NCBI GenBank assembly: GCA_002269645.1
Contig: NIVC01000172.1
Coordinates: 86,558-150,557, forward strand
DNA length: 64,000 nt
From: Macrostomum lignano
Taxonomy: Eukaryota
Direction of reading: 5' to 3'
Position numbers and translations under genes: made by a program. Numbering within the stretch: position 1 is the first letter of the stretch; each line of letters starts with the position of its first letter. Below are positions 1 through 64,000 of this stretch, in pieces. The notes under the pieces were generated by a model that worked only from the letters and a program-made list of their open reading frames with translations, was not told the DNA's origin and did not search any database.

Positions 1-94
1 AGCTTACAACTCTATATGCGACAGAAATTACCTGTCATCACTTAATTAATGTTAAACTAAGTTAGCTAAAATAGAAGAGGGGACAGGGAAGATA

Positions 95-990
95 GAGAAA
101 ATGAGAGAGGTAGAGAGGGGAGAAAGGAGAGAGAGAGAGAGAGAGAGGAGAGAGGGGAAGAGAGCGAGGAGAGAGGGGAAGGGTGAGAGGGAGAGAGGGG
201 CAGAGAGCGAGGGAGAGAGGGGAAGAGAGCGAGGGAGAGAGGGGAAGGGAGAGAGGGGGAGAGGGGAAGAGAGCGAGGGAGAGAGGGGAAGAGAGCGAGG
301 GAGAGAGGGAAGGGAGAAGGGGGAGAGGGGAAGAGACCGAGGAGAGAGGGAAGAGAGCGAGGGAGAGAGGGGAAGGGAGAGAGGGGAGAGGGAAGAGAGC
401 GAGGGAGAGAGGGAAGAGAGCGAGGGTGAGAGGGGAAGGAGAGAGGGGGAAGGGGAAGAGAGCGAGGAGAGAGGGGAAGGGAGAGAGGGGGAGAGGGAAG
501 GGAGAGAGGGGAGAGGGGAAGAGCGAGGGAGAGAGGGGAAGAGAGCGAGGGAGAGAGAGGGGAAGGAGAGAGGAGAGGGAAGGGAGAGAGGGGGAGAGGG
601 GAAGGAGAGAGGGAGAGAGGGGAAAGGGAGAGGGAGAAGGGGAAGGAGAGGAGGGAAAGAGGGAAGAGAGCGAGGGAGAGAGGGGAAGAGAGCGAGGGAG
701 AGAGGGGAAGAGAGAGAGGGGGAGAGGGGAAAGGAGAGGAGGAGAGAGGGAAGGGTGAGAGGGAGAGAGGGAAGAGAGAGAGGGGGAGAGGGAAGGGAGA
801 GAGGGAGAGAGGGAAAGGAGAGAGGAGAGAGAGGAAAGGAGAGAGGGAGAGAGGGAAAGGAGAGAGGGAGAGAGGGGAAAGGAGAGAGGAGAAAGGGGAA
901 GGGAGAGAGGGGAAGGGGAAAGAGAGAGAGGGAGAAAGGGGAAGGGAGAGAGGGAGAGAGGGGAAAGGAGAGAGGGAGAAAGGGGAATGG
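95..990. repeat. Polypurine (GA/GGA-rich) low-complexity tract
   Basis: Almost exclusively G and A on the + strand; the overlapping ORFs are R/E/G or S/L/P/F artefacts. Confidence 0.95.
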
Positions 991-1629
991 AGAGCTAGCC
1001 AATGAAGCAGGCACACATGGGTAAAACATGGAGACAAAAAATTATAATAGCAAGAGAGAGAACATTTAGAGAACTCTGACGGCATTTACTGAGTAATACT
1101 GAAGAAATCGAGCCACGAGGAGAGAGGCAGCACGAGACGAAGAAAAAGAGGCCGAGAGAGGCAAGGCAAGACACTCGCGATTGATATAGAGACTTGAAAT
1201 GTCACTCTGGACACGCGTCAAAGTTTGAAGCCCCAGTTCCAAGTTATGTTTGCCAGTCGGCTCTTTATACTAGCAGTTTAGTGGAAAATATTTCAGCACC
1301 GTCTGTTCTTCACTGAACACGCGGCACTAAAAAGCCGTGTGCATATGCGCCGTTCGGTGCGCGCACTACACGTACCAGTGATTTCTTGTCGTCTGACCTC
1401 TGTCTAATTTCCAACAGAAATCCAAGGGCGGTCCGGCGAATGAAGGACCAAATTTGCCTTCCATTTGTCAGCCTTACGGGAAAAATTAATTTTTACAATC
1501 TTCGAAAGCTGAGTGATCACATGCCAGCTGGTTTTTCATGTTGAAGTGAACGAAGACGGGAGTATAAGAAGTACATGTATGTGTACTTTTACATTTTTGG
1601 CTTGGAAGGCCGTAATATCATTTCATAAA

Positions 1630-1704
1630 TACAGTACTGGAATGGATGGCTAATCTAGCCAGCATCACTGATGAAGGAATAGAATGGATTGCTAATCTAG
1701 CCAG
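1630..1704. repeat. About 75-bp copy of the start of the 42-bp minisatellite
   Basis: TACAGTACTGGAATGGAT-GCTAATCTAGCCAGCATCACTGATGAAGG... matches the sequence starting at about 3203. Confidence 0.9.
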
Positions 1705-1957
1705 TGTCGTGTCGTGGCTGGCTAGCCAAACTTGAGCCGCAAATGGGCGAGAGGTTGTTATTTATTGTAGTTGGCATTGCACATAGATGTACATGCAGAT
1801 ACGAGTAAAGCATCAGCTAATAGATTAGACGGTTAGGCATAAGCGTACATTGACAGACAGAGCAGGCGGGAGAGAGCAAGCAGTCCTAAACTCAGCGCCA
1901 ATAACAATTGGGGTGCAGCCCCACACTGCGCACTTCAAGTCAAGTCACGATACAACA
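1705..1957 (-). repeat. 3' LTR (253 bp) of the gypsy element
   Basis: Follows the purine tract GATGAGGGGA, starts TGTTGTA and ends CACGACA (TG...CA imperfect inverted ends); AATAAA present on the element strand. Confidence 0.85.
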
Positions 1958-3201
1958 TCCCCTCATCACCAACGAGGAGACAGTCGGTCTGGGGCGACCC
2001 CTTTGGTCGACCTGCAGCTTCGTCGGGGCTCCGGTGTAGCTTCAGCGGCCTGCTGCGGTGGTGCCGCTGCGTCTGGCCACTGGCTATCAGGTTCCGGGTT
2101 CCGGCCGCCTTCGTCAGGGTTCCGGCCGCCTTCGTCAGGGTTCCGGTCGCCGTCGTCAGGGCTCCGGCCGGCATCGTCAGGGTCCCGGCCGCTGTCGTCA
2201 GTGTTGTCCGTAACTTCCGCCCGGCTTGGACTCGGACGCAAGCGCAGCTGATCCCGGTGTGCCAGCACAGGCCTGTCATCCTTGTCCCGGTGACCACGGC
2301 CGTGTTGTGGCCGGCCTGTACCACAAGCGGACGGTCTCAGCCGGCCCCCTGGCCGCGACTGGTAGACGAGCGGCGCATCGGTGTCGAATTGGAGGGTCAG
2401 CGGACTTCGCAGCTGTCGCCCCATAAGCGCAGATGGACTGCCACGCCCGTCGCCCCGCGGAGTGGCCCGGTAGTTAAGCAGCAGCTTGGCGAGGTACGCG
2501 TCGAACCGGCCCTGGTGCACGGCGAAGGCCCGCAGCCCCTTCTCTTGACGGTCTGGACCATGCGCTCGGCGCACCCGTTTGACTGCGGATGATACGGCGG
2601 CGAGTGCATCGGCGAGCAGCCGATCTTCTTGAGCCACTCGTGCAGCTGCTGGTCACGGAACTCCGGAGCATTGTCCGCCACCAAGGTATGCGGCACACCC
2701 AGGCGGGAGAAAATCAGGCGGAGTACCTTGATGACCGTCGTCGCGCTCTTGTCTGGCAACAGGCACCGCTTCCGGCCAGCCGGAGAAGGCGTCCACCACA
2801 ATGAGCAGCAGGCCGAAGCCGGGAACGTGAGCATGGTCCATGTGCACGCGTCTCCAGGGACCATCTTCAGCCGGCCAGGTGTGGCACGTTCTGGCAGGCA
2901 TTGGACGGATCTCCGCGCATCGCTGGCATTGCTTGATGAAGTTTTCGACGTCCTCGCAGTGACCCGGCCACCAGGCTTCCAGCTTGAGTCGATTTCTTGT
3001 TGCTAGGGCACCGCAGTGCGAGTCGCCGTGAGCCGCTCGCAGCACGTCTTGCCGCAGCCGGCTAGGCGGGACCACCAGGTCTCTCAGGCAGACGACCCCA
3101 TTCTCCACTGAGAGCTGCTGGCGGACGGCTTTATACGGTCGCTCCGCTGCCGAGCAGTTGTTCCACGCATTGCTGCGGATCCTGCGCTTGACAGTACTGG
3201 A
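1705..3201 (-). mobile_element. Ty3/gypsy LTR retrotransposon, 3' fragment (integrase + PPT + 3' LTR)
   Basis: Minus frames give the integrase HHCC zinc motif (AHGDSHCG...CQRC), the core (WRRVHMDH, VVDAFSGWPE, VADNAPEF, PPYHPQSNGCAERMVQTVK) and LLNYRATP...SPSALMGRQLR, with two frameshifts. Confidence 0.93.
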
Positions 3202-3202
3202 T

Positions 3203-3980
3203 ACAGTACTGGAATGGATTGCTAATCTAGCCAGCATCACTGATGAAGGAATAGAATGGATTGCTAATCTAGCCAGCATCACTGATAAAGGAATAGAGTG
3301 GATGGCTAATCTAGCCAGCATCACTGATGAAGGAATAGAATGGATTGCTAATCTAGCCAGCATCACTGATGAAGGAATAGAATGGATTGCTAATCTAGCC
3401 AACATCACTGATGAAGGAATAGAATGGATTGCTAATCTAGCCAACATCACTGATGAAGGAATATAATGGATTGCTAATCTAGCCAGCATCACTGATGAAG
3501 GAATAGAATGGATTGCTAATCTAGCCAGCATCACTGATGAAGGAATAGAATGGATTGCTAATCTAGCCAACATCACTGAAGGAATAGAATGGATTGCTAA
3601 TCTAGCCAGCATCACTGATGAAGGAATAGAATGGATTGCTAATCTAGCCAGCATCACTGATGAAGGATTGGAATGGATTGCTAATCTAGCCAGCATCACT
3701 GATGAAGGAATTGAATGGATTGCTAATCTAGCCAACATCACAGATGAAGGAATAGAGTGGATTGCTAATCTAGCCAACATCACAGATGAAGGAATAGAGT
3801 GGATGGCTAATCTAGCCAACATCACAGATGAAGGAATAGAGTGGATGGCTAATCTAGCCAGCATCACTGATGAAGGAATAGAGTGGATGGCTAATCTAGC
3901 CAGCATCACTGATGAAGGAATAGAGTGGATGGCTAATCTAGCCAGCATCACTGATGAAGTAATAGAGTGGATGGCTAATC
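3203..3980. repeat. 42-bp minisatellite (about 18 copies)
   Basis: Unit GCTAATCTAGCCAGCATCACTGATGAAGGAATAGAATGGATT; translates as 14-aa repeats on both strands. Confidence 0.97.
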
Positions 3981-4461
3981 TATCGTCTCGGCAGTAAGAT
4001 CATATCAATTCAATATGCAACTAGTTAATCTCGGCTCAGATGAAGAGGATCTGAGGCTCAACTCCGTGAGATATATTGATATCACAATGATTTTGCTTTT
4101 TTGACAGATAGTCCAGCATGGCAGACATTTTCCACTCGCTTAGCCAGTCGATTAGCAGTTTCTAATAAAGCAAGCTGGCTGTAATTTCACTCTAGGCAAG
4201 CTTCTAAAGCCTTCATTGATCGGATACTGCATGGCCGGTTTGACTGGGATGAGAGATGCGAAGTGAATTTTTCTATCGATTCCCAGAAAGCTAGAAATGG
4301 CGCTCGGGCCTGTTATCTAAGATTGTAGTTCTCTTTTGTTACAAATAATTGTAGTCATGCTATGCTAGTAAGCTGAGAAAAGATCTAAATTATAACAGCT
4401 GGTTCTTTCTCGCTTGCATTGACTGGATTTTGAGTCTGCCGACTGCGGCTGTTCCTCACTG

Positions 4462-7235
4462 ACTTTACGGATCTCCGCTCCCTCTCTCCACGGATCTCCG
4501 CTCCCTCTCTCCACGGATCTCCGCTTCCTCTCTCCACGGATCTCCGCTCCCTCTCTCCACAGATCTCCGCTTCCTCTCTCCACGGATCTCCACTTCCTCT
4601 GTCCACGGATCTCCCTTTCTCCACGGATCTCCGCTCCCTCTCTCCACGGATCTCCCTCTCTCCACGGATCTCCCTTTCTCCACGGATCTCCGCTCCCTCT
4701 CTCCATGGATCTCCGCTCCCTCTCTCCACGGATCTCCGCTCCCTCTCTCCACGGATCTCCGCTCCCTCTCTCCACGGATCTCCGCTCCCTCTCTCCACGG
4801 ATCTCCGCTCCCTCTCTCCACGGATCTCCGCTCCCTCTCTCCACGGATCTCCGCTCCCTCTCTCCACGGATCTCCGCTCCCTCTCTCCACGGATCTCCGC
4901 TCCCTCTCTCCACGGATCTCCGCTCCCTCTCTCCACGGATCTCCGCTCCCTCTCTCCACGGATCTCCGCTCCCTCTCTCCACGGATCTCCGCTCCCTCTC
5001 TCCACGGATCTCCTCTCAATCTCTTTAAGGATCTTCTCTCCCGCTCTCCACGGATCCCCTCTCCTTCTCTCCACGGATCTCCTCTCAATCTCTCCACGGA
5101 TCTCCTCTCAATCTCTCCACGGATCTCCTCTCAATCTCTCCACGGATCTCCTCTCAATCTCTCCACGGATCTCCTCTCCTTCTCTCCACGGATCTCCTCT
5201 CAATCTCTCCGCGGATCTCCTCTCAATCTCTCCACGGATCTCCTCTCAATCTCTCCACGGATCTCCTCTCCTTTCCACGGATCTCCTCTCAATCTCTCCA
5301 CGGATCTCCTCTCAATCTCTCCACGGATCTCCTCTCAATCTCTCCACGGATCTCCTCTCAATCTCTCCACGGATCTCCTCTCAATCTCTCCACGGATCTC
5401 CTCTCAATCTCTCCACGGATCTCCTCTCAATCTCTCCACGGATCTTCTCTCAATCTCTCCACGGATCTCCTCTCAATCTCTCCACGGATCTCCTCTCCCT
5501 CTCTCCACGAATCTTCTCTCAATCTCTCCACGGATCTTCTCTCAATCTCTCCACGGATCTCCTCTCAATCTCTCCACGGATCTTCTCTCAATCTCTCCAC
5601 GGGTCTCCTCTCAATCTCTCCACGGATCTCCTCTCAATCTCTCCACGGATCTCCTCTCAATCTCTCCACGGATCTCCTCTCAATCTCTCCACGGATCTCC
5701 TCTCAATCTCTCCGCGGATCTCCTCTCAATCTCTCCACGGATCTCCTCTCAATCTCTCCACGGATCTCCTCTCAATCTCTCCACGGATCTCCTCTCAATC
5801 TCTCCACGGATCTCCTCTCAATCTCTTCACGGATCTCCTCTCAATCTCTCCATGGATCTCCTCTCAATCTCTCCACGGATCTCCTCTCAATCTCTCCACG
5901 GATCTTCTCTCAATCTCTCCACGGATCTCCTCTCAATCTCTCCACGGATCTCCTCTCAATCTCTCCACGGATCTCCTCTCAATCTCTCCACGGATCTCCT
6001 CTCAATCTCTCCACGGATCTCCTCTCAATCTCTCCACGGATCTCCTCTCAATCTCTCCACGGATCTCCTCTCAATCTCTCCACGGATCTCCTCTCAATCT
6101 CTCCACGGATCTCCTCTCAATCTCTCCACGAATCTTCTCTCAATCTCTCCACGGATCTTCTCTCAATCTCTCCACGGATCTCCTCTCAATCTCTCCACGG
6201 ATCTTCTCTCAATCTCTCCACGGATCTTCTCTCAATCTCTCCACGGATCTCCTCTCAATCTCTCCACGGATCTCCTCTCAATCTCTCCACGGATCTCCTC
6301 TCAATCTCTCCACGGATCTCCTCTCAATCTCTCCGCGGATCTCCTCTCAATCTCTCCACGGATCTCCTCTCAATCTCTCCACGGATCTCCTCTCAATCTC
6401 TCCACGGATCTCCTCTCAATCTCTCCACGGATCTCCTCTCAATCTCTTCACGGATCTCCTCTCAATCTCTCCACGGATCTCCTCTCAATCTCTCCACGGA
6501 TCTCCTCTCAATCTCTCCACGGATCTTCTCTCAATCTCTCCACGGATCTCCTCTCAATCTCTCCACGGATCTCCTCTCAATCTCTCCACGGATCTCCTCT
6601 CAATCTCTCCACGGATCTCCTCTCAATCTCTCCACGGATCTCCTCTCAATCTCTCCACGGATCTCCTCTCAATCTCTCCACGGATCTCCTCTCAATCTCT
6701 CCACGGATCTCCTCTCAATCTCTCCACGGATCTCCTCTCAATCTCTCCACGGATCTCCTCTCAATCTCTCCACGGATCTTCTCTCAATCTCTCCACGGAT
6801 CTCCTCTCAATCTCTCCACGGATCTCCTCTCCCTCTCTCCACGGATCTCCACTCAATCTCTCCACGGATCTCCTCTCAATCTCTCCACGGATCTCCTCCC
6901 AATCTCTCCACGGATCTCCTCTCAATCTCTCCACGGATCTCCTCTCAATCTCTCCATGGATCTCCTCTCAATCTCTCCGCGGATCTCCTCTCAATCTCTC
7001 CACGGATCTCCTCCCAATCTCTCCACGGATCTCCTCTTCCTCTCTCCACGGATCTCCTCTCAATCTCTCCGCGGATCTCCTCTCAATCTCTCCACGGATC
7101 TCCTCTCAATCTCTCCATGGATCTTCTCTCCTCTCCACGGATCTCCTCTCAATCTCTCCATGGATCTCCTCTCAATCTCTCCACGGATCTCCACTCAATC
7201 TCTCCACGGATCTTCTCTTCTCTCTATGGATCTGC
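4462..7235. repeat. 23-bp pyrimidine-rich minisatellite, two variant domains
   Basis: CACGGATCTCCGCTCCCTCTCTC to about 5010, then CACGGATCTCCTCTCAATCTCTC. Confidence 0.97.
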
Positions 7236-8039
7236 CTCTCCGCTCCCTCTCCCAGCCCTGTCAGGAAGGGGCAATGGAATGTGTCTGTATCAATGTCCAT
7301 CTTAATCCTCCTTGATTAGCCAATTGCAAATCATGCAAATTACGTATTTTCTCTTTCACTGAAAAGATTGCTGGCGGCAAGAAGGCAACGAGGCGCCAAA
7401 GCTTGACCTATTGGGATCCAATTTTTCTTCAGGCTACCGTTGTCTGGCTAACGAAGGCATCAAGCAGGAATGGCTTTTTGGCTTTCTCTCTTCTCCTAGT
7501 GACCGCACAGCAAGAGAGACGCGGCAAAATAAATAGGCACTATAGAGTGGGGTTCGGGAGGGCCTATCGTAAATGGCATTTGAGGTGCGACAAATCCCAC
7601 AGCGACTGTGGTGTTAATTCCTTTCCTCCCTTCTCTCTCACTCTCTCCATCTCTTCCCGCACCGTCGGTGGTCTAGGAGAGGTCAAGCCAGAGCAAAGAA
7701 ATTCGGCTGCCCTAAGGACTCTCTGGTTGGGGACCAATCAAGCCCCATGCTCCACCCCCCGCTGCTCCGACTGAGGCAATCTAATTGTCGGAGATTCTGT
7801 TAGACCTCCCCTGCTCCCCTGGCCTGCCGCCCTCGGGGGCTGACGTTCTGGCATGAAAGCTTGCCAGATATTTTGTCCTGCAAGTCTCTTCATTGCTCAT
7901 GTCCCAGCTGTATGCATTGCTGAGGTTATTAGCTTAGAATTATTGCGGCAATTATGGATTTGCTTCAGGTGGGGAAGAAAAATGAGATCCGTACCTCCGT
8001 ATGGAGTAGATGGGGTTTAAATAGAGGTGGGATCATTGA

Positions 8040-8290
8040 GGTTCAGGTATGGGTGGGATCAATGAGGCTCAGGTAGGTTGGGGCCATGCAGTGAGGCTCA
8101 GGTAGGTTGGGACCATGCAGTGAGGATCAGGTAGGTTGGGACCAGTGAGGCTCAGGTAGGTTTAAACCAGTGAGGCTCAGGTAGGTTGAAACCAGTGAGG
8201 CTCAGGTAGGTTGAAACCAGTGAGGCTCAGGTAGGTTGAAACCAGTGAGGCTCAGGTAGGTTGAAACCAGTGAGGCTCAGGTAGGTGGAG
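8040..8290. repeat. 25-bp minisatellite
   Basis: GTGAGGCTCAGGTAGGTTGAAACCA, degenerating leftwards. Confidence 0.9.
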
Positions 8291-8342
8291 AATTAGATGT
8301 TAATTCCACTGTCAATCACTCATGAGCCGCTAAATCCCGCAG

Positions 8343-8615
8343 AGCCGCCCAGAATCCTGACCCAGCTGCAGCCGAGTCTCTCAGTGCAACGACACTCAAA
8401 AGTTCGGCTGACCTGCACCGTGACGGGCCGGCCATCCCCGGACAACATGTGGCTGCACAACGGTCGCCGGGTGCTAAACGAGAACGGGGTCAGCGTGTCA
8501 AGGTCGGGCACCCTGACGATTGACCGAGTCACGGAGCGGCACGCCGGCCTGTACGAGTGTTTGGCGAGGAACAAAGTCGGAGAGGCGAGGGCGCACACGG
8601 CACTGCTGATTGATG
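8343..8615 (+). CDS. Ig/FN3 receptor (turtle/IGSF9-like), exon encoding an Ig I-set domain
   Basis: PPRILTQ...VRLTCTVTGRPSPDNMWLHNG...GTLTIDRV...HAGLYECLARNKVG; acceptor CCCGCAG at 8342, donor G|GTGCGC, both phase 1. The signal-peptide exon was not located. Confidence 0.88.
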
Positions 8616-9088
8616 GTGCGCGAATCCTGCTCACCACTGCTGCTTTTGAGAATAGTAGCTGCACCGCATCAAGCTTGGTTTTATAAGACAATTTTACTAA
8701 AGATCGCTTGGCTTGGGCGATTCACACCCAAGGACTACTAGACTAGAAGGTCAAGGACCAAAACCTTTCCGGTGGTCCTTGTTCACACGCGATGACTCCA
8801 TGAGAGCCAACCCCCACGGCACAAAGAGTGTACATGCTACATGTACATGTTACTAAAACTACTTGTAGTACTTAGTGGATTACAACGGAAGTTGCTAAAA
8901 TTTGAGTCAGTAAGTTAATGAAGACTTTACTAAGATTCGCACATTTAGAGAAAGCATATAGTGCAAAAGTGGTGATTCATTAAATAAAAACCCCAGACTA
9001 TGAGCGAAAATCATGTAAAAAATTGGGAGAACCGGCTTCTCAGTGCATTTACCCAGCTTAGATCTGTTCCCCATCGCCCACCGGGCAG

Positions 9089-9658
9089 GCGGTCCCGGCC
9101 GATACTCGCTCGAAATTCCGTCGAACATCACGCGGCGCCAGCGGCAGCGCGCCGAGTTGCCATGCGCCGCCGCCTACGCCGCCACGTCTGCCCGCGAGCC
9201 GATCTGGCTGAAGAACGGCAAAGACGTCCACCTGCTGCCCGAGCTGCTCCACAGATTCCTGATTGAGAACGGCTCTTTGATCTTGCCGACAGTGCTGAGT
9301 ACCGACTCCGGATTGTACACCTGCCAGACCAGATTGAAGACTCAACTTGCGTCAAGTCGGAGAAGCTCTTCAGTCTACTTGAACGTCGTCTACCAGCCGC
9401 AGTTTGCTGGCGGCCTGCAGCGGACGCAGATTCTCACGGCTGGCCGGCCAGGGGCTGTGGAGTGTCCGGCCCGCTCTAACCCGCCTCCGGACGAGGTGCG
9501 CTGGACGCACAACTACAGCCAGGCCGGACACAGCGCGGGCCGGCTGCTCCGCCTGCTGCCGACGGTGGAGCCGCGACACGCCGGGGTGTGGAAATGCCAC
9601 GCCAGAAACCGGCTGGGTTGGGGCAGCTGGAGTCCCGAGCTCAGAGTCTCCGTGCACG
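9089..9658 (+). CDS. Ig/FN3 receptor, exon encoding two Ig domains
   Basis: AELPC...WLKNG...GSLIL...DSGLYTC and VECPARSNPPPDEVRW...HAGVWKCHARNRLG; phase-1 acceptor (alternative near 9062) and donor G|GTTAGC. Confidence 0.88.
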
Positions 9659-9765
9659 GTTAGCGCTTGTAATGTTGTACTGTACTTGGCTGGTTAACAG
9701 GGCTGATCCTTACTTCCTTCTTTCCTTCTTCATTACTTACTTCTTTCCTCAATTTCTACTCTCAG

Positions 9766-10309
9766 TAGTAGGATTGAATAGCGCCTCCGCCACAAACTTG
9801 GACCCTGCAGGGCAGCCAAACGCCGATATGAGCGGCGGCGGCGGCGACAACGCGCGAATCCAGCAGATGGCCGGCACCGACTGCGTCATCTTCTGCGCCT
9901 CAGCCGACCCGGTCAATCCAACTGGATCGTCGTCTACGCCAATCGCCGTCCAGTGGTTCAAGGATGACAAGCCGATCAACTTTAGCTCAGTCGACGAAGG
10001 TCGAATTCGACAAAGCGACAACGGCCGGTTGCTGAGCATCGAACGGTTAGCACCGAAGGACTCCGGTAGATATCAGTGCCGAGCTGATGCTAACTACGGC
10101 GGCGGCGGCGGCGGCTACTCGCTGACGCAACTGCTGGTGGAAACTGCAGCGCGGCGACCGCCGTACAATCTCAGCTTGGCGATTCGCCGAGGCGGCGGCG
10201 GGCTGTCCGCTCAGCTGGCCTGGAATCCCGGCTACGATGCCCGGGGCCAGCTCAACTACGTTGTGTGGTTCCGAGCGATTGGCCAGACCGGTCAATGGAG
10301 TACAGTTAG
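9766..10309 (+). CDS. Ig/FN3 receptor, exon encoding an Ig domain and the first half of FN3-1
   Basis: VQWFKDDKP...LLSIERLAPKDSGRYQC, then PPYNL...LAWNPGYD...YVVWFR; several phase-1 acceptors possible; proposed phase-2 GC donor AG|GCAAGA. Confidence 0.82.
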
Positions 10310-10409
10310 GCAAGATTGGACCGCTGTTTATAGCTATAGATACCGGTGTTTATGTTCAAAGTGAGGTGCAGCACCATCCAGCTTATTCATATCACTATAC
10401 GCTGCAAGA

Positions 10410-10676
10410 TGGGTTGTAGTCTAGTAATTAGAGCGTCGGGATCATGATAGAAAAATCGGTGGTTTAACTCTGCATCGCTTCAGTTCACCCAGCTGTAAAA
10501 TGGGTGCCAGCATTAGCTGGGGTAATTGAGGGTGCGTGTGGCGACCCCCCAGTCCTTGGACTGAACAGCCATACATGTACGCAGCCTTCAGATGCGCTGC
10601 ACAATAGCTGCGGCTGAGCTGTCGGTTGCACATTGCCCATTGCACATTGGTGTAGTCAATCATGATTAATTATTAT
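10410..10676 (+). mobile_element. tRNA-derived SINE, family 1 (internally deleted copy)
   Basis: Matches the reverse complement of 21451-21757, with the B-box/central part deleted; ends in an ATT-rich tail. Confidence 0.85.
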
Positions 10677-10689
10677 GCTGCTAGAATGG

Positions 10690-11400
10690 AATGGGGATCA
10701 CTACAGAGATAGGATTTCGATGAATCTGCACCCATCACCGGGTCCCAGTGGGATCCCTTGACTTGGGTGGTCCGAAGACGCAGCGGGGAGGCGAGCGTCG
10801 CCCATTCCGTTAATCCCTGAGAAGCCCGCATAGGCTAGGGCGTGGGGCCGGTCCAAGGACTACTATGCGTTACTTTAGTTGCCCTTGGGCCGGTCAGGGA
10901 GGTCTACCGGGCCTGTCTGCAGCGTGGTCTTCGGTGGGGAGGACGGAGGCTCGTTTGGTATCCCGGAAGAACCGGATGAGCCGCGGGATGTTGTCGGGCT
11001 GGCGGCATCGTCCAGGGACGGGTTGGGCCCGATGGAATGTAGCCGGTCACAGTTGAAGGCCGGGCAGTAGCAAACGAAGTGCTTAGTGTCTCCGTTCTCG
11101 AGGTTGCAGAAGGGACAGAGTTAACTCCGGCAGACGCCTCGGAGGAAACAATGCCTGGCAAAGCAACCGTGACCTGTGAAGGTCACACAGTGAGAGCGCG
11201 GATATATTTTGGATTTTGGTTCAAAAGGATTCTCCGCAGCTTGAGGGACGGGTTGGGCACTGCCACTCGGGATGGGTGACAGTCGGGGATGCCGCCCCAT
11301 CTGCGTAGGTGCAAGGTTAATGACCGCGGCGGGAATGGGGCCAGAGGCACGGGGCCAAGGAGCGAGCTGGAACTACCCGTCTACCCGGGATCCCACCAAC
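10690..11400 (-). mobile_element. Degenerate 3' end of a non-LTR retrotransposon (I/LOA/R1-group-like zinc knuckle)
   Basis: Minus frame reads TFTGHGCFARHCFLRGVCRS*LCPFCNLENGDTKHFVCYCPAF, later RLIRFFRDTKR; in-frame stop and frameshifts. Confidence 0.75.
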
Positions 11401-11488
11401 CGCTTCGATTTAGACCAAAATTCTCAGCTTTGTTGATTGCACAACTCCCGTGACTCTCTCTCAAGAACTACGAGCTTATTGTTGACAG

Positions 11489-11847
11489 GGTGCCGATCCC
11501 CGGCTTCACTCGGGTGCGCATCCTGGGCCTGCAGCCGCACACCAGTTACGAATTCTACGTCTCAGCCGTGAGCAGCAATGGTCATCAACTGCAGAGCGAG
11601 CGCCGCTACGCAGCCACCGGCAGCGTCTCGGACGTCAGCAAGGACGAAGCAGCGGATGATGACCGCCTGCCGAAGCCGCTGCCGCCGAGGCCGCCCATTC
11701 TACTGACGCTCCAGCTTGGCAGCAGAGTAGGCAACAGCGGCGGTGGGGACGTCTGGCTGAGCTGGGAAGAGCAAGAGCCGTCTACAGACGGTAGCGGCAA
11801 CTATTCGGGAGGTCCAGTGCAGTACTACACAGTGCAGTACATCAGCG
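11489..11847 (+). CDS. Ig/FN3 receptor, exon encoding the second half of FN3-1 and the start of FN3-2
   Basis: VRILGLQPHTSYEFYVSAV, then PRPPILL...VWLSW...VQYYTVQY; acceptor TTGACAG, donor G|GTGCGC. Confidence 0.85.
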
Positions 11848-11899
11848 GTGCGCAAAGGCTATGAAATTCGTCAAGTTCGGGTGTATCCATGTCATGACG

Positions 11900-12120
11900 G
11901 GGTGGTTGCACAGAGTTGGGGTGGTTGCGCAGAGTTGGGGTGGTTGCCCAGAGTTGGGGTGGTTGCACAGATTTTGGGTGGTTGCACAGAGTTGGGGTGT
12001 TGCCCAGAGTTGGGGTGTTGCACAGATTTTGGGTGGTTGCACAGAGTTGGGGTGTTGCCCAGAGTTGGGGTGGTTGCACAGATTTCGGGTGGTTGCACAG
12101 AGTTGGGGTGTTGCACACCC
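11900..12120. repeat. About 19-bp intronic minisatellite
   Basis: GCACAGAGTTGGGGTGGTT variants. Confidence 0.9.
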
Positions 12121-12176
12121 CAAAGAGTTGGTCATCTGTGCAACGGCGAGATGTCCAAAAAAATCGAATCCCTCAG

Positions 12177-12392
12177 ACTCCGCTGACGCAGACAAGTGGC
12201 GCGATCTCGAACTGGTGACACCACCAGAGAGCAGGAATCGTCACAGACTGCTGGCTCTTGGCAGTCGTCGACTCGCTCGCCTCGGCGCCAGTGCACCAGG
12301 AAAAGTTCGACTCAGAATGCTGGCCTGCAGCTGGCTAGCCTGCAGTCTGCCTAGCAACTATCTAACGCTGGATCTAGCAATGCTGTCTAACG
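12177..12392 (+). CDS. Ig/FN3 receptor, exon encoding the second half of FN3-2
   Basis: DKWRDLE...KVRLRMLACSW...PSN; acceptor CCCTCAG phase 1, donor G|GTAAGA phase 1. Confidence 0.75.
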
Positions 12393-12494
12393 GTAAGAGA
12401 TCACTAAAATAATTCAATCATGCTACTGGTCTACTATTCGCAAGTAGTTTGGTAACCAATATTTATTGCTAAATTAAATAAACAAAACTCTCAG

Positions 12495-13141
12495 CAGGCA
12501 CAATTCTGGCAGCAAGCTCCAGTTCCGACGGTTCATCGGCGTCCGCCGCTGCCGCAGCCACCACCGTCATCTGGCTGTCCCTGGGAGTCGCCGCCGCGGT
12601 TGCCGCCAGCTGCGGAGTGGCTGCTTTCGTTGTCGGTGCAGTCGCAGCAGCCTGGCGCCGACGCAGGAGACGCCGTCGTCTCGGCTGCAGCAGAAGTGGC
12701 TCGAGCGGCGCCGGCGGCGAGGTGGTCAGCGTCCACCAGGAGGATCTGGACAGCGTGGAGGATCCAGACGAGGCCATAATTGGTCGCGGCCCGACGCGAC
12801 GCCAGCAGCAGCAGCAGCAGAAGCAGCAACACCAGCAGCGGCGGAAGCTGCAGCGCTTGCATCGAAGGCTGCAGAGGCGACTGCAGCTGGCCAGGGCCGG
12901 GAGACCCGGCGAGGCTTCGACCGCTGCAACTGCGGATGAGGAAGTCGACGGTGTGGCGGTCAGTCTGAAAGAATTTCCACGCTATTCAAAGCCAGCGCAG
13001 GTGACCAGTAACTTTGTTAACCGTGACAATCAATTGCAGGACCGGGTACCCGATGAGGCCTCAATCTGCCTGACCAGTTTTGACATACGTGAGTCTGGAA
13101 GCACTCCTACACAGGCATACGAGTACACAGAAGGACGCTAA
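12495..13141 (+). CDS. Ig/FN3 receptor, transmembrane and cytoplasmic region (3' end uncertain)
   Basis: Hydrophobic stretch VIWLSLGVAAAVAASCGVAAFVVGAVAAAW followed by an R8 stop-transfer run and a Gln-rich tail; possible 39-nt intron 13001-13039 and a GTGAGT donor at 13089. Confidence 0.78.
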
Positions 13142-13160
13142 ATCTACTTTCAGCTTTCTA

Positions 13161-13559
13161 CTAGCAATCTAGTGCCCCCCCTTCGGGGCGCCCAATAAGC
13201 AAGGAGCAAAAATTATTCATGCAAATCCATTTAAAAAGCACATTTTCTTAAGAACCGATTCTTTCTTCATCATTAATCGAATCGAATCACCTTATTCGAT
13301 TAAAATTGTCATGGACAAAGATGCTTGCTATGAATCTCTTGCTTCGAAAAGTAACAAACGGACACAACAAAGTAAAGCCCTCACAAAGATAAGAGGCATT
13401 CCCCATAAATCAAAAGCATCCCCCCAGACTGCAAACATCCTCCCAAATAGCAAGCACCCCCAGATAGCAAGCATCCCCAGATAGCAAGCATCCCCAGATA
13501 GCAAGCATCCCCCAGATAGCAAGCATCCCCCAGATAGCAAGCATCCCCCAGATATACCT
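13161..13559 (-). mobile_element. Helitron 3' fragment containing a 16-17-bp minisatellite
   Basis: Minus strand reads GGGCGCCCCGAAGGGGGGC hairpin, then ACTAGATTG-CTAG|T; homologous to 39850-40489; CAGATAGCAAGCATCCCC repeats at about 13440-13550. Confidence 0.75.
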
Positions 13560-13606
13560 GTATACAGAAGGACGCTAAATCTGCTTTTCAGCTTTCTTTT
13601 AGAAGC

Positions 13607-13650
13607 AAGGACCACTAGCGGTATAGCAGTATATGCTGCTAGTGGTCCTT
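13607..13650. repeat. Short near-perfect hairpin
   Basis: CAAGGACCACTAGCGG...CTGCTAGTGGTCCTTG. Confidence 0.8.
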
Positions 13651-14457
13651 GAGTAGGAGCGTAATAAATTCACAATATTTCACCTTCTGGACTTTAAAAC
13701 TCAAAATTGAGGCAAGTATGTTTTTTATGGCACGATTTTCGAGTTCAGCACCCTTCCGCTTCCTTCAGCTTTTCATGTCAAGCGCTTGAAATTTAGTAAT
13801 TAAAACTGTCAAGAATGGGGAGCCGTTAATCCTACTCTATAAAGGTATGCGAGTCAAATTAATCGCCTTCCAAATCGTTTCAGGTCACAGTCTCGAGAAA
13901 AACGACTCTTGATCCACGCCGTGCATCAGCAGTTGCGATTCAAAGTTATTATTTTAGACATTTCTATGTTTGTCTTTTTCTACAATTGTATAATTTAGAT
14001 GGCATATACTACTAGTATGCAAGTAGTGTAACTTTAGTAGTTTTTTCAGAATTCCAAGAAACTGTGACTCCTAAATCGCGCTTAGTGACTATTTCGAGAG
14101 TAGTCACAGCTAATATAGATAACTATTTTCAGTCGTATCCTACAGAGACATTGTTAACAGTTTTAAAAGCACTCAATAGAACTCGTTGAGACACATCGTC
14201 GCAGACGTCCGTCACAAAGATCAAGTTTTTTTCTTAATTTAAACTCTTGGCAACAAAGCAAAGATTTAAAACTAACATTAAATTCTGCGATTTTTCAACA
14301 AATCTACCAAACGTTTTGGTAACCTCATGGCATGGCATCAAAATTGAAATCTAAATATGATAAATCTCTAATATTTGTTTGTATGCTTGAATGTCCATAA
14401 CGCTCTAGAAAGAGCAATTCTTCACCTTCATATACTAAAAATGGTATAAGCCTATGA

Positions 14458-16080
14458 TTGCGGCCCTTACCCCTGTCTCATGGTTTGCGGCCCCTACCCC
14501 TGTCTCATGGTTTGCGGCCCTTACCCCTGTCTCATGGTTTGCGGCCCCTACCCCTGTCTCATGGTTTGCGGCCCCTACCCCTGTCTCATGGTTTGCGGCC
14601 CTTACCCCTGTCTCATGGTTTGCGGCCCCTACCCCTGTCTCATGGTTTGCGGCCCTTACCCCTGTCTCATGGTTTGCGGCCCCTACCCCTGTCTCATGGT
14701 TTGCGGCCCCTACCCCTGTCTCATGGTTTGCGGCCCCTACCCCTGTCTCATGGTTTGCGGCCCCTACCCCTGTCTCATGGTTTGCGGCCCCTACCCCTGT
14801 CTCATGGTTTGCGGCCCCTACCCCTGTCTCATGGTTTGCGGCCCTTACCCCTGTCTCATGGTTTGCGGCCCCTACCCCTGTCTCGTGGTTGGCGGCCCCT
14901 ACCCCTGTCTCATGGTTTGCGGCCCTTACCCCTGTCTCATGGTTTGCGGCCCCTACCCCTGTCTCATGGTTGCCCCTACCCCTGTCTCATGGTTGCCCCT
15001 ACCCCTGTCTCATGGTTGCCCCTACCCCTGTCTCATGGTTTGCGGCCCCTACCCCTGTCTCATGGTTGCCCCTACCCCTGTCTCATGGTTGCCCCTACCC
15101 CTGTCTCATGGTTTGCGGCCCCTACCCCGTCTCATGGTTTGCGGCCCCTACCCCGTCTCATGGTTGGCGGCCCCTACCCCTGTCTCATGGTTTGCGGCCC
15201 CTACCCCTGTCTCATGGTTGGCGGCCCCTACCCCTGTCTCATGGTTGGCGGCCCCTACCCCTGTCTCATGGTTTGCGGCCCCTACCCCTGTCTCATGGTT
15301 TGCGGCCCCTACCCCGTCTCATGGTTTGCGGCCCCTACCCCCCCCCTGTCTCATGGTTGGCGGCCCCTACCCCGTCTCATGGTTTGCGGCCCCTACCCCC
15401 CCTGTCTCATGGTTTGCGGCCCCTACCCCTGTCTCATGGTTTGCGGCCCCTACCCCTGTCTCATGGTTTGCGGCCCCTACCCCTGTCTCATGGTTTGCGG
15501 CCCCTACCCCTGTCTCATGGTTGGCGGCCCCGACCCCTGTCTCATGGTTGGCGGCCCCTACCCCTGTCTCATGGTTTGCGGCCCCTACCCCTGTCTCATG
15601 GTTTGCGGCCCCTACCCCTGTCTCATGGTTTGCGGCCCCTACCCCTGTCTCATGGTTTGCGGCCCCTACCCCTGTCTCATGGTTTGCGGCCCCTACCCCT
15701 GTCTCATGGTTGGCGGCCCCGACCCCTGTCTCATGGTTGGCGGCCCCTACCCCTGTCTCATGGTTTGCGGCCCCTACCCCTGTCTCATGGTTTGCGGCCC
15801 CTACCCCTGTCTCATGGTTTGCGGCCCCTACCCCTGTCTCATGGTTGGCGGCCCCTACCCCTGTCTCATGGTTGGCGGCCCCTACCCCTGTCTCATGGTT
15901 TGCGGCCCCTACCCCTGTCTCATGGTTTGCGGCCCCTACCCCTGTCTCATGGTTTGCGGCCCCTACCCTTGTCTCATGGTTTGCGGCCCCTACCCCTGTC
16001 TCATGGTTGGCGGCCCCTACCCCTGTCTCATGGTTGGCGGCCCCTACCCCTGTCTCATGGTTGGCGGCCCCTACCCCTGT
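14458..16080. repeat. 27-bp minisatellite (about 60 copies)
   Basis: TGCGGCCCCTACCCCTGTCTCATGGTT; the three long + ORFs are 9-aa repeat artefacts. Confidence 0.97.
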
Positions 16081-16087
16081 TTTGTAG

Positions 16088-16125
16088 GCCGGTGGACGCC
16101 ACGCTCAAGAGGAAGCGAAAGTTGA
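16088..16125 (+). CDS. Candidate terminal exon of the Ig/FN3 receptor
   Basis: TTTTGTAG acceptor directly after the 27-bp array; phase 1 fits the 13089 donor and gives RRWTPRSRGSES*. No homology support. Confidence 0.25.
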
Positions 16126-17004
16126 GGTCCTGTCATCCGTTGAGCCTGGTTACCTCTTTCACATTTTTGGAGGAGTGTTACTTTTTACTGCGATGGGGGG
16201 CCCTTCTGCTTGCGCCACTATCTCTTTCCTGTTAAACGAGGATGGGAAGACGTGGGCAACCCGCGGATCAGCCGCAATATGTAAGGAGCTTATCTACCAG
16301 GGGCATATGGTAGACCAGGACCAGGTTGGGACCAGGACTCAAGGCCTGGTGAGAGTGCCTTATTGGATGCTACAAACCCAAGCCTATGGACTAAGACACC
16401 ACCAACCCATAGTGGAATCAGGAACGGTGCAAGGACCAAATCCACCCAAGCCACCCACCAACGACAAAACCCGAGTGTGCGCGCGAAAAAAATGGAAAAT
16501 CTCTTTTGGAAATCTCTTTCGTGGCCCCTTGTAATTAAGTAAAAAGTATTTAACAAAGTATTTTTACTACGCAAAAGTTCAACAGAACAGCGTGAAGCAG
16601 AATAGACAGAGAAGCGAACCGGTTCCGCGGGCAACAACTACCAGCCCCGGATCAATAGCCATACCGGAGCGCCGATGAAAAATCTCCCCTATAGCTAGCT
16701 ACCCAGCCCAAACCTTCACGTGACCTTAAACCGCAGCTGGGCATAGCGCCATGGCTCTAGTGAATGCTACCTTTGGGCTGCCCTCTTTCCAAAGGGAAGA
16801 ATTTGCAAAAACAAAAAAATTTGGGTGGGAAAAAACACGTTGAAGGAATGGGGGCGCATGCAGGAGATGAAGCAGGCTGTATTTGTTGGAAAGCGAAAAT
16901 TACTCTGGCTTAAGTGCAAAAACTATTTTTGGGCTTATTGCTTGGCTTAAAGATGTTGCACCAAGTTGGTGCCAAAGGGATTTGCTGATTCGAAAATTTG
17001 CAGA

Positions 17005-18115
17005 AGGCGACAGGGTTAGAGTGTCAGAAGACGGAAGGGTTAGTGTCAGAAGACGACAGGGTTAGTGTCAGAAAACGACAGGGTTAGTGTCAGAAGACGG
17101 CAGGGTTTGAGTGTCAGAAGACGGCAGGGTTTGAGTGTCAGAAGACGCCAGGGTTAGTGTCAGAAGACGGCAGGGTTAGTGTCAGAAGACGACAGGGTTA
17201 GTGTCAGAAGACGGCAGGGTTAGAGTGTCAGAAGACGACAGAGTTAGAGTGTCAGAAGACGACAGGGTTAGTGTCAGAAGACGGAAGGGTTAGTGTCAGA
17301 AGACGACAGGGTTAGAGTGTCAGAAGACGACAGGGTTAGTGTCAGAAGACGACAGGGTTAGTGTCAGAAGACGGCAGGGTTAAAGTTAGAAGACGGCAGG
17401 GTTAGAGTGTCAGAAGACAACAGGGTTAGAGTGTCAGAAGACGACAGAGTTAGAGTGTCAGAAGACGACAGAGTTAGTGTCAGAAGACGACAGGGTTAGT
17501 GTCAGAAGACGGCACGGCATGCAGGGTTTGAGTGTCAGAAGACGACAGAGTTAGTGTCAGAAGACGACAGGGTTAGTGTCAGAAGACGGCACGGCATGCA
17601 GGGTTTGAGTGTCAGAAGACGGCAGGGTTTGAGTGCCAGAAGACAGCAGGGTTTGAGTGTCAGAAGACGACAGGGTTAGTGTCAGAAGACGGCAGGGTTT
17701 GAGTGTCAGAAGACAGCAGGGTTTGAGTGTCAGAAGACGGCAGGGTTAGTGTCAGAAGACGGCACGGCATGCAGGGTTTGAGTGTCAGAAGACGGCAGGG
17801 TTAGTGTCAGAAGACGACAGAGTTAGAGTGTCAGAAGACGACAGAGTTAGTGTCAGAAGACGACAGAGTTAGAGTGTCAGAAGACGACAGAGTTAGTGTC
17901 AGAAGACGACAGGGTTAGTGTCAGAAGACGGCACGGCATGCAGGGTTTGAGTGTCAGAAGACGGCAGGGTTTGAGTGCCAGAAGACAGCAGGGTTTGAGT
18001 GTCAGAAGACGACAGGGTTAGTGTCAGAAGACGGCAGGGTTTGAGTGTCAGAAGACAGTAGGGTTTGAGTGTCAGAAGACGGCAGGGTTTGAGTGTCAGA
18101 AGACGGCAGGGTTTG
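17005..18115. repeat. 22-24-bp minisatellite
   Basis: GTGTCAGAAGACGACAGGGTTA(GA) variants. Confidence 0.95.
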
Positions 18116-18299
18116 ATTGCAAGATGCTGCAAAGTTTGGTTTTGGAAGGTAAAGAAGTTAGTGACAGAAATACTTCCGTTGGTATTGTATTCGCAGCGGT
18201 GCATGGTTACAAGCAATGGACGATTAAAATTATCTCTTTAACTAGCGGTCAAAAACATTCCAGTGTCAATTAAAGTTTTCAGCGGTGTAAAAGTTGATG

Positions 18300-18900
18300 C
18301 CGAACCATCAAAAAGGTCCACCCATACATACCTTAATCAACACAGGTGGCCACAGTGAATTGTTTCTACTCTCGAGCCATTATTCATCTTCAGCAGCTTT
18401 TGGTCCCACTCCTTCTCCCCTCCCAGCCTCCGACCCCAGAAATTCCTCCACAATGATCAGTTGCCTACTGCCCCTGCGTCACGGGATTCGTAATCGATTT
18501 TTCTACCCTGTAGAATGGGAAAAAGAGGCAGAAGTGAAGGGGGTTCGAAGCACACTGCAGGCACACACGGAGGATTTCAAACGCTTAACCGACGATAATC
18601 TTCCAAAAATAGGGGCAGGGAGTGGCAGGGGAGGCAAATACCTGGACAGAAATCGGCGACACAAGCAGATTAGGATTCTGCAGCTGCTTCGCTTCCAGTG
18701 TGGAACATTGCCGCGGATGCTGAACAGATGATGACTTGGTCAGCACAACCCCTGCAGAACCCCTCATCCAGACCTTGGCTTTGGAGGACGGACACGTTGG
18801 ACCTCCTTCGCTCTATAGCGGATTTTGCATGGAACCAATCGTAAACCAAATTCACCCATAGGCTAGCCTTGCCCCTCTATCCCTTTTCTGGCACCTACTT
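18300..18900 (+). mobile_element. Possible highly degenerate LINE ORF2 C-terminal remnant
   Basis: Fragments QIRILQLLRFQC, CRGC and TLDLLRSIADFAW in shifting frames loosely resemble LINE C-termini. Confidence 0.3.
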
Positions 18901-19052
18901 CCAGAGGCGGAGGCAGAGAGTCAGTTATATACGCCAGGTAAAAATAGAACTTGCCTACAGGTCTACGAGCTCGTTCTGATTCAGCCGAATAGCAGCTGCC
19001 TCTGTCCTCTAGAAATTAGACTCACGTTTTCTATCTACCACATACTTGAAAA

Positions 19053-19064
19053 ATGCCATTCAAG
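19053..19064 (+). CDS. Single-LIM protein (CRIP/Mlp60A-like), exon 1 (MPFK)
   Basis: ATGCCATTCAAG|GTAGGT, phase 0; the MPFK start resembles invertebrate muscle LIM proteins. Confidence 0.8.
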
Positions 19065-19144
19065 GTAGGTACATGCTGTTTCTAACAAAAAGTATTTTCA
19101 TGTCGCATGCAGTGAACCTTTTTTACAACAACAACAAACAACAG

Positions 19145-19269
19145 GCCCCGGAGACTGAGAAGTGCGTCCGATGCACCAAGAGCGTCTACGCCGCCGAACG
19201 CATGGAAGCTGGAGGCCGAATCTGGCACAAGATGTGCTTCCGTTGCAAGGAGTGCGACATGAAACTCAA
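19145..19269 (+). CDS. Single-LIM protein, exon 2
   Basis: [31 protein letters not shown]; acceptor AACAACAG, donor AA|GTGAGC (phase 2). Confidence 0.93.
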
Positions 19270-19374
19270 GTGAGCCGGGTACATAAGGGATGCAGTATCT
19301 TGTTTGCATGAAAGGATCTGGAGGGAGAAGAAAGGACATGAGTCACCTAAGACCAAACCCCTCTATCAATGTCG

Positions 19375-19810
19375 ATCGCCTCTCCCTCCAGGCCTCACCC
19401 TCTCCCTCCAGGCCTAACCCTCTCCCTCCAGGCCTCACCCTCTCCCTCCAGGCCTCACCCTCTCCCTCCAGGTCCACCCTCTTTCTCCAAGTCTCAACCT
19501 CTCCATCCAGGTCTCCCCTCTCCCTCCAGGTCTCACCCTCACCCTTCAAGTCTCGCCCTCTTCCTCCAGGTCCATCCTCTCTCTCCAGGTCTCTCACCCT
19601 CTCCCTTCAGGTCTCCCCTCTCCCTCCAGGTCTCGCCCTCTCCCTCCAGGTCTCCCCTCTCCCTCCAGGTCCACCCTCTCTCTCCAGGTCTCACCCTCTC
19701 CCTCTCCTTCCAGGTCTCCCCTCTCCCTCTCCTTCCAGGTCTCCCCTCTCCCTCCAGGTCTCACCCTCACCCTTCAAGTCTCGCCCTCTCCCTCCAGGTC
19801 TGACCCTCTG
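19375..19810. repeat. CT-rich, about 20-bp intronic repeat
   Basis: CTCTCCCTCCAGGTCTCACC variants. Confidence 0.9.
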
Positions 19811-19906
19811 CCTCCACTTCCGATCTCTTCCTCCATTTCAATATCCAATCCTGTTCCTCACAATAAGCATTTAAATCACCCCGAATCTGAAACTGGAACC
19901 CCGCAG

Positions 19907-20006
19907 CCTGAACAATTACGCCCAGAACGAGGGCACCCTCTATTGCAAGACCCACTACAACAAGATGGTCGTGGCGCTTAACAGCCAGACGCCCAACTGC
20001 GCCTGA
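19907..20006 (+). CDS. Single-LIM protein, exon 3
   Basis: Phase-2 acceptor CCCGCAG; LNNYAQNEGTLYCKTHYNKMVVALNSQTPNCA* completes the LIM C-x2-C-x17-H-x2-C-x2-C-x2-C-x17-C-x2-H pattern; 78 aa in total. Confidence 0.92.
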
Positions 20007-20820
20007 TCATCGATCGTTGACATCAATATGAGCGTATAATGCAAGATCTGTGTACATGTACGCAAAAAACTATTAACAGAATGCGTTCGATGCACTCTAA
20101 AGCTGCATACGAAGTACATGTATTACCTCCTAATCCTATGCACACCTAAATGCATCGATTTAGAATACGAGCATGCATCCGTTTTATTGTTCGCAGAGAA
20201 TTTCTTCAAATATCTACTTATAGCTACGCGTTTTTTTGCTCCCCCATATACAGCGGGAAAATAGACTAGCATGCGACTACCTGACTCGTTGATACGAGCA
20301 AAAAAGGGAATTGTATGTGCAAGTTGACATTGCATGTTCAAGAACTACAATTACTATCAGTGTATACCATTGAGTGCATCATTGCAAAGTTAAAATTCTA
20401 TTTAAATTCTATCTATCAATGCAATCATTTTCCTTAGGTATCCTCGTTTAGATTTTAGCAATTGCTTATTGCGACTTTTGGGCTAGCAAACCGGATAGGA
20501 CCCTTTGTTTAAACTAAACAAATCGTATCATTATTTATTCTGACCCCCGCAGAGTTTAAAGATTCAAATGGACAGTCAGTCAGCGACGATAAAAAGAGCA
20601 AGGAAGGAAAAGACGCTAGGCTGGCTATATATGGGGTAGAGGGTAAACTACGAGCTCGTAGAAAATCGATAAACCGCGCGGACTGCGACCGCCACCCCAC
20701 AATCCCCTGTAGGCCGTCGCGCGTTTAATAGAAATAGGGGTTCAATAACTGATGAAAAAATCGATAAACTTCATCCCACAAATTTAATAAGTACTGTACA
20801 TAATAGTAGTGTATAGTCTA

Positions 20821-21135
20821 GGGGCCGTATAGCCTAGCGGTCCAGCGCAGCGCTCTGATGTGCCAGCGGCCCAGGCTCGATTGTCACATTAATTTGGGGC
20901 TAAATTGGAATCTCGGCTTGGCTCTGCTCGTGCAATCAACGCCCTTGAGGGCCAACCCCCCAAGACACAGTGAAGTGTACACGTCTAACGATAGATAAAG
21001 TCTAGGGCCACTGTACACTCCTGTGTATGAGTGTGTGCCTGTGCGTATGACTGCGTACTTGTCCGTGCGCTATGTGCTCAGTTCTGTGATAATGTCGCTT
21101 AAGTGCGCCAGGGTGCACAGCCCCTGCCTCTAATA
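20821..21135 (+). mobile_element. tRNA-derived SINE, family 2
   Basis: GGGGCCGTATAGCCTAGCGG (A box)...GGCTCGATT (B-box-like), body, TAATAATTAAAA tail; a diverged relative probably lies at 30510-30720. Confidence 0.6.
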
Positions 21136-21450
21136 ATTAAAATAGTTTATAGTCTTGTTAAATTTAGTCTGCGGCAATAAAATAAACTAAAAAAAGGATT
21201 TAGAAAATCGATAGTTGATGTTCAATGTGTATGAGACTCGTTTCAAAATCTGCTCTTTTGCTCTTTTAAGTAAAAAGTTTGTTTACCTATTACTTTGTAG
21301 CTTATAGAATTTAGGGTATTTAGAAAGACAATGCTATATGATGTTTATGTATAGCATGCATGCACAGTTTGTCAAGTTTACCGCGATATTAATGTCGTTT
21401 TCAAAATATAATCTTTTGAATATAACAAAGCGTACAGTGTTATTTTCTAT

Positions 21451-21757
21451 AATAATAATAATTGATTACACCTGCCCTAATGGTCAGATGTGCAACCGAC
21501 AGCTCAGCCGCAGCTATTGCGCGGAGCATCTGAAGGCTGCGTACGGCTATTCATTCCAAGGACTGGGGGGTCGTCACACACACCCTCAATTACCCCAGCT
21601 AATGCTGGCACCCATTTTACAGCTGGGTGAACTGAAGCAATGCAGTGTTAAGTAAGTGTCTTGCTCAAGGACACAAATTTTCCGAGTTGGTCGAGAATCG
21701 AACCTCCGACCTTCCAGTCGTGAGTCCGACGCTCCAACCACTAGGCTACAACCCCGC
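21451..21757 (-). mobile_element. tRNA-derived SINE, family 1 (full length)
   Basis: A box TGTAGCCTAGTGG, B box GGTTCGATTCT, central GTGTCCTTGAGCAAGACACTT...CACCCAGCTGTAAAATGGG, (ATT)n tail; three copies in the window. Confidence 0.9.
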
Positions 21758-22059
21758 TATATTTTCTATGCTGTATTAATAAATGCTGCGCAGTGTTGTG
21801 CAATGTAGTAAAAGTAGTAGAAAAAAGATGGACATGTTTCTAAGAAGCCAGCATTCGTATAGTTTGGACATAATAAATTCAAAATGTAGTAAAGGACCGC
21901 TAGAAGTCATGGTTGTATCAAGACGTAACAGTCAGGTTCAATGGAAATTTAATATGAAGGCCAAAAGTCACTTCAGATGCATGACCGAGATGGTATGGAA
22001 GTCGGCGATTTAGCAATTAATGGACGATTTGTTACCATTCCAAATCTATCCGGCCTTTG

Positions 22060-22092
22060 TTGCCTCCCCAACGGGGGGACGAAGATTGCTAG
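22060..22092 (+). mobile_element. Isolated Helitron-type 3' terminus
   Basis: GCCTCCCCAACGGGGGGAC hairpin + GAAGATTG-CTAG|T, the same motif as at 40489 and 49546. Confidence 0.65.
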
Positions 22093-22386
22093 TCCTATGT
22101 ACTAAAAATGAACTGTTTCTGACTGCCTCCATGTGATTGATATCAGAAAATTTAAAGCCGAAAAACAAAAATTTCATACACCGTTAGTGTACTTTAAACG
22201 CAATTCAAATTAATCGTTCATTGATTTAACGCGAGTGTTACGTCCTATACTGATGCAACCGTAACTGTTATAGTGGTCCAATATATCCAACCTCAAGAGG
22301 GATACATGGTCTTGAAAACTTTGGTCACACTAAATGCAGGGGAATATTATTGAAAGTAAGAGAGTATGTCGACCGATCTTTATAGA

Positions 22387-22911
22387 TTGGCGGATCAATG
22401 GCGGTCATTAGGGTCAGCTGACCCCCCCCCGATAGCAAAATTACAGATCCAATAGTTAGTTTCCAATGCGTCTTTTTTGGTAGTAGGAACCTCCCTAAGA
22501 CGTATCTAATTCATTTATGGTCCCCTAAGAAGCTCGTTTCTACAAACATTGTGAAGAATTAATAATGGAAACATTATAATAAACAAAACAAAACTTTAAT
22601 AGAAACATTACTTATTCACCTTTTTGTAGAAATGAGCTTCTTAATTAGAGGATCATAATTGAATTGGATACGTCCCAGACTTTCCTACAACCAGAAATAC
22701 GTATAGGAGACGTCCGATTTCCATAGGATACGTAATTTTGCTATCCACCCCCAGAAAATTGGGGGTGTCAGTCATGACCTCATGGAATTGTTTTGTTTGC
22801 CCTGTCATAGTTATTGCTTAAAAGTATCTCAAGCTCGGAGCTTAAACTCACTGCGTATCCAGGGGGTCAAGGGGGTCGGCTGGTCCCCTGGAAAATCCTG
22901 GATCCGCCACT
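22387..22911. mobile_element. MITE/foldback element with long imperfect inverted repeats
   Basis: Ends TGGCGGATC / GATCCGCCA; internal arms GATAGCAAAATTAC and AAGAAGCTCGTTTCTACAAA pair with their reverse complements at about 22620-22745. Confidence 0.7.
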
Positions 22912-24069
22912 ACTTACGAGTACCTACTGCATACAGTCGTGTAAAAACACCCCGTCGAATAACAAATTTTTTATGCCAGCTAGATCTATAACGCTGAGAT
23001 AACGCACGCAGCATCGGTCTTCTTGACCTTTACATGGTTTAGCGCAAATCTAAGATCTACGAAAAAAATTGTGTGAAATTGCGCGCATCGAGAGGCAGAA
23101 GTTTTTGTAACTCGTAGGAAGCGCTACAAAACTTCAAAGCTTGCGTATTGACATGACGTATTTTTAGCATTCGTAGATTTTTTAGCAGAATTTTTGGTTT
23201 TTTTGCAGGCTATTGGACAACATTTTCAGTTACAGATTGGCATTTTGAAAGCTTCAGAAATTCGCCTCTGAAGTGCGGTGTTGTGTACATCCGCAGACCC
23301 ATAATAGGCTACTTCTAGAAATATTTTCACCACCTTAAAATAGCCATCAGTCCGTCTGTTGTCTGCTTGCCTACCCATAGGTATCTGTCAATGTGTAGAC
23401 TTATTAGACATATCCAGCAACATAAGAACTTACATCTAGTTACATGTATGTGACACCCATCATGCAGAAATATCCTATTATTATAGTTAACTTAGCACAA
23501 CTATTCCTACCCCAAGAACAAAATTGAACGATTAAAAGTGTTCTGTTGATATAGATTCACAGCCTGCTCATGCAAATTTTCGGTCGGTTTTAAGCTAGAT
23601 CTTATATATTTTCACGGTTAAATGGTAACACATGTATACACACAAGCTGTGACAACCGAATTGCATAATTAGGTAGCTCGATTGCATTTCACTGCTGTTA
23701 AGCTCCAGTCCTCATTCCAGGCAGCAGAAGCAGTGACTGAAACATTCGGCCGCTACAGCATGGTATGTATTGTAAATAAACAGTACACTTAGTGACTTTC
23801 ACTTGACTACAAACTTCTCTGGAGATCAGCAAACACCAAAGGAGATGAGAGCTTTAATTAATCTGGAATAATGTAGAATCGCGTTATACAAAATATAAAT
23901 CAGAATAAAAATGTATATTGCAAACTCTATATAAAATGGAAAAGCCGACTAAGAAATAAAGCAGTCGTGATGTCAAAATATTCGGATTTAAATTACAAGG
24001 AAAATAGTCTACTATCAGTAATCTTTAAAGCATTCAACGATTTTCAAATCGCATCACAGTTCTTAAAAA

Positions 24070-24312
24070 TCACATTGACATGGGCTTGAAACTGACATCG
24101 CATTTTTTGCAATGCAGAGTCGGACTATCCGGCGAGATGCAGCAGCCGCCCAGTTTCACTCGACCGGCCTCGGCGCTGGCCATCAGTTCCGAGCTGGGCC
24201 GGCCATAGACTATGGGCACGATCACCGAGCTATCGGCGTTCAACTGATGGCCACATTGTGGACACGCTTCATCGCTTTCTGCAGATTGCTGCTGCCGCTT
24301 TTGTTCGCTCAT
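24070..24312 (-). CDS. Intronless 80-aa Cys-rich putative metal-binding protein (paralog 1)
   Basis: CPQC...IVPIVYGRP..ELM..A..G.VKLGGCC....PTLHCKKC; core motif conserved with paralog 2 despite substantial divergence. Confidence 0.85.
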   Translation of the reverse strand: MSEQKRQQQSAESDEACPQCGHQLNADSSVIVPIVYGRPSSELMASAEAGRVKLGGCCISPDSPTLHCKKCDVSFKPMSM

Positions 24313-24386
24313 TCGTACTTGTGAACTCCCTGAAAATTGGTCCAGGACGGCAATAATAAACTAATGTACATGAAGACACTTATAAA

Positions 24387-25252
24387 CAGCGGGTCTCAAG
24401 GGCTGTTTGGGAGCGGGTCTCAACGGCTGTTTGGGAGCGGGTCTCAATGGCTGTTTGGGAGCGGGTCTCAACGGCTGTTTGGGAGCGGGTCTCAACGGCT
24501 GTTTGGGAGCGGGTCTCAATGGCTGTTTGGGAGCGGGTCTCAAGGGCTGTTTGGGAGCGAGTCTCAACGGCTGTTTGGGAGCGGGTCTCAACGGCTGTTT
24601 GGGAGCGGGTCTCAACTGCTGTTTGGGAGCGAGTCTCAACGGCTGTTTGGGAGCGGGTCTCAAGGGTTGTTTGGGAGCGAGTCTCAACGGCTGTTTGGGA
24701 GCGGGTCTCAACGGCTGTTTGGGAGCGGGTCTCAACGGCTGTTTGGGAGCGGGTCTCAACGGCTGTTTGGGAGCGGGTCTCAACGGCTGTTTGGGAGCGG
24801 GTCTCAAGGGTTGTTTGGGAGCGAGTCTCAACGGCTGTTTGGGAGCGGGTCTCAACGGCTGTTTGGGAGCGGGTCTCAACGGCTGTTTGGGAGCGGGTCT
24901 CAACGGCTGTTTGGGAGCGGGTCTCAAGGCCTGTTTGGGAGCGAGTCTCAACGGCTGTTTGGGAGCGGGTCTCAAGGGTTGTTTGGGAGCGAGTCTCAAC
25001 GGCTGTTTGGGAGCGGGTCTCAAGGGTTGTTTGGGAGCGAGTCTCAACGGCTGTTTGGGAGCGGGTCTCAAGGGTTGTTTGGGAGCGAGTCTCAACGGCT
25101 GTTTGGGAGCGGGTCTCAAGGGTTGTTTGGGAGCGAGTCTCAACGGCTGTTTGGGAGCGGGTCTCAACGGCTGTTTGGGAGCGGGTCTCAAGGGTTGTTT
25201 GGGAGTGGGTCTCAGGGCTGTTTGGGAGCGATAAAAAGGCCGGGCTGTTTGG
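24387..25252. repeat. 24-bp minisatellite (about 36 copies)
   Basis: GGGAGCGGGTCTCAACGGCTGTTT. Confidence 0.97.
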
Positions 25253-25792
25253 GAGACAAGTTTAGACCGTATATGAATGTTTTAAAGCGATTCCTAAAGA
25301 GTTATTTAACGTTTTCAGAGAGCTCAGAAAAAGGATATCAAGTTAATTTGAAACGCGTGAGAGAATAAACTCTTTATCAAATCCAATTTTAATATCAAAA
25401 TAGACTTATTTGAAGTATCACAGATTTATAATTAAACACAAAGCAAAAAATGTTAAAAAGAAGCACAAAGGCAAAAACGAATATTAAAAAAAATCATGTA
25501 CAGGTAGATACGCTTATGTCCAATAAAAATTCAAAAGTACACGAATATCCTAAAAGTTTGAGAGCTTTGGTTTTTGTATATCCTCAATGAAAAGAGTTAA
25601 ATTTTAAAAAACATATAAGTTACTAAGAGTAGCGTAAAATGTTTCAAAGAATTATGCTCCTAATTCCACGGAAAAACGAAATTGTTCCATAAATTCATTC
25701 TCTTACTGGCTGTGATGCTTGATCGATATTGGAGTCAAACAGTATAAAAATTGAACTGTACTTCGGCATGAGTGGATTTTTTCCCCAAAATG

Positions 25793-26002
25793 TTACGGAC
25801 GAAAATCGAATTTGCACGCTTCGCAGTGCTTGGTTGGACAATTGGGCGATACGCAACAGCCGCCCAGTTTCACAGCGCCAGACTTGGCCTTCTCCATCAG
25901 TTGGTGGTTTGGTTTGCCATAGACTATGGACACCACGTGTTCTGAGCTGTTGCAGTTGGGACAGGAGGAACTCTTCTGCTTGTCTGGCTGCTTCTGATCC
26001 AT
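25793..26002 (-). CDS. Intronless 69-aa Cys-rich putative metal-binding protein (paralog 2)
   Basis: CPNC...VVSIVYGKP..QLM..A..G.VKLGGCC....PTKHCEAC; start MDQKQ chosen by alignment with paralog 1 (an upstream ATG at 26062 is in frame). Confidence 0.85.
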   Translation of the reverse strand: MDQKQPDKQKSSSCPNCNSSEHVVSIVYGKPNHQLMEKAKSGAVKLGGCCVSPNCPTKHCEACKFDFRP

Positions 26003-26693
26003 GATGATGCTATGAACCAGAGCTGGGGCTGCAACTGTTGGATTAACCCGAACCAATTGCATTGACGACTGACAACATGATGCTATTTTTAGAATTACGT
26101 CAGTTTCTATATTTAAATCGGAAGTTAAATTCCCTTAGTTTGGAAATGGAAATCAGATTTCCTGATTAAGATGCATGCACAGTATAACAGATTTCCACTT
26201 TACTATATTAAGTTTACATATAAGTTTATACTTGCTAATGAATTCAAATAGTTATTTATAGTTTGTTACGGATTAAAAAAACAAAGGCAAAGGCGACCAT
26301 AAAATTTAGCGATGGATGGACAGATTACCGTAGACTTTATTAGAGCGAATAAATATATTGCCGCTGGATAGAAAACTTCATTTGAAACAAGAAGAAAGGT
26401 TTTTCTCACACTTCTATCATAGGGGAAGCTGCTAAATAAATTATCTGAATTAATGAGCAATTCAATAACATTTTCAGAAACTGATATACACGTGTCATCT
26501 GTATAATACGAATACTGCAAAATTAAAAAAATCGATATAAAATATGATAATTAGCAGAGCTAAAGCACTAGAGCAGAAAAACCGTTAGCAATTGGAAAAA
26601 GTTATGGCAAAATTCATGGAAATTCCATGGAAAATCCTGAAAACTTGACAAACAATGGTCAAGAAAGTTCAATTTTTCAACCCCGGAAAAAGT

Positions 26694-27357
26694 TCAAGCC
26701 TCCTCGGTGACGCCCATCACGTGCCGATTAAACCACAGCACGATGTCGACAAACACGCTGCTCTGAACTGGGACGCTGCTCATCGGATGGCAATCGTCAG
26801 GACACACCAGCAGCCTAGTTGGCACATTCCTCGCTCGCAGAGCCCGGTACAGCTCCCGACCCTGCTGCGGCGGCACCCGGAGATCCTTGAGTCCCACAGC
26901 GACCAGCGTCGGCGTGTTGACTTTGGACGCGTGCGACAGCGGAGACTTGGACCACAGCAGGGCCAGGGTCTCCGCGTCCAGCAGGCGGTCGTGGCTGAAT
27001 GGCAGGCCGCTCTGCTCGTAAACCCAGTCGGGAATGTCGCTTCCGCCGACCATGGTGGCCAGGTTGATCACCGGGTTGCGCAGCACGGCGGCTTTGAACA
27101 TGCCGGGCCGCTGGCCAATCAGGTGGCCCCCGAGAAAGCCGCCGTGCGAGCCGCCAAACGCGGCGAGTTTCTCACCATCAAGACGAGGCAGCGCGGAGTT
27201 ATCAGCGGACGAAGCCGACTCGGCCAGCGTCTCCTCCACTGCCTGAATGCAGTCGGACACGTCGCGCTCGCCAATGCCGCCGAGCAGGGAGTCGACGGTC
27301 GATTTGCCGAATCCGAGCGAGCCGCGGTAGTTGATCATCAGGACAGCGTAGCCGCAC
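26694..27357 (-). CDS. APEH: Acylamino-acid-releasing enzyme (S9C peptidase), exon 4
   Basis: INYRGSLGFG, catalytic GGSHGG, NPVIN, GLKDLRVP (Asp), DDCH (His); phase-2 acceptor CTCAACCAG. Confidence 0.95.
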
Positions 27358-27404
27358 CTGGTTGAGGTAAGTATGCAGACTTGGGGAAACTCGCTCACCC
27401 GCTA

Positions 27405-28328
27405 CCCATCTCACTCCCCGCCCGACACTCACCTCACTCCCTGCCCCGACACCCACCTCACTGCCTGCCCCGACACCCACCTCATTCCCTGCCCCGACAC
27501 CCACCTAACTCCCTGCCCCGACACCCACCTCACTCCCTGCCCCGACACCCACCTCACTGCCTGCCCCGACACCCACCTCACTGCCTGGCCCAACACCCAG
27601 CTCACTGCCTGCCCCGACAACCACTCACTCCTTGCCCAGACACCCACCTCACTCCCTGCCCCGACACCCACCTAACTCCCTGCCCCGACACCCACCTCAC
27701 TCCCTGCTCCGACACCCACCTAACTCCCTGGCCCGACACCCACCTCACTGCCTGGCCCGACACCCACCTAACTCCCTGCCCCGACACCCACCTAACTCCC
27801 TGCCCCGACACCCACCTCACTCCCTGCCCCGACACCCACCTCACTGCCTGCCCCGACACCCACCTCACTCCCTGCCCCGACACCCACCTAACTCCCTGCC
27901 CCGACACCCACCTAACTCCCTGCCCCGACACCCACCTAACTCCCTGCCCCGACACCCACCTAACTCCCTGCCCCGACACCCACCTCACTCCCTGCCCCGA
28001 CACCCACCTCACTGCCTGGCCCGACACCCACCTCACTCCCTGCCCCGACACCCACCTAACTCCCTGCCCCGACACCCACCTCACTCCCTGCCCCGACACC
28101 CACCTCACTGCCTGGCCCGACACCCACCTAACTCCCTGCCCCGACACCCACCTCACTCCCTGCCCCGACACCCACCTCACTCCCTGCCCCGACACCCACC
28201 TCACTCCCTGCCCCGACACCCACCTCACTGCCTGCCCCGACACCCACCTCACTGCCTGGCCCAACACCCACCTCACTGCCTGGCCCGACACCCACCTCAC
28301 TGCCTGCCCCGACACCCACCTCACTCCC
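27405..28328. repeat. 24-bp intronic minisatellite
   Basis: CCCCGACACCCACCTCACTCCCTG variants. Confidence 0.97.
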
Positions 28329-28357
28329 AGCTAACACAAAACAAATCTATAGTGCAC

Positions 28358-28932
28358 CTGGCTAGTCCGCAGACGTAGCGCATATAAGTAGCGGTAAACG
28401 ATGTGTTAGGTCCGCCGTGCGGAAACGCGATCAACGGAAGCGGCAGCTCAGTGATTGCTGCCGGCTTCTCTTCGTCTCCCTTTTTGCTATCCTTCTTCTT
28501 AGACGAGTCAACTGGCCACACCAGAATCGATTCGAACAATTGATTCCCGAATTCGGGATGGGCCAATTTCGCCGTGTGCTGCTTCACCCGCCAGGCGATG
28601 TCGTTCAGCTTGAAGCAATCGGTCAGACAGGTCCACTTAATGTTTGAAGTCAGCGGCTTGCTTGCGTCAATGAATCCAGCAGCGATAAATGGCGGCACGT
28701 TTGGCGCGCTGGCCTCAACAACCAGCCAGTCGCGATGAAAGTCCAAGACTTTAGCGCTGCTCGCATCTGGCGGTAGCGACAGCAGCTCGCCGATCTTGGT
28801 CTTGACGTCAATCGCCAGCAGGCAATCTTTGCTCCGATTGATGCTGCTAAGAACGACGGTGCGACAGTTGGAGGACCAGCAGCGAGACGGCAGGCTGTCG
28901 GCGTAAATTCCTGGAAAGCCTGCGCTGCCAGC
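28358..28932 (-). CDS. APEH: APEH exon 3
   Basis: FPGIY...LPSRCWS...[10 protein letters not shown]; phase-0 acceptor CCCTACGCAG, phase-2 donor AG|GTGCAC. Confidence 0.92.
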
Positions 28933-28989
28933 CTGCGTAGGGAGGAATGGCGAGTCTGATTGCAGACAGAAACTGGCTTTGAGAGCCTG

Positions 28990-29760
28990 AGGCTGGGCAC
29001 TGATTACAGATGAGACTGAGCCACTGATTACAGCTGAGACTGAGGCACTGACTACAGCCTGAGACTGAGGCACTGATTACAGATGAGACTGAGGCACTGA
29101 TTACAGCTGAGACTGAGGCACTGATTACAGATGAGACTGAGGCACTGATTACAGCTGAGACTGAGGCACTGATTACAGCTGAGACTGAGGCACTGATTAC
29201 AGATGAGACTGAGGCACTGATTACAGCTGAGACTGAGGCACTGATTACAGCTGAGACTGAGGCACTGATTACAGCCTGAGACTAAGAGGTCTGATTACAG
29301 TCTGAGACTAAGGGGTCTGATTACAGTCTGAGACTAAGGGGTCTGATTACAGTCTGAGACTAAGGGGTCTGATTACAGTCTGAGACTAAGAGGTCTGATT
29401 ACAGTCTGAGACTAAGGGGTCTGATTACAGTCTGAGACTAAGGGGTCTGATTACAGTCTGAGACTAAGGGGTCTGATTACAGTCTGAGACTAAGGGGTCT
29501 GATTACAGTCTGAGACTAAGGGGTCTGATTACAGTCTGAGACTGAGGGTCTGATTACAGCCCGAGACTGAGGGTCTGATTACAGCCTGAGACTGAGGCAC
29601 TGACTACAGCCTGAGACTAAGGGGTCTGATTACAGTCTGAGACTAAGAGGTCTGACTACAGTCTGAGACTGGGGGTCTCATTACAGCCTGAGACTGGGGC
29701 TCTGATTACAGCCTGAGACTGGGGCTCTGATTACAGCCGGAGACTGGGGGTCTGATTACA
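28990..29760. repeat. 24/26-bp intronic minisatellite
   Basis: GAGACTGAGGCACTGATTACAGCT grading into GAGACTAAGGGGTCTGATTACAGTCT. Confidence 0.95.
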
Positions 29761-29789
29761 ACCCTAACACCCACCCCGCGATTACGCAC

Positions 29790-30261
29790 CTGATTAACAA
29801 AATCGATAATGAACCGTATATCCTTCGTGGCCCAATCGCACCAGATGAGCCGTCTGCACTGTTTATGCGGACCTGATGGCTCATTCTGCAGCCACACCAG
29901 CTGGGTCTGGCACGGGCTGAACCTGGGCGATGACACGGCTCGAGTATCGTGACCAATCACCGCGCACTCTCCGCTGCGAAAGTCCAGATAGTAAATAGCG
30001 GACGGCCTCTGATTGCAATAGATTACACCCAGCTGATAGGGCAGCTCTTTGTAGCCAACAAAGACTACGCCAGCATCGTCAGGAGCCCAGCAAGGTTCCG
30101 TTGGCAGCACGCCGTCGAGTATGCCGCCATCGTCAAGCACGGTGACGACCTCGGAGTCAACATCGAGAGTGCACAGCACTGGTCGCTTGTACTCGGATAG
30201 TTGCTCGCCAAAGTGTTCCACGCTATCATACTGCTTGCCAACTGATTTGGCCTCGCCAGGT
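29790..30261 (-). CDS. APEH: APEH exon 2
   Basis: EHFGEQL...PVLCTLD...WAPDD.GVVF...LGVIYCNQRPSAIY...SSPRFSP...GPHKQC; phase-2 acceptor TTTTCACAG, phase-0 donor CAG|GTGCGT. Confidence 0.92.
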
Positions 30262-30337
30262 CTGTGAAAATATCAGACAGACAAAAACAATAGTAGATAT
30301 TTTACAAGCCCAAATTCAGGACTCTAGAAATGTAAGT

Positions 30338-30507
30338 TAATAATGATGATTAATTGACTGCACCTGCCCAAATTGGGCTAGATGTGCAACCGACAGCTCA
30401 GCCGCAGCTATTGCGCGGCGCATCTGAATGCTGCGTACGGCTGTTCAGTCCAAGGACTGGGGGGTCGCCACACGCACCCTCAATTACCCCAGCTAATGCT
30501 GGCACCC
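30338..30507 (-). mobile_element. SINE family 1, 3' fragment in APEH intron 1
   Basis: Near-identical to 21465-21615. Confidence 0.85.
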
Positions 30508-30763
30508 AGCAGAGCAAATCCCAGGTTCGATACCTAATTTATATTTATCTGGCTCTCGTGCACAAAAATTCATTTGGGGCTTCCGCAATTCTCGCCACCA
30601 AGGGTCAACCCGAGCCATTAGGCACCCAGTGTACACTGTCTGTGCCTAACGATCAGAAACTGAGCGTGTGCCTGATTACTCATCCGTGCAAGTGTTCAGT
30701 GGTCAGTTGAAGGTGCATGATGACTGCTTTAATCGCTACAGAATGTAAAAAACAACAACTTAC

Positions 30764-31386
30764 TTTCCGGCGCTCTCTTCGCTAAACGTATCAGCGGCAA
30801 AGTAAGACGCATTCTTTGGCTGTTTCTTTTCGGCAACGTACAGCAGATGTCCCTCATTGTAGGACCACTGGCACGCGCCCAGCTCGGGACCGTACACCGC
30901 CCCGTGCTTGGCTTTCTCGCTCAGATCGATGCTCTTAATAAAACGGGACTCATTGTAGACGTGGACTATGAATTTATCGGCATTGTCACTGCCGGACCCT
31001 TCAGCTTTGAGCTTGAGCAGCACGGCCCGATGGTCGCCCACGCTGCAGTAGACATCCCACAGTGTGGTCGGATCCCGCAGTACAGGATCCGAGTCAACCA
31101 GATCTCCAGTTGGCAGTACAACGGCAGTTTTCACCAGCGTGCGATTCTTTTGACTAGCCAAATCTTGCACCTGATAGGCGCACCGAGTTCTGATGGCGTC
31201 GCTGAATGGATACTGAGGCAACAGCTGGGCAGACTGCGGCACTGGATAGGCGGCCAGGTCAGAATAGACCTGAGCCACCTCCTTGGCTGACTTCACAGAT
31301 GACGGCTTCATCATCAAGCTGAGTGATTGCGAACCTGCGACTTCTGCTTTTTGCGAGGCGAATAGAAGGGAAGAAAATCTGAGCAT
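30764..31386 (-). CDS. APEH: APEH exon 1 (start codon uncertain: 31386 or the downstream MMKP)
   Basis: KHGAVY...GACQWSYNEGHLLYVAEKKQPK matches the APEH N-terminal propeller; donor AA|GTAAGT, phase 2. Confidence 0.9.
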
Positions 31387-31474
31387 GAAAATTATAATTA
31401 GCTGTTTTGCTAGTTGAGACTAAATCAAGGGTAGGATAAAAGAGGAAAAAACACCTCTAAGGAGCAGGTTATAA

Positions 31475-32152
31475 CTAGATCCACTGATGAAGAGGGGGAT
31501 TATAACTAGATCCACTGATGAAGAGGGGGATTATAACTAAATCCACTGATGGGGAGGGGATTATAACTAGATCCACTGATGGGGAGGGGATTATAACTAA
31601 ATCCACTGATGGGGAGGGGATTATAACTAGATCCACTGATGGGGAGGGGATTATAACTAGATCCACTGATGAAGAGGGGGATTATAACTAAATCCACTGA
31701 TGGGGAGGGGATTATAACTAGATCCACTGATGGGGAGGGGATTATAACTAAATCCACTAAGAAGGGGATTATAACTAAATCCACTGATGGGGAGGGGATT
31801 ATAACTAAATCCACTGATGAGATGGGGATTATAACTAAATCCACTAATAAGGGGATTATAACTAAATCCACTGATAAGGGGATTATAACTAAATCCACTA
31901 ATCAGGGGATTATAACTAAATCCACTGATAAGGGGATTATAACTAAATCCACTGATAAGGGGATTATAACTAAATCCACTGATAAGGGGATTATAACTAA
32001 ATCCACTGATAAGGGGATTGTAACTAAATCCACTAATAAGGGGATTATAACTAAATCCAATGATGGGAGGGAATTATAACTAAATCCACTGATAAGGGAA
32101 TTATAACTAAATCCAATGATGGGAGGGGATTATAACTAAATCCACTGATAAG
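31475..32152. repeat. 30/24-bp minisatellite upstream of APEH
   Basis: GGATTATAACTAAATCCACTGAT(GGGGAG/AAG)G. Confidence 0.95.
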
Positions 32153-33233
32153 GGTGTAGAATCAAAAAAATAATATCTTGTAAGAGTCGAGAGTGTAAAA
32201 AAGTTAACGGAATTATTTTTACTTTGGAAGTACGATGAATGTAGCTTTAAGTCAGGTTTATTTACGAATATTAAACATGGAGCTTTGAGCAATAAAGAAA
32301 TTAATTTTATCTACTATTTTAGTCTCAATATAACTTTAATCAGCAAAACTGATTTTCGGTAGAGGGTTGAAAACTCTAGTGTTGAATAAAAAAAGGCAGC
32401 AGTACCAGTTATTTTACAACAGGTGCATCAAGAAAATGAGAAAAGGCACATCTTAACAACAGACTGCTCAATATGAAAATGCAGTTTTGAGACTATAAAA
32501 TAGAACAAAAATAAAATAACAGGGCACTGTTTGACTTGGCCTTTTGATGAAAACTCTATCGATAAAATGACCACTAAAGCACATTATTTCTGGCGTGAAC
32601 TCGCCAAACGGGGAAGAAAGAACACAATTTGAATACAATATTCGGCACCACAGCTGCAACTTGACGTGTGCACAGAGTTTCAAGTGCCAATGTTATCGCG
32701 TTCTGTGGAAAAATGTCATGTCAGTACATTTTTTTGGCTAGTAGTTTGCCAGATAATAGTTTGGTTCAGTCTCAATTCGATATAAAGCAGTAACGCAAAC
32801 AAGCTATCAATGCTGCATCATTTAAAAACAAAACACCACAATATAACAGCAACCTGACGTGGCGTACGCTAGCAATTCAAGATCAGCGACGAGCGAAGTC
32901 ACCAATGCGACACTGCATCGACTCCGTTGGCGACCCCAGCTTGCAGGCCACATCATCCGCACTGAGTCGTACTGCTCACAACCGGCGCAAGAGGTGCTAC
33001 TACTAGCAAACAGCAAATCATAGATATGCAATTGGAAAACAATCAATACAATACGAAGAAAAAACGAATCGTGGTGATAGATAATGCAGCCTAATAGACA
33101 CTTCGATTATATAGACTAATTGCTCAGTTTACTGATTTCTAATTTAGTATTACTAATATGCTGTACTTTAATATAATATGTATTAACACACAAAAAAAGA
33201 TATATTAAAAAATATGGCACAATTTTTTTATAA

Positions 33234-34626
33234 AAGGGTGACCAAAGATTTCTGCAACCTACTCTTTTGTACAGTCGTTTTGACTGCATCAAATAGAATT
33301 TGAATTCTACACACCGATGGTTAATTTTGTTATTAACTTGTGTGTGGAGCGTTGTTCAGATTCATGGATTAGTTTTAGTGTGGCTGAACTCCGACTATTT
33401 ACAGTTTTCAGCTTCTGCATGGAACCTTCCAAAGACCCATATTCGCTTCTCATCTTCATGCGTATGCAGCTGGGCTAAAGAGCTGTGGACATCCAGGCCA
33501 ATTTGGCTTCAGTCTTTTTCCTGAATCTGCACCGTCTTTTGACACCGTCGCGCGCTGGTTGCGTCACTTTTCCGACGGTCAATTGAGCGTCCAAGACACG
33601 ACCCTGTCTGGGACGGTCAATTGAGCGTCCAAGACACGACCCTGTCTGGGCGACATCGAAAATCCTTCATTGTGCGCGAGGATCAAAGCGTGACGCTGAG
33701 ATTCCTTGTCTATGAGCTCGGTTTGAGCTATGGTAGCGCCCACAACATCATGCATGAGCAGCTTGGCCGCACAAAGACCTGCGTGACAGACGACAAATGA
33801 TGAATTTCCTTCTTCACAATAAAGGACAAGCAGCCCAAGGGGGTGTGGTTGACCAAAGATGAGCCCAGGCCTGAGGTCGTGAAGACCAGTTTCAGAAGCA
33901 GGAAGGGAATGTTCACCATTTTCTTTAACTCTCAGGGTGTTGTGGCAGTGGGCATCCTTCCTGAGGGCAGCGCTATGACTGCCAAGTATTACACTGAAAC
34001 GATGCTGCCAGATGTGCTGCAGGAGAGGCGGCAGCAGGCAAGAACTTGGCATGGTGCCAGGCTGCTGCTGCACCACGACAATGCGGCATCGTACTGCTGC
34101 TGCAACTCAGGCATTTCTGGAGCAGCATAGGGTTTCATTTGCTGCCTCACTCACTCTACTGGCCAGACCTCGCCCCTGCACATTTTGGCTCTTCCAGAAG
34201 CTGAAGTCCGCAAGTTCTGGGAAGCCGTTTTCGCGCATTTAAGACCTGGCTCGAACGGTCAAAGCAGAACTGGAGAGGGTGCCCACATCGGAGTGCATAC
34301 ATGCGCAACCTTGGGAATCACTCGGCCGTCTCTACTGGCAACACACACATGTAAGTCGCTATTGGCTGAAAGCAGTCACGTGACTACTATTCCGTCCAAT
34401 AGCGACTCACATGTGTGTGTTGCCAATAGAAACGGCCGGGTGAATCCCTAGGTTGCGCCCGAGCATGTCGGAGTGCCTCAGCTGCTTTCAGGTTTGGTGG
34501 ATACAGCTGCAGCGATGCATAGAAGCATATTTCCCCTCATGAGGGGAAATACTTTTAGTGCAAAACTTTTTTCATGGACATTTTAATTTTAGAAAAGTCA
34601 CTTGCAGAACTTTTTGATCACCCCTT
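33234..34626 (+). mobile_element. Mariner (DD34D) transposon remnant
   Basis: Imperfect TIRs AGGGTGACCAAAGATTTCTGCAA / TTGCAGAACTTTTTGATCACCCCT; broken transposase PSFDTVARW, MFTIFFNSQG, LLLHHDNA, PDLAPC.FWLF. Confidence 0.88.
34300..34467. mobile_element. Hairpin MITE inserted in the mariner 3' end
   Basis: About 70-bp arms CATGCGCAACCTTGGGAATCACTCGGCCG...ATTGG with the reverse complement on the right; flanked by a 9-bp direct repeat TCGGAGTGC. Confidence 0.8.
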
Positions 34627-34645
34627 GCATTTGCATTTGTTGTGT

Positions 34646-35326
34646 CTAACGATGTCGTTGCCGTTGACTGCAGTTAGTCGGACCTGGCTGTTTCAGCATG
34701 CTGCGAAATCTTTTATGATTCGCACGCAACAGATTTGGATATTTTGAAGGTCCCAGTTGCCTGCGTGGATCGAACCTTCGTTGATGCTTTTTTTGACCGC
34801 AGTGCTTCAATGTTGCTAGCAGAAATTTTTTAGCAAGAATCGGGCCTAGCCGCTCATGTGGCTGTGCATCAGATAGAGACGGCAGCAATTCTTGAGCGAC
34901 GATTGGCCCTGGCAGCAATTCTTGAGCGACGATTGGCCCTGGCAGCAATTCTTGAGCGACGATTGGCCCTGGCAGCAATTCTTGAGCGACGATTGGCCCT
35001 GGCAGCAATTCTTGAGCGACGATTGGCCCTGGCAGCAATTCTTGAGCGACGATTGGCCCTGGCAGCAATTCTTGAGCGACGATTGGCCCTGGCAGCTCAA
35101 AAGGCGCCTGTACATCGGGTAGTTGTTGCTCAGACACAGCATCCGAGGTTTCTGTTGAAAAGGGCAGCCAGAGTTCAAATGGGTACAGCCAATCGTTCTC
35201 AGACACAGCATCCGAGGCTTCTGTAGACAAGGATAGCCAGGGTTCCTGTAGCCATGGGTACAAAAGCGGGTCTTCCTCCGACTCCAACAATATTGGAGGA
35301 TCTTCATCAGCAGGCTGGTCGGCCAT
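34646..35326 (-). CDS. Hypothetical 226-aa protein with 7x LPGPIVAQEL repeat
   Basis: Open frame extends beyond the repeat on both sides; strong acceptor CTTTTCTTTTCAG 2 nt before the ATG; acidic N-terminus, basic C-terminus; no recognisable domain. Confidence 0.4.
   Translation of the reverse strand: MADQPADEDPPILLESEEDPLLYPWLQEPWLSLSTEASDAVSENDWLYPFELWLPFSTETSDAVSEQQLPDVQAPFELPGPIVAQELLPGPIVAQELLPGPIVAQELLPGPIVAQELLPGPIVAQELLPGPIVAQELLPGPIVAQELLPSLSDAQPHERLGPILAKKFLLATLKHCGQKKHQRRFDPRRQLGPSKYPNLLRANHKRFRSMLKQPGPTNCSQRQRHR
34880..35095. repeat. Perfect 30-bp tandem repeat x7
   Basis: GGCAGCAATTCTTGAGCGACGATTGGCCCT. Confidence 0.97.
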
Positions 35327-37213
35327 GTCTGAAAAGAAAAGGTAAACAAACCATACTTGCATTTCTTAGTTATTCCATTACTTTTATGCTCCAGAAGTTA
35401 TATGAGATCATCTTTGGGATTGAGATTAATATTCAAGTTTACACACTGTTTCCATAAAAAGGCTCAACTTAGGATAAATCTAAATATACTATCTAAGTTT
35501 TCTATTGCTTGATTTTTATAACACTGCAAAACCTAGCAATAGTTGGTTTACTCAATGATAGTGAAGTCACAGCTGAACTTCTAGACTATAAATGTTCTGC
35601 CACTTGTCTAATATTATAGGCTGATATATTGAACCAGTAATTTAAGGCAATTGGTGATTTACAATATAGATTAGGGATAATATGAACAAACATATCTTGA
35701 TGCTGCATTTTTTATACATAACAATCATACTTTGCACATTCAGTCCAGGGACAATTGTGTTTAAATTTAGAGTCACTTATTATAATTATTAATCATATAT
35801 TTTTGATATTATATAATGATATATAGGTGCCAGTCATTTTATTGAATACCTGTTTGTCAAATGCAGTTTGTCATAATATTTGTTTCCATATCCAATTTCC
35901 AATTGATGTCTATACCTAATGCATAAGTCACTTCTGGCCTATTGGCTTTTAGGTGGCAGCTAAATATGAGCGTATAAATATATTATTGTTTAAGTAATTT
36001 ATTATAAAGTTTTATTATTCTAGCAAGGAAGTTATTTTCTTCTCAATAAAAATAGTGGGTCAGCATTTAGTAAATAGGTGGCCAAACTATTAGTTGTAGG
36101 CTAGAATCATAGTGCCACTATGATAGCCATTATTTTTGTAAAACTTTACAATAAAGCTACAATAAGTTACAAAAAAGTCAAGTAAAACTCTACAAATTGA
36201 AAAATCTCAGTTAGCTAAGTATTCATCTATCTAGTCCTTATGAATTATTAGGATTAGAAAGGCAGAGCCTAACAAAGCTGCCTCCTAAATTGATACTCAA
36301 AGGTAGCATCAACTACCATAGAGGTCAGTAGCAATGTTCCAATAAAAGCTTGTAGCAAATTGCTAACATGATCCAGTGCTAGCAAGGAGTGGCAGCTTAG
36401 GCAAAAGTACTTATTTACCAAAATAAGTACAATGAACTAAGATCTGATAGTATTTGACTAACTGTCTTGACCTAGCAAACTTCAATTGACAAAATTGACA
36501 AACCTAAGTGGCAACTTATCTAGCTATCAATCTTTTAGTGCAAGCCTTTGGCTAGAGAATTTCATGATTTCTGTTCTCTCTGTATTTTTTACAGGGTTCT
36601 ATTTTCTTTTTTGTGTCCTACACTTTATCTTCTTTTACTTTTTGCATTTGATTTTTTAGAAAGACATATGAAGTAAGAAAGCATGAACCCATTCAATATT
36701 AATGACATGGCCATTGGCACTCTATAAGATTTATTGACATGGCTGCTGTCTTTGTATAAAACATTTTATATTGAAGGAAGGCCCCACAGTACAAACATGG
36801 CCACCATGTCTATAACCTTTAATATTATAGACATAGTGGCCTCCATAGTCAGGATCATGTCAACTGTGTGCCAAAACATTTTTTAAATAAAAAAGATGTG
36901 TGCGCCATTCGCATAAAGAGATTTACCTTGAGCCAAATTTTAGTCAATTTTCTATACACACAAAATATACTTTTTTGATATGACTAATTTTTAAGACGTT
37001 GCTAAAGTATAAGAAAATTAAAATAACATAGACAATAAAACAATTTAAAATAAAAATATTTCATTCAAGTAATAAAAATGTTTTAAAATATGAAAGTTTT
37101 ATCCTTAAAATTGATCTAATAGAGTTTTAATTTAAATATACATGTTTTAATCTTTTTATATTAAATATACTGCATTCTAAACACTATGCAGCCTGCTCTA
37201 TATTGCACTCATA

Positions 37214-37476
37214 CATGCGCAACAGTCGGCCGAGTCAGCCGATCCGGCCGACCAATTTGGCGACCAACCAAGGAAGTTGCAAAAATGCCCACCCAAAAAC
37301 ACCCAGTAGTAGTACTAAGTAGCTGACGAGGCATTTTGGCTTAATAAGAAAGTCATAGTTACTTCTGCCATTTACCCAAAGTTGCGTTAATTTTGCTTTA
37401 CGGTTTTTTTACATGCAAGTCGCATTTTTGTTAAAACTAAGTCGCACGGCCGACCGAATTTTGGAAGTTGCGCATG
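37214..37476. mobile_element. MITE, TIR CATGCGCAAC, TA target
   Basis: TA|CATGCGCAAC...GTTGCGCATG|TA; second copy at 43078-43363. Confidence 0.85.
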
Positions 37477-38741
37477 TATGATTGCACTGTGCATTGCAAA
37501 CTGCACTGCTTGCGCTGATGTATTGAACTGAAAAGGCTTCTATACACTGGAATTTTCTAGGCAAAAGAGGACATCATCCTAAGTATGGAGTGGCCTAGCT
37601 GTGTCTATAAATATAGAGCTAGTCTTTATTAGAGACATGGCCACTATTACTATCAGTTTTTGCATTATAGACATGGCTGCTATGTCTTTAAGAGTAAGAG
37701 TAGTATTAATAATAGGTACCCAATGGTTCATTCCTAGCTATGATATAGAATATTTCATTAAATTATTTTTTATTTGAATTTGAATCTTTTCTTATTTTCC
37801 TTCCTTCCTTCCTTTTAATACTAAAAGTGGTGCGATGTTTGTCTGTTTGTCTGTGTGTTGCAATTTTTCTCCTAGAATACTGGCAAGTCAGCGTCGAAAC
37901 TTATATGGGAAAACTGCAAATTTTCCGGGTCGGGCTATAGGCTATTTTAATATTTTATTTTCGATTGTTAAGATCCCTAAAAAAGCAGAAAGCAGCAATT
38001 CTGACTTTTGATAATCTTATTTGTCCCCTCTTTCTGCTCGGAGCTGAAAAAATGTATCAATTTTGAGTGATTGCGCCACAACTTTCTCCTATCTCGGCAG
38101 TGCATTTTCTCTCCAGTCGGAGGATGGGGCCATTCTCAGTGGCGGCGTGTGTACACTTGGACCCTTGCGCACTGGCTGACTGTATAGACAATTGCGCAAT
38201 GATGTGTTCTGCCTTTCAATAGGCTGCCCTGTGTAATAGCCGGGCAGTGAAACTCAATGAATAAACTTGCGACCCACTTTAGCAGGCAGTGAACGTACAC
38301 TCGATATTTGAATGCTTTTAATCAAGAATTTTCAAATGCTAACTGCTCTTCGATTTTTTAACTTTTAGAGAAGAGACTTATATTGCTGGAAAGATCTTGC
38401 AACGCGGAGTTCAGGGGTATAAGTTGTTTGCTTTAAATATGAAAACTAAAAGCACAGCATTCGAAAAACGATTTTCATACTTTTAACCTGCTGCAAAGAT
38501 TGTACTCATTTTGGCGAGAGGTGAGAGATAAAGTTGGGGGTTTCAACTTCTAACTGGCGCTGTGTATAGGAAAGGGGTCAGTCGCTTTGTATTGGAGGGT
38601 TGATTTAGATTGCGCAACTTTTTGTTAACTTTAACTGAGACTGGTACTGACTGACTGAGAAATCGGTTGCGCAATCAATTGATTCAATTATTTCAATGTT
38701 TTATTATCGGTGCGTTTTAACACGCAGCTCTGTGAAGCTCC

Positions 38742-38763
38742 AACCCTAACCCTAACCCTAACC
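38742..38763. repeat. Interstitial telomeric tract (CCCTAA)3
   Basis: Direct reading. Confidence 0.85.
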
Positions 38764-39492
38764 ATTGAATCTTGAGAGTTTAGTACTGTTTGACGGAGAA
38801 ACTTTCGATTGAGTCCAGTTTCACGGAGAGGATTTCTGTTTCGCGGAGAGGATTTCTGTTTCGCGGAGAGGATTTCAATGGTTTTCAGTTTCACGGAGCG
38901 GATTTTGATGGATTTGGAGAACAGTTAGATGATGGGATTCGGGTCTTGGGATTTAGCTGATGGAGTTGAGGGAATCGAATTCCGGGGATGGGAGTTCTTC
39001 CCCTTTCTCCTCCAGAGGAGGAGTTGGCCTCGTATATACTAAAAATGAGGTCTTTGGGTATGCAATAGATTTTAAAAAATGGCTCAAGCTCAAGTTTTCT
39101 TCTAACTTGCACCATTTGATCAGAAATTTTTCTGGGATGGCACATGCATGCTGGCTAAGAAATTGCTTAATGTTGAAGGGATTAAATATTCAAAAAACAT
39201 GCTTTTTTGCAAAGGTCAAGCAAAATTTTTGACTTTAAATGCATTGTAAGAATGCTAGAGAAAAAACTGACTGACTGAATTTATATTCTGATAAAGATTG
39301 CATTATAACAAGCTGAAAACAGTGCCAAAGAAATGCATATACAACTTGATTGAAATTGTGTAACCATATTGCTAATTTAAATTGAGACTGATACTGGCTG
39401 ACTAAGAAATTGATTGTCATAACTTTTTACTCTAACCAACTTGCTGTAAGTATTGAATTATAAGGGCCACAATTCATATTCTCCAATTGAAA

Positions 39493-39552
39493 AGAGATAG
39501 CCTAGATGCAAACAGACTGGACTGCTAATGTAGTGACCTGGGTTCGAATCTT
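39493..39552 (+). promoter_or_regulatory. tRNA-like Pol III A/B-box cassette in Helitron copy A
   Basis: GAGATAGCCTAGATGC...GGACTGCTAATGTAGTGACCTGGGTTCGAATCT. Confidence 0.55.
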
Positions 39553-41689
39553 AGTAGTGCTAAATAATATTGTTATTAAAACACCTTAAAAACAAAATGC
39601 TAAACATTAAAGAAGCCCAATGTAAAACATAAAAGAGCCACCATGTCAAACATAAAAGAGCTACCATGTCAAACATATACATGACTCCATGTCAAACATA
39701 TACATGACTCTATGTCAAACATTAAAGAGCCACCATGTCAAGCATAAAAGAGCTACCACATCAAACATAACATCATTTCAAACGTAAAAAGAAGCATCAT
39801 GGCAAATATAAAGAAGCCACTATAAAGCTAAGGAAATTGTTGCACTAGCTACTTGCTATCTGATTGATGCTTGCTATTAGGGAGATGCTTGCTATTGGAA
39901 GGATTCTTGCTATCTGGGATAACTTGCTATTGGGGGATGCTTGCTCTTGGGAGGTAGAGGGTACTTGCTATCTGAGAGGGGGTTGCAGGCTATCTATAAG
40001 GATTCTTTGTATCTAGGGATGCTTGCTATCTAGGGTTGCTTGCTATTGGGAGATGCTTGCTATCTGGGGTTGCTTATTATTGAGGGATACTTGCAATTTA
40101 ATGGATGTTTGCTATCTGGGGGATGCTTGCTGCCTAGGATATGCTTGCTATTTGGAGGATGCTTGCTATCTGGGGTATGCTTGTTGTCTGGGGACTAGGG
40201 ATGCTTGCTATTTGGGGGATGCTTGCTATCTAGGAGATGCTTGCTATCTGGGAGATGCTTGCTATCTAGGGGATACTTGCTATCTGGGGTATGCTTGCTA
40301 TCTGGGGGATGCTTGCATGCTATCTGGGGATGCTTGCTATTGGGGGATGCTTGATATTAGGGAGGCAAGAGGCTTTTTAGAGGGAATGTCTGTTGTCTTT
40401 ATGAAGGCTCTATTTTGCTATCTTTTTGTTACTTGTAGAGAATAGAGATTCTATCCAGATGTCCCCCATTGGGAGGCAAAGATTGCTAGTTAAGTTCAAA
40501 AATATGAAACAAATTAACAAATTAACAGTTTTATGTATAGTGGTACTAATAGCAAAATAATTTGTTATAGTCAATTGCTACTCTAAAACTGGCTATATCT
40601 CTATAGGTGGCACAATCTAACTTGACTTTTGAGGCTATTAGTCATCTAGCTATCTAGTCTATCTAGCCTAAAATCAGAAAAGTAAGCAATGGCTTGACTT
40701 GAATCTAGTATTGATAACTTGGCAACAATTTTTTTTATCTCAAATGCTCTTTATGAATGCACTTTAAAGGCCCCCTTGCATTATCATAGCTTTTTGACCA
40801 TAGAAATTTTCATGCTTTGAGCATGTAAAAATAATACTATTTTAAGAATTCTTTATATATCAATGCAAAAATTTAAATGTTATAGAGATTTGTCGTACAT
40901 AAATTAGGCTTACCTAGTTGCACTATTGCCAAACATTAAAATAATACCCTCGTGTCATAAAGTGGCCATTGACTAGGCCTATAGTAGACAATTTTGTACT
41001 AGTATATATTATTTTATTATATTGTTAATTTGTTTCTTTTTATATTTTCTGGACTCTAAAAATAGAAAACCAAATTCAAGTAAAAAATAATTTAATGAAC
41101 AATTCTATAGGTCAAGGTATACTTTATATATCAAGCATGCAACACAAAAAACTGACCAAGAAAGGCATATAGAATAGAGGATTATTTGTCAGAATAGCGC
41201 CAGGGTCAGGATTATATACTACTATATACCAGAACAAAAATTGTCTCCATAGCTCATGTATGCCAATGTATGCCAACAAACTTTATTATTGCATATAAAA
41301 ATATACCAAAATAAAAATGACAAATTATGACCAATATTAACAGCTTGCAGAATTTTAATATTTAAAAAATTAATGTGGTTAAACTGGTAATGGTAAATTT
41401 TTTACTAAACTATATAAGATTAGTTCATTTTAACTATATTTGTTTTACTTTTAATTTCTTGGAAAAGTTAAACCCAGTTTTTCAATTTAGTTTTCCACAA
41501 GTGAAATTCTTCTTTTGGAGGAGAAAGGGGAAGAACTCCCATCACTGGAATTCCATTCCCTAAAATTCCATGCCTTGAACCCCATTTTTCAAATTTTCTC
41601 TAAATTATTTACAAAACCTTTCAAATACCATAGTCTATATATTGTTTTCCATGTTTGCAAAAACTTACTGCCATTGTCCAGAATGTCGT

Positions 41690-42330
41690 GTCTCCTCTCT
41701 CCTCTCTGTGCTCTTATCATTACTCTCTTCTCTCATCTCTACTCTCTTATTTATCTCTTCCCCATCGTCTTTTGTCTGTACCCTCTCCTATCTCCTCTCT
41801 CCTGTCTCTTCTCTTCTCTCTTTTTTCTCTTTTCCATTCTCTCTTCTCTCCTCTCCTCACTACTTTCTTGTCTTAACTCTCTTATCTCTGATCTTTTATC
41901 TCTCTCCTCTCTCCTTCTCTCCCTTCTCCTTTCACTTCTCTTTCCTCTCTTGCTCCTCTCATCTCTACTACCTTATTTATCTCTTCTCCCTGGTCTTTCA
42001 TCTCTTACTCCCTACTGTCTCTTTTCTTCCCTCTTTTCTTATCTCTCCTCTCCTCTACTCTACTCTCTCATCCCTCATCTCACTTTTCTTTCTCCTCTAT
42101 TCTCTCCTCTTTTCTATTTCCTCTGTATGCTCTTTTCCTCCCTCTCTTCTCTCCTGTCTCCCTCTGCTATCTCATATCTCCCTCTCATCTTCTCTGTCCT
42201 CTTCTCTTTTCTCTCCCTCTTTATTCCCACCTTACTATCCTCTTTTCTTCCATTTATCATCTCTAATCTCTCCTCTCTCATATCTACTCTTTTCTTCTAG
42301 CATCTTTCTTCTGTTTACTCTCTTTTCTGA
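41690..42330. repeat. CT-rich low-complexity tract
   Basis: Degenerate CT/CTT repeats; the overlapping S/L/F ORFs are artefacts. Confidence 0.9.
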
Positions 42331-42634
42331 CTGACTGAAGGTGCCAAATCTATCAAAATCCTCTCCTTGAAATAGAAATCTATCACAATCCTCTCCGTGA
42401 AACAGAAATCCATTAAAATTCTCTCCGTAAAACAGAACTTTATCTAATTCTTCTTATGAATAAACTGAATTCCATTAAAATCCTCTCTGTTTAACAACAA
42501 TCTATCAATACCATCTCTGTCAAGCTGCAATTCATTAATTTAATTATGATAACCAATATCTCCCTGAAATTGCATTGAAGCAGTCCATTGAGACTGCTTT
42601 CCATACTTAAAATATTCAAGTTAGAGGCATCAGT

Positions 42635-42663
42635 GGTTAGGGTTAGGGTTAGGGTTAGGGTTA
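42635..42663. repeat. Interstitial telomeric tract (TTAGGG)4
   Basis: Direct reading; same CAGTGG context as 61633. Confidence 0.9.
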
Positions 42664-43077
42664 ACATTATTTTATCATTTTTTTCATTTTATTGCTATCC
42701 ATAGCCTCTTTACTAGGCAATCACTGTGTACACTGAGCTCTATTGCCGCCACCCCAACATGGGGGTTTTAATTGAATTTTACTTAGAACATATGTCAGAA
42801 AGTTAAAAGAATGATTTTTCTTAAATGCTGTGCTTTTTTCATGTTTAAAGCAAGAAACTTATATACCCAAACTCTGCATTGCAAGCTCTTTCTAGCAATA
42901 TAAGTCTCTCATCTTAAAGTTTAAAACTTGAATAACAGTTAGCATTTAAAATTTACCAATTTCCAAATTGCTTGCCTGAGAGGCTTGCAAGTTTGTTCAT
43001 TGAATTTCACTGCCCAGCTAATATACGGGGCCAATAATAAAACCAATTGAATCTTGACACAGTCTTATCTAGCCATA

Positions 43078-43363
43078 TATATGCAACAGTTGGCCAAGTC
43101 AGCCGATCTGGCTGACCAATTTGGCGACCAACCAAGGTAAGTGGCAAAAATTCCACCCAAATTAATACCAAAGTAGTACTAAGTAAATGACAAGGCATTT
43201 TGCCTTAATAAAACCGTCTTAGTGACTCCTGCCATTTACTCAAAGTAATGCTAACTTTGGTTTAGGGCTTCTTTTATATGTAAGTTGCATTTTTGGCCAA
43301 AAACTGTTGCATTTTTGTTAAAACTAAGTTGCATGGCCGACTGAATTTTGGAGGTTGCACATG
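43078..43363. mobile_element. Second copy of the CATGCGCAAC MITE, inside Helitron copy C
   Basis: Colinear with 37214-37476; absent from the homologous site near 62210. Confidence 0.8.
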
Positions 43364-43693
43364 TATGTATCTAGCTGCTTACACTGTACAACTGCTATGT
43401 ACACTCAGCCTAAGCCTCCTGGGGGATTATTAAATATTCTGGGGGAATTATTAAATTTAATTGCCCCTCAACATGGGGGTTATTTGCCTTGAACACAGAA
43501 TATATACATCCACACCCCCCCCCTCCAATACACAATGACCTGTGGGCAGAGGTTGCGGTGGCTATTTTTACAGACTGCAACCCTTCCACTGGAGAGGCAG
43601 AGTGGCCACAGAAGGGCCAAAGAAGGTTAAAAGCTGTTTTCTGCTTTTTTAGGGATATTAAAATGTGAAAATTGAAAATTAAAATAGCCTATA

Positions 43694-44478
43694 GGCTCAT
43701 TCCATATAAGCATGGTCGTAACATGACAGGTTATTTTTACTTATAAAATGAAATCTAATAATAGAATATACTAAACCAATATTTTAAATGAAAGATTATT
43801 TTGTCTAGAATATATTTATAGAGTTTCATATAGATATCATCATTAGTATAGATGCTATTAAACCTTAAATGACACTTATGGTCGTAACGACAGGATTTTT
43901 GACATATAGAAACTAAAAGGTAAAAGTCTCATAACATTTTTCATTTTTGATATTTTGCAATACATTTTTAAAATTTGACTAAGAACATCTTTAGAAATCA
44001 TACTCTTTTATTAGAATATATAAACTCAAAAGGCAACAAAGATACCAAAGAAAAGGCAGCCTTATGGTCGTAACATTATGGTCATAACATATTTTTTTCT
44101 GTCAATTCAGTAACTTTGAGGTACTAATACATTAAAAATATAATAGATTATTTGGTCACCAATGCTTTTATCTGATGATGCAAGTACTATACTTTTATCT
44201 ATAGTTTGTTTCAACCTTCAAAAGCTTTCTATTTGTTTTTAAAAGGTACAAAATCTTAATGATGTCTTTTGCTTCGAAAAATGTCCAAATTTTTACAAAA
44301 ATGACTTTTTGCCAATTGATAACATACTAATCCAACATTTTACCATTCCTTTATTCTTAGATTGTATATATTGCACAATATAAACATTTGGTAAAAAATA
44401 GGCTAATTAGGCAATGGCAAGCAAAAATATTGACTTTTTTCTATTTTCCAAATATGTCCATCTCATATGGAATGAGCC
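43694..44478. mobile_element. 785-bp non-autonomous TIR transposon with 4-bp TATA TSD
   Basis: TATA|GGCTCATTCCATAT...ATATGGAATGAGCC|TATA; the empty site GCCTATAGCC is seen in Helitron copy A. Confidence 0.85.
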
Positions 44479-45611
44479 TATAGCCTCTTCCAGAAAATTT
44501 GCAGTTTTCCTATATAAGTTTTGATGCTGAGTTGCCAGTAGTCTAAGATAAAAGTTGCAACAAACAAACAGACAAACAACACATCAGTTTTAGTATTAGG
44601 AAAGATTTTTTTATAAAAAAGGCATTATAAAGGGCCAGCTATTCTTTCTTATCAGAATTTAGCTAGGCCTAATATAACTATATATATGGAGATTATTCCA
44701 AATGTAAACTTAATCATTTTTGTATGCTAATTATATAGATTGATTAGAGGTCAGACAGGATTAAAATCTTTGGGCAAGATAGGGATCGGGAATAATTTTT
44801 TTTCTTAGGATTGAGATTGGGATTTGGGAATCAGGATTAGGTCTTTTAGTGTATTTTAGTTTGTAGGTCCATATAAAAGTAAAAAAAATTGAGCAAAAAA
44901 TGTCAAGATCAAAAGTGAAATGCAACAAAAGTCAAAATTGATGCAAAGTTCTGTAATGAACAAAGTAATAATGTAATAAATACAAGTTAAAAAATACATT
45001 TAAGTAATGACTAATTCTATTAACTTTTGATCAAAGGACCTGTTCCTAGTTCTTGTATTTTTTAGGGTTGGGATTCTAGTCCCATGAAAAATACAATTTT
45101 CCTCAGGATCCTAGGATTTTGGGATTGGGATTCCATCCAACCTCGAAGATTGATTACGACTCGGAACTTCTGGTCCCACCTACTATCTTGGCAATCTCTA
45201 TATATGCCAAGCTGTATACCAAAAAGGCACATATACATGCCTAATACCTGTCCGACCTGTCTAAACTGGACAGGTCAAATGGCTGCTGGCCAAGGTAAGT
45301 CACAAAATCAAAAATATGAAAAAGGAAAAATTGGAAGAAAGAAAGGAAAAGAAGAGAAATGGAAAAAAAAGAAGGAGAAGAGAAAAGGGAAAGAGGAGAG
45401 AGAAAAAGAAAGAGAAAAAGAAAAAAAGGCAAGAAAAGTCATTTACAAAGTGAAGATTAAGTTGCAATCAGGGGAACTAAGTTGCAATCAAGAGGAACTA
45501 AAGTTGCAATTGGGAGAAACTAAGTTGCAATTAGGAGGAACTAAGTTGCACCAGACAAGTGAAATTTGGAGATTGGGTAGGCCCTATGTATGAGGGCACA
45601 CTAGGCCAGGC

Positions 45612-46103
45612 CCAGGATGGAATTCTTGTATTTCTTAAGTCAAACGGAATTATGTGATTTTTTTATGGCGCGCAAAGTATTTTTTATTGATCGCATTTTT
45701 TATTTTGGTAACTTAGCACGTCGCAAAATAACGAAATAACGAAATAACGAAAGACAATAACGAAAAATGCATTCTAAGAAAATGTAGTGATTTGAATTTT
45801 CGTCCAAATACGTATGTTAGAGAATGTTACGAGTTTCTACTTTTTATAGAATTTTTTCGAATTTTTACTTTTGTGCCTTATTTAGTTTTTACTTTTTATT
45901 CTTTTTTTCTTAGTGATCTTAGCTAGTAGGATTATCTTTTGCAAAATCCAATATCTCAAGCGCACTTTTGCATATATTAAGAATTAGCAATTTTGTCTGA
46001 AATTCTGCAACGAATTTTTTCTGGATTTTTTGACGCAAAATCGCATTTTTTTTCTCACAATCGCATAACGCGTTGCGATTTTTCTGCAAGAATTCCATCC
46101 AGG
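45612..46103. mobile_element. 492-bp MITE with 8-bp TSD (hAT/P-like)
   Basis: GGCCAGGC|CCAGGATGGAATTCTTG...CAAGAATTCCATCCAGG|GGCCAGGC. Confidence 0.85.
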
Positions 46104-47399
46104 GGCCAGGCCTCTCTGTACACCAAGTTGTATGCCAATGGTGTACTCTAGGTCCCTCTGTATGCTGGAATTTTTGTATGCTATCCTGAGTCTAGGAATA
46201 GCATGTATGTTATTGGATTCAAAGTAGGCCTAGCTCAAGTGCTAGGCCTATTATTAATTTATTAATACTCCTTTAAAGCCAAAGAAAAAAATGAATAAGG
46301 TTTTATCCATATGCATAGGCCTATTTAATTTAATTTTCTCTTTTTGCACAAAACTCGATATTTACTTTTGGGATGAATTTTATCCTGGTCAGCTGGTCTA
46401 TAGGATAGCCCTATTCTACTCTATACACTTTATATATTTGGTATCAAAGTAGGCCTAACATGTAACTGAAATGGATGACCCCAAAATGACTGTTACCAAA
46501 GTAGTGCCTAGGACAAAAAATTGTAAATAACAAATAGGCCCTACATACATTCTAGGCCCTATAAACAGTTCAGAATAACAAAGTCTAGTTAGGGCCTAGG
46601 CATATTTGATATTGTTAATGTTAGCAATTAAAGCACCAGTATTATGCCATTAGGTTTGCAGCAGCAAGTAACACACCTTTACTTGATTGGTTGACAGTAG
46701 ACAGCAGACATGTAGGTTATTAGATAATTAGATAAATTAGTAGTTTCAGTTACAGTCCATTTCGGCAAAAAACCATTTCGGAGAAATCGGCGAATGCAAT
46801 GACCACTTCGGCGAACGATATACTTAATATAGTTTATTTAACTTTATATAATTGGATTTTAATAGTATTGAATAACTACAACTCAAAATTAAGTGCTTAA
46901 AATTACTACAACTTTTATCGCCTTTGTTGTACTTTCTTATCACAGAAGTCAGTCCGCTCTTAATTAATGTTCTATAGTAAGAGAGTAAGAGAATTTGGCT
47001 CAGGCAATTAGCCTGTTTGGCCAATATATTATAGAGCTATGTATTTGGAAAAATTTTCGAAATAGAAGTTTATAAAGACGATTTGACGACGATTTGCCGA
47101 AGTTATTGTAAAAGATAAAGTATTTGAAAGCGCGCCAGAATTTTTACGGTATTTTTGGACGAAAAGTGACGACTAACAACTAACAACGAGTATAAATATT
47201 AATACAAAAATGAGTACAAATTACGAGGTATAGCTTTAATTGCGAGATTACTTTGGTAAGCGAGTTTGTAAAAAAAAGATGTAGTATTTTTTAAAGCGCG
47301 TGATATTTCAAAGCGTGAAAAACGAACATAAACACTACTTCGAAAGAACTTTACGTTTAACGAATAACGACGATTTAAATATAGGAAATTAAAAAAGAC

Positions 47400-49545
47400 A
47401 GTAAATGAATAAACAACTGAAAAGCGGATTTGTTACACTGCTAATGTATCTGATTCAGTTTGTTTAACTGTTTTAGCTATTCATGACTTCATATATTTTA
47501 GCTACACCAGTGAGTTCTTTTCTGACTCTTTTCATTTGTAGCATATCCTATCTTGTGTATTTGATTGCTATTTAAGAGGTATTGACAGAAGTATTTTTTC
47601 CTGATCTCTTCAGTTTGTGGACATTCGGTCAAGTAGTGTAGAATGTCAGAACCATTTCGCGCTCCACACATTTTACATGGTTCTTGAGAAAAAAAGTTGG
47701 GTGTAATCTCGCATTTCAGTTTTAGGAGGGTTGTTAAGAATTTTTTGTTTCTAAATGTACATGGAAAGAAATCTGAAAGGTCGGGCCTGCAGATTTTTTT
47801 GTAGAGATAGGCGTTTTTGTAGAGTTTAATATGTTGCTGATTCTCTAGCTTTTGGCTAAGTTCTCTTTCTCTGTGTATCTTGAGGTGCTTTTTCACTAGG
47901 TATTTCTCGTATTAAAGCTTTGGGAAAGTTTATCTTCAGTTAGTACTTTTAGGTCTATACTTTCTAGTTTCTTTAGTACATTCATTTTCCATGGATTTTT
48001 TTGGCCGGTGTTTGAGTGGAAAATTTCTAGAGTCGTTTGGCAGAGTTTTTTGTGTCTAATCTTCAGCCAGTAGATGAGGTAGGTTTTAGCGATTCGTTGA
48101 GAGATTGGAGTAAGCTCAAGTTCTGGTGATATCACACTGTTGCTAGCAAATTTTGGTAGATTGAGGAGATATTTGTAGAATTTCAGCTGAATATTATCAA
48201 TAGCTTTTGTATCAGACATGGTAGCCAGAGGGCCCCAGAGCTCACAACCGTAAGTGATAACGGGGGTAACAAGCGCGTCAAATAGTCTGCGAATGAGTGT
48301 GATGTCTAGGGACGTATTCTTTACCCTATGGAGTAGGGAAAACATGGCTGTATATCCCTGCTTAGTTTGGTGTTCAATACATTTTTTAAAGCTGTTTTTT
48401 GGTTCAAAAATAATTCCCAGGTATTTAAATTCATTTACTTCCTCTATTTCTTGGTTGTCGTAGTATATTTTTGTAGCAATGCTATCTGTGTCGTTTTTTT
48501 GTCTGGTATTGCCCTGCATAAACTTTGTTTTGCTTGCGTTTACTTTCAAGTAACTTTGTTTGCAGTAATTTTCCATAGTCATAAATGTGTCTTGAAGTTC
48601 GTCTTTGTTTTTAGCTAGAATGGCTTGATCGTCTGCAAAGAGTAGGATGAGTGGGAAAGCAGATCTCGTAAGAGAGCGCCTAGCGCTAGAGAGTTCAAGA
48701 TATTCAACAATGTCGTCAATATATAGTTCAAAAAGGATGGTAGAGAGAGGGTTGCCTTGAAGAACACCTTTAGATATTGGGATTGGCTGGGTTTCATCAT
48801 CATCATCATCTTTTTTTAGAGTGAAGCAGGCATTTTTATGCATGTTCTTGATAAGTTCCGTCATTTGACCTTTAATACCCTGATTATCCGTTTTGCACCA
48901 AAGGGTCGGTTGATTTAAGCTATCGAAGGCTTTTTCATAGTCAACAAATCCAATAAAGAGTTCTTCTTTGTTGTAGATGGATTGGTTTATAATGTTGTAA
49001 AGATTAAAACATTGGTCGATTGTGCTGTGATTGGGCTTGAAACCGTATTGGTATTTTGATATAAGATTGTTTGCGTATGCTAGGTTTTCGAGTCTGGATT
49101 TAATAATTTGGCAAAAGAGCTTGCCAAGAATTGGTTGAATGCAGATTCCTCTGTAATTGTTGGGGTCGGCACTGCTGCCTTTGTTTTTATAAATCGGATG
49201 AAGTGTATTTGTTATCCAACTAGTTGGGAAGGTTCCTTGTTTGAGTGCTTCGTTGAAAAGTGAGCATAGGAGGTCAGCAAGTTCGTTCTCGAGGTATTTG
49301 AGTGTTTCTACATATACTTTATCGTGCCCAGGTGCTTTGTCGGTTTTGAGCTTTTTAATATGTTTTATAACTTCTTCTTTGGTGAATGGGGCATTGAAAA
49401 CCTCTAAATCAGCCAGAATAGGGTTGTCAAGGTGAAGATTGTATGATGGTCTAATGCTGCTGTCTTGTTCAGTTACAAGATTTTGAAAGTGTATGATAAA
49501 TTTTTCATCAATTGTTACTCTGTTGTTTGAGGGATTAGGTGTTAA
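47400..49545 (-). mobile_element. LINE, 3' half (RT + CCHC), RTE-X/CR1-group-like
   Basis: By manual translation the frame is open from 49545 to 47896: KAPGHD, NYRGICI, QYGFK, FVDYEKAFDS, GVLQGNPLS, LLFADD, FKYLG, YGCELWG; a frameshift leads to CKMC...HYLTECP. Confidence 0.93.
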
Positions 49546-49768
49546 CTAGCAATCTACGCCCCCCGTTGGGGAGCCAAAGAAATGCAATACACGTTTTTTA
49601 ATAAGCTACATATATCCTTGAAATCTTAAAAAATCTCCTGTCAAACCTTGTAAGCCTTGACATGTCAATAATTCCCCCCCCACAAGCATTAACACATCAA
49701 CTTCCCCCCTTGACATCTCAGCAATGCCCCCAATAAGCCTTGGAAATCTAAAAAATCTGTCAACCTTC

Positions 49769-49829
49769 TAACCCTAACCCTACCCTAACCCTAACCCTAA
49801 CCCTAACCCTAACCCTAACCTAACCCTAA
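49769..49829. repeat. Interstitial telomeric tract, about (CCCTAA)10 with two variants
   Basis: Direct reading. Confidence 0.92.
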
Positions 49830-50699
49830 AGCATTGACATTTCAGTAATTCTCTCTAAGAGTCATTATAGCACTACTACAGCATTATAGCGATTCCCTGC
49901 AAGCCTCGACATCGTAGGGATTCCCAAATGAATCTCTTAACTTCGACATGAAGCTTCTTTTATTTTTTACATTACGCTTTTTTTATCAGCGATCCCTCCC
50001 CTGAGGAGGCATCAAATAATGCAATAAAAAGTTTTCAATAAACTACATGTAGACTTTAGCCTTGAAATCTCATTTATACCCCGTGAGCCTTGACATCTCA
50101 GCTATTCCCCCCGTAAGCCTTAACATGTCAGCGATAGCCCCCATAAACCTTGAAATCTAAAAAATCCCCTGTTATTCTGTTAACCTTGAAACCCGATAAA
50201 ATCTAACCCTCAACCCACACCTGACCTAAACCTAACTTTAACCCAACCTAAAGCCTTGAAATCTCAGCAATTCTTCTCCCCTAAGCCTTGACATTTTAGT
50301 GATTCCTTCTTTAAGAATCACAGAACTATAACGATTTCCACCTAGCTTTGACATCGTAGCAATTCCCAAATGAATCTTTTAACTTCGACATGACTTTTCT
50401 TTTATGTATACGTAGTGCTACTTTTATTTTTTACATGACTCTTCTTCTATCAGCGTCCCCCCCCGTGGCGAGCCAACAAAGAATGCAATAAAAAAATTGA
50501 GTAAAGTACATGAACTTTGAAGTAGCTTCTGACTTTTGCTTTGACATCTCAGAACCCCCCCCGTAATCTCAGTTATTCTCTGAGAGCCTTGACGTCTCAG
50601 TTTTTCTCCCCACCACAGCATTATAGCTGCATTTATTTTTACATGACACCCTTCATGTCTGACATGACGCTTCTTTTATTGTACCATGATGCTTCTTAA

Positions 50700-53600
50700 T
50701 TTTTTAAATGACACTCAATAGTTTTTAAATGAGGCTTCTATGATTTTTTCTTGACGCTTCTATGATTTTTAAATGACGCTTCTATGATTTTTTACATGAC
50801 GCTTCTATGATTTTTATATGACGCTTCTATGATTGTTTACATGACGCTTCAATGATTTTTTAAATGACGCTTCTATGATTTTTATATGACGCTTCTACGA
50901 TTTTTTACATGACGCTTCTATGATTGTTTACATGACGCTTCTATGACTTTTTACATGACGCTTCTACGATTTTTTACGTGACGCTTCTATGATTGTTTAC
51001 ATGACGCTTCTATGATTTTTTACATGACGCTTCTATGATTCATTACATGACGCTTCTATGATTTTTTACATGACGCTTCTATGATTCATTACATGACGGT
51101 TCTATGATTTTTTACATGACGCTTCTATGATTCATTACATGACGCTTCTATGATTTTTTACATGACGCTTCTATGATTGTTTACATGACGCTTCTATGAT
51201 TTTTATATGACGCTTCTACGATTTTTTACATGGTGCTTCTATGATTTTTTACATGACGCTTCTATGATTTTTTACATGACGCTTCTATGATTTTTTACAT
51301 GACGCTTCTATGATTTTTATATGACGCTTCTACGATTTTTTACATGGTGCTTCTATGATTTTTACATGACGCTTCTATGATTGTTTACATGACGCTTCTA
51401 TGAATTTTTACATGACGCTTCTATGATTTTTAAATGAGGCTTCTATGATTTTTTACATGACGCTTCTATGATTTTTATATGACGCTTCTATGATTTTATA
51501 TGACGCTTCTACGATTTTTTACATGGCGCTTTTATGATTGTTTACATGACGCTTCTATGATTTTTAAATGAGGCTTGTATTATTTTTTACTTGACGCTTC
51601 TATGATTGTTTACATGACGCTTCTATGATTGTTTACATGACGCTTCTTTGATTGTTTACATGACGCTTCTATGATTGTTTACATGACGCTTCTATGATTT
51701 TTTACATGACGCTTCTATGAATTTTTACATGACGCTTCTATGATTGTTTACATGACGCTTCTATGATTTTTTACATGACGCTTCTATGATTGTTTACATG
51801 ACGCTTCTATGATTGTTTACATGACGCTTCTATGATTTTTTACATGACGCTTCTATGATTTTTTAAATGACGCTTCTATGATTTTTTCATGACGCTGCTA
51901 CGATTTTTTACATGACGCTTCTATGATTGTTTACATCACGCTTTTGTGATTTTTACATGACGCTTCTATGATTTTTAAAATGACGCTTCTATGATTGTTT
52001 ACATGACGCTTCTATGATTGTTTACATGACGCTTCTACGATTTTTTACATGGTGCTTCTATGATTTTTTACATGACGCTTCTATGATTGTTTACATGACG
52101 CTTCTTTGATTGTTTACATGACGCTTCTATGATTTTTAAATGAGGCTTCTATGAATTTTTACATGACGCTTCTATGACTTTTAAATGAGGCTTCTATGAT
52201 TTTTTACATGACGCTTCTATGATTTTTTAAATGACGCTTCTATGATTGTTTACATCACGCTTTTGTGATTTTTACATGACGCTTCTATGATTTTTAAAAT
52301 GACGCTTCTATGATTGTTTACATGACGCTTCTATGATTGTTTACATGACGCTTCTATAATTTTTTTAAATGACGCTTCTATGATTTTTTACATGACGCTT
52401 CTATGATTGTTTACATGACGCTTCTAGGATTTTTGACATGACGCTTCTATGATTGTTTACATGACGCTTCTATGAATTTTTACAAGACGCTTCTATGATT
52501 TTTTAAATGACGCTTCTATGATTGTTTACATGACGCTTCTATGATTGTTTACATGACGCTTTAATGATTTTTTAAATGACGCTTCTATGATTTTTATATG
52601 ACGCTTCTACGATTTTTTACATGACACTTCTATGATTGTTTACATGACGCTTCTATGACTTTTTACATGACGCTTCTACGATTGTTTACATGACGCTTCT
52701 ATGATTGTTTACATGACGCTTCAATGATTTTTTAAATGACGCTTCTATGATTTTTATATGACGCTTCTACGATTTTTTACATGACGCTTCTATGATTGTT
52801 TACATGACGCTTCTATGACTTTTACATGACGCTTCTACGATTTTTTACGTGACGCTTCTATGATTGTTTACATGACGCTTCTATGATTTTTTACATGACG
52901 CTTCTATGATTGTTTACATGACGCTTCTATGATTGTTTACATGACGCTTCTACGATTTTTTACATGGTGCTTCTATGATTTTTTACATGACGCTTCTATG
53001 ATTTTTAAAATGACGCTTCTATGATTGTTTACATGACGCTTCTATGATTTTTATATGACGCTTCTACGATTTTTTACATGGTGCTTCTATGATTTTTTAC
53101 ATGACGCTTCTATGATTGTTTACATGACGCTTCTATGAATTTTTACATGACGCTTCTATGATTTTTAAATGAGGCTTTTATGAATTTTTACATGACGCTT
53201 CTATGATTTTTAAATGAGGCTTCTATGATTTTTTACATGACGCTTCTATGATTTTTTAAATGACGCTTCTAGATTGTTTACATCACGCTTTTGTGATTTT
53301 TACATGACGCTTCTATGATTTTTAAAATGACGCTTCTATGATTGTTTACATGACGCTTCTATGATTGTTTACATGACGCTTCTACGATTTTTTACATAGT
53401 GCTTCTATGATTTTTTACATGACGCTTCTATGATTTTTTACATGACGCTTCTATGATTGTTTACATGACGCTTCTATGAATTTTTACATGACGCTTCTAT
53501 GATTTTTAAATGAGGCTTTTATGAATTTTTACATGACGCTTCTATGATTTTTAAATGAGGCTTCTATGATTTTTTACATGACGCTTCTATGATTTTTTAA

Positions 53601-55275
53601 ATGACGCTTCTAAGATTGTTTACATCACGCTTTTGTGATTTTTACATGACGCTTCTATGATTTTTAAAATGACGCTTCTATGATTGTTTACATGACGCTT
53701 CTACGATTTTTTACATGGTGCTTCTATGATTTTTACATGACGCTTCTATGATTTTTTACATGACGCTTCTATGATTGTTTACATGACGCTTCTATGATTT
53801 TTATATGACGCTTCTACGATTTTTTACATGGTGCTTCTATGATTTTTTACATGACGCTTCTATGATTGTTTACATGACGCTTCTATGAATTTTTACATGA
53901 CGCTTCTATGATTTTTAAATGAGGCTTCTATGATTTTTTACATGACGCTTCTATGATTTTTTAAATGACGCTTCTAAGATTGTTTACATCACGCTTTTGT
54001 GATTTTTACATGACGCTTCTATGATTTTTAAAATGACGCTTCTATGATTGTTTACATGACGCTTCTACGATTTTTTACATGGTGCTTCTATGATTTTTAC
54101 ATGACGCTTCTATGATTTTTTACATGACGCTTCTATGATTGTTTACATGACGCTTCTATGATTTTTATATGACGCTTCTACGATTTTTTACATGGTGCTT
54201 CTATGATTTTTTACATGACGCTTCTATGATTGTTTACATGACGCTTCTATGAATTTTTACATGACGCTTCTATGATTTTTAAATGAGGCTTCTATGAATT
54301 TTTACGTGACGCTTCTATGATTTTTAAATGAGGCTTCTATGATTTTTTACATGACGCTTCTATGATTTTTTAAATGACGCTTCTATGATTGTTTACATCA
54401 CGCTTTTGTGATTTTTACATGACGCTTCTATGATTTTTAAATGAGGCTTCTATGATTTTTTACATGACGCTTCTATGATTTTTTAAATGACGCTTCTAAG
54501 ATTGTTTACATCACGCTTTTGTGATTTTTACATGACGCTTCTATGATTTTTAAAATGACGCTTCTATGATTGTTTACATGACGCTTCTACGATTTTTTAC
54601 ATGGTGCTTCTATGATTTTTACATGACGCTTCTATGATTTTTTACATGACGCTTCTATGATTGTTTACATGACGCTTCTATGATTTTTATATGACGCTTC
54701 TACGATTTTTTACATGGTGCTTCTATGATTTTTTACATGACGCTTCTATGATTGTTTACATGACGCTTCTATGAATTTTTACATGACGCTTCTATGATTT
54801 TTAAATGAGGCTTCTATGATTTTTTACATGACGCTTCTATGATTTTTTAAATGACGCTTCTATGATTGTTTACATCACGCTTTTGTGATTTTTTACATGA
54901 CGCTTCTATGATTTTTAAAATGACGCTTCTATGATTGTTTACATGACGCTTCTATGATTGTTTACATGACGCTTCTATAATTTTTTTAAATGACGCTTCT
55001 ATGATTTTTTACATGACGCTTCTATGATTGTTTACATGACGCTTCTAGGATTTTTGACATGACGCTTCTATGATTTTTTAAATGACGCTTCTATGATTGT
55101 TTACATGACGCTTCTATGATTGTTTACATGACGCTTCTATGATTTTTACATGACGCTTCTACGATTTTTATATAACGCTTCTACGATTTTTTACATGGCG
55201 CTTCTATGATTGTTTACATGACGCTTCTATGATTTTTTACATGACGCTTCTATGATTTTTACATGACGCTTCTTT
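50700..55275. repeat. 22-23-bp satellite, about 4.6 kb
   Basis: TT(T/G)TTTACATGACGCTTCTATGA with recurring variant blocks. Confidence 0.97.
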
Positions 55276-55336
55276 TTAAAAAGTCTTTTAGTTTTCCTGA
55301 CGTTGAAAAGCTTTAATTAAAAAAATTATACTCTAT

Positions 55337-55402
55337 GAAAATTCGAACCATCGTCGCTGAATTTAGCAGTTCAGTTTGTTCACCTCTAGGCTAGCTCTCA
55401 TC
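55337..55402 (-). promoter_or_regulatory. tRNA-like Pol III A/B-box cassette
   Basis: GAGAGCTAGCCTAGAGG...GATGGTTCGAATTTT. Confidence 0.55.
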
Positions 55403-56235
55403 GTTTGGATAACATCAAATTTTGCACTTATATAATTCAACACTTTAAAATCCAAGCATAGAGTAAATCACACGAAGCAGTTATGACATAATCAGTTTCT
55501 CAGTCAGTCAGTATCAGTTAACAATATGGTTACGCAATTTAAATCAAGTCTGGTGCTACGCTTCCACACTGCATTTTCAATTCAAGTCGGAGTTACAATT
55601 CAGTTATGATGCAATCTATTTCAGAATCAGAATTCAACCAGTCAGTTTTTTCTCTAGCATTCTTACAATGCATTTCAAGTCAAAAAGTTTGCTTGACCTT
55701 TGCAAAAAAGCATGTTTTTCGAATATTTAATGCCTTTAGCATCGAGCAATTTCTTAGCCACGATGCATGTACAGTCACGGGAAAATTTCTGATCGAACAG
55801 TGCAAGTTCGAACAAAATCGGTCCAGCCATTTTTTCTCTAATCTATCACATATATATAGACATCACATTTTTAGTATATAGGACTAGCAATCTAGCGCCC
55901 CCCTTCGGGGTGGCCAATAAGCAAGGGACGAATCCTTTAAAATGAAAAAAAATTCTTAGGGAGGGGGGCTAGGAATCGAATTCTCATTTTAATTCCAGGC
56001 TTATGTACCAATAAAACATGTTTGTGCAGAATTTTATAACAGACATTGAAATTCAACCATACTTGCCTTCTTTCAGAGCTACTTCTACCAGTATGCTTCA
56101 GTACGCTACCAGTACCCTTGTAAGCCTTGACATGTCAGCAATCCCCCCCCACAAGCCTTAACATATCAACTCCCCCCTTGACATCTCAGCGATGCTCCCA
56201 TAAGCCTTGAAATCTTAAAAAATCTGTCTACTTTC

Positions 56236-56274
56236 TAACCCTAACCCTAACCCTAACCCTAACCCTAACCCTAA
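56236..56274. repeat. Interstitial telomeric tract (CCCTAA)6
   Basis: Direct reading; homologous position to 49769. Confidence 0.92.
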
Positions 56275-57224
56275 AGCATTGAAATTTCAGTAATTCTCTC
56301 TAAGAGTCTATAGCACTACTACAGCATTATAGCGATTCCCTGCAAGCCTCAACATCGTAGGGATTCCCAAATGAATCTCTTAACTTCGACATGAAGCTTC
56401 TTTTTTTTACATTACGCTTTTTCTATCAGCGATCCCTCCCGTGAGGAGCCAACAAATAATGTAATAACTTTTTTCCAATAAACTACATGTAGCTTCTGAC
56501 ATTAGCCTTGACATCTCATTTATTCCCCCGTGAGCCTTGACATCTCAGCTATAGATAGATAGATAGATTCCCCTCGTAAGCCTTGACATGTCAGCGATGC
56601 CCCCCATAAACCTTGAAATCTAAAAAATCCCCTGTTAACCTTGAAACGCGCTAAAATCTAACCCTCAACCCAAACCTGACGTAAACCTAACTTTCACCCA
56701 ACCTAAAGCCTTGAAATCACAGCAATTCTTCTTCCCTAAGCCTTGGCATTAAGTGATTCCTTCTTTAAGAATCACAGCACTATAACGATTCCCTCCAAGC
56801 TTTGACATCGTAGCAATTCCCAAATGAATCTTTTAACTTTGACATGACTTTTATTTTATGTATACATAGTGCTCCTTTTATTTTTACATGACTCTTCTTC
56901 TATCAGCGCCCCCCCCCCACCGTGGCAAGCCAACAAAGAATGCAATAAAAAAACTTAAGTAAAGTACATGTACTTTGAAGTAGCTTCTGACTTTTGCTTT
57001 AACATCTCAGAAACCCCCCTGTAATCTCAGTTATTCTCTGTGAGCCTTGACGTCTCAGTGATTCTCCCCAGCACAGCACTATAGCTTCATTTAATTTTTA
57101 TGACACTTGTTTCATGTCTGACATGACGCTTCTTTTGATTTTTACGTTACGCTTCTTTTATTCTTCCATGATGCTTCTTAATTTTTTAAATGACACACTT
57201 TCATTAGTTTTTATATGAGGCTTC

Positions 57225-57897
57225 TATGATTTTTTCATGACGCTTCTATGTTAACATGACGCTTCTATGCTTGTTTACATGACGCTTGTATGATTGTTTA
57301 CATGACGCTTCTATGATTGTTTACATGACGCTTGTATGATTGTTTACATGACGCTTCTATGATTTTTTACATGACGCTTCTATGATTTTTACATGACGCT
57401 TCTATGCTTGTTTACATGACGCTTCTATGATTTTTTCATGACGCTTCTATGATTTTTACATGACGCTTCTATGATTTTTACATGACGCTTCTATGATTTT
57501 TACATGACGCTTCTATGATTGTTTACATGACGCTTCTATGATTGTTTACATGACGCTTCTATGATTGTTTACATGACGCTTCTATGATTGTTTACATGAC
57601 GCTTCTATGATTTTTACATGACGCTTCTATGATTTTTACATGACGCTTCTACGATTTTTTACATGGCGCTTTTATGATTGTTTACATGACGCTTCTATGA
57701 TTTTTTTACATGACGCTTCTATGATTTTTACATGACGCTTCTATGATTTTTACATGACGCTTCTATGATTTTTACATGACGCTTCTATGATTTTTACATG
57801 ACGCTTCTATGATTTTTACATGACGCTTCTATGATTTTTACATGACGCTTCTATGATTTTTACATGACGCTTCTATGATTTTTACATGACGCTTCCA
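57225..57897. repeat. 22-23-bp satellite, short array
   Basis: Same unit as 50700-55275. Confidence 0.95.
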
Positions 57898-57952
57898 TAA
57901 TTTTTTTTGTCTTGGCGTTAAAAAGCTTTAATTAAAAAAACTCTACTCTCTA

Positions 57953-58016
57953 AAAATTCGAACCATCGTCCCTGCATTTAGCAGTTTAGTCTGTTTACCT
58001 CTAGGCTAGCTCTCAT
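57953..58016 (-). promoter_or_regulatory. tRNA-like Pol III A/B-box cassette
   Basis: GAGAGCTAGCCTAGAGG...GATGGTTCGAATTTTT. Confidence 0.55.
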
Positions 58017-58054
58017 GAATTTTAGTCATTACCCCTAAATAGAAAATATTTCCA

Positions 58055-58290
58055 AGACAGCAAGCATCCCCCCAGTAGCAAGCATCCCCTAATACTCCTA
58101 CCAAGCATCCACCCAGATAGCAAGCATCTGCAGATAGCAAGCATCTGCAGATAGCAAGCATCTTGCAGATAGCAAGCATCTTGCAGATAGCAAGCATACC
58201 CCAAATAATGTAGAAGCATCCTTCCAGATAGCAAGCATCCTGCACATAGCAAGAATCCCTAAATAGCAAGCATCCCTGGATAAAAGTAAT
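58055..58290. repeat. 16-17-bp minisatellite
   Basis: CAGATAGCAAGCATC(C/T); same family as 13440-13550 and 39850-40370. Confidence 0.9.
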
Positions 58291-58314
58291 CCTATACATG
58301 TAGCCAAGCTTATC

Positions 58315-60582
58315 AAGCGCAGTAATCCTTGGCTATCGAGTGCAGTAATCCTTGGTTTATTAATAGCAATAATCCATGGCTTATCGAGTGCAGTAATTCT
58401 TGGTTTGCCAAGTGCAGTAAGTAATCCTTGGTTTATTAATAGCAATAATCCATGGCTTATGAGTGCAGTAATCCTTGGTTTATTAATAGCAATATTCCTT
58501 GGCTTATCGAGTGCAGTAATTCATGGTTTATTAATAGCAATAATCCTTGGCTTATCGAGTGCAGTAATCCTTGGTTTATTAATAGCAATAATCCTTGGCT
58601 TATCGAGTGCAGTAATCCTTGGTTTATTAATAGCAATAATCCATGCCTTATCGAGTGCAGTAATCCTTGGTTTATTAATAGCAATAATCCTTGGCTTATC
58701 GAGTGCAGTAATCCTTGGTTTATTAATAGCAATAATCCTTGGCTTATCGAGTGCAGTAATCCTTGGTTTATTAATAGCAATAATCCTTGATTAATCAAGT
58801 GCAGTAATCCTTGGTTTGCCAAGAGCAATAGTCCTTGGTTTATTGAGTGCAGTAATCCTTGGTTTATTAATAGCAATAATCCTTGGCTTATCGAGTGCAG
58901 TAATCCTTGGTTTGCCAAGTGCATAATCCTTGGTTTATTAATAGCAATAATCCTTGGTTTATCGAGTGCAGTAATCCTTGGTTTATTAATAGCAATAATC
59001 CTTGGCTTATCGAGTGCAGTAATCCTTGGTTTATTAATAGCAATAATCCTTGGTTTATCGAGTGCAGTAATCCTTGGTTTATTAATAGCAATAATCCTTG
59101 GCTTATCGAGTGCAGTAATCCTTGGTTTATTAATAGCAATAATCCATGGCTTATCGAGTGCAGTAATCCTTGGTTTGCCAAGAGCAATAGTCCTTGGCTT
59201 ATCGAGTGCAGTAATCCTTGGTTTATTAATAGCAATAGTCCTTGGTTTATTGAGTGCAGTAATCCTTGGTTTATTATTAGCAATAATCCTTGGCTTATCG
59301 AGTGCAGTAATCCTTGGTTTGCCAAGTGCATAATCCTTGGTTTATTAATAGCAATAATCCTTGGTTTATTGAGTGCAGTAATCCTTGGTTTATTAATAGC
59401 AATAATCCTTGGCTTATCGAGTGCAGTAATCCTTGGTTTATTAATAGCAATAATCCATGGCTTATCGAGTGCAGTAATCCTTGGTTTGCCAAGAGCAATA
59501 GTCCTTGGCTTATCGAGTGCAGTAATCCTTGGTTTGCCAAGAGCAATAGTCCTTGGTTTATTGAGTGCAGTAATCCTTGGTTTATTAATAGCAATAGTCC
59601 TTGGTTTATTGAGTGCAGTAATCCTTGGTTTATTAATAGCAATAATCCTTGGCTTATCGAGTGCAGTAATCTTTGGTTTATTAATAGCAATAATCCTTGG
59701 CTTATCGAGTGCAGTAATCCTTGGTTTATTAATAGCAATAATCCTTGATTAATCAAGTGCAGTAATCCTTGGTTTGCCAAGAGCAATAGTCCTTGGTTTA
59801 TTGAGTGCAGTAATCCTTGGTTTATTAATAGCAATAATCCTTGGCTTATCGAGTGCAGTAATCCTTGGTTTGCCAAGTGCATAATCCTTGGTTTATTAAT
59901 AGCAATAATCCTTGGTTTATCGAGTGCAGTAATCCTTGGTTTATTAATAGCAATTATCCTTGGCTTATCGAGTGCAGTAATCCTTGGTTTATTAATAGCA
60001 ATAATCCATGGCTTATCGAGTGCAGTAATCCTTGGTTTGCCAAGAGCAATACTCCTTGGCTTATCGAGTGCAGTAATCCTTGGTTTATTAATAGCAATAG
60101 TCCTTGGTTTATTGAGTGCAGTAATCCTTGGTTTATTAATAGCAATAATCCTTGGCTTATCGAGTGCAGTAATCCTTGGTTTGCCAAGTGCATAATCCTT
60201 GGTTTATTAATAGCAATAATCCTTGGTTTATTGAGTGCAGTAATCCTTGGTTTATTAATAGCAATAATCCTTGGCTTATCGAGTGCAGTAATCCTTGGTT
60301 TATTAATAGCAATAATCCATGGCTTATCGAGTGCAGTAATCCTTGGTTTGCCAAGAGCAATAGTCCTTGGCTTATCGAGTGCAGTAATCCTTGGTTTGCC
60401 AAGAGCAATAGTCCTTGGTTTATTGAGTGCAGTAATCCTTGGTTTATTAATAGCAATAGTCCTTGGTTTATTGAGTGCAGTAATCCTTGGTTTATTAATA
60501 GCAATAATCCTTGGCTTATCGAGTGCAGTATTCCTTGGTTTGCCAAGAGCAATAATCCTTAGCTTATCGAGTGCAGTAATCT
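58315..60582. repeat. 48-bp (2x24) satellite, about 2.3 kb
   Basis: CAGTAATCCTTGGTTTATTAATAG + CAATAATCCTTGGCTTATCGAGTG. Confidence 0.97.
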
Positions 60583-60651
60583 AAGTGTTTTTATTTAGTC
60601 CTTTAATAAAAGCTTTTAATAAAAAATTTTACACTACTACTTTTAAACTAC

Positions 60652-60717
60652 TTAGATTCGAACCCAGGTCGCTGCATTAGCAGTCTGGTCTGCTCAGCTC
60701 TAGGCTAGCTCTCATCG
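60652..60717 (-). promoter_or_regulatory. tRNA-like Pol III A/B-box cassette
   Basis: GAGAGCTAGCCTAGAGC...AGACTGCTAATGCAGCGACCTGGGTTCGAATCT; no complete cloverleaf. Confidence 0.6.
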
Positions 60718-61329
60718 AAGTTATCAGTGAATTTGTACCACTTATATAATTCAACACTCACACCAAGTCAGGTAGAGTAAAAAGTCACGCGAAGCAGTTA
60801 TGACATAATCAATTTCTTAGGCAAGTCAGTACCAGTGTCTATGAAAGCTAACAATATGGTTACGTAATATAAATTCAGTACTGCACTATACTTTCACACT
60901 CAAAGCTGTGACGCAATTCAATTGAGTGTCAAATTCAGCCAGTACACAGACGATAAATAAAGTGTATTGTGATGCAATCTATTTCAGAATCAGAATTCAA
61001 CCAGTCAGTTTTTTCTCTAGCATTTTTACAGTGCGTTTCAAGTCGAAATAGCTGCTTGACCTTTGCAAAAAAGCATGTTTTTCGAATATTTAATCCCTTT
61101 AGCATCGAGCAATTTCTTAGCCACGATGCATGTACCGTCACGGAAAAATTTCTGATCGAATGGTGCAAGTTTGAACAAAATCGGTTGAGCCATTTTTGCT
61201 AAAATCGATCACACACACATATACCGACAGACCATTTTTAGTATATGGACGAGGCCAACTCCTCCGATGGAGGAGAAAGGGAAAGAATTCCCATCACCGG
61301 AACTCCATTCCCTGAAATGTATCAGCTGA

Positions 61330-61600
61330 ATCCTATCATCCTCTCCGCGAAACTGAATTGAAATCCTCTCCGTAAAAGAGAACTCGATCAAACACCTCTC
61401 CGCGAAACAGAAATCCTCTCCGCGAAACAGAAATCTTCTCCGTGAAACTGGACACCTTTCGAAATCCTCTCCGCGAAACAGAAATCCTTTCCGTGAAACT
61501 GGACTCCATGGAAATCCTCTGCGTGAAACTGACATCCATCAAAATCGTCTCCGCGAAACAGAAATTCTCTCTATAAAACTGGACTCAATCGAAATTTTCT
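61330..61600. repeat. About 20-bp degenerate repeat in the Helitron body
   Basis: AATCCTCTCCGCGAAACAGA; homologues at 38815-38900 and 42350-42500. Confidence 0.8.
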
Positions 61601-61632
61601 CCGTCAAAAAGAATCAACTCTCAGGATTCAGT

Positions 61633-61668
61633 GGTTAGGGTTAGGGTTAGGGTTAGGGTTAGGGTTAG
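61633..61668. repeat. Interstitial telomeric tract (TTAGGG)5
   Basis: Direct reading. Confidence 0.92.
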
Positions 61669-62655
61669 ACCTAAACACAGCTGCGTGTTCAAATAAAAAA
61701 TTGAACCAATTGAATCAATTGATTGCGCAACCGATTTCTCAGTCAGTCAGTATCAGTCTCAGTTAAAGTTAACAAAAATATTGCGCAATCTAAATCAACC
61801 CTCCAGTACACAGCGACCGACCCCTTTTCAATACGCAGTAGCAGTTAGAAATTGAACCCCCCAACTGTTGGGGGGTCGGTCGAACGCCCATTGAACCCCA
61901 AAATGAGTACAATCTTTGCAGAAAGCTAAAAGTCTGGAAATAGTTTTTTTGATGCTGTGCTTTTAGTCTTTCTATTTAAAGCAAACAATTTATATCCTCC
62001 AACTCAGTGTTGCAAGATCTATTCAGCAGTATAAGTATCTTCTCTTAAAGTTTAGAACTCGAAGAGCAGTTAGCGTTTGAAACTGTCTGATTTATAGCAT
62101 TGAAGTATCAAGTGTACGTTCACTGCCTGCTTGCAAATTGATGCATTGAATTTCAATGTCCAACAAATACACAGGGCTGCCCATTGAGAGACAGGAAAAC
62201 TTATCAGTAGCCATATCATTGCGCAATTGTATATACAGTCCGCGACTGAGCCAGGGTCCGATTGTACACACGCAGCCACTTAGAACGCGAGCGCCACCCA
62301 CTGGAGAGAAAATACACTGCAGAGATAGGAGAAAGTTATGGCGTAATCACTAAAAATTGATGCCAACTGGCCCGGTTACACCCCTTCAGCTAAAAGAATA
62401 CACTACACAGATAGGCCAGCTGTTGTGGCGCAATCACTAAGAGTTGCGCAAGGTGTATCATATTCCCTATTGTTATATTATTTCTGCTTTTTTAGGGATC
62501 TTAAAATGTGAAAATGAAAGATTAAAATAGCTATAAACCCAACCCGGAAAATTTGCAGTTTACCCATATAAGTTTCAACGCTGAGTTGCAAGTAGTCTAG
62601 GAGAAAAATTGCAACATACAGACAGACAAACATCGCACCAACTTTAGTATTAAGA

Positions 62656-64000
62656 TTTTAATAAGTTCCAAAGTTGTTTTGTATCGTTTTGAATAAAGGC
62701 CTGGTTGATCATGTTGTCTGCACAGAGAGTTGTTTCAAATTTCCATGAAGTGAGCTTTTTTTCGTATGCTTTTTTGAGTTGTACTTTGCTTGATAGGTTG
62801 TTGGGAGTAGGGAAGGTTTTATATCTTCTGCAGGCATGTCTAGCAGCGTTTCTTAAATCTTTAAGGAAGCGAGGCAGTGTTGAGCATAGTGGGTTCTTTA
62901 TCTCTACTGTGATGTTGTTTTGAATTTGTCTAACTTTTCTACTTAATTCATTTATGAAAGCTGGGTTTTGTATGTCTAGATTTGTGATTTTGTCATTCAT
63001 GTTTTTCAGGTCATTTGCAAAGTTATTGATATGTTTTTCTTGTTGCAGGTTGGGTTTATGTGACTTTTTAGGACTCTGTATCTCGTTTTCGAGTTATTGG
63101 TTGCTTGTTTAGTTTCTGTGATTTCCTCTGTGAATTCACTTGATAAGGAGAGCACTATTTGGTTGTGGTCGCTAAAGTAGGTGTGTTTCTTTACTTTAAA
63201 GTCTTCGAGGTGTTGGAGTAAGCTGGTAGAGACGAAACAGAGATCTATAACAGAGGAACCAGATTTTGAGAGAAAGGTGAATTCACCATTTGTGTCTGAT
63301 AGTGATATACCATTGATTAGATGCAGGTTGTATAAGTCAGTAATCTGGTTAAGTAGTCTACCATTTTTGCAGGTTTTCTTGTCTTGGCTTTGTCTAGTAA
63401 GTGAGATGTTTTTTGCTCTGGTGGTATATATTGAATTTAAATCTATGTAGGAGGTATTGTTTATATGAGCATTGAAGTCTCCAATAAGGAAGATGTTTTC
63501 TTCGGAGTGATAAGCATCTAGGAGAATTGTTAGCTGTTCCCAATTTTCTTCTTCATAATATTTTGAAGACAGTGGGGGTATATAGGAGTTTATTAGGGTG
63601 AAGTTTTTGTTTTTATCCTTTTTGTGTTTAAAATTTAGCGTCAAGAAGTTTTTATAATGTTTGAATGATTCTGTAACATTGTATTGTGTATCTAGTGACT
63701 TTTTGTAAGCTGTCAATAATCCACCAGAAGCTCTGCCAATGAATTTACAGCCTTTTTGTTTGCAGGCTTTTGGTATGTTATGTAGTTTTCAGACAGGTTG
63801 TTGATTTTGAGTCGCTTGTTTTCATTTTTTGTGTCTATTATCCAAGTTTCTTGAAGGCAGAGAATATTATTCTTAAAAATTGATTCAGTTTCCAGTAGTT
63901 CAAGTTTGGGAATCATCACAGAGTCTTTTATTGTGTAAAGACCATTGATATTCCAGCTGCTAATAGTAAATTTTTCTTTGTCAATTTTTTGGATAATATT
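62656..64000 (-). mobile_element. LINE, 5' half of ORF2 (AP endonuclease), continues beyond the window
   Basis: SWNING, LCLQETW, GRASGG, YIPP, IGDFNAH, SVIDLCF, SDHNQI; two frameshifts. Confidence 0.93.

What the first reader, a model, noticed from the sequence alone, without database searches (positions are those of the whole stretch)
24070..26062. Tandem pair of intronless Cys-rich microproteins with a prokaryote-like signature (HGT candidate)
Seen: two 69-80-aa paralogs share CPxC...(V/I)VxIVYGxP..xLM..A..GxVKLGGCCxSPxxPTxHCxxC while other positions have diverged, which implies an old duplication under selection. Both are intronless and sit between intron-containing animal genes around a host-type minisatellite, so they are integrated rather than contaminant. 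From recall, not a search: this CPxC/YGxP/LGGC/CxxC pattern characterises uncharacterised small bacterial and archaeal proteins, and I know no animal family with it. Inference: horizontally acquired, duplicated metal-binding or redox proteins (two CxxC knuckles plus vicinal CC and His), a possible undescribed metal-handling or detox module.
Basis: partly seen in the sequence, partly recalled or inferred. Interest (0 to 1): 0.8.

Follow-up and report, generated by a model that had tools for sequence, protein, structure and literature searches.

The report
Bacterial-type zinc-ribbon gene pair in flatworm
Two neighbouring small genes in the flatworm Macrostomum lignano encode a five-cysteine, probably zinc-binding domain that is otherwise found almost only in bacteria and has never been described, so they are good candidates for bacterial genes captured and duplicated by an animal; what they do is unknown.

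Summary
Two intronless ORFs, A (24070-24312, 80 aa) and B (25793-26002, 69 aa), are paralogs (BLASTP E 7e-21) flanking a 24-bp minisatellite. The window is Macrostomum lignano contig NIVC01000172.1. The order APEH-B-A recurs on three contigs that differ by 2-4%, so the genes are integrated, not contamination. An exhaustive HMMER search found 2,542 cluster representatives. Every organism-named relative apart from the flatworm and a rotifer is bacterial. No Pfam, NCBIfam, PHROG or PADLOC model covers the family. AlphaFold models are confident (pLDDT 84 and 86) and have no PDB neighbour. The signature is CPxC...IVYGxP...LGGC...CxxC, with five near-invariant cysteines. Other eukaryotic carriers exist: a bdelloid rotifer, a protist-like contig and a marine transcript. 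The tree is unresolved, so the number and direction of transfers remain open. Both RNA-seq-derived gene models start right after a CAG acceptor on the APEH strand, which fits an SL-trans-spliced operon. Function is unknown. My best guess is a zinc-stabilised binding module. There is no evidence for a detox role.

The parts
24070..24312 (-). Gene A CDS, 80 aa, intronless. Annotated in the sister locus as BOX15_Mlig009883g3. Five-Cys zinc-ribbon-like domain at residues 17-75.
   Evidence: ORF. Identical protein in L001-L003. Self hit P0001. AF2 pLDDT 84.3.
24330..24335 (-). TTTCAG splice acceptor, 15 nt upstream of the ATG of A. The annotated gene model starts directly after it. Putative SL trans-splice site.
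   Evidence: Sequence. The product P0001 starts 'SSQVG' two nt after the CAG. The published M. lignano SL acceptor motif is [T/C]TNCAG (PMC8629364).
24388..25230. 24-bp minisatellite, 35 units, in the B-A intergenic spacer. It has 34-35 units in this contig (34 by the count, 35.2 by TRF), 41 and 2 units in the other two copies of the locus.
   Evidence: TRF. Unit counts.
25793..26002 (-). Gene B CDS, 69 aa, intronless paralog of A. The ORF is open up to the ATG at 26062, but that ATG lies upstream of the acceptor.
   Evidence: Product P0002. AF2 pLDDT 86.2.
26035..26037 (-). CAG acceptor directly before the 5' end of the B gene model, 32 nt upstream of the ATG at 26002.
   Evidence: P0002 begins 'AAPALV' two nt after this CAG.
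26694..31380 (-). Host APEH gene (acylamino-acid-releasing enzyme; APEH_N + Peptidase_S9), multi-exon, immediately upstream on the same strand. Possible first gene of a three-gene transcription unit.
   Evidence: Gene calls with Pfam. Coordinates mapped through L003, which is 100% identical to window 15793-36032.

Best explanation
A and B are two real genes integrated in the Macrostomum lignano genome. They descend from one bacterial-type gene that entered a eukaryotic lineage by horizontal transfer and was then duplicated in tandem.

Each gene encodes a cytoplasmic protein of about 55 structured residues. In that structure two cysteine knuckles (CPxC near the start, CxxC near the end) most likely hold one zinc ion, as in a zinc ribbon. 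About 30 inserted residues (strand, helix, strand, carrying YGxP and LGGC with a fifth invariant cysteine) form the family-specific surface.

The most likely role is a small zinc-stabilised binding module for a protein or nucleic-acid partner, not an enzyme or metal store.

In the worm the two CDSs are probably expressed as downstream cistrons of a spliced-leader trans-spliced transcription unit headed by APEH. That would give a promoterless foreign ORF host-type expression.

Shown: the paralogy, the integration, the bacterial-dominated family, the signature, the confident fold and the acceptor sites at the gene-model starts. Inferred: the direction of transfer, zinc binding, the binding function and operon expression.
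For: Integration:
- The window is NIVC01000172.1.
- The order APEH-B-A recurs on NIVC01000920.1 and NIVC01002273.1 at 96-98% identity, with different minisatellite lengths.

Family:
- A profile built from A+B finds 2,542 representatives at E<1e-3 and 116 at E<1e-10.
- Named members are Dictyoglomus, Actinomadura, Spirillospora, Clostridium, Planctomycetes and others.
- All 37 GTDB loci are Bacteria from at least 6 phyla.
- No curated model exists.

Duplication in the lineage:
- The tail CxxCxxxF[KR]P occurs only in A, B and one marine eukaryotic transcript out of 383 members.
- GGCC[IV]SPxxPTxHC occurs only in A and B.
- A versus B gives dN 0.37 and dS 0.83.

Fold and metal:
- Cysteine columns are conserved at 99, 99, 99, 100 and 93%. 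The last one is replaced by D or H in about 4% of members, as expected of a metal ligand.
- AF2 gives pLDDT 84.3 and 86.2 with the same beta-alpha-beta-beta-beta order.
- Weak matches put both knuckles on the zinc ribbons of L37Ae and the RNA polymerase II chain 1qyp (E 0.14-0.3). 37 of 117 members hit Pfam Zn_ribbon_8 at E <= 0.01; the best (3.4e-05) and the hits checked one by one lie below the gathering score.

Binding-module idea:
- Fusions are promiscuous: OmpA, CarboxypepD_reg, UDG, DUF6794/WYL, a DUF6438-like domain, and tandem self-duplication.
- Neighbours are not conserved.

Expression:
- The annotation is built only from RNA-seq, and transcripts were cut at experimentally mapped SL sites (PMC5730564).
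- Both models start right after a CAG, which for A lies in TTTCAG, the published SL motif.
- APEH-to-B is about 660 nt and B-to-A about 600 nt without the repeat. Both are on the same strand and below the published 1-kb operon threshold.

Constraint:
- A shows 2 synonymous and 0 nonsynonymous differences between copies.
Against: - The NJ tree on 56 columns does not recover A+B or any eukaryote clade. A is as similar to the best bacterial members (54-56%) as to B (50%).
- Three of the first ten hits whose source I looked up are eukaryotic. An older eukaryotic subfamily or eukaryote-to-eukaryote spread is therefore possible.
- No close donor was found. The best metagenome identity is 54%.
- B has 6 nonsynonymous and 0 synonymous differences between copies. 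This is compatible with relaxed constraint.
- No RNA-seq reads, SL reads or peptides were examined here. Gene identifiers were not found in the supplements of two papers.
- Zinc-ligand geometry could not be measured because model coordinates are not exposed.
- About 7% of members have signal-peptide-like N-termini, where cysteines would be oxidised rather than bind zinc.
Confidence: 0.6

Rival explanations
1. The family is old in eukaryotes. It was either acquired once deep in eukaryote history or is ancestral. Macrostomum inherited it vertically, with loss in most other lineages. The flatworm genes are then not a lineage-specific HGT.
For: Members occur in at least three or four unrelated eukaryotic sources:
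- the bdelloid rotifer Didymodactylos carnosus;
- a contig carrying Med10 and P4-ATPase flippases;
- a marine eukaryotic metatranscriptome sequence.
These rank 4th, 6th and 14th among 2,542 hits of the A+B profile. The marine transcript alone shares the F[KR]P tail with A and B.
Against: No other organism-named animal, fungal or plant protein appeared among the rows listed. The eukaryotic sequences are only 44-56% identical to each other and do not cluster in bootstrapped NJ trees. Bdelloid rotifers are known to carry many foreign genes (general knowledge). The bacterial distribution spans many phyla.
Confidence: 0.13
2. The proteins are redox-active or metal-handling/detoxifying. This is the first reader's idea: CxxC motifs act as thiol-disulfide switches or as a chaperone for Zn, Fe, Cd or As.
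For: There are five invariant cysteines, two of them in CxxC motifs. An extra vicinal cysteine is present in cytoplasmic forms, including A and B. One source names an Actinomadura member 'Rubrerythrin', and two of 117 members give weak rubrerythrin-like NCBIfam hits.
Against: - There is no thioredoxin fold. The CxxC motifs sit in ribbon knuckles, not at a helix N-terminus. Foldseek hits to Trx-like domains are insignificant (E>2).
- Cysteine content is 7 of 80 residues, and the folded hydrophobic core is unlike metallothionein.
- Bacterial loci show no conserved metal-resistance, arsenic or redox neighbours.
- The vicinal CC and the His are not conserved.
Confidence: 0.12
3. One or both ORFs are decaying relics of a transfer. 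They are transcribed as passengers of the APEH unit but make no functional protein. B is the more likely case.
For: B differs between locus copies by 6 nonsynonymous and 0 synonymous changes, a rate (2.9%) close to the flank divergence of about 4%. No proteomic or phenotypic evidence was found.
Against: - Both ORFs are intact in all three locus copies, with every signature residue kept.
- All six changes in B fall at positions that vary across the family.
- A has 0 nonsynonymous changes.
- A versus B gives dN/dS of about 0.45 over a long divergence.
- Both fold confidently.
Confidence: 0.1
4. A and B were acquired independently from two different donors and lie side by side by chance or through a shared insertion hotspot.
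For: In the 56-column core A and B are no closer to each other (50%) than to many bacterial members. NJ does not join them.
Against: They are adjacent and in the same orientation. Two sequence motifs are unique to the pair among 383 members. Synonymous divergence is not saturated (pS 0.50).
Confidence: 0.04
5. The ORFs are bacterial contamination or a chimeric assembly.
For: The CDSs are intronless and their homologs are bacterial.
Against: - Three separate contigs of 83-749 kb carry the same host-gene order, with allelic or homeolog-level divergence and different minisatellite lengths.
- The flanks are AT-rich host sequence carrying the genome's typical minisatellites.
- Splice acceptors lie at the gene-model starts.
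Confidence: 0.01

Closest known systems
Classical zinc ribbons (ribosomal protein eL43/L37Ae, the RNA polymerase II chain 1qyp, Pfam Zn_ribbon_8/FmdB, YjdM/PhnA ribbon)
   Same: An N-terminal CPxC knuckle and a C-terminal CxxC knuckle are each flanked by short strands. Weak alignments place both knuckles on those of L37Ae and 1qyp. 37 of 117 family members hit Zn_ribbon_8 at E <= 0.01 and 18 of 117 hit Zn_Ribbon_YjdM.
   Different: The knuckles are about 47 residues apart, against about 15 in the classical ribbons. The insert is a conserved strand-helix-strand carrying IVYGxP and LGGC with a fifth invariant cysteine. In every match checked one by one the Pfam or NCBIfam score lies below the curated cut-off, and the best E-values in the family-wide scans are 2e-06 (Pfam) and 1.9e-06 (NCBIfam). 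There is no Foldseek match to any PDB chain (best E 0.84 and 2.0).
Bacterial-origin genes in animal genomes, as documented in bdelloid rotifers and some nematodes and arthropods (general knowledge)
   Same: An intronless bacterial-type CDS is embedded among intron-containing host genes, has a host-type splice acceptor upstream, and was duplicated after arrival. The same family is present in the bdelloid D. carnosus, next to a microbial-type PARG.
   Different: The host is a free-living flatworm. None of the ten papers listed out of 19 that mention both M. lignano and horizontal gene transfer has both terms in its title, and none of their titles concerns gene transfer into M. lignano. The product is a tiny domain of unknown function, not a metabolic enzyme. 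No donor clade can be named.
SL trans-spliced operons of M. lignano (PMC8629364), and the proposal that SL trans-splicing helps transferred genes become expressed (Paulinella, PMC6053224)
   Same: The genes share a strand and lie less than 1 kb apart once the repeat is removed. A CAG acceptor sits at each downstream gene start, and for A it is TTTCAG, which matches [T/C]TNCAG.
   Different: SL-containing reads were not inspected here, so trans-splicing and co-transcription with APEH are inferred. B's acceptor (CAACAG) matches only the CAG core.
Uncultured Caudovirales phage protein A0A6J5TE54 (BFVD)
   Same: It is the only significant structural neighbour (Foldseek E 4.7e-5, TM 0.62, 26% identity over 65 columns). 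It is probably a member of the same family.
   Different: It is itself uncharacterised. The family is rare in mobile elements: one phage hit among 50,697 phage records, two among 72,556 plasmid records, and none in IMG/VR with the strict pattern.

Membership tests
Unnamed bacterial CPxC-IVYGxP-LGGC-CxxC small-protein family (no curated model) | Significant profile or sequence similarity to many independent members | tested here: met
   The A+B profile finds 2,542 representatives at E<1e-3 and 116 at E<1e-10. In the reverse direction, a 117-member profile scores the flatworm protein P0001 at E 1.6e-20.
Unnamed bacterial CPxC-IVYGxP-LGGC-CxxC small-protein family (no curated model) | Five near-invariant cysteines plus Y-G-x-P and L-G-G-C | tested here: met
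   Column frequencies over 378 domains: Cys 0.99, 0.99, 0.99, 1.00, 0.93; Y 0.97; G 1.00; P 0.99; LGG 0.93, 0.99, 1.00. A and B carry all of them.
Zinc-ribbon superfamily | Two CxxC-type knuckles at the turns of beta-hairpins | tested here: met
   CPxC and CxxC are present. The AF2 models place strands or bridges on both sides of each knuckle.
Zinc-ribbon superfamily | Score above threshold against a curated zinc-ribbon model, or a significant structural match | tested here: not met
   For A the best hits are Pfam Zn_ribbon_8 at 15.1 bits (cut-off 34.4) and NCBIfam YnfU at 17.9 bits (cut-off 36). The best PDB profile hit has E 0.14. The best Foldseek PDB hits have E 0.84 and 2.0.
Zinc-ribbon superfamily | Binds one Zn(II) through four Cys/His ligands | not testable with these tools
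   Model coordinates are not exposed and no metal assay is possible. Indirect support: the last Cys column is replaced by D or H in about 4% of members.
Horizontally acquired gene in an animal genome | Physically linked to bona fide host genes, not contamination | tested here: met
   The order APEH-B-A, with the LIM gene beyond A, is found on two contigs; on the third (NIVC01002273.1) an LTR retrotransposon lies where LIM lies. The three contigs diverge by 2-4%.
Horizontally acquired gene in an animal genome | Homologs concentrated in the donor domain and absent from the recipient's relatives | tested here: inconclusive
   Named homologs are bacterial, apart from a rotifer and two unidentified eukaryotes. 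Genomes of other flatworms could not be searched with these tools.
Horizontally acquired gene in an animal genome | Phylogeny nests the animal genes inside a donor clade with support | tested here: inconclusive
   NJ with 100 bootstraps on 56 columns and 378 sequences gives a star-like tree. No grouping of A, B or the eukaryotes was recovered. A+MERC fell within a clade of at most five sequences in 14% of replicates.
Horizontally acquired gene in an animal genome | Transcribed and processed by the host | tested here: inconclusive
   The gene models come from an annotation built only from RNA-seq (PMC5730564) and start right after CAG acceptors. Reads themselves were not examined. The exact 80-aa product is not on record in assembled runs.
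Thioredoxin-like CxxC oxidoreductases | Thioredoxin fold with CxxC at the N-terminus of a helix | tested here: not met
   Both models have the order beta-alpha-beta-beta-beta, with both CxxC motifs in loops or knuckles. Trx-like Foldseek hits have E>2.
Metallothionein-type metal stores | Very high Cys content (about 15-30%) in CxC/CC clusters, and no folded hydrophobic core without metal | tested here: not met
   A has 7 Cys in 80 residues (9%). It also has a conserved hydrophobic strand IVPIVY and a helix.
Immunity proteins of polymorphic toxin systems, or components of defence systems | Recurrent adjacency to a toxin or effector gene, or a match to Imm or PADLOC models | tested here: not met
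   No neighbour family recurs across the bacterial loci clustered or among the 73 flanking proteins from 19 of them scanned with Pfam, apart from one mobile subfamily. There are no PADLOC hits for the domain and no Pfam Imm hits. Some loci do lie in variable regions with SUFU, Macro, McrBC or GmrSD genes.

The most novel reading that the evidence does not exclude
This is an undescribed five-cysteine metal-binding domain. It has thousands of bacterial members, no curated model and no neighbour among solved structures. Animals that use spliced-leader trans-splicing (a flatworm and a bdelloid rotifer) have captured it more than once. In Macrostomum it became expressed by landing downstream of a host gene in an SL operon, then duplicated, and the two copies are now diverging (A constrained, B fast-evolving). 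On this reading, SL operons act as landing pads that let promoterless bacterial ORFs function in animals, and the domain has a selectable cytoplasmic role in both bacteria and animals.
Probability: 0.3. Interest if true: 0.7.

Novelty: new variant of a known kind. Interest (0 to 1): 0.5.

Why it matters
If the transfer is confirmed, this is a clean case of a bacterial gene becoming a duplicated, expressed animal gene in a transgenic, RNAi-amenable flatworm model. Knock-down, tagging and pull-down experiments are practical in that animal.

It also flags a large bacterial small-protein family (about 2,500 clusters at 50% identity) that has escaped curation and has no solved structural relative. 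Studying the two worm genes could therefore give the first functional handle on the whole family.

The gene layout downstream of APEH offers a testable example of how a promoterless foreign ORF may gain expression through spliced-leader trans-splicing.

Tried and rejected
- Curated libraries gave nothing above threshold: Pfam, NCBIfam, PHROGs and PADLOC.
- A sequence search of the PDB gave only weak zinc-ribbon hits. Foldseek against the PDB gave nothing for either model.
- The word-indexed search with A alone returned only A itself. Distant members appeared only with the exhaustive profile search.
- Conserved-neighbour analysis found no recurrent partner, so an operon-based functional inference was dropped. 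I used 39 bacterial loci for clustering and 73 flanking proteins for Pfam. A Peptidase_S9 neighbour in two bacterial loci looked intriguing because APEH is also an S9 peptidase, but BLASTP showed no relation. I treat it as coincidence.
- The immunity-protein idea came from the SUFU, DUF4253 and Macro neighbours. It was not upheld across loci.
- NJ phylogeny with bootstraps was uninformative.
- Searches for a vector or donor gave nothing closer than 54% identity: one weak phage hit, two plasmid hits, no IMG/VR hit, and the metagenome scan.
- Expression tables: the gene identifier was absent from the full-text library and from the supplements of two M. lignano papers. The exact 80-aa product is not on record in assembled runs.
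- Cluster look-ups failed to name the organism behind the protist-like contig L047.
Full report
**Observation.**
Two ORFs lie on the minus strand at the stated coordinates. A is 24070..24312 (80 aa). B is 25793..26062 as an 89-aa ORF, or 69 aa from the ATG at 26002. BLASTP aligns them at 55% identity over 47 residues, E 7e-21. The global alignment shows the described pattern CPxC...IVYGxP..LM..A..G.VKLGGCC.SP..PT.HC..C. tblastn finds no further copy in the window. Between the two genes lies a 24-bp minisatellite of 35 units (24388-25230). It is one of at least 14 such arrays in the window.

**Where the window comes from, and integration.**
The only word-indexed database hit for A is 'hypothetical protein BOX15_Mlig009883g3, partial [Macrostomum lignano]'. 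Locus L003 from contig NIVC01000172.1 of assembly GCA_002269645.1 is 100% identical to window 15793-36032.

Two further contigs, NIVC01000920.1 (L001) and NIVC01002273.1 (L002), carry the same order on one strand: APEH (APEH_N + Peptidase_S9, multi-exon), then B, then A. In two of the three contigs an intron-containing LIM gene follows on the other strand. These copies are 96-98% identical to the window. They have 2, 34 and 41 minisatellite units between B and A. That pattern fits the known redundancy of this assembly: 180 Mb lies in duplicated blocks that are at least 95% identical (PMC5730564). The ORFs have 52-56% GC, while their flanks have 30-37% GC. Contamination or a chimeric assembly is therefore very unlikely.

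**The family.**
No Pfam or NCBIfam model reaches its cut-off on A or B. An exhaustive HMMER search with a profile of A+B against 1.84 billion cluster representatives gave 2,542 proteins at E<1e-3 and 116 at E<1e-10. Most are 60-100 aa.

Two further word-indexed searches with alignments were run. In them, and in the cluster look-ups, every relative that carries an organism name is bacterial, apart from Macrostomum and a rotifer. The names include Dictyoglomus, Thermodesulfobacteriota, Actinomadura, Spirillospora, Clostridium, Thermoanaerobaculia, Cloacimonetes and a planctomycete.

A scan of one genome per GTDB species with the strict pattern GxVKLGGC[CVM][VI] gave 37 loci. All are Bacteria: Bacillota, Bacteroidota, Chlamydiota, Chloroflexota, Alphaproteobacteria and Desulfobulbia. 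No archaeal record appeared in that restricted scan.

Scanning 117 members individually gave only weak generic zinc-ribbon matches in Pfam and NCBIfam, four marginal PHROG matches, and nothing in PADLOC for the ten members scanned. The family is large, bacterial-dominated and uncurated.

**Signature and fold.**
Over 378 non-identical domains the near-invariant positions are as follows:
- C-P-x-C (0.99, 0.94, 0.99);
- I-x-Y-G-x-P (0.96, 0.97, 1.00, 0.99);
- G (0.93);
- L-G-G-C (0.93, 0.99, 1.00, 0.99);
- P (0.91);
- C-x-x-C (1.00, 0.93).

The last cysteine is replaced by D or H in about 4% of members, as expected of a metal ligand.

The second cysteine of the vicinal pair is present in only 51% of members, and the histidine before the last knuckle in 40%. 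The fifth conserved cysteine is the one in LGGC. The vicinal cysteine is depleted in members with signal-peptide-like N-termini: 2 of 21 against 157 of 282 (Fisher p 4e-5). A and B have the pair and lack a signal peptide, so they are of the cytoplasmic type.

AlphaFold2 with a 117-sequence alignment gives mean pLDDT 84.3 for A and 86.2 for B, with the core above 90. Both have the same order of elements: knuckle, strand, helix, strand, strand, knuckle, strand. Foldseek finds no PDB neighbour (best E 0.84 and 2.0). Its one significant BFVD match is an uncharacterised phage protein that is probably a family member (E 4.7e-5, TM 0.62). A profile search of PDB sequences places the two knuckles on those of the zinc ribbons of L37Ae and the RNA polymerase II chain 1qyp, but at E 0.14-0.3. 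My reading is a zinc ribbon whose knuckles are separated by a conserved insert of about 30 residues. Zinc binding itself is inferred, not shown.

**Context and fusions in bacteria.**
Gene neighbourhoods were clustered for 39 bacterial loci, and 73 flanking proteins from 19 of them were scanned with Pfam. They share no recurrent partner.

The one exception is a 190-aa Bacillota subfamily, made of this domain plus a DUF6438-like C-terminus. It is nearly identical across many genera and lies beside PRiA4_ORF3 and serine-recombinase-like genes, so it rides a mobile element.

The domain is fused to unrelated modules: OmpA, CarboxypepD_reg, UDG, DUF6794/WYL, and a second copy of itself. It also occurs behind signal peptides. 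This promiscuity, together with the absence of operon partners, fits a self-contained binding or adaptor module better than an enzyme or a dedicated pathway component. This is the weakest part of the argument. I put it at about 35-40%.

**Eukaryotic members and the HGT question.**
The family is not unique to Macrostomum among eukaryotes.
- P0005 and P0153 come from the bdelloid rotifer Didymodactylos carnosus. There a single-exon CDS is preceded directly by a polypyrimidine tract and an AG acceptor. It lies on a 10.7-kb contig with intron-containing gene models and a microbial-type PARG.
- P0015 lies on a 23-kb, 59%-GC metagenome contig between a Mediator Med10 gene, two P4-ATPase flippases and a protein kinase. 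That content points to a compact microbial eukaryote.
- P0007 is from a marine eukaryotic metatranscriptome.

These three rank 4th, 6th and 14th among the hits of the A+B profile.

A neighbour-joining analysis of 56 columns and 378 sequences with 100 bootstraps is star-like. A and B are 50% identical in the core, no closer than A is to the best bacterial members (54-56%). No eukaryotic grouping is supported. The metagenome scan found nothing above 54% identity, so no donor can be named.

Two rare shared characters do link the pair. The tail CxxCxxxF[KR]P occurs only in A, B and the marine transcript among 383 members. GGCC[IV]SPxxPTxHC occurs only in A and B. Combined with tandem position and unsaturated synonymous divergence (pS 0.50, dS 0.83, dN 0.37), this favours one arrival followed by duplication.

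A bacterial origin for the family is well supported by distribution. A transfer specific to the flatworm lineage is likely but not demonstrated, because other flatworm genomes could not be searched.

**Expression architecture.**
The Mlig_3_7 annotation was built solely from RNA-seq. Transcripts were cut at experimentally mapped SL trans-splice and poly(A) sites (PMC5730564). Both gene models are 'partial' and begin two nucleotides after a CAG:
- for A, ccaatTTTCAG|gg AGT..., with the CAG at window 24332-24330;
- for B, aatccaaCAG|tt GCA..., with the CAG at 26037-26035.

TTTCAG matches the published M. lignano SL acceptor motif [T/C]TNCAG (PMC8629364). The upstream ATG of the 89-aa ORF of B lies before its acceptor, so the 69-aa product is the likely one.

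APEH, B and A share a strand. The spacers are about 660 nt and about 600 nt once the repeat is removed, or directly in L001. Both are under the 1-kb threshold that the same paper uses to call operons. I therefore infer that B and A are downstream cistrons of an SL-resolved unit headed by APEH. A role of SL trans-splicing in making transferred genes expressible has been proposed for Paulinella (PMC6053224). I did not inspect reads, so this remains inference (about 50%).

**Selection.**
Between the locus copies, A shows 2 synonymous and 0 nonsynonymous differences. B shows 0 synonymous and 6 nonsynonymous. All six fall at positions that vary across the family. The numbers are too small for a test. 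My own estimate from the site counts is that 0 of 6 synonymous has a probability of about 0.26 under neutrality. The pattern suggests A is constrained and B is evolving faster. Both ORFs are intact in all copies.

**Comparison with known systems, and verdict.**
The proteins work most like zinc ribbons but fail the membership tests that could be run: curated thresholds and structural match. They are not thioredoxin-like, not metallothionein-like, and not recognisable immunity or defence components.

As a phenomenon they resemble the bacterial-origin genes of bdelloid rotifers. The new elements are the flatworm host, the uncurated family with its unmatched fold, and the apparent operon-based expression.

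I rate this a new variant of a known kind, with interest 0.5. It is a solid, testable HGT candidate in a tractable model animal. The function is unknown and the phylogeny unresolved.

Noticed in passing
window 99-994, 3212-3982, 4467-7240, 14458-16080, 17001-18116, 19379-19816, 27404-28328, 29000-29760, 31469-32149, 50662-55273, 57121-57905, 58310-60581: The window is unusually dense in minisatellites with 20-48-bp units, at least 14 arrays. The largest are a 4.6-kb array of a 23-bp unit (about 202 copies) with a related array 2 kb away, and a 2.8-kb array of 121 copies. These arrays produce many long spurious ORFs.
   Followed up: partly
window 24388-25230; L001 9880-9935; L002 and L003 B-A spacers: The minisatellite between B and A has 34, 41 and only 2 units in the three copies of the locus. 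It has expanded or contracted since the copies diverged.
   Followed up: yes
L002 17836-20240: In contig NIVC01002273.1 an LTR-retrotransposon polyprotein (RVT_1, RNase H, integrase; 1,921 aa) lies where the LIM gene lies in the other two copies of the locus.
   Followed up: no
L014-L025, L028, L030, L038 around 4980-6200: A 190-aa Bacillota protein (this domain plus a DUF6438-like C-terminus) is nearly identical across many genera and one Chloroflexota MAG. It is followed by a PRiA4_ORF3-family gene and lies near serine-recombinase-like genes. This looks like a recently spreading mobile element.
   Followed up: partly
family-wide (383 proteins): The second cysteine of the GGCC pair is strongly depleted in members with signal-peptide-like N-termini (2 of 21 against 157 of 282, p 4e-5). 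The cytoplasmic and exported forms may use their cysteines differently.
   Followed up: partly
L049 3157-4912 and 9929-10147; L048 666-884: In the rotifer Didymodactylos carnosus the homolog is a single-exon CDS directly preceded by a polypyrimidine tract and an AG acceptor. Its neighbour is a microbial-type poly(ADP-ribose) glycohydrolase (PARG_cat_microb), which may be another foreign gene.
   Followed up: partly
L047 10001-10306: A family member lies on a 59%-GC, apparently intron-poor metagenome contig between Med10, two P4-ATPase flippases, a kinase and a dihydropyrimidine-dehydrogenase-like gene. That content points to an unidentified microbial eukaryote. Its taxon could not be determined.
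   Followed up: partly
window 25793-26002 versus L001 9193-9402: Gene B differs between locus copies by six nonsynonymous and no synonymous substitutions. Gene A differs by two synonymous substitutions only.
   Followed up: partly
window 34646-35326 (-): A 206-aa gene with no Pfam match is called upstream of APEH on the same strand in L003. It was not examined.
   Followed up: no
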